From Acutalibacteraceae bacterium (GTDB taxonomy: Bacteria > Bacillota > Clostridia > Oscillospirales > Acutalibacteraceae): DNA of 64,000 nucleotides. Both the position numbers and the translations under genes were made by a program. Within the stretch, counting starts at the first letter, position 1; every line of letters starts with the position of its first letter. The stretch covers positions 39,027 through 103,026 of the forward strand of contig JAZSHL010000047.1 of NCBI GenBank assembly GCA_045533205.1, read 5' to 3'. This document shows, one piece after another, positions 1 to 64,000 of this stretch. Under the pieces are notes generated by a model that searched no databases, was not told the DNA's origin, and worked only from the letters and a program-made list of their open reading frames with translations.

Positions 1-540
1 TAAATCATTTATCTTTTCATGACATTTGTGATTATCTTGATACCGAATACCCTTCAAAACATGAATATCAATATTCCCATAATGCCAACACTGGCGAATA
101 GTTTCATAAGGGATATACTCATCATTAAAAACAACAAGATGACAGTGCAGACAACCTTCATTTCCTTCACGCTCTCCCCTTTCCTTCTGTCGTTCAAGAA
201 CATATAGATACTTGAGCTTGTAACCCTTACGTATCATAGCTTTACGAAAAGCAAGAAAGTTATATGAAAACGTTTCATAATCTAAAACAGTCTTTTCATA
301 GGTCAGAGTAAGAAACTTTGTATATTTGCCGATATTTGCCCATATAATCTGCCTGACGGTACGTTGAGCGCGAAGCAAATTGGCAGAACGTTTATCATTA
401 AGCTGCTCATGCCGTTCTATACTGTACCCCCTGCTATAACCGCACCGTATCGGATTAATATACTTGTAATGCTCTACCCTGTTGCCGGATATAAAAGCCT
501 TACTTTTAATATAGGTGTCTACTACACCTAAACCCCTAAC
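1..540 (-). CDS. Rolling-circle replication initiator (HUH endonuclease superfamily), N-terminal ~180 codons. The 3' end lies outside the window and there is no in-frame start codon.
   Basis: Own translation of the minus strand: ...YINPIRCGYSRGYSIERHEQLNDKRSANLLRAQRTVRQIIWANIGKYTKFLTLTYEKTVLDYETFSYNFLAFRKAMIRKGYKLKYLYVLERQKERGEREGNEGCLHCHLVVFNDEYIPYETIRQCWHYGNIDIHVLKGIRYQDNHKCHEKINDL. Motif I is FLTLTY and motif II is HCHLVVF. The frame is open to position 1, and the ORF track omits it because it is open-ended. Confidence 0.7.
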
Positions 541-624
541 ATAATATCACCCTCTTTAAGTTTTGCAACACAATTAGCATTTTGTGTTGTTTTGTCCAAG
601 TTGTGAGTCTATAGTCAAGTTTAA

Positions 625-660
625 TACGCGCGTACGCGCGTGCGCACGCGTGCGTGCGCG
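625..660. repeat. 36-nt perfect alternating pyrimidine-purine tract (TA CG CG CG TA CG CG CG TG CG CA CG CG TG CG TG CG CG) with nested palindromes. Candidate Z-DNA, hairpin or origin element.
   Basis: Read directly: 18 consecutive YR dinucleotides, 28 of 36 G+C. Perfect palindromes CGCGCGTACGCGCG (627-640) and CGCACGCGTGCG (643-654). Lies in the non-coding gap between the Zot-like gene and Rep. Confidence 0.9.
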
Positions 661-797
661 AGGAAACCTCAAAATAGTGCCATAAAAGCCACATCGAGCA
701 TGGAAAGCTATACTCACGATTAAGCAAATATAGCCGATTTTAACCCTATAACCGCCCCAGAGAAAGAAAGCTGCAATGAAGTATAGGGAAGGCAGAA

Positions 798-828
798 AGG
801 GCAAATAAGGAAGCACAGAGGGCAAATA
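798..828. repeat. Two direct copies of AGGGCAAATA spaced exactly 21 bp apart (iteron-like).
   Basis: AGGGCAAATA at 798-807 and 819-828. Both are preceded by CA-A-A/G (cagaAAGGGCAAATA and cacagAGGGCAAATA). Non-coding region next to the GC tract. Confidence 0.7.
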
Positions 829-867
829 CAGCAAACAGGACACAGACTGCAAAAATTTAAAATATGC

Positions 868-896
868 TTGACTTTTAATGCAATATGATATAAAAT
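868..896 (+). promoter_or_regulatory. Sigma-A-type promoter on the plus strand (TTGACT, 17 nt, TAAAAT) with no plus-strand ORF downstream.
   Basis: TTGACT at 868-873, 17-nt spacer, TAAAAT at 891-896. Confidence 0.4.
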
Positions 897-902
897 AAAA
901 GG

Positions 903-968
903 GAAGTGGAAACACTGACCTGAATAAGTGGTTGTGGCCGTGGAAAGTGGCAACCGCTTATTTTTTTT
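903..968 (+). ncRNA. Candidate ~65-nt small RNA, bounded by the promoter at 868-896 and the hairpin plus T8 run at 928-968.
   Basis: Promoter-like hexamers are followed about 30 nt later by the stem GTGGTTG/CAACCGC (928-934 and 951-957, one G-U pair), then TTATTTTTTTT. The unit converges on the stop codon of the Zot-like gene at 973. Confidence 0.3.
928..968 (+). terminator. Plus-strand intrinsic-terminator-like hairpin with a T8 run.
   Basis: 7-bp stem, 16-nt loop, followed by TTATTTTTTTT. On the minus strand the stem has a C-A mismatch and no T run follows. Confidence 0.4.
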
Positions 969-972
969 ATGC

Positions 973-1848
973 TTATTCTCTATGCCAGAATTCTTCATCT
1001 GTCATTACTTCATTATCGTCAAATTCGTCAAAATCCTCATAATAAGCATCTTCTGCTTCTATATCGTGTTCTTTCCTTATTTTGCCTAAAAAAACCTTAA
1101 TTTGGTCAATAACGTAAGAATTTTCAACGTAACCCTGTTTTTCTTGTAATTCTTCAAAATTTAAAATTTCATCCCACATAGGCATATCAATGATAGGTTT
1201 TTCATAAAATGTGTAGGTAGATATAAATTTGTTGTACCATTTCTTGCGCCAGAACAGGAAGTAACCGGAAGGAACTTCACAAATGTCATAAGATACTTTT
1301 TGCATGCCCTTTTTGAACATTCTTCCTTGTACTTCAGTATTCTTATCAGCAATCTTGGCAACTGTAGTTCGTGAACTTTCAATATGGGTAAAATGCCAGA
1401 AACCGGAAGTGAGATAGTATGTATAATCCGCAGCTCTTCTGATATTGAGGTCAAGGCAGTCATAAGCCTGAGTAGCGAGAAATACATGAGTATCATTTTT
1501 ACGAATGAAATTGAAGAATTCATCATCTGATGCAGTCCATTTAGCGTAACTACGTGCAGGCCATACAGTACGAGCTTCGTCAATAAGAACCACAGAATGA
1601 GAAAGATTAGCAGAATATAGCCAATCCTTATCGACATCAGACTTCTCTACACCGTTAATTGTTTTAGTTACTAACGGTATCTGCTTACAACCCTTGTAAG
1701 GATACTGACAATAGACTTCATAACCTTCATTGAGATAAGCATCAACAATAAAGGCGAACAATGTCGATTTACCAGCTCCCCTATCACCTGTAATTATGCC
1801 GCAGAAGCAATTTAAAACATGATTACGTAAACGTTTACCCATGACCAA
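973..1848 (-). CDS. Zot / pI-like phage assembly P-loop ATPase with no transmembrane segment.
   Basis: Walker A GDRGAGKST, Walker B VVLIDEA, and the Zot-like segment FFNFIRKNDTHVFLATQAYDCLDLNIRR. Acidic C-terminal tail. Start is either TTG at 1848 or ATG at 1842, after AAAGAAGG. Confidence 0.75.
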   Translation of the reverse strand: MVMGKRLRNHVLNCFCGIITGDRGAGKSTLFAFIVDAYLNEGYEVYCQYPYKGCKQIPLVTKTINGVEKSDVDKDWLYSANLSHSVVLIDEARTVWPARSYAKWTASDDEFFNFIRKNDTHVFLATQAYDCLDLNIRRAADYTYYLTSGFWHFTHIESSRTTVAKIADKNTEVQGRMFKKGMQKVSYDICEVPSGYFLFWRKKWYNKFISTYTFYEKPIIDMPMWDEILNFEELQEKQGYVENSYVIDQIKVFLGKIRKEHDIEAEDAYYEDFDEFDDNEVMTDEEFWHRE

Positions 1849-1981
1849 AAACCTTCTTTAACAAAATAATTGAGATAGATAAAGCCAAAAGACAACAAAC
1901 AGAATAAAGATAATAATCTAATGCAATCAATGAAGAAAGAATAGAAACGAATAAATCACATAACTTTGAAAAAATAACCAT
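1835..1981 (-). CDS. Hypothetical 48-aa hydrophobic protein overlapping the Zot-like start (below the ORF-track cutoff).
   Basis: Own translation: MVIFSKLCDLFVSILSSLIALDYYLYSVCCLLALSISIILLKKVFGHG. No clear SD, because the hairpin lies immediately upstream. Confidence 0.3.
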   Translation of the reverse strand: MVIFSKLCDLFVSILSSLIALDYYLYSVCCLLALSISIILLKKVFGHG

Positions 1982-1988
1982 AAAATTA

Positions 1989-2010
1989 AGGGGTAAGGAG
2001 ATTTACCCCT
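1989..2010 (-). terminator. Hairpin after the coat-like gene 2034..2255 (attenuator or terminator).
   Basis: Stem AGGGGTAA/TTACCCCT (8 bp), 6-nt loop. On the minus strand it is followed by TAATTTTAT. Confidence 0.4.
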
Positions 2011-2033
2011 AACCCCCTTCTGTAAAAATTATA

Positions 2034-2255
2034 TTATCTGCGTCTACGTCTGCGACCGCCTGCAGAACTTACGCCACGGATACCGAGCTTCTTAACAATA
2101 CCGATAGAAAGCATTACAAGACCGCCAAGGAGCGCGATGAGAACAGGAACGTAAAGCAGAGGGTTACCAGTGATAGTGGTAACGATTGAACCGAACATCG
2201 TAAAAAGAGTGTCAAGAACAATAGTCATAGAAGAAAAAACAGCTGTAGTGGTCAT
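2034..2255 (-). CDS. Coat-like small transmembrane protein with a hexa-arginine C-terminus.
   Basis: 73 aa. Hydrophobic core PLLYVPVLIALLGGLVMLSIGIV, then KKLGIRGVSSAGGRRRRRR. SD AAGGGGG upstream. Confidence 0.55.
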   Translation of the reverse strand: MTTTAVFSSMTIVLDTLFTMFGSIVTTITGNPLLYVPVLIALLGGLVMLSIGIVKKLGIRGVSSAGGRRRRRR

Positions 2256-2294
2256 AATTAACCCCCTTTCTTAAAATTTTAAATTAACTGCAAA

Positions 2295-2325
2295 GCATTG
2301 GCGCAGCTCACGCTGCGGCCCATGC
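2295..2325. other. GC-rich imperfect hairpin between the two coat-like genes.
   Basis: GCATTGGCGCAGC tcac GCTGCGGCCCATGC (13 bp with one mismatch and one bulge). A T-rich run follows on the plus strand (TTTTCTTATTTT), and only TTTG follows on the minus strand. Confidence 0.5.
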
Positions 2326-2330
2326 TTTTC

Positions 2331-2546
2331 TTATTTTCTGCCCTTAATACCAAACTTACGAATAAGTTTAATAGCAAGACCGACAGAACCTGCGACAATA
2401 GCAAGAATAACGGGCCAGAGAAGCAGGTTATTACTTGCAATGGTGTTAATGAGGTCCGTGAAGATACCCCAGAACCATGTAGCTGCAGAACCGATATCAG
2501 AAGCGAGACCGGAAAGATCAGCAAGAGCAACTGTACTACCTTCCAT
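2331..2546 (-). CDS. Major-coat-like small transmembrane protein.
   Basis: MEGSTVALADLSGLASDIGSAATWFWGIFTDLINTIASNNLLLWPVILAIVAGSVGLAIKLIRKFGIKGRK. It has an acidic or amphipathic N-terminus, one TM helix and a Lys/Arg-rich tail. SD AAGGAG lies 8 nt before the ATG at 2546. The ORF-track start at 2564 has no SD. Confidence 0.55.
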   Translation of the reverse strand: MEGSTVALADLSGLASDIGSAATWFWGIFTDLINTIASNNLLLWPVILAIVAGSVGLAIKLIRKFGIKGRK

Positions 2547-2573
2547 TGGCGATACTCCTTTCATAGAATTTTA

Positions 2574-2777
2574 TTATTCATCATCATATTCAGCATCGAC
2601 GTCAGCGCTAATACTTCGATCAGAAAAAGACGAGGAATTAACAATATTATGAATATCATAAAGATATAAATTTGACATATGTAACTGATCAGAAATATCA
2701 TGAAGAAGATCAGAAATTATTTGCAAATAAAAAAAGAAATCTTGAATTTTTTCTTTAATAAAAGACAAAATTATCAC
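2574..2777 (-). CDS. Hypothetical acidic 67-aa protein.
   Basis: ORF track. The GTG start abuts the stop of the upstream gene, and TTG at 2768 after AAGGTGA is an alternative. No TM segment. C-terminus DVDAEYDDE. Confidence 0.35.
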   Translation of the reverse strand: MIILSFIKEKIQDFFFYLQIISDLLHDISDQLHMSNLYLYDIHNIVNSSSFSDRSISADVDAEYDDE

Positions 2778-2778
2778 C

Positions 2779-3342
2779 TTAATCCAAATCTAATTTATCA
2801 TCCAACTGTTCAGAAGTATTATCATATGTTTCCGTGCTGGTATAAGACGTATTAGACAAATAAAACGAACCATCATCAGCCTGTTTATATTTCTTTGTAA
2901 CACGAGTCTTTTTAGAATTCCCCCAGTGTTTATTTTCAAAACCTTCTTGATAATAAGTAAATCCATTAACACGAATAGACATTCGATTAGGATTATTAGA
3001 AAAGAAAGTTTTTGCAATAGATAGACCTTGCTCATATCTTAAAGCTTCGTTATGTTCTTTTTCTCTCTTAAAGCTTTCACGTAATAAACGCTGTTCTTTT
3101 TTAAACTTTTTAAATCTGAAAATTTTATAAAATCTGATACCCTCAGAAGTAAGATCCTCAGGAGAATCAATTAAAACAGATACAAGAGATATGATAAAAA
3201 ACACTGAAGGCAATGTAACACTTATAAAAACAGCTAAAACAAGCAACGGCTGACTGTTTATATAAATAATCAGTCTACCAATTACTGTAAAAAAGTAATC
3301 ACTTATTGCACTAATATCAGAAAAAAGCGAGTCATAAGTCAT
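2779..3342 (-). CDS. Hypothetical membrane protein: N-terminal TM helices plus a charged C-terminal domain.
   Basis: 187 aa. ATGA overlap with the upstream ORF and SD AAGGGGG. Hydrophobic region at about residues 15-60, then a Lys/Arg/Glu-rich region. Confidence 0.55.
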   Translation of the reverse strand: MTYDSLFSDISAISDYFFTVIGRLIIYINSQPLLVLAVFISVTLPSVFFIISLVSVLIDSPEDLTSEGIRFYKIFRFKKFKKEQRLLRESFKREKEHNEALRYEQGLSIAKTFFSNNPNRMSIRVNGFTYYQEGFENKHWGNSKKTRVTKKYKQADDGSFYLSNTSYTSTETYDNTSEQLDDKLDLD

Positions 3343-3509
3343 AATTTACGCCCCCTTAAGATACTGACAATAATAAGGACAACAGAAACACCGAAAAGAA
3401 TCGAAAGAACAATCCAGACAGGCGAAAAACCAACAAATAAATTAAATAATTCATTAAGAAATTCACCTGCAAGGACTAATAGATTAGTAAAAAACTCAAG
3501 TGCATTCAT
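3339..3509 (-). CDS. Small transmembrane protein with a basic C-terminus (coat-like).
   Basis: MNALEFFTNLLVLAGEFLNELFNLFVGFSPVWIVLSILFGVSVVLIIVSILRGRKL. The ATG at 3509 follows the stop of the upstream gene at 3514. The track start, TTG at 3542, is the alternative. Confidence 0.45.
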   Translation of the reverse strand: MNALEFFTNLLVLAGEFLNELFNLFVGFSPVWIVLSILFGVSVVLIIVSILRGRKL

Positions 3510-3513
3510 ACCG

Positions 3514-3699
3514 TCAACCCCTGAACCAAGAAATAACGGCAAATACTACACCACCGATAAGAGGAATACCGACACAGGCAAGAAGAAACCAATTACCTTC
3601 AATCATGCTCCAAACAGTTTGAAAAATTGCAGAAAATGTAGTCATTAAAGAGCCTAACAATGTGCCCATACCTTCAGCAGTTTCAGCAGCTGTCATCAT
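3514..3699 (-). CDS. Small transmembrane protein (coat-like).
   Basis: 61 aa with SD AAGGGGGGTG. N-terminus MMTAAETAEGMGTLLG, then a hydrophobic helix. Confidence 0.5.
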   Translation of the reverse strand: MMTAAETAEGMGTLLGSLMTTFSAIFQTVWSMIEGNWFLLACVGIPLIGGVVFAVISWFRG

Positions 3700-3713
3700 A
3701 AATTACACCCCCC

Positions 3714-3857
3714 TTAACGAAAGAAATCAATAAATGAACAGACACATGTATAAATAACAAAGAGTCCGGCAAGAGCTAATATATAAACAAATATATATTC
3801 AAGAAAACCGTAGCCAACAAGAGGAACTCCTATAAGCTCACGTAAAATATCAATCAT
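3714..3857 (-). CDS. Hypothetical 47-aa transmembrane protein (below the ORF-track cutoff).
   Basis: Own translation: MIDILRELIGVPLVGYGFLEYIFVYILALAGLFVIYTCVCSFIDFFR. ATGA overlap with the stop of 3854..4417, and SD GAAGGGG. Confidence 0.45.
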   Translation of the reverse strand: MIDILRELIGVPLVGYGFLEYIFVYILALAGLFVIYTCVCSFIDFFR

Positions 3858-4417
3858 AAACGTCTACCCCTTCTGAACAAATTTACACATAAACTGAAGA
3901 ATGAACAAAAAGCAATAAGAGCTAACATAACATTCTGATACTTATCTGTTTCGAGAACAGTTGAATTATAATAATTGTAATTATCGGTTATAAATAACAT
4001 ATTACTGTTTGACAATGACATAACATCAGGATTCAAATACTCATAAGTGTTATACCCGGTATTGGAAGTCTGAACTTCGATCGGAGAAAATCGACTGCAT
4101 CTGCAGCTATATTGATTACCGTTTGAAGTAATGACAATCCCGTAGATAGTTGTATTTGAGAAGTTATAAATATCAACAGGCAAATCAGCAGCAGACAAAC
4201 TAAAACCAAAGATATTGTCTTTAAATTCAAGCGGAAAAATAACCGTACACCGCCCAACAGTGGAATCGAGAGCCTCAAACCATGCACCCCCTGAATAATT
4301 TACATAATCCGGTATATCACATGTAAACACAGTTTCTTCATCAGCTGCATAAACATTGATACATGAAAATATCAGAATTATAAAAACACAAATGAAAGAT
4401 AGTATTTTCTTTTTCAT
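3854..4417 (-). CDS. Secreted, C-terminally anchored protein (minor-coat or adsorption-protein-like).
   Basis: Signal peptide MKKKILSFICVFIILIFSCINVYA/ADEE. C-terminal helix MLALIAFCSFFSLCVNLF followed by RRGRRL. Confidence 0.6.
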   Translation of the reverse strand: MKKKILSFICVFIILIFSCINVYAADEETVFTCDIPDYVNYSGGAWFEALDSTVGRCTVIFPLEFKDNIFGFSLSAADLPVDIYNFSNTTIYGIVITSNGNQYSCRCSRFSPIEVQTSNTGYNTYEYLNPDVMSLSNSNMLFITDNYNYYNSTVLETDKYQNVMLALIAFCSFFSLCVNLFRRGRRL

Positions 4418-4424
4418 AAAATCA

Positions 4425-4562
4425 CTTCTTTCCTTTTAAAAACTTAAGAATAACAACAACGATTAAAGCAATGATGAACCATGCGAGAAAAGGAACACCA
4501 AAAACTTGGATATCAAACAGCATACGAAATGCTGATACAAAAATCTGAATAATTGATTCCAT
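4425..4562 (-). CDS. Hypothetical 45-aa transmembrane protein with a basic tail (below the ORF-track cutoff).
   Basis: Own translation: MESIIQIFVSAFRMLFDIQVFGVPFLAWFIIALIVVVILKFLKGKK. TAATG overlap with the upstream stop, and SD GGAAGGGAAGG. Confidence 0.45.
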
Positions 4563-4786
4563 TAATCTTGGCCTTCCCTTCCGAGTACTTTATATATAAC
4601 TGCAACTGCAACGAGAGCAACAGAACTGATTGAAAATGAAACAGGAAGCAAGAAAACAAGATCAAGCAAAAAACTAACACATTCGATAGCCATATCCACC
4701 AAAATAAGACACCATTCAGAAAGAGAATCGATAATATCAAAAATAGAAGTAAAAAAATCAGATATATACCAAAAAATAACAACCAT
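4562..4786 (-). CDS. Small two-helix membrane protein.
   Basis: 74 aa. TAATG overlap with the stop of 4786..5937, and SD AAAGGTGG. Confidence 0.5.
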   Translation of the reverse strand: MVVIFWYISDFFTSIFDIIDSLSEWCLILVDMAIECVSFLLDLVFLLPVSFSISSVALVAVAVIYKVLGREGQD

Positions 4787-5937
4787 TAGCGACCGACCAC
4801 CTTTCTAACAACAGCAAAAACAAGAAGAAAGATAAAACAGGCATTTAAAATAGGTACGGCATCAAAAAATGTATTAATTATAGATGTGCCTTGCTCAATA
4901 TAAACCGATACAGAATCAAGTGTATCCTCAAGCGTTAAAACGAAATCACCGGTACGTGAGGCATTCTCATTAATAAATAAATCAATATCAGTCAAAACAC
5001 CGCCGCTAAAATATTCTTCTCTTTCAGGCTTAGTTTCCTGAAAATACAACATGTAATTTATAAGCTTATCAAAGAAAGCACCAATCTGAGCAGGAATGTC
5101 TTTTATACTCTGCCAGATGCCTTTCTGTGTTTCCTGTTCCTGTTGATCTACTGTAGGCGGGACGAAAGTTTCACAGTAAATAGTTGTTGAAGCCGCATCA
5201 TTATAAAAGAATCGACCACTCTGAAAACCGACTTGATTATCTACAGTAAAATAACAATTTTCATTTGAAGATTGAAGAGGAAAGTTAACAGACGTTACAT
5301 TACCGACTCTGACACCGTTACCACCATAAAAGTAAAAATCATAAGTTGATGTCGGATAAGCAAATGTAGAAGTATAGGCCATAACCTTAGAAACACCTTC
5401 AGCACCATAAGAAGTCGGCTGAAGCTTTACCCAATCACTTGTAGCTTCATAAGTTTCAGCGTTAAAATAACAACGATAACAGGCAGAATTACTGTAAAAA
5501 TATTCAGATACACAAACTCTCATACGGTCATTTTTAAGATCATAACCAAGACCGCAATTAAAGCCGGCAATAACTACAACATCAGTTGCGCTTCTGACTC
5601 TGACAAGGACAAAAGGCATTTTATATGTCGCAGGATCAGTTGACTGCGCACCATCAAGTGACATATAAATAATTTCCTGTATGTATGAAGGAGCTTCAGA
5701 CCATGGCAGCTTCTTTGGATCAAAATTAGGATAATTCTTCTCAGGTGATAAAAGCGTTACAGGGCCCGACATAAGAGGATCAGAATAGCCGGAAGGTAAA
5801 GCATATGAAACACCGTCATATACATAACCGTATTCAAATAAATCATCAACAGAAAAAGCTGAAACTGAACCAAAAAAAGACAACGAGAGCATAACAGAAC
5901 AAACAATAAAAATAATTATTTTCTTTGCTGTTTTCAT
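4786..5937 (-). CDS. pIII-like candidate adsorption or minor coat protein: signal peptide plus C-terminal membrane anchor.
   Basis: 383 aa. Signal peptide MKTAKKIIIFIVCSVMLSLSFFGSVSA/FS. C-terminal helix ILNACFIFLLVFAVV followed by RKVVGR. It is the largest ORF of the module. Confidence 0.6.
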   Translation of the reverse strand: MKTAKKIIIFIVCSVMLSLSFFGSVSAFSVDDLFEYGYVYDGVSYALPSGYSDPLMSGPVTLLSPEKNYPNFDPKKLPWSEAPSYIQEIIYMSLDGAQSTDPATYKMPFVLVRVRSATDVVVIAGFNCGLGYDLKNDRMRVCVSEYFYSNSACYRCYFNAETYEATSDWVKLQPTSYGAEGVSKVMAYTSTFAYPTSTYDFYFYGGNGVRVGNVTSVNFPLQSSNENCYFTVDNQVGFQSGRFFYNDAASTTIYCETFVPPTVDQQEQETQKGIWQSIKDIPAQIGAFFDKLINYMLYFQETKPEREEYFSGGVLTDIDLFINENASRTGDFVLTLEDTLDSVSVYIEQGTSIINTFFDAVPILNACFIFLLVFAVVRKVVGR

Positions 5938-5981
5938 GTTATGCCCCCATTGTCAAAAAAGGATGATAGGATAAAGAGAAA

Positions 5982-6263
5982 TTATGTTTTTACAGGTTTA
6001 AATCCAACAATACGAGGTTTTTCATCTTTCTTAACACCAGTAAAATGAAATATCCACTCGTAATAAGCGTTACACTGAATAGTGTTAGGAATTTTAGCAT
6101 TGCCATCACGGAAAAACTTTGATCCTGCTAACTTACCTGTTGTAGGATAAGGATCTGTAGGATCAGGATCAGTAAGAAAATAAATCATCTTACCATGGAC
6201 AGTCTTGCTTTCATTGTCTCTATCAGGAAAAGACATACTTGTTACACCTACGATTTCAAACAT
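5982..6263 (-). CDS. Hypothetical soluble 93-aa protein. Size and position fit a ssDNA-binding protein, but no motif was recognised.
   Basis: ORF track, SD GAAAGAAGG, no TM segment. Confidence 0.5.
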   Translation of the reverse strand: MFEIVGVTSMSFPDRDNESKTVHGKMIYFLTDPDPTDPYPTTGKLAGSKFFRDGNAKIPNTIQCNAYYEWIFHFTGVKKDEKPRIVGFKPVKT

Positions 6264-6287
6264 AAAAAAAACCTTCTTTCTAAAAAC

Positions 6288-6299
6288 TTTGTAGGATTT
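6288..6299. repeat. Exact 12-nt copy (TTTGTAGGATTT) of the right half of operator IR2.
   Basis: 6288-6299 is identical to 6615-6626. It lies between ORFs 6309..6548 and 5982..6263. Confidence 0.6.
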
Positions 6300-6308
6300 T
6301 TATTTATA

Positions 6309-6548
6309 TCAACCGTCGTCACGGTTAATAATCGAATCAACATAATCTGTAAGCTCTTTAGCTGATTTATCAACACGCTTCTTCAATACATAACGCTTTA
6401 TTGTTCGTGATATATCATCAACGACATTAATTAAGGAAGCAATAATAACACCACCAACGAAACCCGCAAAAACAAAAAAAGCCGCAACAAATGCAGGTAT
6501 TGAATTAAAATAAGCATTAACTGCATCTAAATCAGGTACATAATCCAT
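6309..6548 (-). CDS. Hypothetical single-TM 79-aa protein, the first gene of the minus-strand phage operon.
   Basis: ORF track, SD GAGGTGA. Hydrophobic helix IPAFVAAFFVFAGFVGGVIIASLI. Confidence 0.5.
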   Translation of the reverse strand: MDYVPDLDAVNAYFNSIPAFVAAFFVFAGFVGGVIIASLINVVDDISRTIKRYVLKKRVDKSAKELTDYVDSIINRDDG

Positions 6549-6577
6549 TTTTTTTTCACCTCAAATATTTTTTCAGA

Positions 6578-6652
6578 ACACTACAAAATGTAGTGTCTAT
6601 ATATTATCCTACTTTTTGTAGGATTTCAACCCCTTAAACTACATTTTGTAGT
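6578..6652. promoter_or_regulatory. Operator array of three palindromes sharing a CTAC...GTAG core.
   Basis: IR1 ACACTACA-AAA-TGTAGTGT (6578-6596). IR2 TCCTAC-TTTTT-GTAGGA (6607-6623). IR3 ACTACA-TTT-TGTAGT (6638-6652). All lie in the divergent gap between the XRE repressor and the phage operon. Confidence 0.6.
6601..6629 (-). promoter_or_regulatory. Promoter of the minus-strand phage operon: TTGAAA, 17 nt, TAATAT.
   Basis: Minus-strand TTGAAA at 6629-6624 and TAATAT at 6606-6601. The 17-nt spacer is exactly IR2. Confidence 0.5.
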
Positions 6653-6680
6653 ATTGTACAAATATAAGGGGGTGCAAACT

Positions 6681-6905
6681 ATGGATTATAGACAAAAATT
6701 TAAAAACTTAAGAATTGATAATGATTTAAAACAAGAAGACATAGCAAAAATTTGCAATGTATCAGATGCAACAGTTGGACACTGGGAAACGAAAAGAAGA
6801 GACATGAAAATTGATAGCATTATAAAACTATGTATTTTTTATAATGTGTCACCAGAATACATTTTTGGATTTACAAAAGAACAAAAACCATTACCTAAAA
6901 AATAA
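6681..6905 (+). CDS. XRE-family helix-turn-helix repressor (cI/Cro-like).
   Basis: MDYRQKFKNLRIDNDLKQEDIAKICNVSDATVGHWETKRRDMKIDSIIKLCIFYNVSPEYIFG. SD AAGGGGGTG lies 6 nt upstream of the ATG at 6681. The track start, TTG at 6654, is less likely. Confidence 0.8.
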   Translation: MDYRQKFKNLRIDNDLKQEDIAKICNVSDATVGHWETKRRDMKIDSIIKLCIFYNVSPEYIFGFTKEQKPLPKK

Positions 6906-6968
6906 TTTTGTTACTTTTTGTGATTCTGAAGATACAACTGTAAGAACATAAAAGAGGAGATAAGAAAA

Positions 6969-7277
6969 ATGAAAAATCAACCAAAAAACAAATATGATGA
7001 AATGATTGACGAGCTAATACAATGGGAAAAGAAAGAAATCAGAAAAATTAAATTAACAGGCCTAATCTTTATAACAATCGGACTTGTATTTCTTATCTTG
7101 TTATTCACACATGACGAAGGTAACAAATTAATATATTTATTGGCAACACTCGGATTTATAGGAATTGGAACAAAGTTCGAAGAGGGAAAAAGAAAAGAAA
7201 TACGAAAATATGTAAACAGACAAATCAGAACAATTGAAGATGAACAAATGAGAGACTACTTAAGAAAACAAAAATAA
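6969..7277 (+). CDS. Hypothetical two-TM membrane protein downstream of the repressor.
   Basis: 102 aa, SD AGAGGAGA. Helices LTGLIFITIGLVFLILLF and LIYLLATLGFIGIG. Confidence 0.55.
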   Translation: MKNQPKNKYDEMIDELIQWEKKEIRKIKLTGLIFITIGLVFLILLFTHDEGNKLIYLLATLGFIGIGTKFEEGKRKEIRKYVNRQIRTIEDEQMRDYLRKQK

Positions 7278-7299
7278 GAGAGCCGTCACAGGCTCTCTT
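7276..7299. terminator. Bidirectional hairpin between the convergent genes 6969..7277 and 7286..7510.
   Basis: Stem AAGAGAGCC/GGCTCTCTT (9 bp), 6-nt loop, T-rich runs on both strands. Confidence 0.45.
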
Positions 7300-7510
7300 T
7301 GTTGTTATAACTTTTGTTAATGCAATAACCTAAATCACATAACACACACCTTAATAATGCAGTAACAACATATTTAGGCGGTGTACGTGATCCCGAAGAC
7401 CAAGAACACAAAGTACGGTAAGGAACATCATAATGAACGGAAAATTCAAACAAAGAATAACGAGATAAAATTATAACATCACGAATTGTAGTTTCAGTTT
7501 TATTATTCAT
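7286..7510 (-). CDS. Small helix-turn-helix protein (XRE-like).
   Basis: MNNKTETTIRDVIILSRYSLFEFSVHYDVPYRTLCSWSSGSRTPPKYVVTALL... SD AGGAGGG precedes the ATG at 7510. The track start, GTG at 7540, lies inside the repeats. Confidence 0.55.
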   Translation of the reverse strand: MNNKTETTIRDVIILSRYSLFEFSVHYDVPYRTLCSWSSGSRTPPKYVVTALLRCVLCDLGYCINKSYNNKESL

Positions 7511-7529
7511 AAACCCTCCTGCGCTTGAA

Positions 7530-7561
7530 ACAATGTGCACCTAAAGGAACACATTGTGCAC
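7530..7561. repeat. Two 11-nt direct repeats, ACAATGTGCAC and ACATTGTGCAC, spaced 21 bp apart. Each contains the palindrome GTGCAC.
   Basis: 7530-7540 and 7551-7561, identical at 10 of 11 positions, immediately upstream of the small HTH gene. Confidence 0.6.
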
Positions 7562-7619
7562 TACGTTAAATTTCGTAAACAATAAATAAAAAAATTTAAA
7601 ATGTAAAATAAAGCAGTTA

Positions 7620-7647
7620 TTTTGTATAGTTGTTTATTATGTAAATT
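7620..7647 (+). other. Weak dif-like site in which only the XerD-arm half matches.
   Basis: TTATGTAAATT (7637-7647) matches the B. subtilis dif XerD arm TTATGTAAACT at 10 of 11 positions. The left arm does not match (2 of 11). Confidence 0.15.
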
Positions 7648-7684
7648 GCATATTATCGCCTGATATATTTTTTTGAAAAGTTTT

Positions 7685-7712
7685 TTGCTTGCAATTAATT
7701 ATACAATATAAT
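7685..7712 (+). promoter_or_regulatory. Candidate promoter for the ABC-F gene: TTGCTT, 16 nt, TATAAT.
   Basis: Hexamers at 7685-7690 and 7707-7712. Confidence 0.35.
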
Positions 7713-7793
7713 TCCTCACCCTGACTTATATTAACCTTGTAAAATTTTATTTATTGTGATATCATATATGAAAAATGTTTAAGGGTTGATCAG

Positions 7794-9716
7794 ATGCAGA
7801 TAAAAGTTCAGAACGGAGTTGTTGATCTTTCCGGTGAACCTGTGTTGAAAAAAGTTAATATAGAGATAAACACTGAAAGTAAAATTGGTATTGTAGGAAG
7901 AAACGGCTGCGGCAAAACAACATTGTTAAGACTTCTTTCCGGTGAGCTCAAAATTTCTAAGGATACACCTACGGAGCTTAACAGTCAATTTATTGTTTCG
8001 GGTAAGCCGACAATCGGTGCATTGAATCAGATGGCTTTTAAAGATAACAGCGTTTTGCTGATTGATGAAATTAGAAGTGCATATTCAGATTTACTTTCTA
8101 TGCAGAAAAGGCTGTCTGATTTGCAGCAGCAAATGGAAAGCTCTTCTGCTCAGGAAGATATTATTTCTGAGTACTCTACCCTCTTGGATCGATTCACAAA
8201 TTGTGGCGGATTCTATTTCGAAAAGGAATACGAGGCGGCGATTAAGCGGTTTGGCTTCACTAATGAAGAAAAATATAAGCCCTTGTCTGACTTTTCCGGT
8301 GGACAAAGAACAAAAATCGCATTTCTGAAGCTTCTTTTGTCAAAGCCTGACTTGCTTTTGCTTGATGAGCCGACCAATCATCTTGACCTTGACGCTGTCA
8401 CCTGGCTTGAGGAATATTTATCTACGTATAAAAAAGCAGTTGTAATAGTATCTCATGACCGAATGTTTCTTGATAAAACAGTAACTACAATATACGAGAT
8501 TGAGCACGGTAAAACATATAAATATGACGGTAATTATTCAAGCTTTGCTAAGCAGAAGGAGCTTGTCCGTGAACAGCAAGCAAAGGATTATGAGGCCCAG
8601 CAGAAGGAAATTGCCAAGCTTAACGAACTGATTGAGCGATTCAGATACAAAGCTACCAAGGCTGCTATGGTACAGTCTAAAATAAAGTATCTTGAAAGAA
8701 TGGAGTTAATTGAGCCGCCTGACAAATTTGATTTAAAGCAGTTTCATGCTGATTTCGAGCCTGATATGAGGTCTGTAAACGATGTTTTAACCGTCAGGGA
8801 TCTTGAGATAGGATATACTCACGTTATCTCAAAATTATCATTTAATGTGCGCAGAGGTCAGCATGTCGGTATTATTGGCGGCAACGGAAAAGGCAAATCG
8901 ACACTTCTCAAAACAATTGTCGGCGCTATCCCGAAAATTTCAGGCTCGTATATTATCGGCGGTAATGTCAGAGTCGGATATTTTGATCAGCAAATGGCAC
9001 AGTATTCAAGCAATCTGACACTTCTTGATGATTTCATGAATGAATTTCCATCTATTACCACTTTCGAAGCCAGAAGTGCGCTCGGAGCCTTTTTGTTCAG
9101 TGGTGACGATGTTTTTAAAACTGTTGATATGCTTTCCGGCGGTGAAAAGGTCAGACTTGCCTTGTGTAAGCTGTTTAAGCACAAGCCGAACTTCCTGATT
9201 CTTGACGAGCCGACGAATCATATGGATATTGTCGGCAAGGAAACTCTTGAAAATATTCTTACAAATTACAGCGGCACCTTGCTTTTTGTTTCACATGACA
9301 GATATTTTGTCAATAAGGTCGCACATCATGTTTTATCCTTTGAGAATAATGATGTCAATTGGTATGAATACGGTTATGCTGATTATGTTGAAAAACAAAG
9401 CAAGCTCTCCTCCCCTTCTCCGGCTGATTCAACAGAGTCAATCAATGTTGCCGCTGAAAAGACGCCCAAGAAAAGCTATACTACCCCTTTGAAAGAAAAA
9501 TCAAGAAGGGAAAGAGCTCTTAAAAAGAGTGAAGAGCTTATTGAGTCACTTGAAGCGGAGCTGACACAGCTGCAAGATGAAATTCAAAAGGAAGAAAACA
9601 TAAGCGACTATATTAAACTTGAACAGCTGCAAAAAGCTATTGCAGACACAAGCACAAGGCTTGAGCTGGCAATGGAGGAATGGGAAATTTTAGCAGTTGA
9701 AAATGAATCTGAATAA
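7794..9716 (+). CDS. ABC-F family ATPase: two ABC domains, no TM segment, C-terminal coiled coil.
   Basis: Walker A GRNGCGKTT and GGNGKGKST. Signatures LSGGQRTK and LSGGEKVR. Both followed by LLLDEPTNHLD / LILDEPTNHMD. Confidence 0.85.
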   Translation: MQIKVQNGVVDLSGEPVLKKVNIEINTESKIGIVGRNGCGKTTLLRLLSGELKISKDTPTELNSQFIVSGKPTIGALNQMAFKDNSVLLIDEIRSAYSDLLSMQKRLSDLQQQMESSSAQEDIISEYSTLLDRFTNCGGFYFEKEYEAAIKRFGFTNEEKYKPLSDFSGGQRTKIAFLKLLLSKPDLLLLDEPTNHLDLDAVTWLEEYLSTYKKAVVIVSHDRMFLDKTVTTIYEIEHGKTYKYDGNYSSFAKQKELVREQQAKDYEAQQKEIAKLNELIERFRYKATKAAMVQSKIKYLERMELIEPPDKFDLKQFHADFEPDMRSVNDVLTVRDLEIGYTHVISKLSFNVRRGQHVGIIGGNGKGKSTLLKTIVGAIPKISGSYIIGGNVRVGYFDQQMAQYSSNLTLLDDFMNEFPSITTFEARSALGAFLFSGDDVFKTVDMLSGGEKVRLALCKLFKHKPNFLILDEPTNHMDIVGKETLENILTNYSGTLLFVSHDRYFVNKVAHHVLSFENNDVNWYEYGYADYVEKQSKLSSPSPADSTESINVAAEKTPKKSYTTPLKEKSRRERALKKSEELIESLEAELTQLQDEIQKEENISDYIKLEQLQKAIADTSTRLELAMEEWEILAVENESE

Positions 9717-9721
9717 AAAAT

Positions 9722-9753
9722 CCGGTAAACACTGCTTGTTTACCGGATTTTTT
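9722..9753 (+). terminator. Intrinsic terminator of the ABC-F gene.
   Basis: Perfect 10-bp stem CCGGTAAACA/TGTTTACCGG, 5-nt loop, then ATTTTTT. Confidence 0.8.
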
Positions 9754-9769
9754 ATGATTCTCTAAAGCA

Positions 9770-9814
9770 TAAAATAACACTGCTGATTTGCACATTAATC
9801 ATGTAAATCAGCAG
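9770..9814 (-). terminator. Intrinsic terminator of the minus-strand gene 9830..10333.
   Basis: Stem CTGCTGATTT/AAATCAGCAG with inner ACAT/ATGT pairing. A T-rich run follows on the minus strand. Confidence 0.55.
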
Positions 9815-9829
9815 CAAAATTGTTTGATA

Positions 9830-10333
9830 TTATATTCCGATGGCGCCTAAAAGTCCATATGACAAAATGGATATAATTATTCCGGCGATGAACACTCCGA
9901 CGGAGATTGTCGGTAACGAATGCTTGATTCTGATGTCAAGCAAATCTGCGATCAGAGCGCCTGTCCATGCACCTGTACCGGGCAATGGGATTGCAACAAA
10001 AAACAGCAAACCCCAAAGCCTGTATTTCTTAACTCCATCTGCTTTTCTTATTGAACGTGCTTCAAGCCTTTCAATAACCTTATTGATTTTTCTGATTTTT
10101 TTTAACCAATTGAATATTTTTCTTATGAAAAGAAGAATAAACGGTATAGGCAACATATTGCCAATAAAACAAATCACAAAGGCTCTGAAAAACTCAATGT
10201 CAAGCAGCTTTGCAGCAATAAGACCGCCTCTGAGTTCGAGAACAGGAAGCATTGATACAATAAAAACAATCAACTCTGATGCAATCTTCCCTTCAAGGTT
10301 GCCGACAATATATTCAGTAATAGCTTCACTCAT
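9830..10333 (-). CDS. Small membrane protein of the putative small multidrug export family.
   Basis: LPVLELRGGLIAA motif and 4-5 TM helices. The ATG at 10333 follows GGAGG. The track start at 10363 overlaps the upstream gene. Confidence 0.5.
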   Translation of the reverse strand: MSEAITEYIVGNLEGKIASELIVFIVSMLPVLELRGGLIAAKLLDIEFFRAFVICFIGNMLPIPFILLFIRKIFNWLKKIRKINKVIERLEARSIRKADGVKKYRLWGLLFFVAIPLPGTGAWTGALIADLLDIRIKHSLPTISVGVFIAGIIISILSYGLLGAIGI

Positions 10334-10334
10334 G

Positions 10335-11075
10335 TTATGCCTCCGTACTGATAAGCTTGTCAACCGTAAGCTTAGCTTCGTTGAGAATCAGTTTATCGTT
10401 TTCATAATTAAGTGTTTTCAGCGCATCCTGGAAATTAAACCATCCACATTCTTCAATTTCTTCGACCTGAAGGTTGTATTCTGTATTCTTTGTTTTAGCA
10501 AGAAAAATCGACACAGATTTTTCAATTTTGCCCTGGATAGTGTACTCTGACTTTTTCACAAAACCGGGTATAATTTCGATGTTTATGCCGGTTTCCTCAA
10601 GAACCTCTCTGATTGCAGTTTCTTCATCAGTTTCACCAGGCTCAACATGTCCCTTCGGAAAGCCCCAATGTGCACTTCGTTTGTTCCTGATGAGAAGATA
10701 CATCGGAGTGTTGTTTTCCTCTCTGAACACAACTGCGCCACATGACCTTTCAAAGAAGCACTCAATATTATATGAGTTTTTGCCTTCGGCGAATTCAACA
10801 GCCTGCTTAATGTCATTTACAATGAATCGTGTGCTTTTCGGTGCAACAACCCAGACAATACCCTTACAACCGTGCCTTTTAATAATGGCAATAACACGTC
10901 CGTCAAAGTTTCTGACAGGATGATTAATGCCCATAATATATGCACACTGAACGGATTTCTTCCGATTTTTCGGAGATTCAATGACACCGTAGTTCAGCAT
11001 ATATTTAAAGCCGAATCTGTTGTTGTATGAGTACATAGGGGAGGTTACACGTACCTTTACAAATTTACCTAACAT
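10335..11075 (-). CDS. Nudix hydrolase with an N-terminal pyrophosphatase-like domain.
   Basis: Nudix box GHVEPGETDEETAIREVLEETG. N-terminal LNYGVIES...DGRVIAIIKRHG...VWVVAP resembles the inorganic-pyrophosphatase fold. Confidence 0.7.
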   Translation of the reverse strand: MLGKFVKVRVTSPMYSYNNRFGFKYMLNYGVIESPKNRKKSVQCAYIMGINHPVRNFDGRVIAIIKRHGCKGIVWVVAPKSTRFIVNDIKQAVEFAEGKNSYNIECFFERSCGAVVFREENNTPMYLLIRNKRSAHWGFPKGHVEPGETDEETAIREVLEETGINIEIIPGFVKKSEYTIQGKIEKSVSIFLAKTKNTEYNLQVEEIEECGWFNFQDALKTLNYENDKLILNEAKLTVDKLISTEA

Positions 11076-11263
11076 TGGTATCCCCTTTTACAAAATGTAA
11101 CTGTCTAACAGAGAAAAGGTTAACCCTTTTAAATACAGCTACACAGAATAATATGGATACATTATACTTCACCTTGACTAATATTTCAATAGATATTGTC
11201 AAAAAAATATTATAAGAAAATAATTCAAAAATATAATTTATTTGTAAACTATGTATTTTTTTG

Positions 11264-11292
11264 TTGTTATTTAATTAAAGATGTGATATAAT
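11264..11292 (+). promoter_or_regulatory. Promoter for the plus-strand HAD/HD/membrane/TetR gene group: TTGTTA, 17 nt, TGaTATAAT.
   Basis: TTGTTA at 11264-11269 and the extended -10 TGATATAAT ending at 11292. Confidence 0.45.
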
Positions 11293-11330
11293 TCAAAATG
11301 ATTAATTTTAGAATGGATTGATATGCACAA

Positions 11331-12170
11331 ATGAGAACTCTGTATCTTTCTGATCTTGACGGAACACTTCTTAATTCACAGGCAGTTCTTTCATCTGAAT
11401 CGTGCAGAATGTTAAATGACCTTATTGACAAAGGTATGCTGTTCAGCGTTGCCACTGCAAGAACTGCAGCAACTGTTCTTGATATTTTTAAGGACGTAAA
11501 ACTTAATCTGCCCCTTATTCTTATGAATGGTGTCGTTCTGTATGACTTCAAGGAAGAAAGGAATTTATTGTGCCATTCTATTGACAATGAAACTGCAGCA
11601 GAAATTCTTGAGCTGTTTGAAAAACAAGGCAAATCCCCTATGCTCTATTTTCAGGAGGAAGGTTTTCTGAGAATTGAGCACAGCGATCTTACAAATGCTC
11701 ATCAGATGAATTATGTAAATCAAAGGCACGACCTTAAAAGAAAAAAGTTTTTATATCGTCAGTCACTTGAGTTAACAGGAAGCGGCAATTTGATTTACAT
11801 TGTAACACTTGACTATCCGGAACAGATCAAAGGCATTTATGATAGCATTGTCATGGCTGATAAGGTCACATGCACATTTTACGAAGACAATTATACAGAC
11901 TGTTACTTCCTTGAATGTATGAATAAAAAAGCAACCAAAGCTTCTGCGGCTGTGGAGCTTAAAAAAATTCTCAGTGTTGACAGAATTGTTGCTTTCGGTG
12001 ATAATCTCAACGATATCCCCTTGTTTGAACTTGCAGATGAGGCCTACGCTGTTGCGAATGCTTGTCAGGAGCTTAAGGATATTGCTGACGGTGTCATCGG
12101 CTCAAATGATGACGACGCAGTTGCGAGGTTTCTTACCGAAATATACGAAGCAAATAATATAAAAGGATAA
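11331..12170 (+). CDS. HAD-superfamily Cof-type phosphatase.
   Basis: N-terminal LYLSDLDGTLL and C-terminal FGDNLNDIPLF. Confidence 0.75.
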   Translation: MRTLYLSDLDGTLLNSQAVLSSESCRMLNDLIDKGMLFSVATARTAATVLDIFKDVKLNLPLILMNGVVLYDFKEERNLLCHSIDNETAAEILELFEKQGKSPMLYFQEEGFLRIEHSDLTNAHQMNYVNQRHDLKRKKFLYRQSLELTGSGNLIYIVTLDYPEQIKGIYDSIVMADKVTCTFYEDNYTDCYFLECMNKKATKASAAVELKKILSVDRIVAFGDNLNDIPLFELADEAYAVANACQELKDIADGVIGSNDDDAVARFLTEIYEANNIKG

Positions 12171-12175
12171 CTACT

Positions 12176-12715
12176 ATGATTAATTTATACGAAGAATACT
12201 GTAAAACATACACCGGGCTTACTGAAGAAAATTCCAACGGCTTTTTTGAAACTGTTGCTGATATATATTTTTCAGAAGAAGTGCAGTCGCTTGCGCAATA
12301 TGAACAGCATCTTGAAATCGACAGGCTGCAGCATATAACAAGTGTAGCCTATCTTACATACATGATCTGTAAAGAAAAAGGTCTTAATTACAGAGATGCT
12401 GCAAGAGCTGCCGTTATGCACGATCTTGTCTATTATGATTGGAGAGACGGTGAAACAGGTGGTTGGCATAAGCTTCACGGCTATAAGCACCCTAAGCTTG
12501 CCTGTCTTAATGCTAAAGAATTATGCGGCACTCTCCCCTGCTCTCAAAAGGATATTATTATGCGCCATATGTGGCCGCTGACTCTTCTTACACCTAATTC
12601 AAAAGAAGGCTGGGTTGTGACTTTTTCTGATAAGTATTGTGCCACAAGAGAGGTTATGTATTCAACTAATAAAAAATACAAAGAAAAGTTTTTGAAGGAT
12701 ATAGGTAAGGGTTAA
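12176..12715 (+). CDS. HD-domain phosphohydrolase.
   Basis: H...HD pattern (LQHITSVAYL ... AVMHDLVYYDW). Confidence 0.6.
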   Translation: MINLYEEYCKTYTGLTEENSNGFFETVADIYFSEEVQSLAQYEQHLEIDRLQHITSVAYLTYMICKEKGLNYRDAARAAVMHDLVYYDWRDGETGGWHKLHGYKHPKLACLNAKELCGTLPCSQKDIIMRHMWPLTLLTPNSKEGWVVTFSDKYCATREVMYSTNKKYKEKFLKDIGKG

Positions 12716-12716
12716 T

Positions 12717-13586
12717 ATGAGTAATATAGTTAAATATGTTCTATTGTTTTTCTTCTATAGCTTTGCAGGATGGTGTCTTGAGTCATTTTACTGCTCCTTA
12801 GGTCAGAAGAAATTTGTTAACAGAGGTTTTTTAACCGGTCCACTGTGTCCGATTTACGGCTCAGCTGCAATTGTGATGACTGTTTTGATTTATAATCCCT
12901 TTAAGGATAAAGCGTTGATTGTTTTTCTGCTCGGCATTGTCCTTTGTGACATTGTCGAATATCTCACAAGCTTTGTTATGGAAAAGCTTTTTGCTGCCAG
13001 GTGGTGGGATTACACATATGAGTTATTTAACATCAAAGGCAGAATATGCCTGAAGCATTCGTTGTTCTGGGGTATTATTTCTATCGTTTTCGTTAAAATT
13101 ATTCATCCGATTGTAGATTCAATTTATAATAAAATTGACGGTAGCTATATGCTCTATATTCTTATTGTAATTCTTGTTATATTCACTCTTGACCTTATCA
13201 ATGCTGTGAGAAAGGCTATGGATATCAGAAAGCTTCAGCTGAAGCTCAACAAAATGATTAACACAATGAGCAATGAGCTGAACTCAATACGTGAAATAAT
13301 TGGTGATAAATACGCTATTTTGCAGGACAGGCTTGAGAAGCAATCAGACAAGGTGCTTGATTTCAAGGATCAGATTGAGGATATTTACTCTGACTTTGAA
13401 AAGATGATTACAAAAAAGCCAAAATCAAAAGGAAAAAAACATTCAAAAAGAGAAAAGTTGCTCTCAAGCAGGATATTCCTTAACTATCCCGGACTCGAAA
13501 AAGCAACCCGTAAGCGTCTTGATAAGCTTAGTGCTATTGTTGATGACATAAAAGCAAATGTGTATAACGAAGAAGAAATGCAGTAA
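12717..13586 (+). CDS. Polytopic membrane protein of the putative ABC-transporter type IV / CmpB-like family, with a C-terminal coiled coil.
   Basis: N-terminal FFFYSFAGWCLESFYCS motif and about 4 TM helices. Confidence 0.5.
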   Translation: MSNIVKYVLLFFFYSFAGWCLESFYCSLGQKKFVNRGFLTGPLCPIYGSAAIVMTVLIYNPFKDKALIVFLLGIVLCDIVEYLTSFVMEKLFAARWWDYTYELFNIKGRICLKHSLFWGIISIVFVKIIHPIVDSIYNKIDGSYMLYILIVILVIFTLDLINAVRKAMDIRKLQLKLNKMINTMSNELNSIREIIGDKYAILQDRLEKQSDKVLDFKDQIEDIYSDFEKMITKKPKSKGKKHSKREKLLSSRIFLNYPGLEKATRKRLDKLSAIVDDIKANVYNEEEMQ

Positions 13587-13601
13587 ATAAAGGAGAAAAA
13601 T

Positions 13602-14198
13602 ATGGAGAAAATAGATGTAAGAGTAAAAAAGACTTACAGTCAGCTTATTGACGGTTTTTTAAAGCTGTTGAAGGAAAAGTCTTTTGACAATATTTCAGTT
13701 TCAGAGATATGCGAAGAAGCTGATGTTCACAGAGCAACGTTCTATAAGCATTTCAATGATAAATATGAATTTCTCAGCTTTTGTCTTGACACATTGCTGA
13801 ATGATGTTGATATTGATCATCTTATTGTTGAACCGAGTCCTGACAATGTAAAGGTCTGCTGTTCCGAATTTGTCAATGTCATATTCAACTTTATTCATAA
13901 GTATCATTACATTTTTAAATCTGTATTCACATCGAAGCAGTCGATAACCTTTAATGCACATCTTGATGAAATGATAACAAATTTCTGCATTGATAAAATG
14001 CAGTTAGTTCTTGCAAATCTTCCTTCCTACAAGGTTCAGATGCTTGCAAACTTTTATTCCGGTGCTGTCATCGGTGTCGCAAAATGGTATGTAAATAATT
14101 ATGAGGAATGTCCGATTGAAGATGTATATACATTCTTTGAGCACAGAATTAATGAAATAAGCATGTATTATAAGGAAAATATGTACCCTTACATTTAA
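13602..14198 (+). CDS. TetR/AcrR-family transcriptional regulator.
   Basis: N-terminal HTH FDNISVSEICEEADVHRATFYKHFNDKYEF. Confidence 0.8.
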   Translation: MEKIDVRVKKTYSQLIDGFLKLLKEKSFDNISVSEICEEADVHRATFYKHFNDKYEFLSFCLDTLLNDVDIDHLIVEPSPDNVKVCCSEFVNVIFNFIHKYHYIFKSVFTSKQSITFNAHLDEMITNFCIDKMQLVLANLPSYKVQMLANFYSGAVIGVAKWYVNNYEECPIEDVYTFFEHRINEISMYYKENMYPYI

Positions 14199-15031
14199 TC
14201 TCTGTCATAATCCTCGAGAAAATTATACTTTTTATCCCCTTTTCTGTAACCTATAACAGTTTCCAGGTTAACGTTGTGCACACTTCTGAATATATTCATT
14301 TCAATATTGGAGTTGATTTTTCTGAACTGAGAAATCAGCTCCTTCATTTCTTTACGCTTTGATTTCATTTCATTTTCAGATTGTTCATTGTTTTCTTTGG
14401 TGAATTTACACGCACACTGCAAAAACTCAAGATTATTGTATCTTGCCCAGGCAATAATATCAGCCTCTCTGACCATATATAACGGCCTGATGAGCTCCAT
14501 ACCCTCAAAATTAGTGCTGTGCAGCTTTGGCATCATCGTTTTGATTTCTGCTCCGTAAATCATGCTCAATAGTATTGTTTCAATCACATCGTCAAAATGA
14601 TGGCCGAGCGCAATTTTATTGCAGCCCAGTGATTTTGCAAATTTATAGAGATGTCCCCTTCTCATTCTTGCACACATATAGCAAGGTGACTGTTCAATGT
14701 CAACAACATAATCGAAAATTCTTGCATCGAAAATTTCAATCGGAACATTCAACATGTTTGCGTTGTCAATTATTCTTTGTCTGTTTTCAGGTGAATATCC
14801 AGGGTCCATAACAAGATATTTAGCTTCAAAGGGAAAATCACTGTGCTTCTGAAGGTGCTGAATACATTTTGCAAGAAGCATTGAATCTTTACCGCCGGAA
14901 ATGCAAACGGCGATTCTGTCCCCAGGCTTTATCATTTCATATTCATTGATACCTGCAATGAATCTCTTCCATATATCTTTGCGGTATTTTTTTATTATGC
15001 TTCTTTCAACTTCTACATATTTTTCCATCAT
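14195..15031 (-). CDS. PP-loop ATPase of the TtcA-like tRNA thiolation family.
   Basis: PP-loop CISGGKDS and Cys motifs CYMCARMRRG and LQCACKF. Confidence 0.7.
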   Translation of the reverse strand: MMEKYVEVERSIIKKYRKDIWKRFIAGINEYEMIKPGDRIAVCISGGKDSMLLAKCIQHLQKHSDFPFEAKYLVMDPGYSPENRQRIIDNANMLNVPIEIFDARIFDYVVDIEQSPCYMCARMRRGHLYKFAKSLGCNKIALGHHFDDVIETILLSMIYGAEIKTMMPKLHSTNFEGMELIRPLYMVREADIIAWARYNNLEFLQCACKFTKENNEQSENEMKSKRKEMKELISQFRKINSNIEMNIFRSVHNVNLETVIGYRKGDKKYNFLEDYDRD

Positions 15032-15041
15032 ATCACCAACT

Positions 15042-15073
15042 TAAAAAATGCAGACGGAGAAATCCATCTGCAT
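15042..15073 (-). terminator. Strong intrinsic terminator after spoVM, 17 nt upstream of the ttcA-like start codon.
   Basis: Minus strand ATGCAGATGGA tttc TCCGTCTGCAT (11 bp, one G-U pair), then TTTTTT. Confidence 0.7.
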
Positions 15074-15090
15074 ATATTTTTTTCTGAGGA

Positions 15091-15174
15091 TTAACTCTCA
15101 TTATCTTTGATTTTGAATATAACTTTCAGAATTCCTCTGAAAGCCTTCGGGCTTCTGAACACAACAACTTTCAT
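15091..15174 (-). CDS. spoVM: Stage V sporulation protein M (27 aa, below the ORF-track cutoff).
   Basis: Own translation MKVVVFRSPKAFRGILKVIFKIKDNES, compared with B. subtilis SpoVM MKFYTIKLPKFLGGIVRAMLGSFRKD. SD GGAGG. The position downstream of prkC-rsgA matches B. subtilis. Confidence 0.7.
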   Translation of the reverse strand: MKVVVFRSPKAFRGILKVIFKIKDNES

Positions 15175-15199
15175 TCAAGTAACCTCCTAACAGCAGCTA

Positions 15200-15352
15200 T
15201 CATCGTTTCTGACAGGAAAAGATGCCCAGAATGACAAGCATGAGTGCCATTATAAACAGCACAAACTTATCGGGAAAGCACACAGCCAGAAGAAAACCCG
15301 CACCGAAAGCGGCAAAAACAAGCCCTTTTGAGTTGCCTCTTTTGTATGCCAT
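15200..15352 (-). CDS. Hypothetical 50-aa two-helix membrane protein (below the ORF-track cutoff).
   Basis: Own translation: MAYKRGNSKGLVFAAFGAGFLLAVCFPDKFVLFIMALMLVILGIFSCQKR. SD AGGTGAT. Confidence 0.4.
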   Translation of the reverse strand: MAYKRGNSKGLVFAAFGAGFLLAVCFPDKFVLFIMALMLVILGIFSCQKR

Positions 15353-15438
15353 GCTATCACCTGATATATTATTTGCTCATGTCATCAGAGCTCACTAATA
15401 TTATACGGAAACAGCAGCATGTTGTGATAAAAAACAGT

Positions 15439-16317
15439 TTATAATTGCCACTTTTTTATGTTCTTCATCTCGTTATATAAGGTTTTGTAGCTTTCATATC
15501 TGCTTTGACTGATAACGCCCTTTTCTACCATTTCGCAAATTTTACAGCCCTTGTCGCCGTTATGGGCACAGCCGCTGAATTTACACATACCGATATATTC
15601 ATTGAATTCGTTGAAATAATATTGCAGGTCTTCAGCGAGAAAGATGTCATCGTCAATAAACTCTACACTTGAAAAGCCGGCTGTGTCAATTACATGGCCT
15701 TCAGCAACATGAAAAATTTCAGCTTGCCTTGTTGTATGCCTGCCTCTGCCGAGCTTATCGCTTATTTCACCGGTTGCAAGACATAAATCACCGTTAAGTG
15801 CATTTATAAGTGTTGACTTTCCAACACCGGAATTCCCGGTGAAGGCAGATAAGCAGCCCTTGAGCTCGCTCTTTATATTCTCTAATTCAGAGTCATCCTT
15901 ATCTGAAAAGCGATAAACATTGTAGCCTGTGCTTTTATAAATATCAAATATCTCCTTTGAATCGTCAAGATCGGTTTTGGTTATGACAATTACAGGAACA
16001 ATACTGTTCTTTTCTGCAAGAACTGTCATCTTGTCGATTACCAGAGTGTTAGGATAAGGCTTTGCAACAGAAACAGCGATAATAAGCTTGTCAATGTTCG
16101 CAACGGGCGGACGGGTAAGCTTGTTCTTTCTCTCGCAGATTGAATCTATTGTATTTTCTTCATTGTCACGAACAGTTATCTTAACATTGTCACCCGCAAG
16201 CGGAACAATTTTTTTGTTTCTGAATTTACCCTTTGCTTTGCATTCAAACACACCGGAACCGGTTTCAACATAATAGAATCCGCCGATTCCCTTAATAATA
16301 ATTCCTTCAAGCTGCAT
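15439..16317 (-). CDS. rsgA: Ribosome small-subunit-dependent GTPase A.
   Basis: GNSGVGKSTLINAL, a C-terminal Cys cluster, and synteny after prkC. Confidence 0.85.
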   Translation of the reverse strand: MQLEGIIIKGIGGFYYVETGSGVFECKAKGKFRNKKIVPLAGDNVKITVRDNEENTIDSICERKNKLTRPPVANIDKLIIAVSVAKPYPNTLVIDKMTVLAEKNSIVPVIVITKTDLDDSKEIFDIYKSTGYNVYRFSDKDDSELENIKSELKGCLSAFTGNSGVGKSTLINALNGDLCLATGEISDKLGRGRHTTRQAEIFHVAEGHVIDTAGFSSVEFIDDDIFLAEDLQYYFNEFNEYIGMCKFSGCAHNGDKGCKICEMVEKGVISQSRYESYKTLYNEMKNIKKWQL

Positions 16318-16322
16318 CTTGC

Positions 16323-18290
16323 TTATTCATCTCCGTTAACATCCTCGCTGGCCTGCTCTGATGTGGGCTCGGTTGTTTGTCTGGATGTTGATGGTTCTGT
16401 TGAAGGTTCTGTTGTTGTCGGCTTTGTGGTAGTAGGTTTAGTAGTTGTGGGTTTTGTTGTGGTAGGCTTAGTTGTGGTTGGTTTAGTGGTTGTTTCTTTC
16501 GTTGTTGAGGGCTTTGTCGGCTTCGTTGTTTTTTCAGTTGTTTCTTCAGTTGTTGCCTCGGTGGTTTCCTCAGTTGTTTCTTCGGTTGTTGTTTCATCCT
16601 CTTCAGCTTCCTTGCCTGTACTTACAAAAACAACAATTGCTGTGCCGGGAAGCACCTCTTCTCCCACACCTTCATAGCCGATAATTGTACCCTTTGGCTT
16701 TGAAGACGAACGATATGTTATATTGTCCTCATCGAGAATAAGACCAACAGCGCTTAATGCTTTTCTGGCTTCGCTTAATGTAAGGCCGATAAGATCCGGA
16801 ATGTCTATAGGTTCGACATCCTGATTTGTTGCGACATAAATCGTTACAAGTGAACCGTCATCAACCTCTTCACCTGCTTTAGGCACTGTTCTGATTACTT
16901 TACCAAGTTCAACATCTTCGTTCTTTTCTTTAACAATAATAACCTCAAAGCCCTGTGCCTTAAGCATGCTTTCCGCAACGCTGTAAAGCTGGTTTGTAAC
17001 ATCGGGAACAACTCTGTTGCCCTTTGGGCCTGCAACATACACAGTTATTTTATCATCTCTGGAGATTTTTCCGTGCTTAGGCTTCTGATCGACAATTGTG
17101 CCCTCTTCTTCGGTGCTTTCAGCATCAATAACAGGTTCAAACTTATACATTGAGTAGTCAGGATTGTTGTCGACCTCAGAATAGAAATTCAAATCAATAA
17201 GATAAGGCACATCAAGCTTATTGGCTCCTGATGAGAACAGGAAAATCAACACAACTGCAAAAATCACAAGGGCACTGAGTACACCGCCTAAAATAGCGAT
17301 TGTTACCTTTTTGCCTGTGTCTGAGGGCTCACGGTCGAATTCGTCATAATCGTCATCTTCAACAGGTTGAACCGCAGCGGGCTCACTGACAGGAGCGTTA
17401 TATTCAGTTACATATTCACTGCTTGTATTTTCGGAGCGATACATATAATCGAATTTAACATTAGGATTTTTTTTGTATGTTTCAAGATCCATCAGAATTT
17501 CAGATGCTGACTGATATCTGTCGCTCTGATTCTTCTGCATGGCTCTCATTATGATCTGTTCAAGACCGATAGGAATATTCGGATTAATCTCACGGGGACT
17601 GACAGGATCGTTCTGCAGCTGCATAAGAGCAACCGAAACTGCATTATCTGACTGGAAAGGCAGCATGCCTGTGAGCATTTCATAAAGCATTACGCCGACG
17701 GAATAAAGGTCGGTCTTTGCATCTGTGATACTGCCCTTTGCCTGCTCGGGGCTGATGTAATGCACAGAGCCGATTGCACCGTCAGTCATTGTTCTTGTCT
17801 CGCTGCGGCTGAATCTTGCGATGCCGAAGTCAGTAACTTTAATTGTACCGTCGGACTGAAGCATAATGTTCTGCGGCTTAATATCACGGTGAACAATGCC
17901 TTTGTCGTGAGCGTGCTGAAGCGCACGCAGAATCTGTGTAACAAAATAAATTGCCTCTCTCGGGTCAACTGTGCCCTGCTGCTTTGCATATTCTTTAAGA
18001 GTTATGCCATCAACATATTCCATAACAATATACTGAAGCATGTCACCGTAACTGACATCAAAAACCTTAACAATGTTCTTGTGTGAAAGAACAGCGATAG
18101 CCTTGGATTCATTTTTGAATCTTCTTTTAAATTCTTCATTGGCAAGATATTCATCTTTAAGAATTTTAACCGCTACAATCCGGTGGTCGATGTTATCAAA
18201 GGCTTTGTAAACAACAGCCATGCCACCAATACCGATGATTTCCATTATTTCATATCGTCCGTCAAGACGCTTTCCAACGTAGTTTTCCAT
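16323..18290 (-). CDS. prkC: Ser/Thr protein kinase with extracellular PASTA repeats and a Thr/Pro-rich C-terminal tail.
   Basis: HRDIKPQNIM and DFGIA kinase motifs, one TM helix, then repeated PASTA-like modules. Confidence 0.9.
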   Translation of the reverse strand: MENYVGKRLDGRYEIMEIIGIGGMAVVYKAFDNIDHRIVAVKILKDEYLANEEFKRRFKNESKAIAVLSHKNIVKVFDVSYGDMLQYIVMEYVDGITLKEYAKQQGTVDPREAIYFVTQILRALQHAHDKGIVHRDIKPQNIMLQSDGTIKVTDFGIARFSRSETRTMTDGAIGSVHYISPEQAKGSITDAKTDLYSVGVMLYEMLTGMLPFQSDNAVSVALMQLQNDPVSPREINPNIPIGLEQIIMRAMQKNQSDRYQSASEILMDLETYKKNPNVKFDYMYRSENTSSEYVTEYNAPVSEPAAVQPVEDDDYDEFDREPSDTGKKVTIAILGGVLSALVIFAVVLIFLFSSGANKLDVPYLIDLNFYSEVDNNPDYSMYKFEPVIDAESTEEEGTIVDQKPKHGKISRDDKITVYVAGPKGNRVVPDVTNQLYSVAESMLKAQGFEVIIVKEKNEDVELGKVIRTVPKAGEEVDDGSLVTIYVATNQDVEPIDIPDLIGLTLSEARKALSAVGLILDEDNITYRSSSKPKGTIIGYEGVGEEVLPGTAIVVFVSTGKEAEEDETTTEETTEETTEATTEETTEKTTKPTKPSTTKETTTKPTTTKPTTTKPTTTKPTTTKPTTTEPSTEPSTSRQTTEPTSEQASEDVNGDE

Positions 18291-18299
18291 GACTTCACC

Positions 18300-19037
18300 T
18301 TAACCTTTCATGATTACAACCGTTATGTTGTCACGACCGCCATTTTTGTTTGCAACTTCAATATATTTATCGGCGAGCTTTTCAAATTCAGTTTCATTAT
18401 AAATTTTTAATATTTCGTTCTTGTTTACAAGTCCGCTTAAGCCGTCTGAGCAGAGAAGAAGTGCATCACCTTCGTTAACACACACGAAGTCAAAATCAAT
18501 TTCAATTTCTTCATTGACGCCCATTGCTCTTGTGATGATATTTTTTATGGGAATATTTTCTGATTCTTCTTCCGTTATCTGGCCACAATCAAGCATCTTC
18601 TGCACTAAAGAGTGATCCTTTGTGACCTGCTTTATTGAGTTGTTGCTGATTATGTAAGCACGACTGTCGCCAACATGTGCAATGCAGGCTTCATTATTTT
18701 TATATACAGCCGCAACAACTGTTGTGCCCATGCCTTTAAGTGTTTCCTGTGCGGAGCCACGGTCGAAAACTGCAACATTGGCTGTTGTAATAGCCGACAA
18801 AAGAAGATTTTCAAGAGATGAAACAGGCATTGATTTTGTGTAGCATTTTTTTATTTTTTCACTGATCATTGAAATTGCAGTGTCACTTGCAACTCTGCCT
18901 CCGTGAATACCGCCCATGCCGTCACAGACAACGCCCCAGGCTGCTCCGTCATCAAAATATCCGAAATTAAAACAGTCCTCATTGTTGGAACGCACCTTTC
19001 CGACATCGGTATTGCCGACAATATTCATGTTTTTCAT
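18300..19037 (-). CDS. prpC: PP2C-family Ser/Thr phosphatase.
   Basis: VCDGMGG and LLCSDGL motifs, and the operon partner of prkC. Confidence 0.85.
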   Translation of the reverse strand: MKNMNIVGNTDVGKVRSNNEDCFNFGYFDDGAAWGVVCDGMGGIHGGRVASDTAISMISEKIKKCYTKSMPVSSLENLLLSAITTANVAVFDRGSAQETLKGMGTTVVAAVYKNNEACIAHVGDSRAYIISNNSIKQVTKDHSLVQKMLDCGQITEEESENIPIKNIITRAMGVNEEIEIDFDFVCVNEGDALLLCSDGLSGLVNKNEILKIYNETEFEKLADKYIEVANKNGGRDNITVVIMKG

Positions 19038-19049
19038 CTCCTTTATCTA

Positions 19050-20075
19050 TTAATTCTCGCCCCTTCTGAGCTGACCGCATGAGGCATTAATATCACTGCC
19101 TAAAGTCCGTCTGACGGTTACATTGACCCCGTATTTATTAAGAACGGATATAAAGCTTTTTATTCTTGTATCTGAGCTTTTTTTATAATCTCTTTCTTTA
19201 ACAGAATTGACCGGAATAAGATTGACATGGCAAAGCATGCCCTTAAGCCTTTTACCGAGCTCTGATGCACATTCATCACTGTCGTTAACTCCGCTTATCA
19301 TGGCATATTCAAAAGAGATTCGTCTTGAGGTAGTTTTAGTATAATCTCTGCATGCTTTTAAAAGCTCATCAATGTTCCATCTGTCATTTACAGGCATTGT
19401 CTGACTTCTGATAATGTCATTGGGGGCATGCAGTGAAACGGAAAGAGTCAGCTGCAGCTTTTTATCCATTAGCTTATATATTCCGCTGACAACACCACAG
19501 GTGGAAAGAGATATATTTCTCATACCTATATTAAGTCCGTTTTCGTCAGAAATCAACGACAGGAACTTCATAACATTATCAAAATTATCAAGAGGCTCCC
19601 CTACTCCCATCATTACAATATGGGAAATTCTTATGCCGAGATCTCTTTGTGCCATATATATCTGTGACAGAATTTCGGAAGGCTTAAGATTTCTGACAAA
19701 GCCTGCAATTCCTGATGCGCAGAAGCGGCAGCCCATTTTGCATCCTACCTGACTTGAAACACAGATTGTATATCCGTATTTATACTTCATAACAACGGAT
19801 TCTATCAGTTCACCGTCATTCAGCCTGAACAGATACTTAACTGTACCATCATACACCGAAACCAACTTTTTTTCAATAGTACAGTTGTAAATAACATACT
19901 TATTTTTGAGCTTTTCTCGTAATTCTTTTGAAATGTTAGACATTTCATCAAAGGTTATTGCCCCTTTTTTATGAAGCCAGTCATATATCTGGCCTGCTTT
20001 GAAGCTTTTTTCTCCCAAGCATGTGATTTCAGCTTTTAATTCGTCTAAATTTAATGATTTAATGTCGTTATTCAT
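19050..20075 (-). CDS. rlmN: 23S rRNA/tRNA (adenine-C2)-methyltransferase, radical SAM.
   Basis: CKMGCRFCASG radical-SAM motif and synteny. Confidence 0.9.
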   Translation of the reverse strand: MNNDIKSLNLDELKAEITCLGEKSFKAGQIYDWLHKKGAITFDEMSNISKELREKLKNKYVIYNCTIEKKLVSVYDGTVKYLFRLNDGELIESVVMKYKYGYTICVSSQVGCKMGCRFCASGIAGFVRNLKPSEILSQIYMAQRDLGIRISHIVMMGVGEPLDNFDNVMKFLSLISDENGLNIGMRNISLSTCGVVSGIYKLMDKKLQLTLSVSLHAPNDIIRSQTMPVNDRWNIDELLKACRDYTKTTSRRISFEYAMISGVNDSDECASELGKRLKGMLCHVNLIPVNSVKERDYKKSSDTRIKSFISVLNKYGVNVTVRRTLGSDINASCGQLRRGEN

Positions 20076-21387
20076 TTATGTCATCCTTTTTTCTGAAAGC
20101 AGCAATAAAGAAACCGTCTCCTCCGTTTTTATGCGGCATAAGAGTCACAAACTTGTCATCTGAAATTTCCGGTAGAGGTTTTACAGCTTCAAAATCTTTA
20201 TTAGCCTTTAAAAAGTCTTTGCAGACACCTTCATTTTCTTGCTTTGAAAGAGTGCAGGTGGAATAAATAATCAAACCGCCGTTTCTGACATATTCAGCGC
20301 CGTTTGAAAGTATCTTAAGCTGTATATTGGGGAGTGATTTGAATTCATCAAGGCTTTTATATTTTATTTCAGGCTTTCTTCCGATTATTCCGAGGCCTGA
20401 ACAAGGTACATCACACAGAACACGGTCTGCAAGACCGAGGCTTTTATTATAAACAGAAGCATCGGAAACATCCGGCTTAATAGCGGAAAGGCCTAATCTG
20501 ACAGCACCCTTTCTTATAAGCTCAACCCTGTTTTTATGTATGTCAAAGCAGAGAACCTCTCCGCTATCCTCCATGATTTCAGCCACGGTATATGCTTTTC
20601 CGCCGGGAGCGGAGCATAAATCAAAAACACGCATATCATTTTCTGCTCTCAGAGCTGCTGAGCAAAGCTGACAGGATAAATCCTGAACATGATATAAGCC
20701 TTTTCTGAAGGAGTCAAGAGATTCGATATCTTTTCCGTTAAGATTAAGAACAAGAGCATTTTTAAGATAGGTTTTATCCGCTTTGACTCCTTCTACACAA
20801 AGAAGTTCAATGAGCTCATCTTCTGTAATCTTTGTTGTGTTTACGCGGACATATAATTCAGCTGTGCCGATAGTATGGGAAAGAATTCCCTCAGCGTCAT
20901 CAGCACCGTATTGATCAATAAGCAACCTGACAAGGTTTTCCGGGCAGGAATAGGTTATACTTAAAAACTTCACGACATCACTTCTGTCTTTGATCGTGAT
21001 ATCATCCCTTGAAACTTTTCGTAAAACAGCATTAATGATTCCGGAAGCATATGAGCAGTTGTTTTTTCGTGATAGAGTGACACTTTCATTAACAGCTGCC
21101 GATTTTGGAATTTTATCCATAAAAAGAATCTGATATGCACCCATTCGCAGAATTGTCAATGCCTCGGGCTTAAGCTTTTTCAGGGGTTTTGACAGGTATT
21201 TCTGCAAAACAAAGTCAATTGTCAGTTTTCTTTCAATAACGCCGTAAAACAAAGCAGACACAAAAGATTTGTCCCTTGTGTCGAGCTTTGTCTCAGTCAG
21301 CATGCTGTCAAGCGCAATATTAGAATAAGCATTATTCTTTTCTATTTTTAACAAAGCATTAAATGCTGTTTGTCTTGCATTTGCCAT
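20068..21387 (-). CDS. rsmB: 16S rRNA (cytosine967-C5)-methyltransferase.
   Basis: N-terminal NusB-like domain, DLCSAPGGK, and DVPCSGLG. The ATG at 21387 follows TGAGGA. Confidence 0.85.
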   Translation of the reverse strand: MANARQTAFNALLKIEKNNAYSNIALDSMLTETKLDTRDKSFVSALFYGVIERKLTIDFVLQKYLSKPLKKLKPEALTILRMGAYQILFMDKIPKSAAVNESVTLSRKNNCSYASGIINAVLRKVSRDDITIKDRSDVVKFLSITYSCPENLVRLLIDQYGADDAEGILSHTIGTAELYVRVNTTKITEDELIELLCVEGVKADKTYLKNALVLNLNGKDIESLDSFRKGLYHVQDLSCQLCSAALRAENDMRVFDLCSAPGGKAYTVAEIMEDSGEVLCFDIHKNRVELIRKGAVRLGLSAIKPDVSDASVYNKSLGLADRVLCDVPCSGLGIIGRKPEIKYKSLDEFKSLPNIQLKILSNGAEYVRNGGLIIYSTCTLSKQENEGVCKDFLKANKDFEAVKPLPEISDDKFVTLMPHKNGGDGFFIAAFRKKDDINE

Positions 21388-21395
21388 AAAAATCC

Positions 21396-22088
21396 TCAAT
21401 CTCTTCTTGTGCGAAGAATTAATCTTATCAGTGACATCAAAGATACAAGCAGTGCAGCCACATAGGTCATCGCAGCTGCAGTGAGCACCTTTTTTGCCTT
21501 CGGAAGCTCATCCTCATATAATATTTCTCTTTCAGTCAGAAGCGTCATCGCTCTTCTGCTGGCATTGAATTCCACAGGCAGGGTAACAAGCTGAAAAGCG
21601 GTTACACTTGCAAAAAGGATAACTCCGACAGTTACAAGAACGGGCAGATTCATAAAATAGCCGATAATCGCAAGAAAGAAGCCTGCGCTTGAGCCGAAAT
21701 TTGCAACGGGCAAAATCAGATTTCTGATTTTTATCGGTGCGTAGCCTTGCGCATGCTGAATTGCATGACCTGCTTCGTGACAGGCTATACCGACACTTGC
21801 AATTGATGTTCCTGAGAAAACTTCATCTGAAAGACTAATAACGTTTGATTTTGGATTATAGTGGTCAGAAAGCTTTCCGGGGATCTTGGTTATTTTTATA
21901 TCCTGAGCCAGACCGCTGAAATTAAGAACAAGATATGCAGCCTGAGCGCCTGTAATACGCTTTCTGTTCTGTATTGCAGACATTTTTCTGTAAGTGCTTT
22001 TAACGTTAGCCTGAGCGATAAGAGATATAATTATTGCAGGCACAACGAGAATAAGATAATAATAGTCATACCAGATCAAAGTAAGCAT
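21396..22088 (-). CDS. Membrane zinc metallopeptidase (putative neutral zinc metallopeptidase family).
   Basis: HEAGHAIQH and LSDHYNP motifs, with TM helices. Confidence 0.7.
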   Translation of the reverse strand: MLTLIWYDYYYLILVVPAIIISLIAQANVKSTYRKMSAIQNRKRITGAQAAYLVLNFSGLAQDIKITKIPGKLSDHYNPKSNVISLSDEVFSGTSIASVGIACHEAGHAIQHAQGYAPIKIRNLILPVANFGSSAGFFLAIIGYFMNLPVLVTVGVILFASVTAFQLVTLPVEFNASRRAMTLLTEREILYEDELPKAKKVLTAAAMTYVAALLVSLMSLIRLILRTRRD

Positions 22089-22092
22089 CTCC

Positions 22093-23025
22093 TTATTTTC
22101 CTAAAACTGTTCCTTTTTCAATCGAATAACCGTTGAGAAACGAAGAAGCATCCATTCTTTTTTTGCCTTCGAGCTGAACACTTGTCAGTTCAACACATCC
22201 ATTATCACCACAGCAAACTATGAATTTACCGGCAGAACAAATTACCTCTCCCGGATTATTATTACCCTTTCTGTCACAGATAACCGAGGAATGTATCTTC
22301 AAGGTTTTTCCGTCAATAACAGTTGATGCGCCTGGCCATGAATACAGGCCTCTGATTTTGTTGTGTATGTTGAATGCTGAATCATTCCAGTCAATAGGAC
22401 TCATTTCTTTTGAAAGCAGTGTCACATGACTTGCTTTTGACTCATCCTGCTTTATGGGGTTAAGCTGATTGTTTTCAATTTTTTCAATTGTTTCCATCAT
22501 AGCTTCGGCACCCAAAGGCGCTAAAACCTCATACATATATTCGGTTGTGTCATTGATTCCGATTCTGCATTCCTTTATGTTGAGAATATCTCCGGTATCA
22601 ACGCCCTCATCCATCTGCTGCACAGTGACACCTGTTACTTCATCACCGTTGAGAACAGCATAATGAATCGGTGAAGCACCACGGTATTTCGGTAGAATTG
22701 AAGCGTGAACATTGATGCAACCGTACTTGGGAAAATCAAGAAAATCCTTAGGCAGGATTTTTCCGTATGCCACAACAACAACCAGATCAGGCTTAATCTC
22801 TCGGAGAATTTCAACACCCTTGCCGTTTCTCAGGCTTGTCGGTTGAAAAACGGGAAGATCATGCTTAAGTGCCTCAACCTTAACATCGGGAGGTGTTAAA
22901 ATTTGCTTTCTTCCGACGGGCTTGTCCGGTTGACAAAAAACTCCCACAATTTCGTGCTCTGAATTTACAAGTGTCTTCAGGCAATCAACAGAAAAATCCG
23001 GAGTTCCCATAAATGCGATGCGCAT
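22093..23025 (-). CDS. fmt: Methionyl-tRNA formyltransferase.
   Basis: MRIAFMGTPDF, HASILPKYRGASPI, and synteny with def. Confidence 0.9.
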   Translation of the reverse strand: MRIAFMGTPDFSVDCLKTLVNSEHEIVGVFCQPDKPVGRKQILTPPDVKVEALKHDLPVFQPTSLRNGKGVEILREIKPDLVVVVAYGKILPKDFLDFPKYGCINVHASILPKYRGASPIHYAVLNGDEVTGVTVQQMDEGVDTGDILNIKECRIGINDTTEYMYEVLAPLGAEAMMETIEKIENNQLNPIKQDESKASHVTLLSKEMSPIDWNDSAFNIHNKIRGLYSWPGASTVIDGKTLKIHSSVICDRKGNNNPGEVICSAGKFIVCCGDNGCVELTSVQLEGKKRMDASSFLNGYSIEKGTVLGK

Positions 23026-23040
23026 GTAATCAATCCTTCC

Positions 23041-23526
23041 TTATTTATCTTCTTCTCTCATTCTTTTCAGGTCTTCTGCAGTTATATCTTTAATTACCTT
23101 GTCAGTATAGAGTGTACCGTCAAGATGGTCAATTTCGTGGCAGAAGCACCTTGCCTTAAGGCCTGTTGCTTCATATCTTCTCCACACACCCTCACGGTTC
23201 TGTGCCTTGATTTTAACATATTCCGGTCGTGAAACCACACCCTGCTGACCCGGCACTGAAAGACAGCCTTCAACATCCTTGTATTCACCTGATGTTTCAA
23301 TAATCTCAGGGTTTACAAGCTCAAGAAAGCCGTCACCCACATCGACAACAACTACTCTTTTTAATATTCCTACCTGAACCGCAGCAAGTCCGACACCTTC
23401 TGCCTTATACATCGTTTCTTTCATATCATCAAGCAATGTCCAGAGTCTGTCATTGAATTTTTCAACCTTACGGCTTGTCTTACGAAGAATCGGATCCTCT
23501 GATGTAACAACTTTTCTGATTGCCAT
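23041..23526 (-). CDS. def: Peptide deformylase.
   Basis: [13 protein letters not shown] and HEIDHLDG motifs. Confidence 0.9.
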
Positions 23527-23537
23527 TTTTATACTCC

Positions 23538-25979
23538 TTATATTAAATTAGTCGGATTCATATCCGCTGATACTGTAACGTCCTTATATTTTTTGTTTTT
23601 GCCGTATTCAACGAGTAAATCAGAAATCATTTTTCTGAAATTACGGCTGTTTTTGCATTTTATAATGATCCGGTATCTGAACTTATTGTTTATTTTTGAA
23701 ATTCTCGGAGGCATTGGGCCAAGAATGATAATTTTTTCTGTTTTATATTCTTTTTCAACCTTTTCAGTTATTGAAGAAAGAAAGCTTCTTGAGCAATTGA
23801 GGGCGCTTATTTCGTTTTCACAGGTGAAAATAACTGAACAGATGTCACAAAACGGAGGATAGACAAGCGCTTTTCTTATCTGAATTTCTGTTTCAAAGAA
23901 GCTGTCATAATCTTGCTCCTGTGCCAGCTGAATGATGTGGTTTTCAGGCGTGAGTGTCTGAATGACTGCAGTTCCTTTTATACTTCCCCTGCCTGATCTT
24001 CCGACAACCTGTGTGAGAAGGTCAAAGGTTCTTTCTTCACTTCTGAAATCATCATTATTGAGCTGCTGATCTGCATTGATAACACCGACAAGTGTCACAT
24101 TTTCAAAGTTTAAGCCCTTTGCCACCATCTGTGTTCCGAGCAATATATCGTATTTTCCATCACCGAAATCAGTCAGACCTTTTTCAAAAGAATGACGTGA
24201 CGAGGTGGAGTCGGCATCCATGCGCAGAACTCTGGCTTCGGGAAGAAGCTTTTCAATTTCTTCTTCAATTCTCTGTGTGCCGTAGCCTGCGTATCGTACA
24301 TCGTCTTTTTCACATTCAGGGCAGTGCTTTGTGAAAGGCCTGGAGTAGCCGCAGTAATGACACATCAGTCTGTTGTTTGCTGTGTGATATGTCAGCGAAA
24401 TGCTGCATGAGGGACATGTGATGACGCTTCCGCAGCTGTCACATGCTGCAAATGTATTATATCCCCTTCTGTTCATCAGAAGAATGGATTGTTTCTTGCT
24501 TTCAAGGTTTTTTTCGAGCCTTTCAAGTAAATCACTGCTGATATTATATCTGTTGCCTGATTTTCTGTCCTGCTTCATGTCGACCAAGGACACATCGGGC
24601 AAAACGGCGTCGCCGTATCTTTCAGTAAGCTTAAAAAGCTTATATTTGCCTTTTTTAGCGTAGCAATAGCTTTCCACCGACGGAGTTGCGGAAGAAAGTA
24701 AAATCAGTGAATTGTGCCTTTTTGCGCGAAATTTAGCAACATCAACGGTGTGGTACTTCGGTGAGCCTTCGGATTTATAAGTGTGCTCCTGCTCTTCGTC
24801 AATAACTATAAGTCCTATGTTGTCAAAAGGTGCAAACACGGCAGATCTTGTGCCGACAACAATTTTCACCTGACCGTCCTTGACTCTTTTATATTCGTCA
24901 CGTCTTTCACCGACAGAAAGTGCACTGTGAAAAACTGCAACCTCAGAGCCGTAACGGCCTTTAAAAACGGCCATCATCTGTGGAGTCAGCGATATTTCCG
25001 GCACCATAACAATAACCTGTCTTCCGTCACTGATAACTTCGTCAATTACGGAAAGAAAAACTGATGTTTTTCCGCTGCCTGTAATACCGTAAAGAAGACT
25101 GACCTGACTGCCGTTTTTATATTCGGACAAAATTCCCTCAAAGGCTGTCTGTTGAGCTGCAGTGAGTATGATTTCTTTTTTTGCTTTTTCATCAATAAGG
25201 CTCGTTTCGGGCATTCTGTAGTAAGCCTTATCACAAATGTCAACGAGTCCTTTTTTTTCAAGTGCAGAGATTACGGCTGTGGTTACGCCTGTGAAATAAC
25301 ACAGCTCCTTCACAGTGCAGCTTCCGATGTCACAAAGAACATCATAAACGCCTTTTTGCTTTGGAGTAAGCCTGACATCATCTGAATTCTTGCAGACACT
25401 GACAAACCTGTTTGTTGCATCATTCATTTTTCTGACAGTGTCGTAGCTGCGCTTTATCAGCTCTTTTCTGATAAGCCTGTCAAAATCAGTGCAGTCAGCA
25501 CTCAAGCCAAGTGAGCTGCAGATGAAATTTCTGTCCTTTGGCTCATCAAGCGAAAGCATGAAAGAATATATCTCGTTTTCAGTTTCAGAAAGCACAGGCA
25601 GATTTTCGCTGAAAACTGCATAATAATTAACTGCAGTTTTATAGCTATGTCCTGAAGGAATCTGCGCTTTAACCGCTTCAAAATAGGTGCAGAACGTTCT
25701 GTCCTTGAGAAAGCAAGCGATGGAAAGCATTTCCTCACTTACGAAGGGTGTTTCATCGATTACGGAAATGATCTTTTTATATCTTACATCATCACAAGCA
25801 TCTGCAAAGGAAAAGATTATTCCCTGCCTTTTTGCTGTTTTGCTGTTACCGAAGGGTACTGTAACACGTGAACCGATTTTTGCCTTGTCTGACATGCTGT
25901 CATCTATAAGATAACCGTATAAAATGTCAAAATGATATGCAACATTTTCAACGGCAACAAGAGCCAGAACCTGTTTCAT
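23538..25979 (-). CDS. priA: Primosomal protein N' (replication restart helicase).
   Basis: [17 protein letters not shown], and the Cys-rich zinc region CDSCG...CPSC...CHYCG. Confidence 0.9.
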
Positions 25980-25998
25980 ATCATTTCACATCCTTTTG

Positions 25999-26208
25999 TT
26001 ATATGTTTCTGATTTCCTCGGGCTCTGAAATCTCGAGCTTGCCTGAAAGGAATTCGTCAAGAGCATAAGTTACAGGCTTTTCAGTGCCGCATTTTTCGTT
26101 GAGCTCGGGTGTTTCGGAAATAACTCTTGCTCTTTTTGCAACTGCTGTTACAAGTGAATAACGGCTGGTGTTGTTTTTGAGTAATTCTCTGAGATCGGGA
26201 TTAAGCAT
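25999..26208 (-). CDS. rpoZ: RNA polymerase omega subunit.
   Basis: SRYSLVTAVAKRAR motif and synteny after gmk. Confidence 0.8.
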   Translation of the reverse strand: MLNPDLRELLKNNTSRYSLVTAVAKRARVISETPELNEKCGTEKPVTYALDEFLSGKLEISEPEEIRNI

Positions 26209-26815
26209 TGTTCATTACCTCTTTTATCTTATTTTTCATCATTTTTATTTTAAGCTGTTCGCTTCTGATTACTGACATAACATCGTCAATCGCCTCATTA
26301 AGGTTATCATTTTCAACGATGTAATCATATTCGCATGCTCTTGCAAGCTCGCTTTCGGCAATTTTAAGCCGTTTTTCAATGGCTTCATCTGAGTCTGTTC
26401 CTCTGCTGCGAAGTCTTTCCTCAAGCTCCTTCATTGAAGGAGGAATAATGAATATTTTTTTTGCTTCCGGAAAAACCTTTCTGACATTTGTTCCGCCTTC
26501 AACCTCAATGATAAGAAAAACAATCTTGCCTTCATCGAGTCTGTCCTGAACAGGTTTGATTGGTGTGCCGTAATAGTTTGAGCCGTAGTTAGTATATTCG
26601 AGCATATCGCCGTTTTCTATATGTTTGAAGAAGGTTTCCTTGTCAACATAATAATAGTTAACGCCTTCTTTTTCTCCGCAGCGCATATCTCTTGTTGTCA
26701 TGGAAACAGAAAGCATAGCTTTGTCACCGAGCTTTTTAAGAACTTCGGCGATTATTGTGTCCTTGCCGCAGCCTGAAGGCGCTGAAACAACAAAAAGCAA
26801 GCCTTTATCAGTCAT
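26201..26815 (-). CDS. gmk: Guanylate kinase.
   Basis: [11 protein letters not shown]-loop. The ATG at 26815 (MTDKGLL) overlaps the remA stop by 8 nt. The longer track ORF is unlikely. Confidence 0.9.
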
Positions 26816-27080
26816 TGTCACATTCCTCCCCTGTGAGTTCGCCCTGATCGGATTCGAGTCTGTTTGCAACAGTTTCACACTGAAGATATGTAAGAATAAC
26901 ATGATCACTGTCCATGATTATAACAGCTCTTGTTCGTCTGCCCTGAGTTGCATCAATAAGGGTGCCTCTTTCCTTGCACTCCTGAATAATTCTTTTAATC
27001 GGTGCTGAGTCGGGACTGACAATAGCAACAAGACGCTGTGCATTTATCATATTTCCGAATCCTATATTTATCAACTTCAT
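26808..27080 (-). CDS. remA: RemA/YlzA (DUF370) regulatory protein.
   Basis: [34 protein letters not shown]...[30 protein letters not shown]. Confidence 0.8.
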
Positions 27081-27098
27081 TTTAATCACCTGAATTAA

Positions 27099-27977
27099 TT
27101 ATTCGATGTTCTGAACCTGTTCTCTGATTTTTTCAACCTCGGCCTTGATGTCGATAACTCTTCTTGCGATATCAACATCCTGAGCCTTTGAGCCGATTGT
27201 ATTAGCCTCACGGTTAAATTCCTGAACAAGGAAATCCATCTTTCTGCCGATAGCTTCCTTGCTTTCCATGAACTCGTGCATCTGGCTGACATGACTGCGG
27301 AGTCTTACGGTTTCTTCCGCAACGGCAATCTTATCAGCATATATTGCAGCTTCAGTGAGAAGTCTTTGCTCGTCAACCTGAACATCTTCAAGAACAGTTC
27401 TCATTCTGTCAAGAAGCTTTTTGTTATATTCAATTACGGTTTCCGGTGAGCGCATTTCAATGAAAGATACATGCTCAAGAATAGTGTCACAGCGTGAGAG
27501 AATGTCATTCTTAAGCTTTTCGCCTTCTCTTTCACGCATTGCAACGAAGTTAGAAGCAGCAGCATCGGTAACAGCCTTTACAGCGTTCCAGATTCTTTCT
27601 TCGTCGGCTTCGTTCTTGTGAACAGAAAAAATGTCATGATATCTTGCAACGGATGAAACAGTGACATCGTTTCTTAACTGATACTTCTCACCGATTTCAT
27701 TCAGAGCATTGATGTATCCGCCTGCAAGTGAGTGATTGACTGAAACAATACAGTCTGCTTCCTCAAGCTCTTCAAGCTGAACATAGCACTCTGTCTTTCC
27801 TCTTGAAATATATGACTGAAGATATGTCTTGAGCTTTTCGTCAAGGAACCCATATGTTCTGGGAACTCTTGAGGAAAAATCAAAATATCTGTGATTAACG
27901 CTCTTGATTTCAACGGTTATACTCATGCCGTCAACAATCTGCTGAGCTCTGCCGAATCCGGTCATACTTCTTATCAT
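27099..27977 (-). CDS. YicC/YloC-family stress-induced protein.
   Basis: N-terminal MIRSMTGFGRA, a C-terminal EVEKIREQVQNIE-type helix, and synteny. Confidence 0.8.
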   Translation of the reverse strand: MIRSMTGFGRAQQIVDGMSITVEIKSVNHRYFDFSSRVPRTYGFLDEKLKTYLQSYISRGKTECYVQLEELEEADCIVSVNHSLAGGYINALNEIGEKYQLRNDVTVSSVARYHDIFSVHKNEADEERIWNAVKAVTDAAASNFVAMREREGEKLKNDILSRCDTILEHVSFIEMRSPETVIEYNKKLLDRMRTVLEDVQVDEQRLLTEAAIYADKIAVAEETVRLRSHVSQMHEFMESKEAIGRKMDFLVQEFNREANTIGSKAQDVDIARRVIDIKAEVEKIREQVQNIE

Positions 27978-28037
27978 TTTTTCTACCTCTCGATATTAAA
28001 AATAAACACCAAATATACTTTTGATTATATCCTTTTT

Positions 28038-28066
28038 ATTATATATTGTTTTGATGCTTTTGTCAA
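28038..28066 (-). promoter_or_regulatory. Perfect consensus sigma-A promoter (TTGACA, 17 nt, TATAAT) upstream of yicC-remA-gmk-rpoZ-priA.
   Basis: Minus-strand TTGACA at 28066-28061 and TATAAT at 28043-28038. Confidence 0.55.
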
Positions 28067-28071
28067 ACATA

Positions 28072-28419
28072 TTATTGATTATTCCGGCAGGAATTGCATG
28101 AGCCCATGAGTATTGACGGAATGTCATTTTCATACATACCGTCAGTGCAGATAAAGTTCATTCTGTCGAGAAAAACACTGATTTCACTGATGCGGCATCT
28201 GCCGATGTAACAATTTTGATTTGCAGCAAGGTTGAAGGCAGCCTTCAAAAGGCCCTCAACCACAAACGGATTGCTTCTGTCAAAAGAAAGATCTGTTACT
28301 TCTGCATACATTCCGTCCATTACAAGGGTACATTTTCCTAAATTGGTTTCACCGTCGAGAGCATTGAAATCAACAACTGATTCTGTTGTATCGGAATAAT
28401 CGTGCTTGAAAAATATCAT
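28072..28419 (-). CDS. Hypothetical 115-aa protein.
   Basis: ORF track only. No motif was recognised. C-terminal GSCNSCRNNQ. Confidence 0.4.
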   Translation of the reverse strand: MIFFKHDYSDTTESVVDFNALDGETNLGKCTLVMDGMYAEVTDLSFDRSNPFVVEGLLKAAFNLAANQNCYIGRCRISEISVFLDRMNFICTDGMYENDIPSILMGSCNSCRNNQ

Positions 28420-28420
28420 A

Positions 28421-29164
28421 TTATTTCTTCTTTCTTTCCATTCCTGCGTTAATCTTGAGCTTTCTGACCTCGTCCTCGGTCAGATGGCGCCATGCACCCT
28501 GCTTGAGCATACCGAGCTTGATTGAGCCTATAGCCGTTCTCTTAAGTCTTGCAACCTCAAGACCGACTTCCTCACACATTTTTCTGATCTGTCTGTTTCT
28601 TCCTTCATAGAGAATTATCTCAAGAACAACACGGTTTTCTTCCTTGGTGATGACTCTGACCTCTGCAGGTGCAGTTTTTCTGTCGTCAATTATGATACCT
28701 GTTGTCAGAGCCGTAATCTGATCCTCACTGATTGAAGGACGGACAGTAACTCTGTATGTTTTCGGGACATGTCGTGTAGGGTGTGTCATTGCATTTGCAA
28801 ATTCGCCGTCATTTGTGAAAATGAGCAGGCCTTCAGAATCTCTGTCAAGTCTGCCGACGGGGAAAACTCTTCCGGGCACATCCTTGATAAGCTCTGCAAC
28901 GCACTTTCTGTCCATTTCATCCTTCATAGTTGTTATAAAACCTCTTGGTTTATGAAGAAGGATATAAGTATAATTTTTCTGCTTTATAATCTTTTTGCCG
29001 CTTACGGTTATAAGATCCTTTTTAGGGTTGATTTTGTCACCTATCTGTGCAGGGTGTCCGTTAACTCTGACCTTTCCTGCTTCAATAAGCTCTTCACTTT
29101 TTCTTCTTGATGCAACCCCGCATTCAGCGAGGTATTTCTGCAGCCTGACTTTACCGTCTGTCAT
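28421..29164 (-). CDS. rluB: Pseudouridine synthase, RsuA/RluB family.
   Basis: N-terminal S4 domain (RLQKYLAECGVASRRKSE) and the catalytic motif GRLDRDSEGL. Confidence 0.8.
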   Translation of the reverse strand: MTDGKVRLQKYLAECGVASRRKSEELIEAGKVRVNGHPAQIGDKINPKKDLITVSGKKIIKQKNYTYILLHKPRGFITTMKDEMDRKCVAELIKDVPGRVFPVGRLDRDSEGLLIFTNDGEFANAMTHPTRHVPKTYRVTVRPSISEDQITALTTGIIIDDRKTAPAEVRVITKEENRVVLEIILYEGRNRQIRKMCEEVGLEVARLKRTAIGSIKLGMLKQGAWRHLTEDEVRKLKINAGMERKKK

Positions 29165-29177
29165 ATTATCAATCCTC

Positions 29178-30305
29178 TCAGTTTAAAAATAAATGCTTCA
29201 GTTTGTCACAAAAGCTATATTGTGGCTTTGTGATGATTTGAGTATCAATTGATGCAGCTTCGTCTGTTAAAATTTCTATTCTTTTAACAATTCGGTCGCC
29301 ACTTAAAATCTCAAGATAACCGATCACTTCATTTTTTCTTATAGGGGCATATAAAAGCTTCGGTATAGCAACTCTGTAATCATACTCAAGGCAATCACTA
29401 ACTGCTAAATCTGTATCTGACAGTGAAATTTCTACAGTTTGTTTTTTTGAAGAATACACCCTCACTGTATCAGGAACAATCTCGGGTACTTGCACATCAC
29501 TCATCATTGTAAAGCCGTAATCAAACATTTTTTTATGGTCGTTCCAATCGTCAGGGGCATTAAGCGTCACTGCAACAAGGACAGCACCGTTTTTTTTGCA
29601 GGCTGTTACAAGGCAACGGCCGCTTTTTTTGGTAAAGCCGGTCTTGATGCCAAAAACACCGTCATATGAACGGAGTAACCTGTTGTGATTAGAATATGTT
29701 GAGCTGATTTCAGGGGAAATATACTCTGCTGTGTATACCTTCGTTGAACAAATCTGTCTGAATACAGGGTTATTCACAGCATATGAGCCTAAAAGAGCCA
29801 TGTCATATGCAGTTGTGTAGTGCTCCGGGTTGTCGAGTCCTGATGCGGTTACAAAATTGGTTGAAGTCATGCCGATTTCAGCTGCTTTTTTATTCATCAT
29901 TTTCGCAAAATCTTCTTCACTGCCTGCAAGATATTCAGCAACAAGAACAGCAGCATCGTTGCCTGACTCAAGAAGCATTGCATAGACAAGGGTTTTCAGG
30001 TAAAACCTGTCCCCTTTTTTTATTCCGATTGCAGTGCCTTCAACGGTTGAATCACGTTTTGCCTCAACAACACAGTTAAGCTTGCCCGACTCAATAGCGA
30101 GTATACTCGTCATTATCTTTGTCGTGCTTGCCATTGACATTTTTGATGTTGCGTTTTTATCGAAAATTATCTCTTTCGTGTCACTGTTTATGAGCACGGC
30201 ACTTTTCCCGCTGACATCGCAAAAAGGCGCAGAAAGTGCGCAGAAGGAAAAAATATAAATCAAAAATGATGATAATAATACTCTTTTAATTAACAAAGCA
30301 ACCAC
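29178..30305 (-). CDS. D-alanyl-D-alanine carboxypeptidase (PBP5-type).
   Basis: SxxK (SMASTTK), SGN and KTG motifs, with a signal peptide. Confidence 0.8.
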   Translation of the reverse strand: MVALLIKRVLLSSFLIYIFSFCALSAPFCDVSGKSAVLINSDTKEIIFDKNATSKMSMASTTKIMTSILAIESGKLNCVVEAKRDSTVEGTAIGIKKGDRFYLKTLVYAMLLESGNDAAVLVAEYLAGSEEDFAKMMNKKAAEIGMTSTNFVTASGLDNPEHYTTAYDMALLGSYAVNNPVFRQICSTKVYTAEYISPEISSTYSNHNRLLRSYDGVFGIKTGFTKKSGRCLVTACKKNGAVLVAVTLNAPDDWNDHKKMFDYGFTMMSDVQVPEIVPDTVRVYSSKKQTVEISLSDTDLAVSDCLEYDYRVAIPKLLYAPIRKNEVIGYLEILSGDRIVKRIEILTDEAASIDTQIITKPQYSFCDKLKHLFLN

Positions 30306-30352
30306 CTGCCAATAAAATACTATGCAGGCGGTTGTTTTAAAATTATATCAAA

Positions 30353-30769
30353 TTATTCAGCTGCAGGCTCTTCAACTGCTTCAACTGCAGGTGAAGGATC
30401 CTTCTTAACCTTATTAATGAGACCTGTAACTTTGTCAAACATTTCAGGAACAAGGTTAACAGCTCTTTCAGCAGCGTTGTCATATGCTGTGATGTGCTTG
30501 AGGGTAACTTCACCGTTGTTAACAACAAGGAATGCAACAGGAGTGATTGTCACACCTGCACCGCCTCCGCCACCGAAAAGCTCCTGAGAAGCCTTTGAGG
30601 GGAAATCAGCGCCGCCTGATGCGAAACCGTATGTAACCTTTGAAACGGGGATAATTGTTGTTCCGCCTTCAGCATAAATGGGTTCGCCGATAATTGTGCT
30701 TGTGTCTACGAGCTCACGGATTTTTTCGATTGTTGATGCAAGAATTGCACCTGCTGATTTTTCTGACAT
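30353..30769 (-). CDS. ytfJ: Sporulation protein YtfJ/GerW family.
   Basis: IGEPIYAEGGTTIIPVSKVTYGFASGG...GGGGGAGVTITPVAFLVV. Confidence 0.75.
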   Translation of the reverse strand: MSEKSAGAILASTIEKIRELVDTSTIIGEPIYAEGGTTIIPVSKVTYGFASGGADFPSKASQELFGGGGGAGVTITPVAFLVVNNGEVTLKHITAYDNAAERAVNLVPEMFDKVTGLINKVKKDPSPAVEAVEEPAAE

Positions 30770-30775
30770 TGTATA

Positions 30776-31501
30776 TCATCCTTTCATTTGACTTTGCTGG
30801 GTTGAATTTTCGCTTGATTTATTTTTAGACTTGTCAGTTTTTTTAAGGCCGCCCATGACGAACTTAACAACAACACTGAATACAAGTCTTATTAACATGC
30901 CGATTGTTGAGTTTGTAATCTTACGGACATTGAACTTCATGTCGCAGAAAAATTCGCCCTGTGTTTTGTTGGCCAGGAAATCAGGCTCAACATTGACATC
31001 ATACTTTTTAACGAGATAGTTTGAGCAGATATATCCCATTACGGGAAAAACCTGCTGACAGGTCTGTCCGTATTTGATTGCAGTTGAAGCAGCATCACCG
31101 GTGCCGACCGCAATGTTGACATCAATCTCTTCAAAAACAATGCTCTTCATAAGATTGACACTGTATTTTTTCAGAACTCGTCCGAGATTTTCAATAACAG
31201 AAACTATACCGTCATAGCCGTTTGCCTTTGCCATTTCAACAATAGGATTGGGCTTTTTCTCTTTTGGTTCTTCCTCAGGTTTTTCTTCCTTTGGTTTTTT
31301 CTCTTTTTTCGGTTTCTTTTCCTTTTTCTTTTTGTCGGGATCAGTCGGGAAGAACTTATGCGAAATAAAAAGGTATCTCACAGAGAGATGAAACTGACGA
31401 TCATAACCGATTGTCACCCTGACAGGTATAGAAATCAATAAAAGAAGAAATGCAAATATTCCTGCGACTACACACAGAAATATTTCAAAGCCTGTCATCA
31501 T
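30776..31501 (-). CDS. YtfI-like (DUF2953) membrane protein.
   Basis: N-terminal TM helix, a Lys/Glu/Pro-rich linker, and adjacency to ytfJ as in B. subtilis. Confidence 0.5.
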   Translation of the reverse strand: MMTGFEIFLCVVAGIFAFLLLLISIPVRVTIGYDRQFHLSVRYLFISHKFFPTDPDKKKKEKKPKKEKKPKEEKPEEEPKEKKPNPIVEMAKANGYDGIVSVIENLGRVLKKYSVNLMKSIVFEEIDVNIAVGTGDAASTAIKYGQTCQQVFPVMGYICSNYLVKKYDVNVEPDFLANKTQGEFFCDMKFNVRKITNSTIGMLIRLVFSVVVKFVMGGLKKTDKSKNKSSENSTQQSQMKG

Positions 31502-31533
31502 CTCACCTCCACATTTTTATATTATACTATATG

Positions 31534-32133
31534 TTACCCTAAATTTTCAGTTTCGTCAACACTTATCTCAAAATCTGTTTGTGTTTTTTCGCTATTTTCA
31601 TCTTTTTCCTGCTCATTTTGACTGTCAGGTAAATCAGGAAGCTCGTCAAGGGATGAAATACAGAAGCATTTGAGAAATTCGGGCGTAGTTCCGTAGATAA
31701 GAGGTCTGCCCGGCAATTCAAGTCTGCCTTTTTCTTCAATGAGTGATTTCTGACAGAGATTGGAAATTACAGCAGAGCAATCTACACCTCTGATCTGTTC
31801 GATAAAAGCTTTTGTTACAGGCTGATTATATGCAACAATTGCAAGAACCTCAAATGCTGCCTGCGAAAGCGGAGCATTCTTTTTAACTTCAATCACTTTT
31901 CTTATACTGTCAGCGTATATGAGCTTTGAACAAAGCTGATATTTGTCATCGAGCTTGAGAAGGCATATTCCCGAATCTTCACTTTCGTATTTTTCTCTTA
32001 AAACCTCAAGAGCCTCGCTCAAAACAATTATTTCAACATCGAGAGCCTGAGAGATTCTTTTAATTTCAATCGGCTCGCCGACGGCAAAAAGAACAGCCTC
32101 AAGGGTTGCAAGAAGATTATCGTTATTCATCAT
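31534..32133 (-). CDS. scpB: Segregation and condensation protein B.
   Basis: LEAVLFAVGEPI..., the partner of scpA, and ATG at 32133 after AGGTGGTGA. Confidence 0.85.
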   Translation of the reverse strand: MMNNDNLLATLEAVLFAVGEPIEIKRISQALDVEIIVLSEALEVLREKYESEDSGICLLKLDDKYQLCSKLIYADSIRKVIEVKKNAPLSQAAFEVLAIVAYNQPVTKAFIEQIRGVDCSAVISNLCQKSLIEEKGRLELPGRPLIYGTTPEFLKCFCISSLDELPDLPDSQNEQEKDENSEKTQTDFEISVDETENLG

Positions 32134-32881
32134 AGTTTTCACCACCTGCACTTAATTGAAATTCCTCTTCATCATCGATTTCTCCGGTCTGAATGACAAC
32201 CAAATCATCATCTTCGTCTTCAACATTTATTTTATTTGCCTTGATAAGCTCAAGAATGGCAAGAAAGGTCGCCACCATTTCAGAGCGTGAACGGGAATCG
32301 TTGAAGAAATCAGAAAAACGGTTTTTTGCACTGATTTTCAGCTTTCTGAAAATTCCTGAAATACGGGAGCTGACAGAAACGATCTTTTTCGCAACAATTG
32401 CCGAGAAGGCATCAACCGGTGGCGGAAGCTTTCGTTTGCCCTTGCCTATTGCAGCAAGATAATGGCTGATAAGCTCATTGCTTTCGTGGGTGCGCTCATA
32501 TTTCTTGTCTGACTCAATCTGCATGGTATGCCTTGAGAAATAATCAAAGCCGTTTGCGGTTTCTGCAATTTTACCTGCCATAATTTTGCAGTCACGATAT
32601 TCAAGAAGCTCACCCTGAAGCTCTTTCTTCAGGTCATCCGCTTCTTCATGAACAGGCAGAAGTGACACAGATTTGATGTAAACAAGGCGAGCAGCCATTT
32701 CGAGAAAATCGCTTGCGATTTCCATGTCAGCTTCTTCCATCTGATGAACATATGCAATGTATTGTTCGACCAGCTCGAAAATAGGAATGTCATAAATATT
32801 CAGTTTGTGTTTACTTATCAGATGTAAAAGCAGATCCATGGGACCTTCAAATACATCAATTTTATATTGAATTTTTTCCAT
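32123..32881 (-). CDS. scpA: Segregation and condensation protein A.
   Basis: FEGPMDLLLHLISKHKLNIYDIPI motif. Confidence 0.85.
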   Translation of the reverse strand: MEKIQYKIDVFEGPMDLLLHLISKHKLNIYDIPIFELVEQYIAYVHQMEEADMEIASDFLEMAARLVYIKSVSLLPVHEEADDLKKELQGELLEYRDCKIMAGKIAETANGFDYFSRHTMQIESDKKYERTHESNELISHYLAAIGKGKRKLPPPVDAFSAIVAKKIVSVSSRISGIFRKLKISAKNRFSDFFNDSRSRSEMVATFLAILELIKANKINVEDEDDDLVVIQTGEIDDEEEFQLSAGGENYDE

Positions 32882-32914
32882 GGCTCCTCCTTAACAACTT
32901 TATTTTATCCGAAC

Positions 32915-33598
32915 TCAAAAGAGTCTGAATGGTAGCGATACAAAAATATTTATAGCATAATAAACAGGAATTGTAACACCTGAAATTATTCCGTCAAGTA
33001 CACCCGAGAAGAAAAGAACAACAACAATAAGACTTGTATATCTCTCATATTTCATAAGCTTATAATAATATTTATCCGGTAGTGCTGCGCTCAGAATTCT
33101 TGATCCGTCATAGGGTGGAATAGGTATCATATTAAACACGGCAAGAGCTATATTTATCAGCACCGTGAACTGCAAAAAGTCACAAATATAATCAGGCAAA
33201 GTATTTTCGTAAACGCCTCTGAAAAGAATTGCCTGTCGGATAAAAGCAAAGATAATTGCCATCACTATATTGGACACAGGGCCTGCAAGAGCAGTAAGAG
33301 CCATATATTGCTTACGCCTGTTTCTTTTGAAATTGCCGATATTGACAGGTACAGGTTTAGCGTAACCGAAGCCGATGAAGAATATCATCAATGCACCGAT
33401 GGGATCAATATGTGCAAGAGGGTTAAGAGTGAGTCTTCCTCTGTTTTTTGCTGTGTTATCCCCTAATTTATAGGCAGTGTAACCGTGAGCCAGTTCATGT
33501 ATTGGTGTTAAACAAAACACTATAAATATTCTTGCCAATAAATCAATTATAAGATCAACGGAAAAGCCCTCAGTCAGTATTCTGCTTATAAAGCGCAT
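32915..33598 (-). CDS. Site-2 protease (M50) family membrane metalloprotease.
   Basis: HELAHG motif and multiple TM helices. Confidence 0.7.
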   Translation of the reverse strand: MRFISRILTEGFSVDLIIDLLARIFIVFCLTPIHELAHGYTAYKLGDNTAKNRGRLTLNPLAHIDPIGALMIFFIGFGYAKPVPVNIGNFKRNRRKQYMALTALAGPVSNIVMAIIFAFIRQAILFRGVYENTLPDYICDFLQFTVLINIALAVFNMIPIPPYDGSRILSAALPDKYYYKLMKYERYTSLIVVVLFFSGVLDGIISGVTIPVYYAINIFVSLPFRLF

Positions 33599-34440
33599 TA
33601 ATTTTTCCTCCCGATAACAAATCTGTTAATGTGGTTGTAATCTTGTCTTATTTCACAATCGAATCCGTTTTCCGTGAAAATCTCTGAAATATCCACTGCC
33701 TGATTTTCACCGCACTCAAAGGCAAGTATTCCTTTATCCTTCAGTTTTGATTTCCAATATGAAATAATATAGCGGTAAAAAACGAGTCCGTCCTCTCCTC
33801 CGTCAAGTGCCATTGAAGGTTCGCGAAGCACCTCTTTTTGAAGTGTCTGAATTTCATCGCTTCTGATGTATGGCGGATTGCTTACGATGATGTCGGCCAT
33901 AGGATAATTTCCGAAAGAGTCGTAATCAAAAATATCACCGTTAACGGCTGAAATTTCACTGCCATTCAAAATATTTCTGACATTTTCTTTCAGATAAGAA
34001 AATGCTTTTTCACTCTTTTCAACAAGTATAAGCTCAGAATCCGGCACGGCCTTTTTAACTGAAATGCCTATACATCCGCTGCCGGAGCACAAATCGTAAA
34101 TAACAGAGCCTTTTTGCGATTTTGCAACAGAAATCACATATTCACACAAAAGCTCAGTTTCAGGCCTCGGAATAAGCACACCGTCGCCAACAGAAAAGGT
34201 GCTTTCATAAAAATCCCACTGTCCGATAATGTACTGAACAGGTGTTCCTGATATGCGTTTTTTTACAGCATTATCAATGTCAGAGAGGACCTGCTCGCTG
34301 AACTCGGATTCATCAGAAAAAAGTGCTTTGCTTTGAGGAATCCCTGAAAAATGACTAATAATGATTTCAGCCTCAAAGGCGGAATCTTCAATTCCGTTAT
34401 CCTTCAGTTTCTTCGAGATTTTCCTGAGTAGTATGCTCAT
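33598..34440 (-). CDS. prmC: Release-factor glutamine methyltransferase.
   Basis: VSNPPYI and DLCSGSGCIG motifs. The start at 34440 gives 280 aa. The track start at 34527 overlaps the upstream gene by 131 nt. Confidence 0.8.
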   Translation of the reverse strand: MSILLRKISKKLKDNGIEDSAFEAEIIISHFSGIPQSKALFSDESEFSEQVLSDIDNAVKKRISGTPVQYIIGQWDFYESTFSVGDGVLIPRPETELLCEYVISVAKSQKGSVIYDLCSGSGCIGISVKKAVPDSELILVEKSEKAFSYLKENVRNILNGSEISAVNGDIFDYDSFGNYPMADIIVSNPPYIRSDEIQTLQKEVLREPSMALDGGEDGLVFYRYIISYWKSKLKDKGILAFECGENQAVDISEIFTENGFDCEIRQDYNHINRFVIGRKN

Positions 34441-35443
34441 TGCAGTCAAGCTCACATTCCTTTTGTTTATATTTGGCTTTTTCTTCATCGTCAAGAACTT
34501 CGATAAAAGCTGAAAGAGCAACCTCAATCATGCTGTCATCAGGCTCTTTGGTTGTTAATCTCTGCATCCAGAGACCGGGTGCGGCAAGAATTCTGACAAT
34601 AAAATTATCATGCCTGCCTGCGTATCTTATAAATTCATAGCTGAGGCCGGTAACGATGGGAAGAATCATTATTTTGGTAAGCATCCAAAGCACAGTGTTA
34701 TCTCTTAAACCTGTAAAAATAGATAACACAGATGAAATAATAACACTGATTATAATAATAACAAATATGAAGCTTGTTCCGCATCTCGGATGAAAGCGTG
34801 ACTGTTTTTTAACATTTTCAACATTAAGCTCAAGTCCGTTTTCATAACAGAAAATAGTTTTATGCTCAGCTCCATGATACATAAAGGTTCGTTTAATGTC
34901 CTTCATGAGAGAAACAGCAGCGATGTAAATTACAAAAATTGCCATTCGTATAACACCCTCAAAAAGGGCTCTGAAATTGTCAAGGCTTTCCCCTGCCAGC
35001 TTGTTGATAAAGTCAACAATAACAGTCGGCAGATAGAAGAAAAGAAGAAAAGCGAGAGCGACACCGAGTATTGATGCGATACCGGTGATTACACTCATAA
35101 CCTTTTTGTTTATATGAGCATTGAGCCATTTATCAAGCTTTGACATGTTTTCCTCTGATTCCTCCATGTCATCAAGGCCTGATTTGTCAGCTGAAATCAT
35201 AAGACATTTGTAGCCGAACATCATCGACTCAACATAGTTGACGATACCACGGATCATCGGCCAGCCAAGGGGCTTGAACTTGTCCTTTGCATGCTTGACT
35301 TTAATCTCCTGTGTGTCGATTGTTCCGTCCGGACATCTGACGGAAACTGCAGCCTTTCCGTTGGGATTCTGCATCATTATGCCTTCAATCAAAGCCTGTC
35401 CGCCGATTGAGGTTTTGCAGCAGCTTTTGTTTTTCTTACTCAT
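34397..35443 (-). CDS. DUF1385-family membrane protein.
   Basis: IGGQALIEGIMM and YHGAEHK motifs, and the usual neighbourhood next to prmC. Confidence 0.7.
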   Translation of the reverse strand: MSKKNKSCCKTSIGGQALIEGIMMQNPNGKAAVSVRCPDGTIDTQEIKVKHAKDKFKPLGWPMIRGIVNYVESMMFGYKCLMISADKSGLDDMEESEENMSKLDKWLNAHINKKVMSVITGIASILGVALAFLLFFYLPTVIVDFINKLAGESLDNFRALFEGVIRMAIFVIYIAAVSLMKDIKRTFMYHGAEHKTIFCYENGLELNVENVKKQSRFHPRCGTSFIFVIIIISVIISSVLSIFTGLRDNTVLWMLTKIMILPIVTGLSYEFIRYAGRHDNFIVRILAAPGLWMQRLTTKEPDDSMIEVALSAFIEVLDDEEKAKYKQKECELDCNEHTTQENLEETEG

Positions 35444-36860
35444 TGTTATCCTCCGTATCAGAAATCGGTAAAAGCACCTTAACGGTTGTTCCGACTCCGA
35501 ATTTACTTGTTATAATCAGCTGGCCGCCGTGCATTCTGATTATTTCATCTGCAACAGCAAGACCGATGCCGGTACCTCTGATTGTGTTGTTTGCCTTATA
35601 GAACTTTTCTTTGACATGCTTCAGGTCCTCCTCAGAGATACCGCAGCCTGTGTCAGAAAAAGTTACATCAGCAAAGCTGTTGTTTGCTGTGAGTCTTATA
35701 TCAATCTCTCCGCCGGAATCTGTATATTTAACGGCATTATCAAGAATATTGATAAACACTTGTCTTATTCTATCATAATCTCCTGTTAACTTCAACTCAC
35801 TTTTTATATCAATTTCAGTTTTCATTGATATATTTTCGGCGTCCGTTTTTTGTTTATATATTTCACATGTCTGCAGAAGCATTGAAGAAAGCTCTATCTG
35901 CTCCTTGATAATTGTCATACCATTATTCTGCATTCTTGAAAAGTCAAGAAGCTCTTCAACCATCGACGAAAGCCTTGTTGTTTCTTCAACGATAATATCC
36001 AGGCCTTTTTTCATAATCTCTTTGTCGTCACCGTGATTCTGCAACGTTTCGCCCCAGCCCTTGATGGCTGTCAGAGGTGTTCTGATTTCATGTGAAACCG
36101 TGGATATAAATTCGTTTTTCATTCTGTCGGTCTGACTCAGACGCAGTGCCATATCATTGATAGATGCACAAAGCTCACCGATTTCATCTTCTGAATCAAT
36201 TTCTATTCGTACATCAAAGTCGCCGTTTGCTATTTTACCTGTTGTTGCATTAATCCTCTGCACCGGGTTTACAATAGATGAGACAAAGTACATGCCGGAT
36301 AATGTTATAAGCAAAATAATGAGTATTACAACAACGATTATTATCACAGACAGCAAAGTCAGCTGATGATAAGTTTCCTCCATTGAAATCAGATATCTGA
36401 CAGCTCCGACAGCCTGACCTGACTTATCCTTAAGAATATAAGAAACAGCTGTTACAGGTTCTCCTGAAGCCATTCTCATGCGTACAACACCAATGCCGTT
36501 TTCTTCGTGCAGCGCCTCTTCATAATCAGGCAAATCTGAGCTTATATCGTGGCTGAAGCCGCTTGAGGAAACAATCATTTTGCCGTTTTTGTCAAGCACC
36601 CAGACCTCCATTATATCCTTATAAAGAAAGGTTTCAACAAATTCACCGGCACCAATGGCAAATAATTCATCATCATTGCCGATGTAAGATGCAAAAAATG
36701 TGTCAACAGACTTGTTTATTCGGGCTCTGATTGTTGTTTCTGCAGAGCTGAAGTATCTGTTGAATACAGAATATAACACAACACAAGTGAAAGCCAGAAA
36801 AATCGCAATTATAACCAAAAGAATATTTCTGATCCATCTGCTTTTGATTGAGCTGTTCAT
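35436..36860 (-). CDS. Sensor histidine kinase (2 TM helices, HAMP, HisKA, HATPase).
   Basis: H-box SHEIRTPL, N-box NILDNAVKY, and G-boxes DTGCGI and GTGIGL. Confidence 0.85.
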   Translation of the reverse strand: MNSSIKSRWIRNILLVIIAIFLAFTCVVLYSVFNRYFSSAETTIRARINKSVDTFFASYIGNDDELFAIGAGEFVETFLYKDIMEVWVLDKNGKMIVSSSGFSHDISSDLPDYEEALHEENGIGVVRMRMASGEPVTAVSYILKDKSGQAVGAVRYLISMEETYHQLTLLSVIIIVVVILIILLITLSGMYFVSSIVNPVQRINATTGKIANGDFDVRIEIDSEDEIGELCASINDMALRLSQTDRMKNEFISTVSHEIRTPLTAIKGWGETLQNHGDDKEIMKKGLDIIVEETTRLSSMVEELLDFSRMQNNGMTIIKEQIELSSMLLQTCEIYKQKTDAENISMKTEIDIKSELKLTGDYDRIRQVFINILDNAVKYTDSGGEIDIRLTANNSFADVTFSDTGCGISEEDLKHVKEKFYKANNTIRGTGIGLAVADEIIRMHGGQLIITSKFGVGTTVKVLLPISDTEDNNE

Positions 36861-36883
36861 TGCAATTTCTCTCCTTTCATTGT

Positions 36884-37585
36884 TTACTCATTCCATTTGT
36901 AGCCCTGTCCCCAGACGGTTATCAGGTGCTTCGGGGTTGAAGGGTTATCTTCGATTTTAAGTCTTAATCTTCTGATATTTACATCGACAACCTTATCGTC
37001 GCCAAAATATGGATCTCCCCATACCTTATCAAGAAAGTATCCACGCTCAATTGATGTGCCGGGAGCAGAAAAAAAGCATTCAAGAATCTGAAATTCTATG
37101 TGGGTCAGCTCTATAACACTGTCGTCCTTTTTCAGAACGTGCTTTTTAAGATCAAGCTCAAATCTTCCGAGTCTGATTTTGTCTGAAGTTATGTCTGATG
37201 TCAGCTTTTTGCTATATTCAACACGACGGTAAAGGCTGTCAACACGAGCAATGAGCTCAGCAGTTGAGAAGGGCTTCTGAACATAATCATCAGCACCTGC
37301 ACGCAAGCCCTCAACCTTATCTTCCTCCTGTGTTTTAGCTGTTAAAAATATTATACCTACATTAACATTGACCTCTCTTATTTGCCTGCATACCTCGACA
37401 CCGTCAATTTCGGGCATCATTATATCAAGAATAGCAATGTCAATGCTGCCGGCATTTTCTTTATATTTATCAATTGCTTCTCTGCCGTTTTCGGCTTCAA
37501 TCACATTGTAGCCGGCAATTTTCAGGTTGATAATTATAAATTCTCTAATAGATTTTTCATCTTCTGCTATCAAAGCGGTTTTCAT
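36884..37585 (-). CDS. OmpR-family response regulator.
   Basis: Receiver domain (EDE...DIMMPEIDG...K) plus a winged helix (VWGQGYKW). ATG at 37585 after AAGGTGAT. Confidence 0.85.
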   Translation of the reverse strand: MKTALIAEDEKSIREFIIINLKIAGYNVIEAENGREAIDKYKENAGSIDIAILDIMMPEIDGVEVCRQIREVNVNVGIIFLTAKTQEEDKVEGLRAGADDYVQKPFSTAELIARVDSLYRRVEYSKKLTSDITSDKIRLGRFELDLKKHVLKKDDSVIELTHIEFQILECFFSAPGTSIERGYFLDKVWGDPYFGDDKVVDVNIRRLRLKIEDNPSTPKHLITVWGQGYKWNE

Positions 37586-37595
37586 GTAAATCACC

Positions 37596-38945
37596 TTATT
37601 TAATAATCATTTTTGATAATGCTGTTTTGTCGATATCGTATTCATTTGCTGTATGATGAATACGGTAATAAATTTCTCCTCTTGCGGTTTCTTTTAAGAA
37701 TCTGTATTCTGACGGAATACGGATATCACTGTGACTGTCGAGATAATACAGTGAAAACAGAAGCTCACCGGTTGAATATTCACCGTTCTTTTCATCGATA
37801 AGCTCATAAAATGTTATTATGTTATTTTTATGATTGTTTGAAACAGTGACTTTACTGACAAGATCAGTGGGAATCTGAATCTCATAGTTTGACTTTGAAT
37901 TAATTATTCTGTGGCAGATACTTTTGATTTCATCGTCTTCAAATCTTATCCACTCAATAATGCTCTGCCCCTGTGGCTGGGTTGAACCTTCTATTATGAC
38001 TCTGCTTTTCGGCATAGCTTTAACTACGGGTATTTCAATCAGACCGTCTGAATTTATGTCGTCGCAAAAAACGTTGATGTTTCTTGAAGAAACAGAAGGA
38101 ACAGTTATATCATCAACCGAAAGTCTTTCGAAGCAATTCCGTTCACGGTCAAAGTAAATGCAGTCAGTTATCAGTGAACTGTCAGTTTTGTAGCCGTCAA
38201 CAAATATACGGCGTGCATCAATATGTGAATCAAAATCATACTTTATCGATTTGATAGATGTTATTGATGAATCAAGCTGATAGGCTTCTGCAAGCTGAAA
38301 TTTATTATCAAAGTAGTTTACCATAAACAAATTATATGTGCTGCTTTCGGTTCTTTTATCAGCATCAAATATAAGAATATCCTGCCTTGAATCGCCGTTG
38401 ACATCCATAACATCAAACTCTGAATATGAGGCATCAAAAATGTTTGCAATCCTGATTTCATCAGTGTCGAAAATTTTATAAACATTCAGCTTTCTGGAAA
38501 GCTCGTTCTGATAAACAGACCAACCAACGATAATCTCTTTTTTCTTATCGTTGTTAAGATCTGAAAATTTTACACGGTGTATTTCGCTGTGTGAACTCTC
38601 GTAGTCGGCAACAGATTTCCACTCACCGTCAATTTTTTTCAGAACATTCATTCTGATAATATCAACGGCAGCTTCAGTGCTGTAAAAAACAATAACTTCA
38701 TCCTGTCCGTCAGAGTCAAGATCCTTGAATATGTATGCTGATCTGTAATCGCCGCCTATTGGTGATTTAAGTTTATAGCCCTTTTCAACGGAATCCTCAA
38801 AGGCCAACTGAATTGCAAGGTTTTCACCTTCAAGCTTCGGAGGTCCCATCAATGACTCAATAGGCTTAAAGCCATTGATGCAAAATATTACAACCGGAAC
38901 AGCAAACAACGCAAAAAGAATAAGTCCGAGAGTATATTTTTTCAT
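37596..38945 (-). CDS. Membrane-anchored protein with FG-GAP/VCBS-like DxDxDG repeats.
   Basis: N-terminal anchor, then the repeats DLDSDGQDEVIVF, DLNNDKKKEIIVGW, DVNGDSRQDILIF and DINSDGLIEIPV. Confidence 0.5.
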   Translation of the reverse strand: MKKYTLGLILFALFAVPVVIFCINGFKPIESLMGPPKLEGENLAIQLAFEDSVEKGYKLKSPIGGDYRSAYIFKDLDSDGQDEVIVFYSTEAAVDIIRMNVLKKIDGEWKSVADYESSHSEIHRVKFSDLNNDKKKEIIVGWSVYQNELSRKLNVYKIFDTDEIRIANIFDASYSEFDVMDVNGDSRQDILIFDADKRTESSTYNLFMVNYFDNKFQLAEAYQLDSSITSIKSIKYDFDSHIDARRIFVDGYKTDSSLITDCIYFDRERNCFERLSVDDITVPSVSSRNINVFCDDINSDGLIEIPVVKAMPKSRVIIEGSTQPQGQSIIEWIRFEDDEIKSICHRIINSKSNYEIQIPTDLVSKVTVSNNHKNNIITFYELIDEKNGEYSTGELLFSLYYLDSHSDIRIPSEYRFLKETARGEIYYRIHHTANEYDIDKTALSKMIIK

Positions 38946-38966
38946 TTATGAGCCTCCTTTAAAATT

Positions 38967-40487
38967 TTAATTTAAAAACATTTCAAGCGAACTGATATCA
39001 AGCATATCGCAGCTTGTTAAAAATCCCTTTAATTGTGATGCGATGTATTTCACACCGCCATGAACATCACTTTCTATATTCAAGGGCATAATCGGATCAT
39101 GAACACTGAGTCTGAGAAGCAGCCAGCCCTGAGCATTTTCGGAATCAAGGTATATTCTGACACCCTCTCTGTTGTCATCGGCAATTCGCCAGTCAGGCTT
39201 CTTTTCTGCAAATTCGAGCAATTTATCTATCACACCGTTCCCGTAGGTCCTGAAGTCGTCGCATTTAATTCTGAAACGAAGCTCCTTTTCTTCGAGGGGA
39301 TCCTTCAGATCTGAAATAAGCGAATCAAGCTCCTTACCTTCTTTTCCGAGCTGTGCCAGCTTGATTATAATTTTTGTAATGAGATATGCTCCATCGTCAA
39401 GATAATAGTTTTCTCTGAAGGCAGCGTGACCTGATGTTTCAATTGCAAGAGGACAGTTAACACCATCACTCTGCAGACGAAGCTGCTCATTTATAACATT
39501 TCTGTAGCCTCTTTTGTATCTGTAGTGAACACCCTTGAGATTTTCGTTGATAAATTTTGTAAGTCCTGTTGATGTAACACTGTCTGTAACAATTGTGCCA
39601 CCCTCATTTCCTTCAAGAGAAATAATCGATGCGAGAGCGACAAGACGGTTTCGGTTGATTTCTTTACCATGTTTATCAACGCAGCCTGCTCTGTCAACGT
39701 CGGTGTCGAAAATAATACCAAGATCTGCGCCAGCATCAACCGTAGCCCTGCAAACGGATTCCATAGCCTGTTTGTTTTCGGGATTTGGTGCATGGTTAGG
39801 AAACATTCCGTCAGGCTCAAGATAACAGCTGCCGCTGATGTCAGCTCCAAGTGGCTCAAGAACCTGAGCTGCATAAAAGCCTCCTACACCGTTACCTGCG
39901 TCAACTATAATTTTATATCCGTCAAGAGGCTTGTAATAATTGTCAGCATTAACTTCACGACAAATCATGTCACGCAGCCTTTTTGAATACACTGTCATAT
40001 AGTCCGTCGGAATAACTACTGATTTCACATTTGTCTTCTCATGCGGCAAAACGGCAAGCTCTATTATTCTTTGAATATCTTCTGAATTAAGACCGCCATT
40101 ACCTGTGAAAAACTTCAGTCCGTTTTTGTTGAACGGATGATGGCTTGCAGTTATCTGAACAGAAGCAACACAGTCAAGGTCAATTGTTGTCATAAACATT
40201 GCCGGAGTTGAGGCATAGGAGCAATCATAAACTTCATATTCAAACTCACAAAGAGCCTCAACAACCTTCTTTTTAATTCTTTCAGCAGATATTCTAGAAT
40301 CGTGTCCGACAGCAATTTTGTTGTTTTTGTTGTAGCTGTTTTCTTTCAGCCAACGGCAAAAGCCGACGGTAAGATCAAAAACCGCCTCATCAGTTAATTG
40401 CACAGGCTCTCCTGCAACACCGTCAACGGCTGTTCCTCTGATATCAGTGCCGCTTTTCAAAGAAAGATAAGGATTGACTTTATTCAT
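38967..40487 (-). CDS. Alpha-D-phosphohexomutase (phosphoglucomutase/phosphomannomutase).
   Basis: Active-site loop TASHHPFNKNG and metal loop FDTDVDR. ATG at 40487 after AAGGGGAG. Confidence 0.75.
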   Translation of the reverse strand: MNKVNPYLSLKSGTDIRGTAVDGVAGEPVQLTDEAVFDLTVGFCRWLKENSYNKNNKIAVGHDSRISAERIKKKVVEALCEFEYEVYDCSYASTPAMFMTTIDLDCVASVQITASHHPFNKNGLKFFTGNGGLNSEDIQRIIELAVLPHEKTNVKSVVIPTDYMTVYSKRLRDMICREVNADNYYKPLDGYKIIVDAGNGVGGFYAAQVLEPLGADISGSCYLEPDGMFPNHAPNPENKQAMESVCRATVDAGADLGIIFDTDVDRAGCVDKHGKEINRNRLVALASIISLEGNEGGTIVTDSVTSTGLTKFINENLKGVHYRYKRGYRNVINEQLRLQSDGVNCPLAIETSGHAAFRENYYLDDGAYLITKIIIKLAQLGKEGKELDSLISDLKDPLEEKELRFRIKCDDFRTYGNGVIDKLLEFAEKKPDWRIADDNREGVRIYLDSENAQGWLLLRLSVHDPIMPLNIESDVHGGVKYIASQLKGFLTSCDMLDISSLEMFLN

Positions 40488-40491
40488 AATC

Positions 40492-41187
40492 TTACTCCCC
40501 TTTTTCATACATTTTTTCAGTTACCATAAGTAAAAAACGGTACATCGGAGCAAATGCACGTATTGCATATATAAGCTCCTGCTTTATGCTTCCGTCGATA
40601 AGATTCTGCATTTCGGGATTAACTGCAACAAAATAGAAATCCTTGCAGTTATAGAACTTCCGAAGCGACGGATCAATTTCATCAGAGCCGGACTTTTCTT
40701 TCTTGAACATATCAATCTGAAGCACGGCATCTGTTATTTCAATGCTTCTTAATGCTTTTTTGAATAAGCTCTGATTTTCCTTCAGCGTTTGCCTGAAGCA
40801 TTCAAGATAAGTCGCATCTGTTCTGAAGGTACCAACACCGTAGCTGTAGCACTGCGGATAAAACTCGAACCACATGCAGGGCTGATATTTCCACTGATGC
40901 TTGTCACGCATAAACATGCACCACATGTTATCGCGGTAAAGCTCCTTGTTTTTAGAAAATCGTGTATCACGTCTGACTCTTGATACCATCTTGGTCGGTA
41001 TAAGATTCATTTTCGGATCAATTCTGATTAGTTCATCTGACAAATCACAAGCAAGCTGCCTCATCGGAACTGTGGCAGAGGCTTTGATTTCTTCCTTGAC
41101 AGACTCATAAAAATCCTTGCTGTCGTTGAATTTATTCAGTTCAAGAAGCATAAAGGCTTTCGGGTCGAAGCCGTTAAAAGAACTCAT
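40492..41187 (-). CDS. DUF2461 (TIGR02453) family protein.
   Basis: RVRRDTRFSKNKELY motif. Confidence 0.6.
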   Translation of the reverse strand: MSSFNGFDPKAFMLLELNKFNDSKDFYESVKEEIKASATVPMRQLACDLSDELIRIDPKMNLIPTKMVSRVRRDTRFSKNKELYRDNMWCMFMRDKHQWKYQPCMWFEFYPQCYSYGVGTFRTDATYLECFRQTLKENQSLFKKALRSIEITDAVLQIDMFKKEKSGSDEIDPSLRKFYNCKDFYFVAVNPEMQNLIDGSIKQELIYAIRAFAPMYRFLLMVTEKMYEKGE

Positions 41188-42458
41188 ATTATACCTTCTT
41201 TTTCCATAACTTTAAGAACTTCCTGAGCAGCGAACATAACGGCAACCTTGCTGCTGTGGAAATTAAGTCCGCCCTGAAGCCACACAGCAAAGGGCTCACG
41301 AAGCGGCGCATCAGCAGAAAGCTCAATTGATGAGCCGAGTGTAAACGCACCGGCAGCCATTATAACCTTGTTGTCATAGCCGGGCATTTCCCATGGCTCA
41401 GGTGTGACAAAGGAGTCAACGGGTGCACCCTTCTGAAGTCCCTGACAAAATGCAATGAGAAGGCTTTCTCTGCCGAGCTTCACAGCCTCAATTATATCGT
41501 GCCTTGTTTCGTGAATTGTGGGTGTTGAATCAAAGCCCATCTGCGCCATAATTGCACTTGTGAAAACAGCGGTTTTCAGTGCTTCACCAACAACATGAGG
41601 TCCGTTGAAAATTCCCATGAAAAGATCGCGGCTCTGCCCGAGTGTTGCACCTACTTCTTTTCCGAGACCGGGCGTGGTCATTCTGTATGCGCACATATCT
41701 ACAAGCTCTTTTTTTCCGGCTATGTATCCGCCTGTTTTTGCAATACCGCCACCGGGATTTTTAATTAATGAGCCTGCTATTATATCTGCGCCAACATCGG
41801 TAGGCTCAAGTTTTTCTGTCCATTCACCGTAGCAGTTGTCAACCATAACAATGGTATTTTTGTGCTTGTGAGCGATATCAACAACCTTTCTGATTTCGTC
41901 AACCGATAAGGTAGGACGAAGGCTGTAGCCTCTTGAGCGCTGGATATAAACCATTCTGACGGGACACTCGTTGAGTCTGTTTTCAATTGCAGTATAGTCA
42001 AGACGACCTTCGCTGTTTAAGCTGATTTCATCATAACAGATTCCGTAATTTTTAAGTGAACCCATGTTCTGATCTGCTGTGGAGCCGACGCCGATGACAG
42101 GAAGAATTGTGTCATAAGGTCTTCCCGATACACAAAGCATTGTATCACCCGGTCTTAAAAGGCCGAAAAGCGCAACGGTGAGAGTATGTGTGCCACATGT
42201 GAAATTATGTCTGACAAGGGCATCCTCTGCACCAACTGCCTGAGCAAACACTCTGTCAATAATTTCTCGGCCTCGGTCGTTATAGCCATAGCCTGTGCTT
42301 TCTGCAAAAATATTTTCAGAAACGCCGTTGTCTATAAATGCTTTGAGCATTTTTCGCTGATTATACTCTGTTACAGAGTCGATGTTTTTAAATTCTGTTT
42401 TTGCCTCAATAAGGGCATTTTCTGCAAAATTTTCTATTCTTTCGTCAAAATTAAACAT
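41184..42458 (-). CDS. PLP-dependent methionine gamma-lyase-like (YnbB / aluminium-resistance) family protein.
   Basis: N-terminal NQRKMLKAF...STGYGYNDRGR...VGAEDALVR pattern. Confidence 0.65.
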   Translation of the reverse strand: MFNFDERIENFAENALIEAKTEFKNIDSVTEYNQRKMLKAFIDNGVSENIFAESTGYGYNDRGREIIDRVFAQAVGAEDALVRHNFTCGTHTLTVALFGLLRPGDTMLCVSGRPYDTILPVIGVGSTADQNMGSLKNYGICYDEISLNSEGRLDYTAIENRLNECPVRMVYIQRSRGYSLRPTLSVDEIRKVVDIAHKHKNTIVMVDNCYGEWTEKLEPTDVGADIIAGSLIKNPGGGIAKTGGYIAGKKELVDMCAYRMTTPGLGKEVGATLGQSRDLFMGIFNGPHVVGEALKTAVFTSAIMAQMGFDSTPTIHETRHDIIEAVKLGRESLLIAFCQGLQKGAPVDSFVTPEPWEMPGYDNKVIMAAGAFTLGSSIELSADAPLREPFAVWLQGGLNFHSSKVAVMFAAQEVLKVMEKEGII

Positions 42459-43240
42459 TATATTACCTTTCTTGTTGCTGTTGCTATTCTTTCTTCTTTT
42501 TCGAAGCCAATATACTCGTAAAAACCTTCAGCATTTTCGTTCAGAGCAATAACGAAGCACCTCTTGCCGTCTTTCTCAAGTAAATCAATAATAGACAGAA
42601 CAGTTTTTTTGCCGCAGCCTGTTCTTTTGAATTTTTCACTGCACGCAACACCGCTTATCAGGGCAAAGCAATCATTTTCTGCAGCTGTAATTGCGCACGA
42701 AGCCAATTCATCACCGTGCTTTATGCAAACAGCTCTTGAATAGCCGCGCCTTTTTCTGAATGTAAAATCAGATAAAAACGATAAGTACGCTTCTCTTTGG
42801 TTGCTGAAGGAATCAGGAATCATGGTGCTTATCAAGCTGTATATACCGTGAATATCATCTTCTGAAGGCGATGCACATAATTCACAGTAAGAACCATCTC
42901 CGTTGAATCTGTAACCCTGCTTTGCAGTATAATTGCAATATCCGAGTGCCTTAAGACAGCCTTCAGCAGCTGTAACAGATTGCCATGTAATAACACTTAA
43001 AAAATCAGAGAGCTCTTCATAATCGGTTGCATCAGAGCTTAAGACTGTAAGTGAATCATCGAACAATGCAATAACAGTCAGTAGGCTTTCATCTTTGAAT
43101 TCACCCCAGAAGGTCAGAAAGCTGCGTTCAAAGCCATAACAGAGAGCATAGCAGGAAATGCGTGTGCCGATAATACTGCCGTGACAAAAGGCTTTCAGCT
43201 GTTTCAGATTACTGCTGTCGAGAAGCTTAAACATTAGCAT
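42458..43240 (-). CDS. Hypothetical protein with a C-terminal GNAT-like fold.
   Basis: C-terminal GVACSEKFKRTGCGKKTV...AEGFYEYIGFE. The start is either 43240 or 43234. Confidence 0.4.
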   Translation of the reverse strand: MLMFKLLDSSNLKQLKAFCHGSIIGTRISCYALCYGFERSFLTFWGEFKDESLLTVIALFDDSLTVLSSDATDYEELSDFLSVITWQSVTAAEGCLKALGYCNYTAKQGYRFNGDGSYCELCASPSEDDIHGIYSLISTMIPDSFSNQREAYLSFLSDFTFRKRRGYSRAVCIKHGDELASCAITAAENDCFALISGVACSEKFKRTGCGKKTVLSIIDLLEKDGKRCFVIALNENAEGFYEYIGFEKEERIATATRKVI

Positions 43241-44246
43241 ATTCCTCTGCCAGTGCTACTGCAAGGTCGTAGCACGACTGCATATCACTTTTCTGCGCAA
43301 CTGATGTGCCGGAATGAATATATCTGCACGGCAGCGACACTGCAATTGTGTAAACACCTTCACAGCTTTTATGAATTGCGCCGGCATCATTACCGCCTGC
43401 AACGGTTGTTTTCGTCTGAATGTTGATATTTTTGCCTTCAGCAATTTCGAAGGCTCTTCTGAACATGTCACGGTTATATATCGTGCTTCTGTCCATAAAT
43501 GACACTACAGCGCCCTTTCCCTGAACACATACATAATCCTCACTGTCCACAAAAGCAATGTCAGAGGCTGTTGTAGCCTCAAGAACGACAGCATAATCAG
43601 GTCTTACAGAGAACACTGCCGGGCCTGCTCCGCGACAGCCGACCTCTTCCTGAACAAGAAACGCAAAATGAGTGTCATAACTGAGGTCGCTGTCAATCAT
43701 TTTCAGCATAACAGCACATCCGAAGCGATCGTCAATGGCCTTTGCTTTGATTTTATCCTCACCAAATTCAACATAGTCAGATTTAAAGTATACAGCATCA
43801 CCCACAGAAACAAGCTTTTCGGCTTCGCTTTTTGATCCGACACCGATATCAATATACATTCTGTCAATTGAAGGAACCTTTTTATCTTCGTCACCCTCAG
43901 TCAGATGAAGCGCTTTGTTTCCGACGATGCCGACGATGTTGTTTTCACCAACAGTGACAGTCCTTCCGGAGATAACTCTGCTGTCAACTCCACCGACTGA
44001 TGTGAATTTCAGAAAGCCGTTATCACAGATGTATGTGATGACAAATCCGACTTCATCCATATGTGCAGTGAGCATAACCTTGTTTCCGGGCTGCTTCTCC
44101 CCTTTTTTGAAGGCAAGAATGTTTCCGAGAGCGTCAACCTTGTATTCACATTTATCTTTGATTTTTGAAATAATATATTCTCTTACTTTTTCTTCACGGC
44201 CTGAAATGCCGTCAATCAAACAGAGGTCTCTTAAGTAATCAAGCAT
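43227..44246 (-). CDS. M42-family aminopeptidase.
   Basis: LTAHMDEVGF and AIDDRFGC motifs. ATG at 44246 after GGAGG. Confidence 0.75.
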   Translation of the reverse strand: MLDYLRDLCLIDGISGREEKVREYIISKIKDKCEYKVDALGNILAFKKGEKQPGNKVMLTAHMDEVGFVITYICDNGFLKFTSVGGVDSRVISGRTVTVGENNIVGIVGNKALHLTEGDEDKKVPSIDRMYIDIGVGSKSEAEKLVSVGDAVYFKSDYVEFGEDKIKAKAIDDRFGCAVMLKMIDSDLSYDTHFAFLVQEEVGCRGAGPAVFSVRPDYAVVLEATTASDIAFVDSEDYVCVQGKGAVVSFMDRSTIYNRDMFRRAFEIAEGKNINIQTKTTVAGGNDAGAIHKSCEGVYTIAVSLPCRYIHSGTSVAQKSDMQSCYDLAVALAEEYANV

Positions 44247-45264
44247 TATATTTTTCCTCCGTTTCAAGAATAAATTCTGCAATCAGCCTTGCAGTGTTTT
44301 CAACATCATCGATATTGATTACCTCGTTTGCTGTGTGCATATAACGCAAAGGAACGGAAAGCAAAGCAGTTTTCACTCCTGCGCCTGCAATATTTATTGA
44401 ATCTGCATTTGTGCCTGTTCTTCCGCCCATCACATCATGCTGATAAGGTATTTCTTTTCTTTCAGCAAGGGCCTTCAGATCCATTGTCAGCTCTCTGTCA
44501 AGTGTCGGGCTGATGCCTATTGAAGGGCCTTTACCAAGAGATATTGTCTGAGATTTATCAGTATAGGGATCATCGCCGAAGCCTACATCAACAACAATGG
44601 CATAATCCGGCATTGCACTGAATGCTCCGACCTTTGCACCGCTGCCTCCTGTTTCCTCCTGAGAAGAAAACAAAACAGTAAGCTTAACATTGTCTATTTT
44701 GTCATAAACCATCTCAACGGCTCTCAAAATCGCAGCAACAGACGACCTGTTATCAAAGGCAGAAGAAGAAATGTTTTTTCCTGCAAGCTCATGCTGACAG
44801 CATCTGACAGTTATTCTGTCACCGATCGAAACAAGCTTTTTTGCTTTTTCTTCAGAATAACCGATGTCAACGGCCATCTTTTTGAGCTCAAGCAGTTCCT
44901 TTTCTTTGTCGCCTGACTGAAGGTGAGGCGGCACGGAACAGATAACACCAAACAACTCCTCTTTGCCGTAAACGGTAACCTCTGCACCGATGAGAGTTCT
45001 CAGGTCCATTCCGCCTACCTTATCAACAAGTATAAAGCCGTTGCTGTCAATACCTCTGACAACAAGACCAATCTGATCAAGGTGTGCATCAAGGAGAATG
45101 TGCACTTTTCCGCCTTTTGTTGTACCGACAACATTACTAAGTTTGTCACATGAGCAGCTCATAAATTCGGACAGATACTTTTCAGCAGTTATAGCTGCTG
45201 CCTTCTCATCACCACTTGTGCCGGCGGCAGCTGCAAGCTCAAATAATATTGATTTTATGTTCAT
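44239..45264 (-). CDS. M42-family aminopeptidase (paralogue).
   Basis: LDAHLDQIGL and AFDNRSS motifs. Confidence 0.75.
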   Translation of the reverse strand: MNIKSILFELAAAAGTSGDEKAAAITAEKYLSEFMSCSCDKLSNVVGTTKGGKVHILLDAHLDQIGLVVRGIDSNGFILVDKVGGMDLRTLIGAEVTVYGKEELFGVICSVPPHLQSGDKEKELLELKKMAVDIGYSEEKAKKLVSIGDRITVRCCQHELAGKNISSSAFDNRSSVAAILRAVEMVYDKIDNVKLTVLFSSQEETGGSGAKVGAFSAMPDYAIVVDVGFGDDPYTDKSQTISLGKGPSIGISPTLDRELTMDLKALAERKEIPYQHDVMGGRTGTNADSINIAGAGVKTALLSVPLRYMHTANEVINIDDVENTARLIAEFILETEEKYNA

Positions 45265-45301
45265 TATATACACTCCGCAATAATATTTTTATTATCATTT
45301 T

Positions 45302-45330
45302 ATTATATCCTAACTGTTAATAAAAATCAA
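45302..45330 (-). promoter_or_regulatory. Promoter for the M42 peptidase operon: TTGATT, 17 nt, TATAAT.
   Basis: Minus-strand hexamers at 45330-45325 and 45307-45302. Confidence 0.4.
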
Positions 45331-45369
45331 TACAAAAAAGAAAATGAAGACATCTGTTGAGATGTCTTC
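45330..45369 (-). terminator. Intrinsic terminator after the PHP phosphatase gene.
   Basis: Perfect 10-bp stem GAAGACATCT/AGATGTCTTC, 4-nt loop, then ATTTTCTTTTTT on the minus strand. Confidence 0.8.
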
Positions 45370-45373
45370 ACTG

Positions 45374-46195
45374 TTATAAATCAACTTCTCTGATTCCCTC
45401 AGAAGTAAATATCTTGCAGGCTTTAAATCCAAAGCTTTTTGCATAATCAGCTGCTCTGTCAAAGGCAAAATCAAGAGCCTCAGTTTTGTGTGCATCTGAT
45501 GTTATTGTTATGTTCGCACCAATGTCAGATAAGTGCTTCATGATAAAAGGTGCAGGATAGGGCCTTGTGTTATCGCATCTGAACATTGCACCGGTATTTA
45601 TTTCAAAGATAATATCAGGCTTAGCACTTATTATTCTGTCAACAGCATTTAATGCGGCTGTTTGATAATCCGAGTCATTTTCATCAAACTGACGTGTAGC
45701 TTCATTGAATTTTGTTATCAGATCGAAGTGACCTACCACATCGAAATCATTTTCGCAGATAAAATCAGCAAGCATATTGAAATAACAGCAGCACATCTTA
45801 ATGAAATCGCCATCAAAAATATCGTCAGCTGCCATTTTAAGGTAATCTGCATTATAGTCAACGGGATAAACCTTGCCGTCAGCGTGGAACTGGTGAACTG
45901 AGCCGATTGTATATTCAAAGTCGGATAAATCTACATCACAGAAATCAGCATCGACCTCTATTCCGCATAAAATATCAATTTCTTCCCTGAACTCTGCTTT
46001 TAAGGCTTTGATTTCAGAAATATATGCAGATACATCTTCTTTTTTTATTGCCCAGTCATTTTCATAATTCATCGGGCTGTGACAAGAGAACCCAAGACTG
46101 AAGAAATTCTTTTCTATTGCCTGAAGCGCCATCTCACGGGCAGTGTTTTTACCGTCGCAGAAAACTGTGTGAGTATGGCAATTTGATTTGATCAT
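45374..46195 (-). CDS. PHP-family histidinol-phosphatase-like protein.
   Basis: N-terminal CHTHTVFCDGKN and later H/D metal ligands. Confidence 0.7.
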   Translation of the reverse strand: MIKSNCHTHTVFCDGKNTAREMALQAIEKNFFSLGFSCHSPMNYENDWAIKKEDVSAYISEIKALKAEFREEIDILCGIEVDADFCDVDLSDFEYTIGSVHQFHADGKVYPVDYNADYLKMAADDIFDGDFIKMCCCYFNMLADFICENDFDVVGHFDLITKFNEATRQFDENDSDYQTAALNAVDRIISAKPDIIFEINTGAMFRCDNTRPYPAPFIMKHLSDIGANITITSDAHKTEALDFAFDRAADYAKSFGFKACKIFTSEGIREVDL

Positions 46196-46211
46196 TTATA
46201 TCACTCTTTCG

Positions 46212-46239
46212 GAAAAAGTCCCTGCAGAAAGCAGGGACT
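46212..46239 (-). terminator. Intrinsic terminator after the GH38 gene.
   Basis: Stem AGTCCCTGC/GCAGGGACT, 5-nt loop, with T runs on both strands. Confidence 0.7.
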
Positions 46240-46245
46240 GATTTT

Positions 46246-49200
46246 TTATGATTTGTTAGGTGTTTTCTTTTCACGGATTTTATGTCTTCTGTAGGCTCTC
46301 TTTTCCTTTGCAGACATTTTGTAATCAAAGCTGCGCTCTTTAATTCTGTCATAAAGTGCAGTGTAAAGCTTCGTATTATCACCGTCCTGAGTCTGTGAGG
46401 CTGCAAGAATGATAAGACCGTTATCATCAGGCAGAACAACAGAAGAAGCACCGCTGATATCAAGCTCATACATGAAGAAATAAAGCTGCGAAGCGGCAAT
46501 GTCGGCATTTGTGCTGTGAGTGTGGGTACACTCCCATGCAAGCTTATCTGTTTTGATGTTTGCAGTTTCTGCAAGATCATAAAGATCCCATTTACCGATT
46601 CTCTCATTGATAGCCTGAACATTCACAGGAACTGCATTGCCGTTGACAAGGAAATTATATGTTCTGTCACCATAAAGGCTTGCTGCAACAATATAGAGCT
46701 TTTTACCGTTTACAGGAACAGTCTGGCCTGAGCAGATAAGAGCATTATTGCCATCACCCCAGACATCACCTGTTCTGAACTTAATGCCGCAGCACTGAAT
46801 TTCCTTCGGGAAAATCTCACCTGGAATTGAAACGTTTACTGTCGGGATTGAGGCAGCACCTCTATTATGATTGAAGGTTACAATATCTGCATTGTAGGGC
46901 AGCTCAATTGTCGTTGCTTCTGATTTTTCAGAAACCTTACAATTTCTGAGCTTCAATGCAAAGCTCTTGACTTCATAAGGTGCAATATTGAAAACGAGCT
47001 TTCCATCAGTAACAATTGCGTCAGAAAGAACATCCTCCATTGCATTGACTTCTTTTGCAGATTCAATGCCGTTACCAAGGAAGAACTCAACACTTTCAGA
47101 ATTAAAGCATGAGCCTTCATTAAATCTGACGATTATCTCATCAGACTTCTCAGCTTTCTTGATGGCACGGATAATTACATTATTGTGGCTGATTGCGCCG
47201 AATGAATATTCTGTTCCGAGAGAGCCTGTGTGTTTGTCAGCAATAAATGCAGTCATCGGCTGATTATAGAAGCGTGCCATAAGCTGTGTATCGGTTGAAA
47301 CCTTGCCCTTATGTGAGAATATAGCATAGCCGTATCTGTTGTGACCGAATTCAAGCATACCCTGTACACTGTCATCTCTGTACCAGTTTTTAGGTGAATG
47401 GATAACTGTCAGGCGAAGCGTTTTGTTGTCTTTCATTATCCAGCCATATTTTGAGTCACTGAAAACAGAAACACCGTAGCTGCCGTTTGAATTAGTGATA
47501 TCTGCCCACTTCTGTGCAGGAACACTGTAAAGCTTTTTGTTGGCAACACCTCTTCTGATTGTGCCAAGACCAAGATCAAATGTAGCGGTTGTATCTGAAC
47601 AAGTGAACGAGAAGCCGTTATGCAATGCACGCTTGAACTCTCTCCATTCAACCTCGTTGTATACACTTACCCAGGGGCAACCTGCCGAAAGGCTGACATA
47701 ATATGTGAACGTAGATTTTGCAGCCTTCTGAACAACCTTAAGTGTCATTCTTACACTGCCTGACTCTTCAACAGAAACAATTCCTTTTTCTGCAAACTCC
47801 CAGGGATACTTTTTAAGCTCGTTATATCTTAATTCCCAAGCAGCATATTCTTTGGCGCCCTTATACTTATTGATTTCAAAGCATATAGGCTTGTTGAGAA
47901 GCTCTGTATCGCCCAATGTTTTATCAATGATTGATGAAATATTGCCGTTTTTGTCGATTGAAACAATATATTTGAAGTTTTCAATCATGCTTGTGCCGAT
48001 TCTGAGACCTGTATTGATTACACAGGGCTCGTCACTGTATACAATATCAAGAACCTTATATCCCAATGCCGGAACAAATGCTGCAACAGAGATATTCATT
48101 TCTGTTTCTGAGATAGAGTTTACCTGTGAAGGAAGCTCACTTCCCTTTGAGTCGTAAACCTTTACATGGGACTTACCGATATAGGGAATTTTAATATCAA
48201 CTGCTGACATTCTGGGCTGTTCAATTGTGTTGTTTATAACAACAGCAATTCCTTTAGTCCAAGAAGTGTCGAGATTTTTGATTATTTCTTTGCTTGAGCC
48301 TTCATAGGCGTTAGTGAGCTGATTAGCGCTGAGAATATAATCGTTCCATGATCTCTGATATACTCTCTGAACCGATGTACCTGTTATGTCATCATGGAAA
48401 GTATGAGCAATTGTACGCTTCCAGCCCTTATCAATTTCCGACTTGGGATAAGCTGCACCGCAAAGTGACATTGCAGCGACAGATGCACGTTCTGCCATGT
48501 CTGCGATTTCTTCGTTTCTTCTGTTGCATCTTTTGCTGAATGCTCTTGAAACATAAGAGCCGACACCGTGGTCTGTCATAACAAGCTCATTATTCCATGT
48601 GGGCAGCTTTATGCCTTCCTCTTTTGTGAGCTTATCAAGGTCATCAAAGAACTCTGTCGGTGAGGAAGAAAGAACCTTAATGTCTGAAAAATCGTTTGAG
48701 GCAATTTCATTGCTGACTGTCTTAACGGATTCTTCCTTAGGTGCTCCTCCCACATCGCCTACACCGTGATATGCGTATGTCCACGGAAGATTATATCTCG
48801 AAACATTGTTGTTAAGCTTTGAAAGAAGATCATTCTTGTTTCTGACATTTTTAAATGTGGTGCAATATGATTTCGCATCAAGTGAAGCATATATTGCCTT
48901 TCCGTTTGAGCCGTACCAAAGGCCGATATCGAAAGGAATGCCGTAGGCACTGCCCCATGAAAGCTTCTGTGTTGAAAAACCCTTGAGTCCTGCATGCTCA
49001 GCAATAGCAGGAAGAGCCCAACCAAAGCCAAAGCAGTCGGGCAAGAAAATATCATTGCTTCTTTTTCCGAATTTCTGCTCGAAATAAAGATTACCGTAAA
49101 GCATATTTCTGAAAAGGCTCTCAGGTGAAGGCACATTGACATCGCCGTTTTCGTATCCGCTGCCTGTAACATTCCATCTGCCGTCAGCTATGTACTTTCT

Positions 49201-49419
49201 CAGCTGCTCAAACTTTTCAGGATAATACTCTTCGAACAGTTCATATCTGTATGCACCTTCAAAATTGAAGCGGTAATCAGGATATTTTTCGAAAAGGGCA
49301 AAGTTCTGGTCGAGAGTTTCCTTAAGGCAAACATTGATTACATGTTCGAAATCCCAGTTCCAGACAGTATCAAGATGTGCTGTAGCAATTGTGTAAATTT
49401 TCTTGTCCTTAAAATTCAT
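46246..49419 (-). CDS. Glycoside hydrolase family 38 alpha-mannosidase.
   Basis: 1057 aa. N-terminal ATAHLDTVWNW motif and the typical GH38 size. Confidence 0.75.
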   Translation of the reverse strand: MNFKDKKIYTIATAHLDTVWNWDFEHVINVCLKETLDQNFALFEKYPDYRFNFEGAYRYELFEEYYPEKFEQLRKYIADGRWNVTGSGYENGDVNVPSPESLFRNMLYGNLYFEQKFGKRSNDIFLPDCFGFGWALPAIAEHAGLKGFSTQKLSWGSAYGIPFDIGLWYGSNGKAIYASLDAKSYCTTFKNVRNKNDLLSKLNNNVSRYNLPWTYAYHGVGDVGGAPKEESVKTVSNEIASNDFSDIKVLSSSPTEFFDDLDKLTKEEGIKLPTWNNELVMTDHGVGSYVSRAFSKRCNRRNEEIADMAERASVAAMSLCGAAYPKSEIDKGWKRTIAHTFHDDITGTSVQRVYQRSWNDYILSANQLTNAYEGSSKEIIKNLDTSWTKGIAVVINNTIEQPRMSAVDIKIPYIGKSHVKVYDSKGSELPSQVNSISETEMNISVAAFVPALGYKVLDIVYSDEPCVINTGLRIGTSMIENFKYIVSIDKNGNISSIIDKTLGDTELLNKPICFEINKYKGAKEYAAWELRYNELKKYPWEFAEKGIVSVEESGSVRMTLKVVQKAAKSTFTYYVSLSAGCPWVSVYNEVEWREFKRALHNGFSFTCSDTTATFDLGLGTIRRGVANKKLYSVPAQKWADITNSNGSYGVSVFSDSKYGWIMKDNKTLRLTVIHSPKNWYRDDSVQGMLEFGHNRYGYAIFSHKGKVSTDTQLMARFYNQPMTAFIADKHTGSLGTEYSFGAISHNNVIIRAIKKAEKSDEIIVRFNEGSCFNSESVEFFLGNGIESAKEVNAMEDVLSDAIVTDGKLVFNIAPYEVKSFALKLRNCKVSEKSEATTIELPYNADIVTFNHNRGAASIPTVNVSIPGEIFPKEIQCCGIKFRTGDVWGDGNNALICSGQTVPVNGKKLYIVAASLYGDRTYNFLVNGNAVPVNVQAINERIGKWDLYDLAETANIKTDKLAWECTHTHSTNADIAASQLYFFMYELDISGASSVVLPDDNGLIILAASQTQDGDNTKLYTALYDRIKERSFDYKMSAKEKRAYRRHKIREKKTPNKS

Positions 49420-49450
49420 ATTCTACCTCATGTATTTACAATTTTGATTG

Positions 49451-49945
49451 TTATTTTTTGATAAAGCTGATGCCTTTCATTTTAAGAGAAAGAGCAATAA
49501 TTGAAATTGCCTCAACAATTACATTGACCAGAATGAAAACGCTGTAGTTTTCATACACAGTGCCGTTAATCGGAGCTGTGAAACCAAGGTCATACTGTGA
49601 AACAACAAAGATAATGGAGAAAACTATGCTGATGATTGTCATAACAGCGTTGATTCCAAAAGCAATAAGCATAATTTTGCTGTCTGTAAGCTTGAAAAGA
49701 TAATCCTTATTGAGAAACAGTGTCAAAGCGAGCATAATCAATGAAGCAAAAACCAAAACAGGCGAAACAGTCAGAACATAGACTGCATCCATACCTGAAT
49801 GCTCAATACCGTTTGCAAGGTCAGAAACAGGTATAATCGTGTATGTAAGATAGGAACCGAGTAAAAGCACCCAGCTGACCAGTGCAAAAATCAATGCTTT
49901 AACAGAGAAAGGCTGTTTCAGAGTTTTTGTTGTATTTTCTGACAT
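49451..49945 (-). CDS. Hypothetical polytopic membrane protein.
   Basis: 4-5 TM helices. ATG at 49945 after AAAGGAG. Confidence 0.5.
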   Translation of the reverse strand: MSENTTKTLKQPFSVKALIFALVSWVLLLGSYLTYTIIPVSDLANGIEHSGMDAVYVLTVSPVLVFASLIMLALTLFLNKDYLFKLTDSKIMLIAFGINAVMTIISIVFSIIFVVSQYDLGFTAPINGTVYENYSVFILVNVIVEAISIIALSLKMKGISFIKK

Positions 49946-49967
49946 AAGGGAACTCCTTTCAGAAGAA

Positions 49968-51194
49968 TTATTCAACAATAAATTTTATGAATACTTTCTT
50001 ACCTTTTTTAACAATTACATGGCCTTTATCAAAGCTTTCAAGAGAAACAACGTCTGTGAAGCTCTTTGCTTTTTCATCATCAACAGCTACGCCGCCCTGT
50101 TCAATGAGTCTTCTGCCTTCGCCTCTTGATTTAATGATTCCAGCCTTGAGCATAATGTCGATAAGACCGACAGCGCCGTCAGTGAATTCATCCCTGCTGA
50201 GAACGGTTGTGGGCATGTTATCAGTGTTGGCACCGCCACCGAAGAGTGCCTTTGCAGCTTCATCAGCCTTCTTGGCTTCCTCTTCGCCGTGTACAAGCTT
50301 TGTAAGCTCAAATGCGAGGATTTCTTTTGCTTTATTGAGCTCACTGCCCTGCCATGAATCCATCTTGTCGATTTCTTCAAGAGGAAGGAAGGTGAGCATT
50401 CTGATGCACTTAAGAACATCAGCATCAGCAACATTTCTCCAATACTGATAGAAGTCATAGGGAGATGTCTTTTCAGGATCAAGCCACACAGCTCCACTCT
50501 GAGTTTTACCCATCTTCTTGCCTTCGGAGTTAAGAAGAAGAGTGATTGTCATAGCGCCTGCATCCTTCTGGAGCTTTCTTCTGATAAGTTCGGTACCGCC
50601 GAGCATATTGCTCCACTGGTCGTCACCGCCGAACTGAAGGTTACAGCCGTATTTCTGATAAAGCATATAAAAGTCATAGCTCTGCATGATCATGTAGTTG
50701 AATTCGAGGAATGAAAGTCCCTTTTCCATTCTCTGCTTATAGCATTCTGCTGCAAGCATACGGTTAACTGAGAAGCATGCACCAACCTCACGAAGAACAT
50801 CAACATAGTTAAGGTCAAGAAGCCAATCAGCATTATTTACCATAAGTGCTTTGCCTTCTGAAAAATCAATAAACTTGCTCATCTGCTTTTTGAAGCACTC
50901 ACAGTTGTGTCTGATTGTTTCAACTGTCATCATCTGACGCATGTCACTTCTGCCGGAGGGATCACCGATCATAGCGGTACCGCCGCCGATAAGTGCGATA
51001 GGCTTGTTGCCGGCCATCTGAAGTCTTTTCATAAGGCAAAGAGCCATGAAGTGACCGACATGGAGTGAATCGGCTGTCGGGTCAAAACCAATATAGAAAA
51101 CTGCCTTTCCGTTATTTACGAGGTCTCTGATTCCCTCTTCGTCTGTTACCTGTGCAATAAGGCCTCTTGCAACAAGCTCCTCATATATCAGCAT
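49968..51194 (-). CDS. tyrS: Tyrosyl-tRNA synthetase.
   Basis: HVGH (HIGH) and KMGKT (KMSKS) motifs, plus a C-terminal S4-like domain. Confidence 0.9.
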
Positions 51195-51230
51195 TTTAAG
51201 TCATCCTTTCAGTTTAATAAATTTCTTTAT

Positions 51231-51259
51231 ATTGTACTGTTTTATATCCTTAAAGTCAA
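51231..51259 (-). promoter_or_regulatory. tyrS promoter: TTGACT, 17 nt, TACAAT.
   Basis: Minus-strand hexamers at 51259-51254 and 51236-51231. The leader is only about 30 nt. Confidence 0.5.
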
Positions 51260-51274
51260 GGGAAACAGTATTTA

Positions 51275-52945
51275 TTATTTTTCACTTGCAAAATCAATCA
51301 GCTCCACAGCTGACTGCATGGTAGATTCAGTAAGCACATCACCACCGATAATCCTTGCTATTTCCTTAACACGGTCATTATAAGAAAGAGCAGAAATTTC
51401 GGTATAGGTTTCACTGCCTGTTGTTGTCTTTTCAATGTAAAAATGATGGTCTGCATAGGCTGCAATCTGTGCAAGATGTGTAACACAGATAATCTGTTTT
51501 TTATGTGAAAGCATCTTCATCTTGTCTGCTATTTTATGTGCAGCTCTGCCGCTGACGCCTGTATCAATTTCGTCAAAAATCATTGTTCCGAGTTCATCGG
51601 TATCTGTCAGTACGCATCTTATTGCAAGCATAACTCTTGACAGCTCACCACCCGAAGCAATTTTGTGAAGCGGCTTTGGCTCCTGACCTGCATTGGCAGA
51701 AAATAAAAATTCAACCTCATCCATGCCGTTTTCCATTGCATTGACATCCTTGAAATCAACAACGAAGTCAGCAGAGGGCATATCAAGATAAATAAGCTCT
51801 TGCTTTATCAGCTTTTCAAGCTGAGCAGCAGCATTTTTTCTGCAATCAGAAAGATAACAGCCTCTCTTGAACAGCTCATCTTCAAGCTCACTGATTTCTG
51901 TCATCAGCTTTTCAGCTAGTTCATCACTCATGACAATACTTTCATATTCCTCAGTGATTTTCTCGAGATATTCAAGAATCTCTTCTTCGGTGTTGCCGTA
52001 TTTTCTTGATAATTTATAAATAAGATCAAGCCGTTCCTCGATTGAATTAATGTCTGAATAGCCGTCATCACCCTCTGACAAAGCAGAGTTCACGGCTCTG
52101 CTGCATTCGTCAAGAACATATGTCATGTCGTTCAGTGAAGCTGTATATTCATCAAATCTATTGTCGTATTCACCGACAGCAGACAAACACTTTATAAGAC
52201 TGTAAAGAGATGATGATATTCCTGTGCTTTCGCCGTCACCGTCGATAATAGCAGAGGCAGCGGCCAGATTTTTCATAATCTTTTCGATGGCATCAATCTT
52301 TTTCTTCTGCTTAAGAAGCTCTTCTTTTTCACCGACCTTTATATCTGCTGCTGTTATTTCATCAATCTGATATTTCAGAAACTCGAGCTTTCGCTCTTTA
52401 TCATCCTCATTCTGAAGAAGCCTTCTGAGCTCCTTATTTGATTTCTTCAGCTTTGAATAGGTTTCTCTGTAATCCTCGAGAAGTTCATAGGAATCAGAAT
52501 AAGTGTCGATAAATGAAATATGACTGTCTTTTTGCAGAAGGAACTGACTGTCATGCTGCCCGCATATGCTTATCAGCTTTCTGCCGATTTCTTTAAGCAT
52601 AGACACGGTAACGGGGCTGCCGTTGATTTTGCAGCTTCCTCTGCCGTCGGCAGATATGATTCTTGTTACAAGTGCACATCCGTCATCACAATCAATGTCG
52701 TAGTTTTCAAGATCTGTTATCAATGAGTCGGGAACATTTTCAAAAAGCGCCGTAACCTTAGCTTTTTCACAGCCCGTTCGAATGATATCCTTGGATGTTC
52801 TCTCGCCGAGAATAGCATTGATGGCGTCGATTACAATTGATTTACCGGCTCCGGTTTCACCCGTCAGTATGTTAAGACCGTTATCAAAAAGGATTTCGGC
52901 ACGCTCGATAACAGCCACATTTTCAATTTTTAAGCTAGTAAGCAT
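51275..52945 (-). CDS. recN: DNA repair protein RecN.
   Basis: Walker A GETGAGKS, a long coiled coil, and a C-terminal ASGGELSR signature. Confidence 0.9.
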   Translation of the reverse strand: MLTSLKIENVAVIERAEILFDNGLNILTGETGAGKSIVIDAINAILGERTSKDIIRTGCEKAKVTALFENVPDSLITDLENYDIDCDDGCALVTRIISADGRGSCKINGSPVTVSMLKEIGRKLISICGQHDSQFLLQKDSHISFIDTYSDSYELLEDYRETYSKLKKSNKELRRLLQNEDDKERKLEFLKYQIDEITAADIKVGEKEELLKQKKKIDAIEKIMKNLAAASAIIDGDGESTGISSSLYSLIKCLSAVGEYDNRFDEYTASLNDMTYVLDECSRAVNSALSEGDDGYSDINSIEERLDLIYKLSRKYGNTEEEILEYLEKITEEYESIVMSDELAEKLMTEISELEDELFKRGCYLSDCRKNAAAQLEKLIKQELIYLDMPSADFVVDFKDVNAMENGMDEVEFLFSANAGQEPKPLHKIASGGELSRVMLAIRCVLTDTDELGTMIFDEIDTGVSGRAAHKIADKMKMLSHKKQIICVTHLAQIAAYADHHFYIEKTTTGSETYTEISALSYNDRVKEIARIIGGDVLTESTMQSAVELIDFASEK

Positions 52946-52971
52946 TTGCCGTATTCCTTTCGGTTTTTACT

Positions 52972-53427
52972 TTAGTTTTCTTTTGCGATGCTGTCGACAT
53001 AGTTTTTGAAGCTTTCAGCACTCTCGGCATCTTTGCAGAGCACAAAGATGGTGTCATCCCCTGCAAGTGTACCGATAACATTGCTGATTTCAAGGTTATC
53101 AATAGCAGCACATGCAGCCTGTGCCATACCTGCAAAGCATTTGACAACAACCATGTTGCCGGCAAAATTAACGCTTGTAACGGAATGAGCCACGATTGAA
53201 TAATATTTGACAGAAAGATCTTCGGAATCGTTCTGAACGCATGAATACTTATACTGACCGCTTCTGACAGGTGTTTTGACAAGCTTCATGCTTTTGATAT
53301 CTCTTGAAACAGTTGCCTGTGTAACCTTATATCCAAGCTCATTAAGCTTGAGCATAAGCTCTTCCTGGGTGCCGATATCCTCTTTTTCAATAAGAGAAAG
53401 TATGGCTTCATGTCTGTTTTTCTTCAT
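52972..53427 (-). CDS. argR: Arginine repressor.
   Basis: N-terminal winged helix (TQEELMLKLNELGYKVTQATVSRDIK) and C-terminal GTLAGDDTIF. Confidence 0.85.
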   Translation of the reverse strand: MKKNRHEAILSLIEKEDIGTQEELMLKLNELGYKVTQATVSRDIKSMKLVKTPVRSGQYKYSCVQNDSEDLSVKYYSIVAHSVTSVNFAGNMVVVKCFAGMAQAACAAIDNLEISNVIGTLAGDDTIFVLCKDAESAESFKNYVDSIAKEN

Positions 53428-53438
53428 TTTTACTCTCC

Positions 53439-54302
53439 TTAAACTTGTCCGTATCTTTCGATAAGCTTGTATGAAAGAATATCTGAAAAGCTATCGGACT
53501 TAATTCTGATGATTTTTGTATATCTTTGTGACCTTGTCACAGTTATAACACTATCAGCGGTCATCGGAATACCGTCCTGACCGTCACAGCTGAAAACAGG
53601 GTTGCTGTTTTCAGGATTTTTAACATAAAGGCTGATTTCGCTCTCAGGCTTGAACACCATTGATCTTGAGAAAAGTGAATGGTTGCATACAGGCGTCAGA
53701 ATCATACTTTCGATATCTGTGTCAACAACCGGTCCTCCTGCAGAAAGTGAATATGCAGTCGAGCCTGTAGGCGTTGCCACAATCAGACCGTCAGCAAGAT
53801 AATCGAAAATCAATTTTCCTTTGTTTTCAGCGGCAATTTCACAAAGTCTGAAGCTGATACCTCTTGCGATAACAATATCATTTAGGCAGGAATATTTATT
53901 GACAAGAGTGCCTGCTTCATAGTGCCTGACATCGAGCATCATTCTGTTATCGATTGTATAATCGCCGGTGATTAGTTTTTCAAGCAGATGAAGCTCTTGC
54001 TTTTCAAGGCCTGCAAGAAAGCCGAGTCTGCCGGCATTGATGCCTAAAATGGGCTTGTCAAATTCGCAGGCATCGTGAGCAGAATGGATTATCGTTCCGT
54101 CACCGCCGATTGAAATGAGAATGTCACATTTTTTTACAGACTCTTTTTCATCGATGAATTCTACATAATCCAGCTTAAATGAACCTTTTAATTCATTGGG
54201 CATCAGTATTCTGACATTGAGTCTTTTAAGCTCCAGACAAACATCAAGCGCAACCTGACTTGCATTTTCTCTTGTTATGTTAACATGGACGGCAACCGTC
54301 AT
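53439..54302 (-). CDS. nadK: NAD kinase.
   Basis: GGDGT motif and TPTGSTAYSLSAGGP. Confidence 0.85.
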   Translation of the reverse strand: MTVAVHVNITRENASQVALDVCLELKRLNVRILMPNELKGSFKLDYVEFIDEKESVKKCDILISIGGDGTIIHSAHDACEFDKPILGINAGRLGFLAGLEKQELHLLEKLITGDYTIDNRMMLDVRHYEAGTLVNKYSCLNDIVIARGISFRLCEIAAENKGKLIFDYLADGLIVATPTGSTAYSLSAGGPVVDTDIESMILTPVCNHSLFSRSMVFKPESEISLYVKNPENSNPVFSCDGQDGIPMTADSVITVTRSQRYTKIIRIKSDSFSDILSYKLIERYGQV

Positions 54303-55120
54303 TAATTTTCACTCCCGTTCAGTGATTCGTGGGAAGAAACAACAATTTCTTCAACAGATTTTTCAAGATAGGACACAGGTTCATCATTTTTTTCAATGAA
54401 AATCAGATACTCGATGTTTCCCTGAGGCCCCTTGATGGGTGAAAAATCAAGGTTAAGAACTGAAAAACCGTTTTGGAGAACATAATCATATATGCCTTTT
54501 ACAACCTCAAAGTGAGTTGAAAGCTCTCTGACAACACCGTTTTTGCCAACCTTTTCTCTGCCTGCTTCAAACTGAGGCTTGATAAGGCAGACCGCACGGC
54601 CTTGATTTTTCATAAGATTTCTCATAACAGGGATAATGAGCTTTAATGAAATAAAAGACACATCAACACTGGCAAAGTCTATTTCTTCAGGAATCTGTTC
54701 ATTGGTAACGTAACGGAAGTTTGTTCTCTCCATGTTGACAACACGGCTGTCATTGCGAAGTTTCCATGCCAGCTGACCGTAGCCGACATCAATGGAAAAA
54801 ACCTTGACAGCTCCGTTTTTCAGCATACAGTCAGTGAAGCCACCTGTAGATGCACCGATATCCATACAGACACATCCACCAAGGGATAAGCCGAATTCCT
54901 TCACTGCCTTTTCAAGCTTATAGCCTCCCCTGCTGACATAAGGCATTTTTTCGCCACGCAGCTCAAGGCAGTCCTCAGCTTTGACTGACAGTCCCGCTTT
55001 GGTCTGTTTTGTTCCGTTAACATAGACAAGTCCCGCCATGATAAGCGCTTTTGCCTTTTCTCTGCTGTCGACAAAGCCTCTTTCATGCAAGGCTACATCA
55101 AGTCTGATTTTTTCTGCCAA
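54302..55120 (-). CDS. tlyA: TlyA-family rRNA 2'-O-methyltransferase.
   Basis: S4 domain, DIGASTGGFTD SAM motif, and synteny after dxs. Confidence 0.8.
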   Translation of the reverse strand: MAEKIRLDVALHERGFVDSREKAKALIMAGLVYVNGTKQTKAGLSVKAEDCLELRGEKMPYVSRGGYKLEKAVKEFGLSLGGCVCMDIGASTGGFTDCMLKNGAVKVFSIDVGYGQLAWKLRNDSRVVNMERTNFRYVTNEQIPEEIDFASVDVSFISLKLIIPVMRNLMKNQGRAVCLIKPQFEAGREKVGKNGVVRELSTHFEVVKGIYDYVLQNGFSVLNLDFSPIKGPQGNIEYLIFIEKNDEPVSYLEKSVEEIVVSSHESLNGSEN

Positions 55121-56974
55121 TTATATTTCCTCGCTTACTTTTTCTATAATTCTTTCCTTTGTAAGGCCGTATTTGTCGAGAAGCTGTGCTACGCTTGCCT
55201 GCTCAACAAATTTATCGTCAATTGCTGTCAGATGGTATTCACCCTTATATCCGCCGAGAATGAGCGCTGAAGCGAGCTTTTCACCTACTCCGCCGCTTTG
55301 CATGCCCTCTTCAAAGAACCAGATTTTCTTCTTGCTAAGAAGAATTTTCACAGCATCGTCAGGCAAGGGCTTGATCTGATTAATTGATAAAAGCGAAACA
55401 CTTATGCCTTTATTATTGAGACTATCAACAGCTTCAATAGCCTCACTTGTAATTCTGCCGTATGTTACAATCACGTTGTCACATTCATTGCCGTAAACAG
55501 CATATTCAATTGTGTCATAGCGAAGCTTTGATACGCAATCGGCAGGTCTGCCTCTCGGGTATCTGACAGCAACGGAATATTCATCAGCATAAAGTGCATT
55601 GTTGATGTCGGCACACAATGAACGGTAACAACAGGGTGAATATATTTTAAGATCAGGCACTGTGTTAAGAAAAGCAACATCAAGAATACCGTGATGTGTT
55701 TCTCCGTCCTCACCGACAAAGCCTGCTCTGTCAATTGCGAAAATAATTTTCAGCTTCTGCAGTGAGATGTCATGAATAATCTGGTCGTAGCAGCGCTGAA
55801 GGAATGTTGAATAAACAGCATATATGGGCTTCATTCCGTTTTTTGCAAGACCCGATGCAAAGGTTACTGCATGCTCCTCAGCAATACCGACATCAAAAAA
55901 TCTGTAAGGATACAGACTGCTGAATTTTCCGAGTCCGGTGCCCATTTTCATCGCAGCGGTGATACCGCAGATGGTGTCATCCTTCTGTGCGTGCTCGCAA
56001 AGATATTCACCGAACTTTTCAGAATAAGAGTCAGCACCGGATACAGGCTCGCCCGTATCAACATCAAACTTTGAAATTCCGTGGAACACACTCGGTGATT
56101 TCTCGGCATGCTCATAGCCCTTGCCCTTAACAGTTAACACATGAAGAAGGACAGGTCCGTTGATTTTTTTTGCACTTTCAAAAGCCTTGCAAAGCTGCCC
56201 GATATCATGTCCGTCTATCGGACCTATATATCTGTAGCCAAGGTCCTCAAAAAATGTACTTTGAGAGTACACCTTATTTTTTATGTCTGTTTTGACTTTA
56301 TACAGCTCGGAGGCAATTCTTTTACCGTGTGGGATTTTTCCGAGAGCCTTTTCTGTACCCTCTTTGAAGGATAAATAACTCGGTCTTACCCTGATTTCAG
56401 CAAGATATTTTGCAAAAGAGCCTACATTTTCCGATATTGACATCTTATTGTCATTCAGAACAATAATCTGCTTTGCTCTGCTTCTGCCGCCGTTGTTGAG
56501 GGCCTCATAAACCATTCCGCCGGTAAATGAGCCGTCGCCTATAACAGACACAACATAACCGTCATCAGATTTAAGAATTTTTGAAGCAGCAAGACCAAGA
56601 CCTGCCGAAACAGAAGTACCGCTGTGCCCTGAATAAAAAATATCGTGCTCGCTTTCACCGGGTCTGCAGAAGCCGGAGATACCGTCTTTTGTTCTCAGAG
56701 TGTGGAAACTGTCAAACCTTCCCGTCAGAAGCTTGTGGGTGTAGCATTGATGCCCGACGTCGAAAACAAACTGATCCTTCGGTGAATTGAAGGACTTGTG
56801 CATTGCAACTGTCAGCTCTACCACACCGAGATTGGATGCAAGATGTCCGCCGTTGTTTGAAACTGTTTCTATAATCTTCACTCTGATTTCTTCGCAAAGA
56901 GCACTGAGTGTCTGACAGTCCATTTCTTTTATATCTGAAGGAGCTTTTATTTTTGAAAGAATTTTGTAATTCAT
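55121..56974 (-). CDS. dxs: 1-deoxy-D-xylulose-5-phosphate synthase.
   Basis: GHSGTSVSAGLG, the IGDGSFTGGM TPP motif, and 617 aa. Confidence 0.9.
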   Translation of the reverse strand: MNYKILSKIKAPSDIKEMDCQTLSALCEEIRVKIIETVSNNGGHLASNLGVVELTVAMHKSFNSPKDQFVFDVGHQCYTHKLLTGRFDSFHTLRTKDGISGFCRPGESEHDIFYSGHSGTSVSAGLGLAASKILKSDDGYVVSVIGDGSFTGGMVYEALNNGGRSRAKQIIVLNDNKMSISENVGSFAKYLAEIRVRPSYLSFKEGTEKALGKIPHGKRIASELYKVKTDIKNKVYSQSTFFEDLGYRYIGPIDGHDIGQLCKAFESAKKINGPVLLHVLTVKGKGYEHAEKSPSVFHGISKFDVDTGEPVSGADSYSEKFGEYLCEHAQKDDTICGITAAMKMGTGLGKFSSLYPYRFFDVGIAEEHAVTFASGLAKNGMKPIYAVYSTFLQRCYDQIIHDISLQKLKIIFAIDRAGFVGEDGETHHGILDVAFLNTVPDLKIYSPCCYRSLCADINNALYADEYSVAVRYPRGRPADCVSKLRYDTIEYAVYGNECDNVIVTYGRITSEAIEAVDSLNNKGISVSLLSINQIKPLPDDAVKILLSKKKIWFFEEGMQSGGVGEKLASALILGGYKGEYHLTAIDDKFVEQASVAQLLDKYGLTKERIIEKVSEEI

Positions 56975-56986
56975 AAAACCATCTCT

Positions 56987-57874
56987 TTAATTCTGTCGTT
57001 TTATCAGACTGAAGGCAAGTGATTTGAGAAATTCACCTTCAGCGCCGAAAATCTCAAGAGCATCAATAGCCTCATTCGTCAGATTTTCAGCATATTCCTT
57101 TGATTTTTCGAGTCCGAGAAGAGTAACATAGGTTGATTTGCCACTTTCCTTGTCACTGCCGATAGGCTTGCCTAAGAGCTTTTCATCACCAATAACATCA
57201 AGAATATCATCAATGATCTGAAAAGCATGACCGATACGGCTTGAATATATTTCAGCGTGCTTCATTTTTTCTTCGTCAGCGCCGGCGCAAAGGGCGCCGA
57301 GATATGCAGCACACCTGATTAACGCACCTGTTTTAAGTGAATCCATTGTCTGCAGCGTATCAAGATCGGCATTTCTTTCTTCGTTGATTAAATCAACAAC
57401 CTGACCGCCAATCATACCGTTAACACCGGAAAGTGCTGAAAGTGCACTGATTGCTTTGATGGCACTTGCAGGATTTTCTTTGGCGAAATCAGAGTCGGCA
57501 ACAGTTCCGAACGCAAGGGTAAGAAGTCCGTCACCTGCAAGAAGAGCATATTCCTCGCCGAATTTAATGTGACATGAGGGAAGTCCGCGGCGCATATCAT
57601 CATCATCCATGCAGGGAAGATCATCATGTATAAGTGAATATGTGTGAATCATTTCAAGCGCAACGGCAAGAGGCAGAGCTTTTTTAACATCTCCGCCGCA
57701 AATTCTGCAAAATTCAAGAACAAGAACAGGCCTGATTCTTTTGCCGCCGATTGAAAGGCTGTATTTCATTGCATCATGAACAACCCTTTCACCGAAATTG
57801 CACTCGGGTATAAAAGAGTCGAGAGAATCATTTATAAGCTTGAAATATTCATCCATTGTGTATTTATTGTTCAT
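56987..57874 (-). CDS. ispA: Farnesyl/geranyl diphosphate synthase.
   Basis: DDLPCMDDDDMRRG and IIDDILD Asp-rich motifs. The ATG at 57874 overlaps the xseB stop. Confidence 0.8.
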   Translation of the reverse strand: MNNKYTMDEYFKLINDSLDSFIPECNFGERVVHDAMKYSLSIGGKRIRPVLVLEFCRICGGDVKKALPLAVALEMIHTYSLIHDDLPCMDDDDMRRGLPSCHIKFGEEYALLAGDGLLTLAFGTVADSDFAKENPASAIKAISALSALSGVNGMIGGQVVDLINEERNADLDTLQTMDSLKTGALIRCAAYLGALCAGADEEKMKHAEIYSSRIGHAFQIIDDILDVIGDEKLLGKPIGSDKESGKSTYVTLLGLEKSKEYAENLTNEAIDALEIFGAEGEFLKSLAFSLIKRQN

Positions 57875-58076
57875 CTTCATCATCTCCGGCTGATAATTCA
57901 GAAAGCTCAGCGAGCCTTTCCTTTGTTGCTGAAAGAGTTTTATTGCAAAAAGCGACAATTTTGACGCCTTCTTCATAAAGCTTCATTGACATTTCAAGAT
58001 CATATTCACCGCTCTCGAGAGCCTCTGAAATTTCTTTAAGTCTTATCATTGCTGTATCAAGTGTATATATTTCCAT
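57864..58076 (-). CDS. xseB: Exodeoxyribonuclease VII small subunit.
   Basis: 70-aa helical protein following xseA. ATG at 58076 after AAAGGAAA. Confidence 0.8.
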   Translation of the reverse strand: MEIYTLDTAMIRLKEISEALESGEYDLEMSMKLYEEGVKIVAFCNKTLSATKERLAELSELSAGDDEDEQ

Positions 58077-58100
58077 ATGTTTTCCTTTCATGTATCTTTA

Positions 58101-59315
58101 TCATTCGGCACTGTCAGCTTCGATTGAGTTAACTGTGCAATAAAGCTCACCGTCATTCATTATAACTTTAATTTTATCGTCAGAAGTAAGCTGTCCGACT
58201 GACCTTACGGGCATAGAAAGGTCATTTTCAACAATTGCATAGCCTCTTGACAAAACCTTTAACGGACTTGTGTTTTCGAGAACAGAAGCATAATGAGCCA
58301 GAGCATTGCTATAAAAGTCGAGCTTTTTTTCCATAGTAGTTCGCAGCTTTAATTCGCAAGCATCAACACATTGTCCGTAAAGGGCGATTGTGTTGGCGGG
58401 ATTGTTGTCAGAAAGGCATTTTTCGAAAGATAAAACCCTGTTCTCATATGTATTGATTCTGCGCATAACACAGTCATATGCCGAATCAAGAATTTTGTCA
58501 GCCATATAAAGCACTTCTCTGTAGTCGGGAGCTGCGAGCTCTGCTGCGGCAGAGGGAGTAGGTGCTCTTAAATCAGAAACATAATCAGCAATCGTGAAAT
58601 CAGTTTCATGACCTACAGCTGATATAACAGGTATTTCACTGTTAAATATTGCTCTTGCAACTATTTCTTCATTAAAGGCCCAGAGGTCCTCTATAGAGCC
58701 TCCGCCTCTTCCGACAATAAGCACATCGGCCGCCTTTTTTTTATTGAATTCGTATATTGCATCAGATATCTGCCTTGCAGCGTTTTCGCCCTGCACCTGA
58801 ACAGGCGCTAAAACAATCTGACCTGACGGATAACGTCTTGACAGAACATTGATAATATCCTGTAAAGCGGCGCCGGTGGGTGAAGTCACAACACCGATAA
58901 CAGACGGATATTCAGGCAGTGCCTTTTTATGCTCGTCAGAAAACAGGCCTTCGTCAGAAAGCTTTTTCTTCAGCTGCTCAAAAGCAACCGTCAGCTCCCC
59001 TATTCCGTCAGGCTGCATATCCTCGCAGTAAAGCTGATAAATTCCGTCACGCTCATAAACGGATATATTACAGCGGACAAGAACCTTCATTCCGTTTTCA
59101 GGCATGAATCTGATTCTCGAAGCGTTGGATCTGAACATAACGGCTTTGATTGCTGAGTTTTCATCCTTCAACGTGAAATAAAAATGCCCTGTTCTGTAAT
59201 GGTTTGTGAAATTTGAAATCTCACCGCAGATATATACATTTTTAAGTTTGTAATCTGAATCTACGATTGATTTGATGTAAGTATTGACTTGAGAAACCGT
59301 TAATATTGATGACAT
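58101..59315 (-). CDS. xseA: Exodeoxyribonuclease VII large subunit.
   Basis: N-terminal OB fold and the GRGGGSIEDLWAFNEE motif. Confidence 0.9.
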   Translation of the reverse strand: MSSILTVSQVNTYIKSIVDSDYKLKNVYICGEISNFTNHYRTGHFYFTLKDENSAIKAVMFRSNASRIRFMPENGMKVLVRCNISVYERDGIYQLYCEDMQPDGIGELTVAFEQLKKKLSDEGLFSDEHKKALPEYPSVIGVVTSPTGAALQDIINVLSRRYPSGQIVLAPVQVQGENAARQISDAIYEFNKKKAADVLIVGRGGGSIEDLWAFNEEIVARAIFNSEIPVISAVGHETDFTIADYVSDLRAPTPSAAAELAAPDYREVLYMADKILDSAYDCVMRRINTYENRVLSFEKCLSDNNPANTIALYGQCVDACELKLRTTMEKKLDFYSNALAHYASVLENTSPLKVLSRGYAIVENDLSMPVRSVGQLTSDDKIKVIMNDGELYCTVNSIEADSAE

Positions 59316-59383
59316 CTAAATTTATAACTCCTTAAAAGGGAAATAACGACAGACAGGAGCATGCCGAAATCAGCTGCTCCGTA

Positions 59384-59785
59384 TTATTTATTATTTTTCT
59401 TTGCAACAGAGCCGAGAACACCGTTAACATACGAAGCATCCTCAGCAGAGCCGTACTTTTTAGCAATTTCAACAGCTTCGTTTATCGCAACACCGACAGG
59501 CATATCCTCGCTGAAAAGAAGCTCACACACGGCAAGTCTTAAAACAGCTCTTGAAACACGTGAAATTCTCTTCGCACTCCAGCCGACAAGATTATCATTG
59601 ATTTCGCTGTCAATCTTTTCAAGATTTTCATATGTTTTTCTTGCAAGATTTTCTGCAAACGAGTTTTCAGGAAAAAGCTCAAGCTCCAATGCGTTTTCGA
59701 TAAGCTCGATTATTGTTACATCCTCCTGAAAATCCTTTTCAAAAATCAGAATAAAAGCAAGTTCTCTTGATTCGTGTCTTGTCAT
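59384..59785 (-). CDS. nusB: Transcription antitermination factor NusB.
   Basis: MTRHESRELAFILIFE...AINEAVEIAKKYG pattern and synteny. Confidence 0.85.
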   Translation of the reverse strand: MTRHESRELAFILIFEKDFQEDVTIIELIENALELELFPENSFAENLARKTYENLEKIDSEINDNLVGWSAKRISRVSRAVLRLAVCELLFSEDMPVGVAINEAVEIAKKYGSAEDASYVNGVLGSVAKKNNK

Positions 59786-59884
59786 GGTTATTTTCCTTCC
59801 TGCACCGATAACATGAAAATTGCATAGTTATCGATTTTATTTATACATTCATGTATATTATAGCACAAATTTTAAATCCTACAA

Positions 59885-60457
59885 CTATTTTGTTTCAATA
59901 ATTGTTAAATTTTCTGCAGAAATATTCGTATTTTTTTCAATAATTTCGGTAATTTGCAGAATTATTGCTTCATTCAGTGTATTTTTTTTCAAAATTACTT
60001 GACAATTACCGTCATTGATAATTACCAAGCATTCACAACCGATCTTTGCTGTTATCAGATTTTCACAGTCAGCCTGGCTTTTTATTATGCTCTGATATTC
60101 ATTAAATAGATTTTGTATTTTGTTTTTATCGTCATCATTCAGACTATCTTTTTTCAGCAGTTCATCGATATATTCCTCAATTTTATCGTTTGATTTTTCT
60201 TTATTCAGCTTTGCCTGGGAAAAATATTTTTCTTCATCGCTCTTTTCGTTATTTGTCTGACTGTCATTGTTTACATCGGCAACAGTGCCGGCAACAAGCA
60301 TAGAGTCACCGAGGCTACCGCTTACAGAATCAGAATAGTCTGTAGTGTACTCATCTGAAACCGGATTCTGATTTGTGTAATACCAATTGACTGCAACTGC
60401 GGTGCCCAGTGCAATCACAAGTGTTGCTGTCAATAACTGTCGTTTTTTTAATATCAT
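59885..60457 (-). CDS. spoIIIAH: Stage III sporulation protein AH.
   Basis: N-terminal anchor KKRQLLTATLVIALGTAVAVNWY. It is the last gene of the spoIIIA operon. Confidence 0.7.
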   Translation of the reverse strand: MILKKRQLLTATLVIALGTAVAVNWYYTNQNPVSDEYTTDYSDSVSGSLGDSMLVAGTVADVNNDSQTNNEKSDEEKYFSQAKLNKEKSNDKIEEYIDELLKKDSLNDDDKNKIQNLFNEYQSIIKSQADCENLITAKIGCECLVIINDGNCQVILKKNTLNEAIILQITEIIEKNTNISAENLTIIETK

Positions 60458-60472
60458 AACGCTTCTCTCCTT

Positions 60473-61009
60473 TTACGCCATAACGGTTACACTGATACTG
60501 TTCGTGTTTATATCAAACAATGCAGAAATCAAGGAATATATTCTTTCTCTGACAACAGGATCTTCCCCTCCCTCGCATATAACAGCAACACCCATTACCT
60601 TCGGATAAATGCTTTTAACCTTAAGTCCCGTTTCTCCTGTGTCGCCATCGATTATTATGTGCTTATTCTTTACATCTGTTTCATCTGTGTCGCTCTTTTG
60701 CTCTGTATCCTTTGCAAACACCGTTTCACTGTCGCACTCATATGTAATCATGATTTTTGCTCTGCCGGCTCCCTTTATGCTTTCAATCATCTGCACGACT
60801 GATTTCTCTGTTTCGGCCTTATCTGCAAATTCAGTGTAAGGCACTGCTGCATCAGAAGCATCGCTTTTGCTTGTACCGCTTCCTGAAAAAAGAATTAGAA
60901 TTATTCCGATTGCAGCCATAAGAATAATCATCAGTGTTTTTTTATCCTCTTTTAATTTTTCTGCAAGAGTTCTTATTTTTTCTGTAATCATATCTGAGTC
61001 AATCTTCAT
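60473..61009 (-). CDS. spoIIIAG: Stage III sporulation protein AG.
   Basis: One TM helix plus a C-terminal ring-forming-like domain (VAVICEGG), and its operon position. Confidence 0.7.
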   Translation of the reverse strand: MKIDSDMITEKIRTLAEKLKEDKKTLMIILMAAIGIILILFSGSGTSKSDASDAAVPYTEFADKAETEKSVVQMIESIKGAGRAKIMITYECDSETVFAKDTEQKSDTDETDVKNKHIIIDGDTGETGLKVKSIYPKVMGVAVICEGGEDPVVRERIYSLISALFDINTNSISVTVMA

Positions 61010-61012
61010 ACC

Positions 61013-61468
61013 TCACCCCGAAAAATCTATAATGATATCCTGACCGTATCTCTTTTTCAGAAGACGGACAACCGTATTGCGCTCTTTATCACTGATACAA
61101 TCAAAAATGATAATTTTTTTAGTTATTGTATCACCATCTAATTCCAGCTCTGCTGTCAACGAAATATTCATGCCGTTTTCCGAAAGAAGATCAGAGGCTT
61201 CCTGCTTTAACATCTGCTCTGACTTGCTTAGAATGAACATTTCATGATATGGTTCTGTTTCTTGTCTGTCTGACTTTTCACCGAGCTTGAAATCAATGTT
61301 CTTGTAATCGAAGCCTGAAAAAAATGTCACTGCAGTGTATATCAATATTATAGCTGTTACAGCCTTGAAGCTGTTTTTCAGCCGGCTTTCAGGCATCAGA
61401 GCTAAAATCACACCACTGACAACAGAAACCACGCATATGCTGCTGCACACTGTTTTAACCTCTGTCAC
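61013..61468 (-). CDS. spoIIIAF: Stage III sporulation protein AF.
   Basis: Two N-terminal TM helices and its operon position. Confidence 0.65.
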   Translation of the reverse strand: MTEVKTVCSSICVVSVVSGVILALMPESRLKNSFKAVTAIILIYTAVTFFSGFDYKNIDFKLGEKSDRQETEPYHEMFILSKSEQMLKQEASDLLSENGMNISLTAELELDGDTITKKIIIFDCISDKERNTVVRLLKKRYGQDIIIDFSG

Positions 61469-62577
61469 TATATTTCTCCTTTCATGTTCAGCATAATCCC
61501 TGTAGATATAATCATAATAAAGCTTTCAAATATACTCAGAAGAATAAGAATTCTTATTCCTGTATAAAACACCCTGAATGCTCCGGAGGCTTCATCCATT
61601 TCAAGAATATCGGCAATATATGACAGCGCCGAAAAAGAGATGCAATATAAAGCCCCTTCAAAAACAGCAGGAAAGCTTATAATTACAACAGCAAGAATCG
61701 CAATTGCGGCAACAGAGCCCTTTATAAGGCTGATACTGCCGATAAGCGAAGAATAAGCATCGCTTATGGATGAGCCCACAATCGGTATCAGGCTGCTCAG
61801 AAGAAATCTGATTCCCTTGGCAGATGCAGAATCAACCGAAACAGACAGCACGCCCTTGATTGACAACAGTGCCGTGAAGATACATGAAAGAAAGCCTATT
61901 ACAAAGCCTGTGACTTTGTTTACTGTATTTAAGAAACGATTGACATTCGTCATGCTGTTCATTGAAAAACTGATTGAAAGGCAAAAATAACAGCCTAATA
62001 TTGATGTGGCAAAGTTATTTATAAATGCAGAAATGCCTTCAGAAAATAAAAGTGAAATCGTATTGTATGTAACTGCTCCGCCCGGACTGCCGCTCAGCGC
62101 AACAAGCAAGGTGAATATCGGAATGAAGGCCAGCATGAAGTCGCCGCTTATCTTCATAGTGCTCAGAAGCAGATTTATGACAGGATTAAGTCTTGTTACT
62201 GAAACAACAATAATAACTGATGCTGAAAGAATCTTCAGCGCTTTATCTTTTTTATCAATCTGAAAAACAGACATGGCTATACTGCTAACAAGAATCACAG
62301 ATAAAAGAATAAAGAAATCCCTGACTGTGCTTTTTATTGAGCTTAACATATCTTCAGAGAAATACTCTGCAATTTCGTTGAATGACACAGAATATATATT
62401 ATCAATTTCCAGATCATCTATACCAAGCGAATCAAGAGCATCTTTTGTGCTGTCATCAATTGATGAAAAGAAGCTTTCACTGAAATACAGCTCATCATAT
62501 TGCTGCGCATATGCAGAAACAGTGCAAAAGGATAATAAAACAAGAGGCATGATTAACAAATATATTATTTTTTTCAT
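61468..62577 (-). CDS. spoIIIAE: Stage III sporulation protein AE.
   Basis: Signal peptide plus a polytopic membrane domain, and its operon position. Confidence 0.8.
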   Translation of the reverse strand: MKKIIYLLIMPLVLLSFCTVSAYAQQYDELYFSESFFSSIDDSTKDALDSLGIDDLEIDNIYSVSFNEIAEYFSEDMLSSIKSTVRDFFILLSVILVSSIAMSVFQIDKKDKALKILSASVIIVVSVTRLNPVINLLLSTMKISGDFMLAFIPIFTLLVALSGSPGGAVTYNTISLLFSEGISAFINNFATSILGCYFCLSISFSMNSMTNVNRFLNTVNKVTGFVIGFLSCIFTALLSIKGVLSVSVDSASAKGIRFLLSSLIPIVGSSISDAYSSLIGSISLIKGSVAAIAILAVVIISFPAVFEGALYCISFSALSYIADILEMDEASGAFRVFYTGIRILILLSIFESFIMIISTGIMLNMKGEI

Positions 62578-62954
62578 TTAACAAAGCTTACGGCAATTTC
62601 AAGCACATCTGTTATGAAGGGCAGTGAAACGACGAAAATCATTATTTTTCCTCCTAACTCTATAATATCCTCAACAAGATAGTTACCGCTTTCGTGGCAG
62701 ACGTCGCACGAAAGCTTTGTAATAACAGTTACGGCTGCTGCTTTTAATATCGTTTTCAAAACATCACTTCTTACAGGCATAGTTTCAACAGTGTTTATGA
62801 ACCTGGTGATAAACAGCTCTGTTTCAGACAGTATGTAAAAGGTGAAAATTATCGCTGCGCAGACACTGAAAGGTACAAACAGCTCTTTTGCGGTGCATCT
62901 GATAACGACACCGAGCGTTGAGGCAATAATAGCAAATATAAGTAATCTCAGCAT
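62574..62954 (-). CDS. spoIIIAD: Stage III sporulation protein AD.
   Basis: 126 aa from the ATG at 62954. C-terminal ELGGKIMIFVVSLP resembles B. subtilis ELAGKILILVMAVP. Confidence 0.75.
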   Translation of the reverse strand: MLRLLIFAIIASTLGVVIRCTAKELFVPFSVCAAIIFTFYILSETELFITRFINTVETMPVRSDVLKTILKAAAVTVITKLSCDVCHESGNYLVEDIIELGGKIMIFVVSLPFITDVLEIAVSFVK

Positions 62955-62955
62955 A

Positions 62956-63150
62956 TCAGAAGTCCGCCAGATCCTTGATGTTTTCAAGCAAATCCTTTAT
63001 TTCGGGAATCAGAAGAAACAGAACTATTATAATACCTGTCAGAGTTGTTATCATCGCATATTCACCCTTATCAGTGCGTGAAAGAATCTGATTGAGAACC
63101 GCAACAATTATTCCTATTCCTGCAACCTTAAAAAGTAAATCAATCCCCAT
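62956..63150 (-). CDS. spoIIIAC: Stage III sporulation protein AC.
   Basis: MGIDLLFKVAGIGIIVAVLNQIL...KGEYA resembles B. subtilis SpoIIIAC. Confidence 0.75.
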   Translation of the reverse strand: MGIDLLFKVAGIGIIVAVLNQILSRTDKGEYAMITTLTGIIIVLFLLIPEIKDLLENIKDLADF

Positions 63151-63161
63151 TTCAACCTCCG

Positions 63162-63665
63162 TTACATAAGCAAAATAAATAATGCACAGCCGAATAAAAA
63201 GCCTGATATGATAATCGGCGTGGTGTATTTTTTTCTTTCGTTCTCTGCAAACTCATATTGCCTGATAAAATATTCCCTGAACAGGCAGATTGTTCTTGTC
63301 TGATTCTCCGTATCTGTTTTTCCTATACATGTGCTGAAAACTGAGAGCTTGTTGATTTCTTCTTTCTTCAGCCGCAATTTGCAGCTTAGAACTGATTGCC
63401 TCCACGCATCAGGAAAATCTAACCCGTCATCAAGTAAAAATGAGCATACTTTCAGAAACCGCAATTCATCATATATACTTTCATTATTTAATATGTATAC
63501 GACTTCACTGACAGGCATCATCAATGTGTTCATGTTATACTGAAACGAATCAATCAAAAGAATAATTTTTTCAAGCTGGCTGACTCTTGCTTTAAGATAA
63601 AAAACTATACTCCGACTCAGAAGAATCAGACAAATCCATATTAATACTCCGCCTGTAAATTTCAT
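63162..63665 (-). CDS. spoIIIAB: Stage III sporulation protein AB.
   Basis: The ATG at 63665 (MKFTGGVLIWI...) after AGGTGA gives 167 aa. Operon position supports the call. Confidence 0.7.
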   Translation of the reverse strand: MKFTGGVLIWICLILLSRSIVFYLKARVSQLEKIILLIDSFQYNMNTLMMPVSEVVYILNNESIYDELRFLKVCSFLLDDGLDFPDAWRQSVLSCKLRLKKEEINKLSVFSTCIGKTDTENQTRTICLFREYFIRQYEFAENERKKYTTPIIISGFLFGCALFILLM

Positions 63666-64000
63666 CACGAAGCTCACCTGTTTCATATATACCTGATATT
63701 TTTCCGACATTTTCGGCGCCCATTAAAAGGACAAGCTTATCAAAAGAATATGTATTAATCAGCTCTCTGATCTGCGGCTTATTTACAATTTCATTTATTG
63801 TTGAAGCGTGAATTGTGACAAACAGCTTCACACCGCAATTTGATGCTGAGCTTATGGCTTCAATTTCAGATTTTTCGCTGACTTCATCAATTGCAATCAC
63901 CTGAGGTGACATTGTTCTGACGGCCATATTCAACGCCTTCGTTTTAGGGTATGAATTATACACATCGGTGTTTATACCTAAATTTGCAATTCCTGCCGAA
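63592..64000 (-). CDS. spoIIIAA: Stage III sporulation protein AA (ATPase), C-terminal part. The 5' end lies outside the window.
   Basis: The frame is open to position 64000 (...SAGIANLGINTDVYNSYPKTKALNMAVRTMSPQVIAIDEV...). MSPQVIAIDE is the Walker B region. Confidence 0.75.
   Translation of the reverse strand, partial: SAGIANLGINTDVYNSYPKTKALNMAVRTMSPQVIAIDEVSEKSEIEAISSASNCGVKLFVTIHASTINEIVNKPQIRELINTYSFDKLVLLMGAENVGKISGIYETGELRDEIYRRSINMDLSDSSESEYSFLS

Follow-up and report, generated by a model that had tools for sequence, protein, structure and literature searches.

A very probable filamentous prophage of an Acutalibacteraceae bacterium and a possible Xer-exploiting integration hot-spot

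Introduction

That gut Clostridia harbour inoviruses is already established, and a 2023 study demonstrated their secretion from Enterocloster (PMC10061712). Filamentous phages that carry no integrase of their own, the IMEX phages, also exist (PMC4246890, PMC5357621), and in the XerS/difSL system the recombination site is located immediately upstream of its own recombinase gene (PMC1914069). The window analysed here, a stretch of 64,000 nucleotides from an Acutalibacteraceae bacterium, adds another phage to those of gut Clostridia. An earlier sequence-only reading considered that few filamentous phages of Gram-positive bacteria had been studied experimentally, which is fair, save for the Enterocloster work.

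Identity and Extent of the Prophage

Positions 1-7632 of the window constitute about 93% of an inovirus-type temperate prophage of ~8.2 kb (Table 1), and we are confident that this region is most of a temperate, filamentous, M13-like element (inovirus type, Tubulavirales), as the sequence-only reading had interpreted it. The closest annotated record is PQ006155.1, a complete circular Inoviridae genome of 8,022 bp whose morphogenesis genes are collinear with those of the window (eight collinear homologous genes), and the same architecture recurs in L002, L003-L022, L024, L025, and L029. At the level of sequence comparison, gene content and order match both this circular genome and a family of gut-Clostridia elements that is widespread. 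The gut relatives of the phage have a GC content of 41.7%, versus 52-53% in their host.

The minus-strand block running from 6548 down to 973 holds 16 ORFs, where about 15 had been noted before, separated by gaps of -29 to +75 nt, with G-rich SD motifs on most of them and overlaps of -1 or -4 nt in several. In agreement with the earlier reading, Pfam and PHROG searches of the ORFs of the window element matched no capsid, terminase, portal, tail, secretin, or integrase genes. The remaining ~0.54 kb lies beyond the left edge of the window and, as read from relatives, contains the C-terminus of Rep, an ORF of ~70 aa, and the second att copy. In the 94%-identical phage of L024, the equivalent stretch contains, besides the att site, only the C-terminus of Rep and an ORF of 71 aa; capsid and conjugation genes are absent. 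The host has genes of the spoIIIA type and its relative a SpoIIM-like one, which is consistent with the endospore-former proposed earlier.

Table 1. Features of the prophage region, in window coordinates.
Feature	Position	Strand	Evidence and remarks
HUH Rep (rolling-circle initiator), N-terminal ~170 codons	1..510	-	PF23343, PHROGs, L002 homology; runs off left edge
Four-codon upstream ORF, MLGV-stop	528..542	-	strong SD GAGGGTGA; stops 17 nt before Rep start codon
Invariant 79-nt non-coding block	585..663	-	two GC-rich hairpins (627-660); two ACTTG(A/G) motifs
pI/Zot-family morphogenesis ATPase, 291 aa	973..1848	-	Walker A GDRGAGKST, Walker B VVLIDEA; acidic C-terminal tail
p48, two-TM protein	1835..1981	-	gene overlaps ATPase start by 14 nt
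Terminator-like hairpin	1989..2010	-	directly after p73
p73, coat-like	2034..2255	-	TM helix, C-terminal RRRRRR; dN/dS 0.12
p77, coat-like paralogue	2331..2564	-	TM helix, C-terminal KLIRKFGIKGRK; dN/dS 0.17
p67a	2574-2777	-	acidic, no TM
p187a	2779-3342	-	two TM segments
p67b, p61, p47, small membrane proteins	3339..3857	-	p61 dN/dS 0.16
p187b	3854..4417	-	signal peptide (VYA|AD), C-terminal hydrophobic anchor, then basic residues
p46 and p74, small membrane proteins	4422..4786	-	kept in all relatives
p383	4786..5937	-	signal peptide (VSA|FS), beta-rich core (residues ~65-205), C-terminal TM anchor, then basic residues
p93, 93-aa all-beta cytoplasmic protein	5982..6263	-	basic C-terminus
p79, single-TM protein	6309..6548	-	first gene of late minus-strand operon
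Three palindromic operator-like sites, CTACAnnnnTGTAG type	6575-6594, 6605-6624, 6635-6654	.	repeat families D4, I1; divergent XRE/p79 control region
XRE/Cro-CI-type repressor, 83 aa	6654..6905	+	Pfam HTH_3 7.8e-10; PHROG repressor families
p102, two-TM protein	6969..7277	+	co-oriented with repressor; 76% DNA identity to 100-aa gene of L024
Bidirectional terminator	7276..7299	.	between p102 and p84
p84, first gene after att site	7286..7540	-	phrog_25567 (unknown function), 5e-5
att core CAACTATACAAAATAA, host-phage junction	7617..7632	-	phage arm CTGCTTTATTTT at lower coordinates, host DNA at higher

Morphogenesis Proteins

The ATPase that closes the minus-strand block, with both P-loop motifs as read previously, matches Pfam Zot at 22.9 bits (gathering score 20.3) and phrog_197 ("Zot-like"), not conjugation families; it is 51% identical (E 6e-79) to the Zot of PQ006155.1 and has 169 homologous clusters, some of them named zonular occludens toxin domain protein. 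Whereas canonical pI has a TM segment, no TM helix is predicted in this ATPase, and p48 may be its membrane partner.

These data bear on the alternative of a rolling-circle plasmid in integrated form, or of a small mobilisable island, that has a P-loop ATPase and membrane proteins, a reading that we regard as very improbable. Rep families of rolling-circle plasmids and ssDNA phages are indeed related, the L026 element has a RepB-type, plasmid-like Rep in place of the G2P-type one, and the window element is known here from its sequence, no virion having been observed. However, the ATPase belongs to the Zot family and is 51% identical to that of an Inoviridae genome, the coat-like, signal-peptide/anchor, and small membrane proteins form a collinear set, no relaxase, T4SS, Mob, or resistance cargo was found in the window element by Pfam and PHROG searches, and secretion as virions has been demonstrated for related Clostridia elements (PMC10061712).

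Within the filamentous prophage, nine ORFs of 46-79 aa (p79, p74, p46, p47, p61, p67b, p77, p73, and p48) encode proteins with one to three Kyte-Doolittle hydrophobic segments each. The number and size given by the sequence-only reading (nine, of 45-80 aa) thus stand, but a clearly basic C-terminus, attributed there to most of them, is present in only four or five. Candidate coat, ssDNA-binding, and adsorption proteins had no family match in Pfam or PHROG, and their roles are proposed because of size, position, and composition. Both p73, with homologues in L001, L002, and L006, and p77, with local similarity to M13 pVIII (10/26 identical, E 4e-4), are candidates for the major coat protein; p61 and p67b are members of the same coat-like paralogue family and, together with p47, are candidate minor coat or assembly proteins. 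The hairpin that follows p73 takes the place that a terminator has behind gene VIII in Ff phages. Together, p67a and p187a make up the variable part of the module, the latter being conserved in L002 over its N-terminal 73 residues only.

The two proteins noted earlier for a signal peptide plus a C-terminal anchor, p383 and p187b, do possess such an anchor and an N-terminus that resembles a signal peptide. The C-terminal third of p383 is homologous to a 380-aa protein of PQ006155.1, and 13 homologues were found; its AF2 model (pLDDT 59 overall, 73-94 in the core) gave no significant match in a fold search, and p383 is a candidate pIII-like adsorption protein. A virion-tip role is the candidate function of p187b, which is homologous to L001 5722-6252 and 60% identical to an L002 protein. 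Finally, p93 has only three relatives among 1.8 billion representatives, and the fold search with its six-stranded AF2 model (pLDDT 56) returned nothing informative; by inference, it is a candidate ssDNA-binding (gene V-like) protein.

Replication Module and State of This Copy

The ATPase stop is separated by 431 nt from the small ORF preceding Rep, close to the ~430 nt of non-coding DNA reported before, and the FLTLTY and HCHLVVF motifs are both present in the Rep frame. Rep matches phage families, namely Pfam PF23343 REP_ORF2-G2P (8.7e-12) and the PHROG rolling-circle initiators phrog_3419 and phrog_3584, and is 84% identical to the 271-aa Rep of L002; motif III, with the catalytic Tyr, falls just beyond the window edge and is visible in relatives only. 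The mini-ORF before Rep is kept as M-x-x-V-stop in L024, L025, L002, and L029 and putatively exerts translational control of Rep. The 79-nt block is identical across five phages that diverge by 6-30% in their coding DNA, save for a hairpin-loop change (CACG vs. CGTG). It contains predicted hairpins (z = -2.3), palindrome I14, and motifs with CTTG at 616-619 and 597-600, which we take to resemble a nick site, and is a candidate replication origin or Rep nick region that may also include the Rep promoter.

The sole lesion found is in the start codon of Rep (510-508), which is ATT in the window versus ATG in four relatives and, therefore, this copy may replicate poorly; whether it is still replication-competent is, in our judgement, evenly balanced. 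The suggestion of a possibly decaying phage finds slight support in this codon but not in the remainder, since all 19 ORFs are intact and dN/dS versus L002 is <1 for every gene of the element (0.12-0.20 for Zot, p73, p77, and p61). A defective or domesticated filamentous prophage, i.e., a cryptic island that neither replicates nor forms virions, is an alternative that we deem unlikely. Besides the start codon, most proteins of the element lack an exact copy on any other contig, which would fit such an island. Against it stand the intact ORFs and their dN/dS, and the occurrence of the 94%-identical phage as a circular or tandem junction contig. Moreover, ATT can act as a weak initiator, to which the conserved upstream mini-ORF could deliver ribosomes, and the change is possibly a single-base sequencing error.

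Lysogeny Control Region

The divergent XRE repressor lies at the other end of the block, as had been described, and is 35% identical to the annotated repressor of PQ006155.1. Downstream, p102 is possibly a superinfection-exclusion or lysogeny gene, while p84, which has no Pfam match even at E <= 10, might speculatively be a regulator or a recombination accessory factor.

Integration Site and Recombinase

The element does not end at 7561, as first thought, but at the att core. When attB of L023, attP of L024, and the corresponding stretches of the window and L002 are aligned, the phage arms separate from the host arms: L023, a close relative of the host, has the site unoccupied, and in L024 the Rep end and the regulatory end meet at the attP junction. 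In L029, a complete integrated relative of 8.95 kb adjoins the same ABC-F gene and is flanked by exact 16-bp direct repeats. Thus, close relatives provide examples of attB, of attP, and of both hybrid junctions, and it is from relatives that the left end, the other copy of att, and the recombinase gene, all outside the window sequence, are known. Site-specific integration at the CAACTATACAAAATAA core is highly likely; within the window, a 10-mer core motif is not enriched (10 matches with up to 1 mismatch vs. 10.7 expected).

Two arms set 4 nt apart form an imperfect palindrome, of which the core is the left arm; next to this palindrome lies a host gene for an Xer-family recombinase, in convergent orientation to spoIIM. 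In L006-type loci, the palindrome is a perfect 12-4-12 one, ATTATACAAAAT-TATT-ATTTTGTATAAT, 17 nt upstream of the Xer-family gene (Phage_integrase 6e-37; XerC/XerD models ~1e-60), a gene that is likewise convergent with spoIIM and falls in the host identity class. Four element types, and stacked arrays too, have this same core at their borders (L007, L009, L026, and L030), so that, judging from these sequences, at least four small-element lineages use the att site, sometimes arrayed. No integrase is present in window-type relatives that are complete or nearly so (called genes of L029; L024 plus window). Because of this absence, the half-palindrome core beside the Xer-family gene, and the number of lineages at the site, it is proposed that the neighbouring host enzyme catalyses integration, a proposal to which we give an even chance.

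Other enzymes, namely a canonical XerC/XerD encoded elsewhere, a small tyrosine recombinase acting in trans from a co-resident element, or the HUH Rep itself, are a rather less favoured explanation, though one to be taken seriously. Elements of L007 and L026 at the hot-spot carry their own small, catalytic-domain-only tyrosine recombinases (185-201 aa) and, therefore, a helper enzyme is possible; moreover, none of the neighbouring recombinases reaches the NCBIfam equivalog cut-offs for XerC, XerD, or XerS, and in L023, where the same Xer-family/spoIIM pair lies across the empty site on the other side, the full attB and the recombinase gene are not adjacent but ~540 bp apart. However, the window-type phage is integrated at L029, where no small-integrase element is seen, the arm-spacer-arm palindrome and identity segments of 16-100 bp fit tyrosine recombinases rather than HUH nicking, and two unrelated chromosomal contexts have in common only the motif and the Xer-family/spoIIM pair.

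Proposed Life Cycle

The filamentous prophage, together with an inferred mechanism of lysogeny, replication, assembly, and integration in an endospore-forming Clostridia-type host, is a joint reading that we consider well founded and highly probable. In lysogeny, the XRE repressor would bind the three palindromic operators and keep the divergent minus-strand operon off. Upon derepression, Rep, whose translation is probably limited by the upstream mini-ORF, would nick the 79-nt origin block and start rolling-circle ssDNA synthesis. The ssDNA is probably coated by p93, which would give way during extrusion to the coat paralogues inserted in the membrane, p77 and p73 (with p61 and p67b). Lacking a TM helix itself, the Zot-family ATPase would probably dock to small membrane proteins, for example p48, and would extrude the filament across the single membrane with no secretin involved, while p383 and p187b would form the adsorption tip. 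Integration and excision would proceed by a tyrosine-recombinase-type exchange at the core, for which the phage may borrow the host enzyme.

Comparison with Known Systems

The potentially new part of this system is the integration hot-spot at a short palindrome beside a host recombinase gene. The att site bears only a loose resemblance to canonical dif and the GC-skew signal for the location of the terminus is weak; we doubt that the site is the dif of the chromosome. The proposed borrowing of a host enzyme is, in turn, likened to the way in which IMEX elements borrow XerCD.

Identity of the prophage and its host

The prophage at the left edge of the window is a further example of an already known inovirus prophage type. 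Its minus-strand block, which the sequence-only reading had described as about 15 tightly packed short ORFs, comprises 16 co-oriented ORFs separated by gaps of -29 to +75 nt, with several overlaps of -1 or -4 nt and G-rich Shine-Dalgarno motifs before most of them, and nine of these ORFs (46-79 aa) encode little beyond one to three hydrophobic segments. The basic C-termini ascribed to most of these small proteins are clear in only four or five of the nine, but the signal-peptide-like N-terminus and C-terminal anchor recognized in two larger products, p383 and p187b (named, like the other ORFs, by length in aa), are indeed present. Likewise, the ATPase motifs GDRGAGKST and VVLIDEA were found, 431 nt of non-coding DNA separate the ATPase gene from a Rep-like frame (FLTLTY, HCHLVVF) cut by the left window edge, and the divergent gene encodes an XRE/HTH_3 repressor (Pfam, PHROG).

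The ATPase matches Pfam Zot with 22.9 bits (gathering score 20.3) as well as the PHROG 'Zot-like' family phrog_197, and Rep matches Pfam PF23343 (REP_ORF2-G2P, 8.7e-12) and PHROG rolling-circle initiator families, its catalytic Tyr motif YVSKYITK being visible in the close relative L002. A plasmid or conjugative origin had been named as the outcome that would overturn the phage reading; both proteins match phage families (Pfam, PHROG) and none of conjugation type, and profile searches of the window ORFs matched no capsid, terminase, portal, tail, secretin, relaxase or integrase family. Among GenBank phage records, Bajarodino virus 43 (PQ006155.1) has an annotated Zot with 51% identity to the ATPase (E 6e-79), and all 34 records that the ATPase matches are inoviruses. 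That genome contains homologues of eight window genes (p383, p74, p187b, p61, p77, p73, Zot and XRE), and the seven morphogenesis genes are in the same order in both. With these profile matches and the collinearity with an inovirus genome, the filamentous-phage reading has passed the main tests proposed to refute it. Rep has no match in the Bajarodino virus 43 genome, which suggests that the replication module has been exchanged. Among 5.8 billion proteins searched, 169 related ATPase clusters were found, many on contigs of 6-9 kb and some bearing the NCBI name zonular occludens toxin domain protein, from Ruminococcus or Eubacterium MAGs. Predictions of inovirus prophages across bacteria date from 2019 (PMC6813254). 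Secretion from gut Enterocloster strains was shown experimentally in 2023 for prophages of 6.5-8.5 kb with flanking direct repeats, and related inovirus prophages were predicted in Hungatella (PMC10061712); given this precedent, the window phage is not a new kind.

An endospore-forming Clostridia host, as read earlier from the core-gene flanks, is well supported. The flanks consist of Firmicute core genes (ABC-F ATPase, PASTA kinase, PriA, RsmB, Dxs, RecN, XseA, TyrS), a spoIIIA-type operon is recognized in the window by AB, AE and AG matches below equivalog cut-offs, and an Acutalibacteraceae MAG contains L002, the nearest genome-borne relative of the phage. As a separate observation, the plus-strand genes beyond the prophage converge on about 45 consecutive minus-strand genes, and at the meeting point GC skew changes from +0.04 to -0.085, which may mark a replication terminus region.

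Coordinates of prophage, host and related-locus features
Locus	Feature	Coordinates (nt)	Strand
Window	Prophage, part within the window	1-7632	
Window	Rep gene (C-terminus outside left edge)	1-510	-
Window	Rep start codon ATT	510-508	-
Window	Invariant block in Zot-Rep spacer	585-663	
Window	Loop of first GC hairpin	645-648	
Window	Zot ATPase gene	973-1848	-
Window	Block of 16 ORFs	6548 to 973	-
Window	p93	5982-6263	
Window	Immunity region compared with L024	5982-6955	
Window	Three palindromic operator-like sites	6575-6654	
Window	XRE repressor gene	6654-6905	divergent
Window	Bidirectional terminator	7276-7299	
Window	Direct repeat GTGCACAATGT / GTGCACATTGT	7545-7580	
Window	Host-phage junction (att core)	7617-7632	
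Window	Plus-strand host genes	7794-14198	+
Window	Minus-strand host genes	14195-63710	-
Window	Meeting point and GC-skew change	14195-14198	
L024	Immunity region compared with window	4873-5837	
L023	AT-rich spacer	2030-2560	
L006	Phage-end and host promoter regions compared	11555-11628; 4695-4745	
L007	Element of ~2.5 kb	11620-14112	
L009	Element of ~2.5 kb	2170-4670	
L026	Array of small elements	1-9650	
L030	Element of 6.6 kb	6471-13043	

Boundaries and attachment site

The window holds one prophage end only, and the boundaries were worked out from relatives. The comparison with an empty site proposed in the sequence-only reading is provided by L023, a related host locus whose ABC-F gene is 85% identical to that of the window and which has no phage but reads A-CAACTATACAAAATAA-B upstream of ABC-F (attB); about 540 nt beyond attB lies the gene of a 335-aa tyrosine recombinase, convergent with a SpoIIM-like gene. 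L024, in turn, is 94% identical to window positions 3660..1 and extends past the left window edge, where the Rep C-terminus and a 71-aa ORF (507 nt together) lead directly into the core, followed by p84- and p102-like genes and the start of p383. This sequence crosses the phage-phage junction (attP) and thus derives from a circular or tandem form, implying a genome of ~8.2 kb (inferred from the window and L024) in which no capsid, terminase, portal or tail family was matched. In L029 (Zot 83% identical), a complete integrated copy of 8.95 kb lies beside the same ABC-F gene, flanked by the exact 16-bp direct repeat GTACTATACAAAATAA. L002 was considered as a circular genome and rejected, as it has no terminal overlap and is a prophage fragment running into host DNA.

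In a four-way alignment of attB (L023), attP (L024), the window and L002, the core CAACTATACAAAATAA is invariant, while on one side of it the phage arm CTGCTTTATTTT is common to the window and attP and the host arm AT[A/G]TTTT...AAGGGGA is common to L023 and L002. An invariant core with swapped arms is the signature of conservative site-specific recombination. The true end of the element in the window is 7632, and not 7561 as had been read. attP and attB share CAACTATACAAAATAA and ~30 nt upstream; on one side, their identity reaches over ~45 bp. An imperfect palindrome (in L023, AACTATACAAAAT-AAAT-ATTTTCTTTAGTT) has the core as its left arm, the other arm being degenerate in the phage, with 5/12 matches to an ideal inverted repeat versus 9-12/12 in host sites. 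The att site contains no tRNA and no Rfam family.

Two further observations concern these junctions. In L023, ~540 nt of AT-rich non-coding DNA lie between the full attB and the recombinase gene, and a second half-site, ATTTTGTATAGTT, is found 25 nt upstream of the recombinase start codon, overlapping a promoter-like TTGACA-17-TATAGT; this spacer with its half-site may be the remnant of an older insertion. Moreover, the three independent assemblies of L002, L029 and L030 break within a few hundred bases past the junction on the Rep side, L030 ending just beyond Rep and short of the recombinase gene predicted there, and the window too begins inside Rep. Such breaks fit assembly trouble arising where integrated and circular forms coexist, or from the AT-rich spacer.

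Replication region and state of this copy

In the spacer between Zot and Rep, a 79-nt block is invariant across five phages, despite coding-DNA differences of 6-30%. This block, with a pair of GC-rich hairpins and a pair of ACTTG(A/G) motifs that we take to resemble rolling-circle nick sites, is the best candidate for the replication origin; no exact match to it was found in IMG/VR. In the first GC hairpin, the loop is CACG in the window, L024 and L025 and its reverse complement CGTG in L002 and L029, with unchanged stems, a difference that looks like an inversion by intra-hairpin template switching and suggests that the hairpin forms in vivo.

All five phages have a four-codon upstream ORF with a strong Shine-Dalgarno sequence ahead of Rep, and this ORF is likely to limit the translation of Rep. 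The idea that Rep is frameshifted or decayed was rejected, as the upstream mini-ORF and the frame layout are kept in all relatives. The earlier suggestion that the prophage is possibly decaying finds slight support in the one lesion seen, the Rep start codon, which is ATT in the window and ATG in L024, L025, L002 and L029, but all ORFs are intact and every gene has a dN/dS below 1 (versus L002). The ATT codon could reduce replication or be a sequencing error, and the chances that this copy is replication-competent appear evenly balanced.

Proteins and the inferred phage life cycle

The ATPase (291 aa; relatives 235-351 aa) shows no hydrophobic segment in any 19-residue window and so lacks the transmembrane (TM) segment of canonical pI, with its extracytoplasmic C-terminal domain. 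Separate small TM proteins may provide the anchor instead, which would be a monoderm adaptation; in a secretin-less monoderm host, the TM-less ATPase may attach to membrane proteins like p48, the gene of which overlaps the start of the ATPase gene.

The tandem paralogues p77 and p73 are the likely candidates for major coat proteins, given their TM helices and strongly basic tails, their constraint (dN/dS 0.12-0.17), the strongest among the small genes, a terminator-like hairpin 3' of the pair and a weak local similarity of p77 to M13 pVIII. Both are kept in four lineages, and neither matches a family in Pfam or PHROG. The likely candidates for tip or adsorption proteins are p383 and p187b; no family match was obtained for either, and the p383 fold gave no significant match in PDB or BFVD. 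A likely candidate for the ssDNA-binding protein is p93, which is gene V-like in size, all-beta and basic. Its assignment by structure was abandoned, since the low-confidence model (pLDDT 56) gave only meaningless fold matches. Residues 50-87 of p93 also match twelve tandem repeats of a 1,392-aa cell-surface-type protein (P0122) with a vWA-like N-terminus and a C-terminal anchor, which is probably compositional or beta-repeat similarity and not homology.

Three palindromic operator-like sites lie between the XRE gene and p79, and together with XRE they would form a repressor switch; a bidirectional terminator ends the XRE-p102 unit. A genome-wide promoter scan returned 35 promoters versus 32 expected, which is not above chance, and no promoters are therefore claimed from it. 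The immunity region of L024 is wholly different from that of the window, although the two are 94% identical elsewhere, and the window versions of XRE, p79 and p93 are replaced in it, which points to heteroimmune variants arising by module exchange. Near the att core, a direct repeat just upstream of p84 may be the p84 operator. For p84 itself, a role as a XafT/DUF3653-like Xer activation factor or excisionase was dismissed, no Pfam match being found even at E <= 10.

Integration and the shared hot-spot

No recombinase family was matched among the window ORFs or the called genes of L024 and L029. The recombinase encoded next to the site scores best with XerC and XerD models (~1e-60, below equivalog cut-offs) and reaches 147-161 bits with NCBIfam XerS, short of the cut-off of 267 for XerS orthology. 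Its gene lies immediately downstream of the site: the palindrome of the L006-type gut loci, ATTATACAAAAT-TATT-ATTTTGTATAAT, is perfect, forms the right junction and ends 17 nt before the recombinase start codon, while in L023 the distance is 25 nt for the half-site and ~540 nt for the full attB. On this arrangement, there is perhaps an even chance that the phage integrates in the manner of an IMEX (integrative mobile element exploiting Xer), by means of the neighbouring host Xer-family enzyme; the precedents for this proposal are the integrase-less IMEX phages of Gram-negative bacteria and the XerS/difSL layout. Alternatively, catalysis could be due to a canonical XerCD pair encoded elsewhere, to a small recombinase acting in trans or to Rep. 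The att site might be the chromosome dimer-resolution site (dif) at the replication terminus. No canonical B. subtilis-type dif was found in the 64 kb. The switch of gene strand and GC skew in the window is ~6.5 kb from the att site, and in the L006-type loci, with their short flanks, skew changes sign across the site. As proof of terminus location, GC skew was set aside, being suggestive only.

A more distant family of gut prophages (L003-L022) has Zot ~60% identical, the same architecture and a GC content of 41.7% in a host of 52-53%, and is flanked by a ~25-bp repeat, GCTATAAT-TATACAAAAT-TATTATT. In the L006-type loci of this family, the recombinase has 329 aa and its gene is again convergent with spoIIM; this gene belongs to the host identity class, since the flanks are 96-98% identical between loci versus ~92-93% for the phage. 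An integrating phage may replace the upstream promoter of the recombinase gene. On comparing the two L006 regions, the phage end is seen to give a consensus -35 TTGACT, 17 nt before the TATAAT of the att repeat, in place of the host TTGCAT upstream of the Xer-family gene, and integration may raise recombinase expression.

The core is also reused by other elements: one of ~2.5 kb found in L007 and L009, a distant relative in L026 that encodes Zot and a RepB-type Rep and belongs to an array next to ABC-F, and one of 6.6 kb bounded by the core in L030. In gut and related Clostridia, the cognate palindrome (consensus arm AyTATACAAAAT) lying in cis beside the gene of a Xer-family recombinase convergent with spoIIM would constitute a dedicated landing pad, where filamentous phages without an integrase and small rolling-circle elements, of several lineages, stack in arrays, a reading drawn from sequence comparison that we hold tentatively and at somewhat less than even chance. 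The ~2.5 kb element encodes a Rep_1-like protein (294 aa, HPHLHCLIAV) and a 201-aa tyrosine recombinase consisting of the catalytic domain only; it is situated to the right of the prophage in L007 and to its left, in opposite orientation, in L009, with a palindrome arm duplicated. At least three small elements are arrayed upstream of the ABC-F orthologue in L026 and equally in L027, namely the 6.9 kb Zot-encoding element (RepB-type Rep, PF01719), a second one that carries a small integrase, and another whose Rep is of the G2P type. The first is flanked by a direct repeat of at least 100 bp, which takes in a duplicated 71-aa ORF. The L030 element encodes a p383-like protein, an XRE, a G2P-type Rep and a 273-aa divergent P-loop ATPase (GFGKT, YFIDE), with no recognizable Zot.

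The Enterocloster study is silent on an integrase, on Xer and on the recombinase-linked site, and the att core is absent from its supplements (PMC10061712); the IMEX hosts named in the Xer/IMEX reviews are Gram-negative only (PMC4246890, PMC5357621). The shared hot-spot beside the Xer-family/spoIIM pair is potentially the new part, and the landing pad, if real, would be the first described IMEX-type system in monoderm spore-formers.

Significance

In Gram-negative bacteria, filamentous phages change how biofilms form and affect virulence and fitness, yet they have hardly been studied in the spore-forming Clostridia dominant in the gut. This locus is a well-delimited example which, through its relatives, offers attB, attP, both hybrid junctions, a candidate origin, a putative repressor-operator switch and a TM-less assembly ATPase. 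If the hot-spot is confirmed, Xer hijacking would extend to monoderm bacteria, the lysogeny of Clostridia by integrase-less inoviruses would be explained, and the core beside the Xer/spoIIM pair would become a simple signature for finding elements and arrays in metagenomes.

Comparison with known systems

The Ff phages (M13/fd/f1) possess a rolling-circle Rep, a small helical coat protein with a basic tail, an adsorption protein with signal peptide and anchor, a pI ATPase and a terminator after the coat gene, and the window phage resembles them in its rolling-circle Rep, its pI-family ATPase and the terminator-like hairpin after p77 and p73, and in the features of its candidate coat and adsorption proteins. 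Unlike Ff, it has no secretin, its ATPase lacks a TM or periplasmic domain, and it carries two tandem candidate coat paralogues, a putative temperate XRE switch, and Rep as the last gene beside att. Bajarodino virus 43, a circular genome of 8,022 bp from woodrat faeces filed under Inoviridae, is similar in size, although its repressor lies between Zot and Rep, whereas that of the window is upstream of the structural operon; moreover, it is known only as a metagenomic circle, without host or integration site. The Enterocloster/Hungatella prophages, compared by description, are likewise inovirus prophages of gut spore-forming Clostridia with a pI homologue and direct repeats, and they measure 6.5-8.5 kb, with 10-16 ORFs in addition to pI (PMC10061712).

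Integrase-less filamentous phages of Gram-negative bacteria hijack the host XerCD at dif-like sites and stack in arrays (PMC4246890, PMC5357621). The window phage is like such IMEX phages (CTXphi, VGJphi, TLCphi) in having no integrase, a short palindromic recombinase site, an attP with one arm kept and one degenerate, and arrays; it differs from them in its monoderm Clostridia-type host, in that its use of Xer is putative, in a non-canonical site, which is not a 28-bp dif, beside a recombinase gene, and in the ~45 bp over which attP and attB are identical on one side. With respect to XerS/difSL, the spacer is of 4 nt instead of 6-8, the recombinase is not an XerS equivalog and a role in dimer resolution is putative. 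However, the hallmark of that system in streptococci and lactococci is two imperfect inverted repeats immediately upstream of a Xer-type gene (PMC1914069), and the L006-type loci show exactly that layout.

What the first reader, a model, noticed from the sequence alone, without database searches (positions are those of the whole stretch)
625..660. 36-nt perfect alternating pyrimidine-purine GC tract with nested palindromes between the Zot-like gene and Rep
Seen: positions 625-660 read TA CG CG CG TA CG CG CG TG CG CA CG CG TG CG TG CG CG. That is 18 consecutive Py-Pu steps with 28 of 36 G+C, sitting in DNA that is otherwise about 30% GC. The tract contains perfect palindromes at 627-640 (CGCGCGTACGCGCG) and 643-654 (CGCACGCGTGCG). 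The second extends to 637-660 if two G-T pairs are allowed. Known: alternating CG/TG runs are the classic Z-DNA-forming sequence under negative supercoiling. The intergenic region of filamentous phages carries hairpins that act as packaging signal and complementary-strand origin, and HUH Rep nick sites commonly lie in or beside hairpins. Inferred: this is a structural cis element of the phage (origin, packaging signal or supercoil-sensitive switch) rather than random sequence. I do not recall a tract of this type being described for filamentous phage intergenic regions.
Basis: partly seen in the sequence, partly recalled or inferred. Interest (0 to 1): 0.7.

Follow-up and report, generated by a model that had tools for sequence, protein, structure and literature searches.

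The report
CG hairpin tract flanking phage origin
A 36-base run of alternating C and G in a filamentous prophage of a gut Firmicute is a real, conserved element that sits directly beside a phiX174-like replication origin, most likely as the hairpin-forming arm of that origin, and Z-DNA formation is possible but unproven.

Summary
Window 625-660 (624-660 with the A at 624) is a 36-37 nt perfect pyrimidine-purine alternation at 78% G+C, in flanks of 31-39% G+C. The next longest alternating run in the 64 kb is 15 nt, and 3000 shuffles never exceeded 25.

It lies on the gene strand (window minus) of an inovirus-like prophage, between the Zot-like ATPase gene and the HUH Rep gene. It ends at a 35-nt core, TATTAAACTTGACTATAGACTCACAACTTGGACAA, which shares AACTTGA and ACTATAGAC with the phiX174 viral-strand origin.

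Thirteen distinct tract variants from independent assemblies occupy the same slot. Eleven alternate perfectly. Ten of these, taken together, differ by at least 28 mutational events with no transversion. Two variants break alternation but keep a GC hairpin. More distant Rep relatives carry ordinary, non-alternating GC hairpins at the same position.

The "nested palindromes" are a by-product of composition.

Best reading: the tract is the GC hairpin arm on the 5' side of the plus-strand origin. Rivals are a transcription terminator, a complementary-strand origin, a packaging signal, or a Z-DNA supercoil switch. A textbook model puts the B-Z transition near sigma -0.035.

This is a new variant of a known kind and of moderate interest.

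The parts
625..660 (-). Alternating CG/TG/CA tract. On the gene strand it reads CGCGCACGCACGCGTGCGCACGCGCGTACGCGCG-TA. As single-stranded DNA it is predicted to fold into two tandem GC hairpins.
   Evidence: statistics. (fold). (13 distinct variants at the same position in relatives). (at least 28 events among 10 variants, no transversion).
661..665 (-). Conserved 5' flank, (T/C)CCCT in relatives and TTCCT in the window. It marks the left edge of the conserved origin module.
   Evidence: per-column pairwise identity is 0.2-0.3 from -40 to -6 and 0.7-1.0 over the last 5 nt; homology to most relatives begins at about 650-663.
592..626 (-). Conserved origin core TATTAAACTTGACTATAGACTCACAACTTGGACAA. 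The predicted Rep nick is CTTG|A, between window 616 and 615 on the minus strand. A second AACTTGGAC repeat lies 20 nt downstream.
   Evidence: Identical in W, L003, L004 and L005; L077, L078, L081 and L122 match over the stretch shown. [A/T]CTTGACTAT is kept upstream of Rep down to about 35% Rep identity. It shares AACTTGA and ACTATAGAC with the phiX174 origin, whose rep_origin is annotated after CAACTTG.
566..589 (-). Inverted repeat CAACACAA-N8-TTGTGTTG between the origin core and the Rep start. The loop varies in relatives. It may be a Rep-binding or operator site.
   Evidence: I22, 8/8 complementary. (folds in both strands). (GCAACAC..GTGTTGC kept in L004, L077, L078, L122 with different loops).
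528..542 (-). Four-codon upstream ORF (ATG TTA GGG GTT TAG) behind a strong Shine-Dalgarno sequence. It overlaps a promoter-like extended -10 (TGATATTAT).
   Evidence: The same ATG/TTG is in frame with Rep in L007, L008 and L077, and out of frame in W, L003, L004, L005 and L081.
1..510 (-). 5' part of the HUH Rep gene (PF23343 REP_ORF2-G2P; motifs FLTLTY and HCHLVVF). It runs off the window. The aligned start codon is ATT in the window.
973..1848 (-). Zot-like morphogenesis ATPase (P-loop GDRGAGKST). It is the last gene before the intergenic region.
868..968 (+). Small transcript unit convergent with Zot: promoter-like TTGACT-17-TAAAAT, a hairpin at 923-962, and T8. It belongs to the mosaic intergenic region, not to the tract.
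   Evidence: Conserved in L001 and L004.

Best explanation
The tract is the 5' structural arm of the phage's plus-strand (viral-strand) replication origin.

Shown: it is a conserved, very G+C-rich, self-complementary block. It ends 4-6 nt before a conserved core that resembles the phiX174 gpA origin. It is inherited together with that core.

Inferred mechanism: Rep, an HUH superfamily-I initiator, nicks the gene strand at CTTG|A, 11 nt 3' of the tract. When the viral strand is displaced at the end of a round, or sits in the released circle, the tract snaps into GC hairpins directly 5' of the regenerated nick site. The hairpin keeps that site free of single-strand-binding protein and presents it to Rep for the cleavage-joining step. 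This resembles the inverted repeat 5' of nic in conjugative oriT sites.

An alternating CG repeat is a register-independent way to build such a hairpin. Any slippage in 2-nt steps, or any transition, still leaves a foldable tract. That would explain both the length variation and the absence of transversions.

In the supercoiled replicative form the same tract may also flip to Z-DNA, but this is not needed for the explanation.
For: Position and context:
- The tract lies between the Zot-like gene and Rep in an inovirus-like gene array.
- The adjacent core is 100% identical in W, L003, L004 and L005, and in L077, L078, L081 and L122 over the stretch shown. [A/T]CTTGACTAT persists upstream of PF23343 Reps down to 35-47% identity.
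- phiX174 reads CAACTTG|ATATTAATAACACTATAGACCAC, with rep_origin annotated at the A after CTTG. The window core shares AACTTGA and the 9-mer ACTATAGAC in the same order. Only 0.37% of 34-nt windows in this sequence share a 9-mer with that origin.
- CTTG is cited as the superfamily-I Rep recognition sequence in the phiLf filamentous phage origin (bioRxiv 10.1101/2023.12.30.573655).

Conservation:
- There are 13 tract variants at the same slot, and 11 alternate perfectly.
- L003 and L005 have an identical tract and core. Their Rep proteins are about 80% identical and their Zot proteins 68% identical.
- L078 and L122 have an identical tract and core with Zot only 62% identical.
- Homology to most relatives starts at the tract's 5' edge.

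Hairpin as the common denominator:
- L006 and L121 break alternation but keep an 8-bp GC stem, and their single difference falls in the loop.
- L131 and L130 carry non-alternating GC hairpins ending 3-4 nt and 9 nt before the same motif. L131 folds at -32.2 kcal/mol (z -5.5) and L130 has z -2.5.
- The gene-strand fold is at least as stable as the complement in 13/13 variants, by up to 3.1 kcal/mol.

Analogue: a hairpin 5' of nic shifts the F TraI reaction toward joining (PMC3074121).
Against: - No nick site, Rep binding or replication has been measured for any member of this clade.
- Within the perfectly alternating variants the hairpins are no more stable than shuffles of their own units. So there is no covariation evidence for one particular hairpin.
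- No loop has drifted out of alternation in 11 variants. A simple hairpin model does not predict that.
- The intergenic region as a whole is not significantly more structured than shuffles (z -1.6 and -1.8), and the tract region alone reaches only z -2.1.
- Relatives L020 and L023 have only weak AT-rich hairpins there (z -0.6 and -1.6). L019 has a 24-nt spacer. A GC hairpin at a fixed distance is therefore not obligatory for this Rep family.
- phiX174 itself needs no 5' hairpin (own knowledge).
Confidence: 0.45

Rival explanations
1. Intrinsic transcription terminator or insulator. As RNA, the GC hairpin plus the T-rich TATT(A/T)AAC tail would stop transcripts of the long structural operon before they enter the origin and the Rep control region. 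The Ff packaging-signal hairpin also acts as a terminator after gene IV (own knowledge).
For: - The simple terminator scan flags the tract plus tail on the gene strand in L006, L019 and L125.
- In the window there is no other gene-strand terminator between the Zot stop and Rep. The hairpin at 923-962 has its T-run on the other strand.
- Gene-strand folds are never weaker than the complement, and the G-U pairs involved would count for more in RNA.
- All genes upstream run in the same direction.
Against: - The window's own tract is not flagged. Its tail TATTAAAC has 3 T in 8, and most variants have 3-4 T in 8.
- The tail is part of the conserved origin core, not a free U-tract.
- The phage's evident terminator after the coat gene is an ordinary non-alternating stem with TAATTTTAT (about 1985-2010).
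- Terminators do not need perfect purine-pyrimidine alternation, and usually show compensated transversions and free loops. Here there are none in at least 28 events.
Confidence: 0.2
2. Complementary-strand (minus) origin. The hairpin in the infecting or released viral single strand would mark the priming site for host primase or RNA polymerase. Ff hairpins B and C lie just 5' of the plus origin, and the phage G4 origin uses hairpins beside a primase start triplet (own knowledge).
For: - The tract lies immediately 5' of the plus-strand nick motif, where Ff and many rolling-circle plasmids place their single-strand origins (own knowledge).
- It forms a stable hairpin on the viral strand.
- TTA and CTA triplets lie just 3' of the hairpin in TATTAAACTTGACTATAG. 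These are the preferred start triplets of Firmicute primases as I recall them.
Against: - There is no ssoA hallmark. CS-6 (TAGCGT/A) is absent from 541-972 on either strand.
- There is no promoter-like -35/-10 within the stem.
- The intergenic fold is not significantly structured, whereas known single-strand origins are 150-300 nt structured regions.
- The tract is co-inherited with the Rep/nick core rather than as an exchangeable cassette.
- A better candidate for priming exists elsewhere: the promoter-plus-terminator unit at 868-968, which is read from the viral strand.
Confidence: 0.1
3. Packaging signal. The short GC hairpin would protrude from the ssDNA-binding-protein complex and be recognised by the assembly machinery. 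The 20-26 nt GC-rich hairpin next to the origin of Xanthomonas integrative filamentous phages works this way.
For: - In phiLf-UK the packaging signal is a 26-nt GC-rich dyad hairpin (SL4) directly beside the origin stem-loops SL2 and SL3. Deleting it cuts transducing particles about 100-fold (bioRxiv 10.1101/2023.12.30.573655).
- The tract has a similar size, lies in the intergenic region, and folds on the viral strand.
Against: - Identical tracts occur with Zot proteins only 62-68% identical. So there is no co-variation with the morphogenesis module.
- The tract stays with the Rep/origin block across mosaic boundaries.
- The Xanthomonas consensus GGX(A/-)CCG(C/T)G is absent, since the tract contains no GG.
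- A second hairpin directly after Zot (923-962), with compensatory stem changes in relatives, occupies the classical Ff packaging-signal position.
- L124 keeps the structural module with a different Rep and shows no tract in the 86% of its contig that could be read.
Confidence: 0.1
4. Z-DNA supercoil switch. In the supercoiled replicative form the tract would flip to left-handed DNA. The B-Z junction at CGCG|TATTAA would help melt the nick site, or the flip would absorb about 4-7 supercoils. Either way, Rep nicking would be tied to the cell's superhelical state.
For: - Alternation is perfect in 11 variants of 16-34 nt. Ten of them (L019 left out) are linked by at least 28 substitution or 2-nt-indel events with zero transversions and zero odd indels. 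In the flanks of the same sequence pairs, transversions outnumber transitions: 146 v 71, 668 v 538, 111 v 57.
- Palindromy is not above chance for the composition. Selection therefore looks like it acts on alternation or composition.
- A two-state model gives sigma_c of -0.034 to -0.037 for every variant in a 7.5 kb circle. Cruciforms of the 12-24 bp palindromes need -0.06 to -0.12.
Against: - L006 and L121 interrupt the alternation (GAT, GAC) and keep the hairpin.
- L130 and L131 have non-alternating GC hairpins in the same slot.
- The strand asymmetry of fold stability is not expected for a duplex property.
- Z formation removes superhelical energy that origin melting needs.
- The energy parameters were recalled from memory, and unconstrained supercoiling in vivo is near or below the threshold (own knowledge).
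- Transitions preserve alternation by definition. A G-T-tolerant hairpin under purifying selection gives the same pattern.
- No paper in the searched library links Z-DNA to a rolling-circle origin.
Confidence: 0.1
5. Functionless CG microsatellite that arose by slippage and hitch-hikes next to the origin.
For: Lengths vary in 2-nt steps, and internal units look duplicated, for example GTGCGTGC.
Against: - A 78% G+C tract persists in 34-36% G+C genomes across lineages whose Rep genes differ at 21-36% of nucleotides.
- L003 and L005 keep 34/34 tract bases identical while the adjacent non-coding DNA is about 72-85% identical.
- The tract concentrates 6 of the prophage part's 8 CGCG sites.
- Distant relatives have a different GC hairpin at the same place.
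Confidence: 0.05

Closest known systems
phiX174 gpA viral-strand origin (30 bp, CAACTTG|ATATTAATAACACTATAGACCAC) and the related CTTGATA nick sites of pC194/pUB110-type plasmids
   Same: There is a CTTG|A motif on the coding (viral) strand upstream of an HUH Rep gene. The 9-mer ACTATAGAC and the 7-mer AACTTGA are shared in the same order, and an AT-rich TATTAA element lies nearby.
   Different: Here the AT-rich element is 5' of CTTG, not between CTTG and ACTATAGAC. The Rep belongs to Pfam PF23343, not Phage_GPA or Rep_1. phiX174 has no alternating CG tract or hairpin 5' of the origin; the sequence there is GTGCTCCCCC.
Inverted repeat 5' of nic in conjugative oriT sites (F TraI, R388 TrwC)
   Same: A hairpin lies on the cleaved strand about 8-11 nt 5' of the site cut by an HUH enzyme. 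In F it favours the joining or termination reaction, and for R388 it is reported to position the ssDNA (PMC3074121). Here the hairpin ends 11 nt before the predicted nick.
   Different: Relaxases recognise specific bases of the repeat, whereas this tract varies in sequence and length. The present element is a phage replication origin, not a transfer origin. No biochemistry exists for it.
Ff (f1/M13) intergenic region: packaging-signal hairpin A, minus-origin hairpins B and C, plus origin
   Same: It lies in the intergenic region between the last morphogenesis gene and the Rep gene, and a hairpin-forming sequence sits immediately 5' of the plus-strand nick (Ff layout from own knowledge).
   Different: Ff hairpins are long, imperfect and not alternating CG. 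There is no sequence similarity, the Rep nick motif differs, and the roles are not mapped here.
[quoted passage not shown]
   Same: It is a short (20-26 nt) GC-rich dyad hairpin adjacent to an origin that uses a CTTG recognition sequence.
   Different: [quoted passage not shown] The Xanthomonas signal lies 3' of the origin, inside the Rep gene. Here the tract is 5' of the origin and does not co-vary with structural genes.
Z-DNA-forming (CG)n / (CA·TG)n tracts studied in supercoiled plasmids
   Same: It is a perfect purine-pyrimidine alternation dominated by CG, and long enough (16-36 bp) for a predicted B-Z transition near sigma -0.035.
   Different: Those are mostly engineered inserts or chance genomic tracts. 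A conserved tract built into a bacteriophage rolling-circle origin was not found in the searched literature. Z formation here is only modelled.
GC-rich hairpin about 10-12 nt before the 3' cleavage site of Helitrons and IS91-family rolling-circle transposons (own knowledge)
   Same: It is a GC hairpin a fixed short distance 5' of the site where an HUH enzyme terminates a rolling-circle round.
   Different: Those are transposons with Y2 transposases. The resemblance is recalled from memory and was not tested here.

Membership tests
Superfamily-I HUH Rep plus-strand origin (phiX174 / pC194 type) | CTTG|A recognition and nick motif on the strand that encodes Rep | tested here: met
   AAACTTGACTATAG lies at window 622-609 on the minus strand. 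phiX174 has CAACTTG|A with rep_origin annotated at that A. The motif is kept upstream of Rep in all relatives.
Superfamily-I HUH Rep plus-strand origin (phiX174 / pC194 type) | Adjacent Rep protein with motif 1, the HUH motif and a catalytic Tyr motif | tested here: met
   FLTLTY and HCHLVVF are in the window's partial Rep, which scores 45.6 bits on PF23343. The Tyr motif YVSKYITK is seen only in full-length relatives, because the window cuts the gene.
Superfamily-I HUH Rep plus-strand origin (phiX174 / pC194 type) | Rep actually nicks at this site and replication starts there | not testable with these tools
   This needs in vitro nicking or in vivo origin assays.
Z-DNA-forming sequence | Uninterrupted purine-pyrimidine alternation rich in CG, at least about 12 bp | tested here: met
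   The run is 37 nt with 12 CpG.
Z-DNA-forming sequence | B-Z transition at attainable negative superhelicity | tested here: inconclusive
   The two-state model gives sigma_c of about -0.034 in a 7.5 kb circle. The parameters were recalled from memory, the replicative-form size is assumed, and in vivo superhelicity is unknown.
Z-DNA-forming sequence | Alternation conserved wherever the element is conserved | tested here: inconclusive
   It is perfect in 11 variants, and 10 of them are linked by at least 28 events with no transversion. It is broken in L006 and L121 and absent from the L130 and L131 hairpins at the same slot.
Intrinsic (rho-independent) terminator | GC-rich stem-loop followed directly by a U-rich tract (at least 5 T in 8) | tested here: not met
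   The window tract is not flagged; its tail is TATTAAAC. The criterion is met in relatives L006, L019 and L125, so it is not excluded for the clade.
Filamentous-phage packaging signal | Stable hairpin on the packaged (gene) strand in a non-coding region | tested here: met
   The tract alone folds at -15.4 kcal/mol, and the 81-nt region 600-680 at -18.3 kcal/mol, on the gene strand.
Filamentous-phage packaging signal | Specific match to, or co-variation with, the assembly proteins or the known consensus | tested here: not met
   Identical tracts occur with Zot 62-68% identical. The Xanthomonas consensus is absent.
Filamentous-phage packaging signal | Confers packaging on a heterologous replicon | not testable with these tools
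   This needs transducing-particle assays.
ssoA-type single-strand origin | Conserved CS-6 (TAGCGT/A) and a long structured region | tested here: not met
   There is no TAGCG[TA] in 541-972 on either strand. The intergenic fold has z of -1.6 and -1.8.
Inovirus (Tubulavirales-like) prophage | Zot/pI-like ATPase, small hydrophobic coat-like proteins, HUH Rep, all on one strand, 7-8 kb | tested here: met
   Relatives occur as 7-8 kb contigs and as prophages with a tyrosine integrase.

The most novel reading that the evidence does not exclude
The alternating CG tract is selected as a Z-DNA element built into a rolling-circle origin. At native superhelicity it would flip to the left-handed form. 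The B-Z junction would fall on the TATTAA next to the CTTG|A nick site and gate Rep access. Phage replication in these gut Firmicute inoviruses would then be tied to the host's supercoiling and energy state. The zero-transversion record across ten of the perfectly alternating variants, and the lack of any palindrome signal beyond composition, are compatible with this. The non-alternating hairpins in sister lineages argue against it as the ancestral function, but they do not exclude it for this clade.
Probability: 0.12. Interest if true: 0.75.

Novelty: new variant of a known kind. Interest (0 to 1): 0.45.

Why it matters
Origins of replication are unmapped for the many inovirus-like prophages of Gram-positive gut bacteria. 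This work gives a concrete prediction for one clade of Acutalibacteraceae/Eubacteriales-associated inoviruses:
- a phiX174-like core with a CTTG|A nick;
- a GC hairpin arm on its 5' side;
- an inverted repeat on its 3' side.

The prediction can be used to build replicons or phagemids for these hard-to-manipulate hosts.

The tract is also a natural test case for separating hairpin from Z-DNA function. Nature has already supplied three forms at the same position: perfectly alternating versions, interrupted CG versions, and ordinary GC hairpins. If the Z-DNA reading held, I know of no other conserved Z-forming element in a bacteriophage rolling-circle origin.

Tried and rejected
- **Close relatives in IMG/VR.** The single-protein scan found none and the Zot alignment scan found only two distant loci. 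A DNA pattern scan for the core, AACTTGACTATAN{1,2}CTCA, returned 39 hits, all chance or coding matches.
- **Annotated databases.** BLAST of the tract plus core against annotated plasmids and phages gave nothing relevant. The only annotated phage with a similar Zot, bajarodino virus 43, has a different Rep and no tract.
- **Rfam.** A scan of 400-1100 gave only sub-threshold chance hits.
- **Specific conserved hairpin or cruciform.** Rejected for the alternating variants, because stability and palindrome length equal those of unit shuffles.
- **Cruciform in the replicative form.** The model says it needs sigma of -0.06 to -0.12, so it is less likely than Z-DNA or simple B-DNA.
- **Conserved TTGACT as the -35 of a Rep promoter.** No conserved -10 lies at 16-18 nt.
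- **Programmed frameshift from the 4-codon uORF into Rep.** The G-run is not conserved in L003 and L004, so I dropped this.
- **attP or a prophage junction.** The tract is internal. The integrase and host junctions lie elsewhere.
- **AT-rich alternating runs in L057 and L062.** These are operator-like sequences of a different module, not the same element.
- **Unexplained.** The first shuffle run printed a maximum run of 32 that the larger rerun did not reproduce.
Full report
**1. Observation**

The + strand at 625-660 reads TACGCGCGTACGCGCGTGCGCACGCGTGCGTGCGCG, with 28 of 36 bases G+C. Counting A624, the purine-pyrimidine alternation runs for 37 nt. The next longest alternating run in the 64 kb is 15 nt.

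In 3000 shuffles the longest run averaged 16.3 and never passed 25. The expected number of runs of 37 nt or more is 9e-7.

G+C is 0.78 in the tract, against 0.31 and 0.39 in the flanks and 0.34 over the first 8 kb. The tract holds 6 of the 8 CGCG sites in window 1-7600.

**2. Context**

Window 1 to about 7600 is an inovirus-like prophage with almost all genes on the minus strand; two small ORFs lie on the plus strand, one of them an HTH regulator at 6654-6905. The genes on the minus strand are:
- a 93-aa protein;
- a 383-aa protein;
- several small hydrophobic proteins;
- two coat-like proteins of 77 and 73 aa;
- a Zot-like P-loop ATPase at 973-1848 (Pfam Zot above its cut-off; PHROG "Zot-like toxin");
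- a 432-nt intergenic region;
- an HUH Rep that runs off the window start (PF23343 REP_ORF2-G2P; motifs FLTLTY and HCHLVVF).

A host ABC-F gene follows at 7794.

Zot homologues are numerous in gut Firmicute MAGs and metagenomes. Relatives occur as 7-8 kb contigs and as prophages. Some of these carry a tyrosine integrase after Rep. On the gene strand the tract lies about 115 nt upstream of the Rep start.

**3. What lies beside it**

Read on the gene strand, the tract is followed at once by TATTAAACTTGACTATAGACTCACAACTTGGACAA. This 35-nt core is identical in W, L003, L004 and L005. L077, L078, L081 and L122 match it over the stretch shown. The shorter motif [A/T]CTTGACTAT stands upstream of every related Rep examined, down to 35-47% protein identity.

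The phiX174 record reads CAACTTGATATTAATAACACTATAGACCAC, with its viral-strand origin annotated at the A after CAACTTG. The core here shares AACTTGA and the 9-mer ACTATAGAC in the same order. Only 0.37% of 34-nt windows in this sequence share a 9-mer with that origin.

A preprint on Xanthomonas filamentous phages likewise cites CTTG as the recognition sequence of superfamily-I Rep proteins in the phiLf origin.

I therefore read the core as the plus-strand origin. The predicted nick is CTTG|A, between window 616 and 615 on the minus strand. This is an inference from similarity and not a mapped site.

**4. Conservation of the tract**

The same slot holds a CG tract in 16 further loci from independent assemblies. 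Together with the window these give 13 distinct variants. It is preceded by (T/C)CCCT and followed by (T)ATT(A/T)AACTTGAC.

- Eleven variants, 16-34 nt long, alternate perfectly.
- Two variants (L006 and L121, Rep about 40% identical) read CGCGCGATCGCGCGC[G/A]ACGCGCGCGAC. This breaks alternation but keeps an 8-bp GC stem, and their one difference falls in the loop.
- More distant phages (L020, L023, L050) keep the CTTGACTAT motif without any CG tract.

The tract is therefore no assembly artefact, and it is clade-specific.

**5. Selection**

A minimum spanning tree over ten alternating variants needs at least 28 events, counting substitutions and 2-nt indels. None is a transversion or an odd-length indel.

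Along the same sequence pairs, transversions outnumber transitions in the flanks:

| Region | Transversions | Transitions |
|---|---|---|
| Next 100 nt downstream | 146 | 71 |
| Rep gene, first ~490 nt | 668 | 538 |
| 60 nt upstream | 111 | 57 |

(All.)

L003 and L005 have identical tract and core, although their Rep proteins are about 80% identical and their Zot proteins 68% identical. L078 and L122 share tract and core with Zot only 62% identical.

Column identity upstream of the tract is at random level until the last 5 nt. BLAST homology of the window's intergenic region to most relatives begins at about 650-663.

The intergenic region is thus mosaic, and the tract is the 5' edge of the origin/Rep block.

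**6. Hairpin, cruciform or Z-DNA?**

*Palindromes are a by-product.* For the alternating variants, hairpin stability and longest palindrome are no better than shuffles of their own YR units. For the window, p = 0.49 and 0.65.

*Duplex energetics.* A two-state model with textbook parameters recalled from memory puts the B-Z transition at sigma -0.034 to -0.037 for every variant in a 7.5 kb circle. Cruciform extrusion of the 12-24 bp palindromes needs -0.06 to -0.12. In duplex DNA, Z is the easier alternative form.

*Three results favour a strand-specific hairpin as the conserved property.*
- L006 and L121 lose alternation but keep the stem.
- Elements with 45-47% identical PF23343 Reps (L130, L131) carry ordinary, non-alternating GC hairpins. 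L131's (-32.2 kcal/mol, z -5.5) ends 3-4 nt before AATCTTGACTATTCCTCA. L130's (z -2.5) ends 9 nt before the same motif.
- The gene-strand fold is at least as stable as the complement in 13 of 13 variants, by up to 3.1 kcal/mol. The variants are related, so this is suggestive only.

*Two results cut against a simple hairpin.* No loop has left alternation in 11 variants. The whole intergenic region is not significantly structured (z -1.6 and -1.8).

**7. Mechanism proposed**

The tract is the hairpin arm 5' of the nick site of a phiX174-like origin. In the displaced or released viral strand it folds next to the regenerated CTTG|A site and presents that site to Rep for cleavage and joining.

The closest studied analogue is the inverted repeat 5' of nic in oriT. 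In F it shifts TraI toward joining.

An alternating CG repeat gives a hairpin that survives slippage and transitions. That fits both the length changes in 2-nt steps and the missing transversions.

All of this section is inference. Confidence is 0.45.

**8. Rivals**

- **Terminator (0.2).** The simple scan flags the tract plus tail in L006, L019 and L125 but not in the window. The tail belongs to the conserved core. The phage's evident terminator after the coat gene is an ordinary stem.
- **Minus-strand origin (0.1).** The position fits. However, there is no CS-6 motif and no long structured region.
- **Packaging signal (0.1).** A short GC hairpin beside the origin is the packaging signal in phiLf-UK. 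Here the tract does not co-vary with the morphogenesis genes, and another hairpin sits in the Ff-like position at 923-962.
- **Z-DNA switch (0.1).** See section 6.
- **Neutral microsatellite (0.05).** Persistence in AT-rich genomes argues against it.

These roles are not mutually exclusive.

**9. Comparison and novelty**

GC-rich hairpins beside HUH nick sites are well known. A conserved, perfectly alternating CG tract abutting a phiX174-like origin in inoviruses of Gram-positive gut bacteria was not found in the searched literature or in annotated phage and plasmid records.

I class it as a new variant of a known kind, with interest 0.45. The most novel reading still open is a Z-DNA gate on the origin, at probability about 0.12.

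Noticed in passing
window 508-549 (minus strand): The codon aligned with the ATG that starts Rep in L003 and L004 is ATT in the window (510-508). No in-frame ATG, GTG or TTG lies between the upstream stop (549-547) and a TTG about 47 codons in. A strong Shine-Dalgarno sequence plus ATG at 542-540 opens a 4-codon uORF ending in TAG (530-528). The same start is in frame with Rep in L007, L008 and L077, and out of frame in W, L003, L004, L005 and L081. The window's Rep may be poorly translated or the prophage may be defective.
   Followed up: partly
window 868-968 (+ strand): Promoter-like TTGACT-17-TAAAAT (10/12 matches), then a hairpin at 923-962 and T8. This defines a transcript unit of about 70 nt convergent with Zot and read from the viral strand. 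L004 keeps TTGACA-17-TAGAAT and the same hairpin, and L001 is 96% identical. In L003 and L081 the same slot holds a CopG/RepB-RCR_reg-like gene instead. It could be a regulatory RNA or the primer for complementary-strand synthesis.
   Followed up: partly
window 792-853: Three direct repeats spaced 21 and 27 nt apart (GCAGAAAGGGCAAATA, GCACAGAGGGCAAATA, CACAGACTGCAAA). They are conserved in L003 and L005. The two 98%-Zot contigs L001 and L002 both end inside them. They look like iterons, and their binding partner is unknown.
   Followed up: no
window 541-972 compared with L001, L003, L004, L077, L078, L081, L122: The intergenic region is mosaic. A Zot-proximal block (972 to about 867) is shared with L001, L004 and L122. 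A middle block is shared only with L003, L005 and L081. The origin block runs from about 652-663 downward and is shared with all. The recombination boundary coincides with the 5' edge of the CG tract.
   Followed up: yes
L124 (logan SRR19415688 contig, 7337 nt): This locus has the same structural gene module (Zot 68% identical), but Rep is replaced by a pMV158-type Rep_OBD/RepB_C protein. No CG tract appears in the 6.3 kb that could be read. This is a replication-module swap in this phage group.
   Followed up: partly
L130, L131, L132 (IMG/VR contigs of about 5 kb): These are small elements with PF23343 Reps 45-47% identical to the clade. They have the motif AATCTTGACTATTCCTCATAA and a strong non-alternating GC hairpin 3-9 nt before it. 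The repeated sequence GTCACACAGAGG / GTCAGTCAGAGG follows it.
   Followed up: partly
window about 1985-2010 (minus strand): A canonical intrinsic terminator (AGGGGTAA-atctcc-TTACCCCT followed by TAATTTTAT) lies between the coat-like gene and the Zot-like gene. This mirrors the terminator after gene VIII in Ff phages.
   Followed up: no
window 661-668 (minus) and phiX174 4290-4299: The bases before the tract (CTCCCT in relatives, TTTCCT in the window) resemble the CTCCCCC that precedes CAACTTG in phiX174. The tract plus TATTA looks like an insertion into a phiX-like sequence. This is possibly coincidence, since relatives without the tract lack CTCCC.
   Followed up: no
window 7600-9716 and L003 7-1926: The window prophage and its 83%-Zot relative L003 lie next to the same host ABC-F ATPase gene. 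L079, L080 and L121 are integrated beside a SpoIIM/YajC/TGT gene cluster and have a tyrosine integrase. The window's integrase end is outside the window.
   Followed up: no

Follow-up and report, generated by a model that had tools for sequence, protein, structure and literature searches.

The palindrome array at 6578-6652 of the window, a stretch of 64,000 nucleotides, belongs to an 8.2-kb inovirus-like (filamentous) prophage whose host is a gut Clostridia bacterium. On its minus strand the prophage encodes a run of short membrane proteins and short one-helix coat-like proteins, as well as a Zot/pI ATPase (973-1848; PF05707, scoring 22.9 over a cut-off of 20.3) and, as its last gene, located behind a terminator-like hairpin and an origin gap, a rolling-circle replication protein (Rep; PF23343, 46.6 over a cut-off of 27.8). 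These gene types, together with att repeats and a length within 5-12 kb, are the features expected of inovirus-type elements, and all are present here. The first leftward gene (6309-6548, minus strand) specifies a 79-aa membrane protein with one hydrophobic segment and no match to an HTH family; a Cro- or MOR-type HTH gene is thus not found in this first position.

The prophage is bounded by 44-bp direct repeats lying 8227 bp apart, with a dif-like right attachment site at 7617-7660 (plus strand) and the left copy at L001:10417-10460; a xer-like tyrosine recombinase gene of the host lies nearby, with the left copy ∼500 bp downstream of it. One half of the repeat resembles the XerD arm of Firmicute dif, and the att-like site recurs near the xer-like gene across the host genus. 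The filamentous prophage Pf4 encodes its own integrase; within the 8227 bp considered here we found no integrase-sized ORF. Xer-exploiting integration at a dif-like site in a Firmicute is put forward as a candidate. The left att copy contains a perfect palindrome with 10-bp arms, and the same att-like site flanks the sibling prophages L002, L056, L156 and L157.

Opposite the leftward genes lies a gene for an XRE-family protein (6681-6905, plus strand), preceded by a Shine-Dalgarno (SD) sequence at 6666-6672. Its 74-aa product consists of an HTH domain only (Pfam HTH_3, 39.5 bits over a curated cut-off of 23), with the recognition helix SDATVGHWE; the HTH spans residues 8-61, and neither a C-terminal protease nor an oligomerisation domain was found in the protein. 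It matches PHROGs repressor families, and the nearest solved structure to its family profile is that of the ICEBs1 repressor ImmR (7t8i, E 6e-12). The closest relatives are encoded in Acutalibacteraceae and other gut Clostridia assemblies, whilst a single-protein search of viral contigs recovered none, nor did these contigs contain a match to the two-site DNA pattern described below. A second HTH protein (7286-7510, minus strand; ESM Atlas HTH_3-like clusters, 0.94) is convergent with the xre unit.

The 132-nt gap between the two divergent units holds three palindromes, at the places and with the shared core and spacing described in the sequence-only reading. IR1 (6578-6596) has 8-bp arms and a 3-nt loop, IR2 (6606-6624) has 7-bp arms around a 13-bp core at 6609-6621, and is thus one pair longer than had been given, and IR3 (6638-6652) has 6-bp arms. 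Their centres, at 6587, 6615 and 6645, are 28 and 30 bp apart, and CTAC-W5-GTAG is common to all three. Reverse-complemented, the 15-bp core of IR1 is identical to IR3; the 13-mer of IR2 departs from IR3 at a single base. None of 5000 dinucleotide shuffles of the gap contained two or more CTAC-N5-GTAG sites, as against three in the real sequence, and these three are most of the total for the 2.44-Mb genome, which has only five. When scored with a position weight matrix (PWM) built from all sites, the three putative operators (O1, O2 and O3, for IR1, IR2 and IR3, respectively) each reached 19.2, whilst the remainder of the prophage did not exceed 1.2. A regulon of the repressor in the host was considered and rejected, as just one further strong operator-like site occurs in the genome (G000:C127:24976); it is single, isolated and intergenic, and is probably a chance match.

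Two further elements of this region deserve mention. A 12-nt copy of the right half of IR2, reported previously at 6288-6299 (plus strand), does exist, in the 5′ leader of a 93-aa gene, but we judge it not to be an operator: it is only a half-site, a copy of this kind arises in 11 % of simulated prophages (P ∼0.11), and the same word occurs in a gene leader of the sibling L056, whose operators are AGAAC-N6-GTTCT. In addition, a fourth palindrome (6645-6662; 6-bp arms, 6-nt loop) extends across the right-hand half of IR3 as well as the -10 element of the xre gene, and is partly retained in homologues.

A leftward phage promoter, PL, is predicted on the minus strand at 6601-6629, with a -35 element (TTGAAA) at 6629-6624, a -10 element (TAATAT) at 6606-6601 and a start site at ∼6594. 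At 9/12 consensus positions over a 17-bp spacer this match is at chance level when taken alone (14 matches in the region, compared with 10.6 ± 3.6 in shuffles). It becomes credible because homologues keep a promoter with an operator-filled spacer at this place: 58 homologous loci have one of at least 9/12, and 24 of the 58 combine a perfect TTGACA/TATAAT with an operator in the spacer. Spacers of the promoters in homologues contain 5.03 palindromic pairs, versus 3.73 ± 0.09 in shuffles. These loci bear out the proposal that IR2 fills the spacer of the phage promoter, where its core is centred on position 9 of 17. IR1, as had also been noted, lies just downstream of the -10 element and would span positions ∼+2 to +14 counted from the predicted PL start; it is the variable member of the array, present in about half of the homologues at offsets of ∼-19 to -36 from O2 and absent from the rest.

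Rightward, we could place a promoter for the xre gene at 6629-6657 (plus strand), which the earlier reading had not located when it proposed autoregulation from IR3. It has a -10 element (TATTGT) at 6652-6657, a non-consensus -35 region at 6629-6634 that abuts the -35 element of PL (6629-6624), and a predicted start at ∼6664. In all 23 aligned homologues the pattern T-A-x-x-x-T directly follows the proximal site, whilst the -35 columns vary; this conserved -10 element places IR3 in the spacer of the weak promoter from which the repressor itself would be transcribed, and an autoregulatory role for this site is thus supported by the layout of the region. The O2-O3 distance is 29-30 bp in these 23 homologous loci and 25 bp in loci of other helix classes.

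How far a transcript from PL would reach is uncertain, because a terminator-like hairpin (1989-2010, minus strand; L001 13037-13016) follows the coat-like gene at 2034-2255 and precedes the Zot-like ATPase gene, and because Rep has a candidate promoter of its own (541-568, minus strand; TTGCAA-16-TATTAT with TG) that carries no operator. At the hairpin the PL transcript probably ends or is attenuated. As such, the suggestion that the XRE protein represses the whole operon from IR2 and IR1 is supported with respect to the operator role of these sites, whilst the word 'whole' has to be qualified. The start of Rep (508-546 of the window, minus strand) reads ATT, compared with ATG in L056, the frame being otherwise intact (82 % identity over 270 aa). 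This ATT could be a non-canonical start or a lost one, and the prophage may as a result be crippled; a four-codon upstream ORF with an SD sequence (ATG at 542) is kept in both elements.

We compared the array across 54 genomic loci found via the repressor, to which further loci of the genus and of viral contigs were added. Upstream of most of these repressor genes there is a leftward promoter with a palindrome in its spacer and a second copy 25-30 bp towards the repressor gene, and the sequence of the palindrome follows the recognition helix. With the helix SDATVGHWE, 24 of 28 loci had at least two CTAC-W5-GTAG sites, as opposed to 0 of 43 with other helices, whilst all 18 loci with a QAYG helix had AAAC-N5-GTTT instead (two loci are counted twice in these tallies). 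The four exceptions with the same helix and no operators are L007, L009, L022 and L026. Operator similarity, computed over whole spacers, correlated with helix identity (r 0.81), with a partial r of 0.69 given the rest of the protein and a reverse partial of 0.25; at 55-70 % background identity, it was 0.87 for same-helix pairs and 0.50 for different-helix pairs. As the loci are kin, these figures are descriptive and are not probabilities, and the counts do not represent independent events; the XRE tree with the helix left out (43 columns) is too poorly resolved for a count of independent switches. A scan in the opposite direction, from DNA to protein, which involves no selection by protein, gave the same picture: the O2+O3 pattern matched 34 times in the genome collection, in every case directly before an HTH gene, which was an XRE gene in 33 cases and a BlaI-like gene in one (L190). 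Seventeen of these matches belong to a second XRE clade (helix CNQT[IV]SFWE) that is only 22-30 % identical to the protein studied here. Covariation in relatives, which the sequence-only reading had proposed as a check, thus speaks for the palindromes as operators of the adjacent XRE protein, and from it we infer that this protein binds them.

The same comparisons bear on the possibility that two proteins share the array in the manner of CI and Cro, with the XRE protein at IR1 and IR3 and the second HTH protein at IR2. In its favour, the flanks of IR2 and one base of its core are unlike those of IR1 and IR3, and a second HTH protein does exist at 7286-7510. However, 12 of 23 homologues carry the exact 13-mer of IR2 where O3 would be, L017 and L019 have the same sequence at O2 and O3, and the PWM scores of the three sites are equal. 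Moreover, we found no homologue of the second HTH protein in the other operator-bearing loci, nor in the collection of genome contigs; its only relatives in the genus are two distant ones (L171 and L172), whose own promoter spacer contains a different palindrome, and it has repeats of its own at 7530-7540 and 7551-7561. We therefore regard two proteins as very improbable. As the IR2 core is used at the IR3 position in homologues that do not have the second HTH protein, one protein would suffice, and the second appears dispensable for the array. The region of the latter (7286-7561) adjoins the att site, as does XafT in Vibrio dif-integrating elements (PMC12715192); by this analogy the second HTH protein may take part in recombination or act as an accessory regulator.

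Binding by a host regulator, either LexA or a member of the BlaI/MecI/CopY family, would couple the phage to stress. Boxes of the BlaI/MecI/CopY family contain TACA/TGTA, the host encodes both LexA and BlaI, and the BlaI-like gene at L190 is one of the 34 downstream genes of the scan. LexA is, furthermore, used by CTXphi, where it controls rstR (PMC3121763). The boxes in the host lexA promoter are, however, GAAC-N4-GTTY, of which there is none in the switch gap, and the host blaI promoter carries GTCTAA/TTAGAC repeats unlike the array motif, which also departs from the TACA-N2-TGTA box in having a 3-nt spacer. Also against a host regulator, XRE proteins with other helices go with other motifs, and the motif of the array hardly occurs elsewhere in the genome; we hold this reading to be highly unlikely. 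Even less credible is that the palindromes act as hairpins (a terminator or an ssDNA signal) and not as protein sites. IR1 was flagged as terminator-like on the plus strand and the phage has an ssDNA phase, but the stems are A+T-rich and contain few G-C pairs, loci of one helix class share a sequence and spacing that differ where the helix differs, and the same layout is found at non-phage loci that have no ssDNA stage.

Very probably, then, the array is the operator set of a single XRE repressor (6681-6905), serving negative-feedback silencing and immunity in a filamentous prophage. In such a scheme, an XRE dimer would read the 13-bp site CTAC-W5-GTAG; at O2 it would exclude RNA polymerase from the spacer of PL, taken as the strong promoter of the pair, and at O1, over the predicted start site, it would strengthen the block. 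Transcription of the virion genes would thereby be kept low, and the cell would be immune to phages sharing the operator. Upon entry into a naïve cell PL would fire, probably hindering the weak xre promoter; rising levels of repressor would then clear PL, and this would probably free the xre promoter, since the two promoters are back-to-back with their -35 regions touching, such that more repressor is made. O3 would cap the amount of repressor and set its plateau. The predicted outcome is a burst on entry followed by shutdown with leaky chronic production, and a quiet prophage immune to its own class.

A variant keeps the same operators and has the XRE protein at O2 activate the xre gene directly, giving a delayed switch-on after the logic of lambda CI at OR2 or of restriction-modification C proteins. 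The xre promoter, with its conserved -10 and no consensus -35 element, and the fixed O2-O3 distance of 29-30 bp would suit this. Nevertheless, the centre of O2 lies at ∼-49 from the predicted xre start, whilst direct activators of this sort typically sit at -41/-42, other helix classes use 25 bp, and relief of polymerase interference accounts for the same geometry. Direct activation is thus possible but not probable, and, given the position of O2, any positive arm is speculative.

With repression and feedback as the favoured reading, the system would be a negative-feedback immunity switch rather than a bistable lysis/lysogeny switch. No inducing route is visible in the prophage or the gap: the repressor has no protease domain, no ImmA-type HExxH protease or antirepressor is encoded among prophage ORFs of at least 40 aa, and the gap contains no LexA box. 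The lack of a Cro, a protease domain and a LexA box makes it CTXphi-RstR-like rather than lambda-like. The general architecture of temperate-phage switches, which the sequence-only reading had recognized, is indeed present in the divergent promoters and multiple operators; the lambda-like choice between lysis and lysogeny that this implied is not supported, because there is no Cro or MOR and the phage is a non-lytic inovirus.

The closest parallel is CTXphi RstR, a repressor that has alleles with different specificities. Here, as there, a filamentous prophage sits at a dif-like site with a repressor that lacks self-cleavage encoded opposite the phage operon. The gap is similarly compact, at 132 nt compared with the 138 bp of ig-2, which contains three repressor sites and mediates autorepression (PMC4762005); three sites, one of them predicted to be autoregulatory, are likewise present in our array. 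The two differ in that the host here is of Gram-positive type, that no LexA box lies in the gap, and that Rep comes last with a candidate promoter of its own, whereas the replication gene of CTXphi is the first in the repressed operon. Perfect 13-bp palindromes in both promoter spacers are a further difference, and the likeness to RstR drawn here is one of architecture.

With lambda OR and the CI-MOR switch of TP901-1, in which CI acts at OR, OL and OD (PMC7250872), the array shares divergent promoters, three palindromic operators and the placement of operators within promoter spacers. It differs from both in having no Cro or MOR opposite, no C-terminal oligomerisation or protease domain, no lytic state and no operator between the two -35 regions. 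ImmR of ICEBs1 (7t8i) is, similarly, an XRE immunity repressor found in a Firmicute, and its target promoter is divergent too; the present protein differs in having only 74 aa and no ImmA-type HExxH partner among the prophage ORFs of at least 40 aa. Pf4r of Pseudomonas Pf4, which gives superinfection immunity (PMC8402870), and FpsR of Shewanella SW1 are also small HTH repressors of filamentous prophages; FpsR, in contrast with what we propose here, did not bind its own promoter, and its system has long overlapping leaders (PMC4762005). Finally, the Enterocloster inoviruses are 6.5-8.5-kb gut Clostridia prophages flanked by direct repeats and secreted without lysis (PMC10061712); our prophage resembles them in size, host group and repeats. 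That paper does not mention a repressor, HTH, dif or Xer, and describes no regulatory sites. Our literature search found no paper on the regulation of Gram-positive gut inoviruses, nor any occurrence of the operator words in a relevant context. Thus, whilst the switch mechanism itself is textbook, the regulation of this phage group appears undescribed, and exact, testable operators and promoters can now be given for a Gram-positive gut inovirus.

The part most worth following up is a cassette with swappable specificity. Thirteen loci with a Zot-like gene (some recognized by a local profile only, with Pfam support for several) fall into seven helix/operator classes. L056 is a close sibling of our prophage (Zot 71 %, Rep 84 %, 68-74 % DNA identity, the same att-like site), and its operators are AGAAC-N6-GTTCT; its repressor gene lies off the contig, and L156 and L166 pair these operators with the helix QTYYSRYE. 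Conversely, L002 has a repressor that is 90 % identical and switch DNA that is 83 % identical, together with a Zot that is only 22 % identical. These comparisons indicate that the switch cassette is portable and is swapped between sibling prophages for others of different DNA specificity. It is predicted from this that prophages with the same helix and operator exclude each other. Moreover, these small repressor/operator pairs, which occur naturally on a single promoter scaffold, could provide orthogonal switches for Clostridia genetics, and might also be used to study helix-to-DNA recognition. In a wider view, which we consider unlikely as it stands, the repressor and its two promoters make up a portable unit of gut Clostridia whose recognition code can be rewritten. 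Filamentous prophages would exchange this unit and thereby form immunity groups, and same-helix copies on the chromosome, among them the operator-less L007 and L009 located right after mutS2, might repress filamentous phages as they enter or allow prophages to act in trans on host genes for surface proteins.

The same scaffold is also found before non-phage genes, which specify DUF6809, BspA-type LRR and zinc-ribbon proteins, a glyoxalase and other HTH proteins. At L174-L204 (Scatosoma, Christensenella and relatives), second-clade XRE genes have the same operator pair and promoter scaffold before membrane or secreted proteins, and the sites before the BlaI/MecI-like gene at L190 read TACA-N3-TGTA, with one base more than the N2 spacing common in such boxes. 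Operator-less repressor copies are located at L007:2609, L009:6421, L054:2623 (truncated), L022:8001 and L026:7860; three of them, those of L007, L009 and L054, directly follow a mutS2-like gene, and such copies may be insertion remnants or domesticated repressors.
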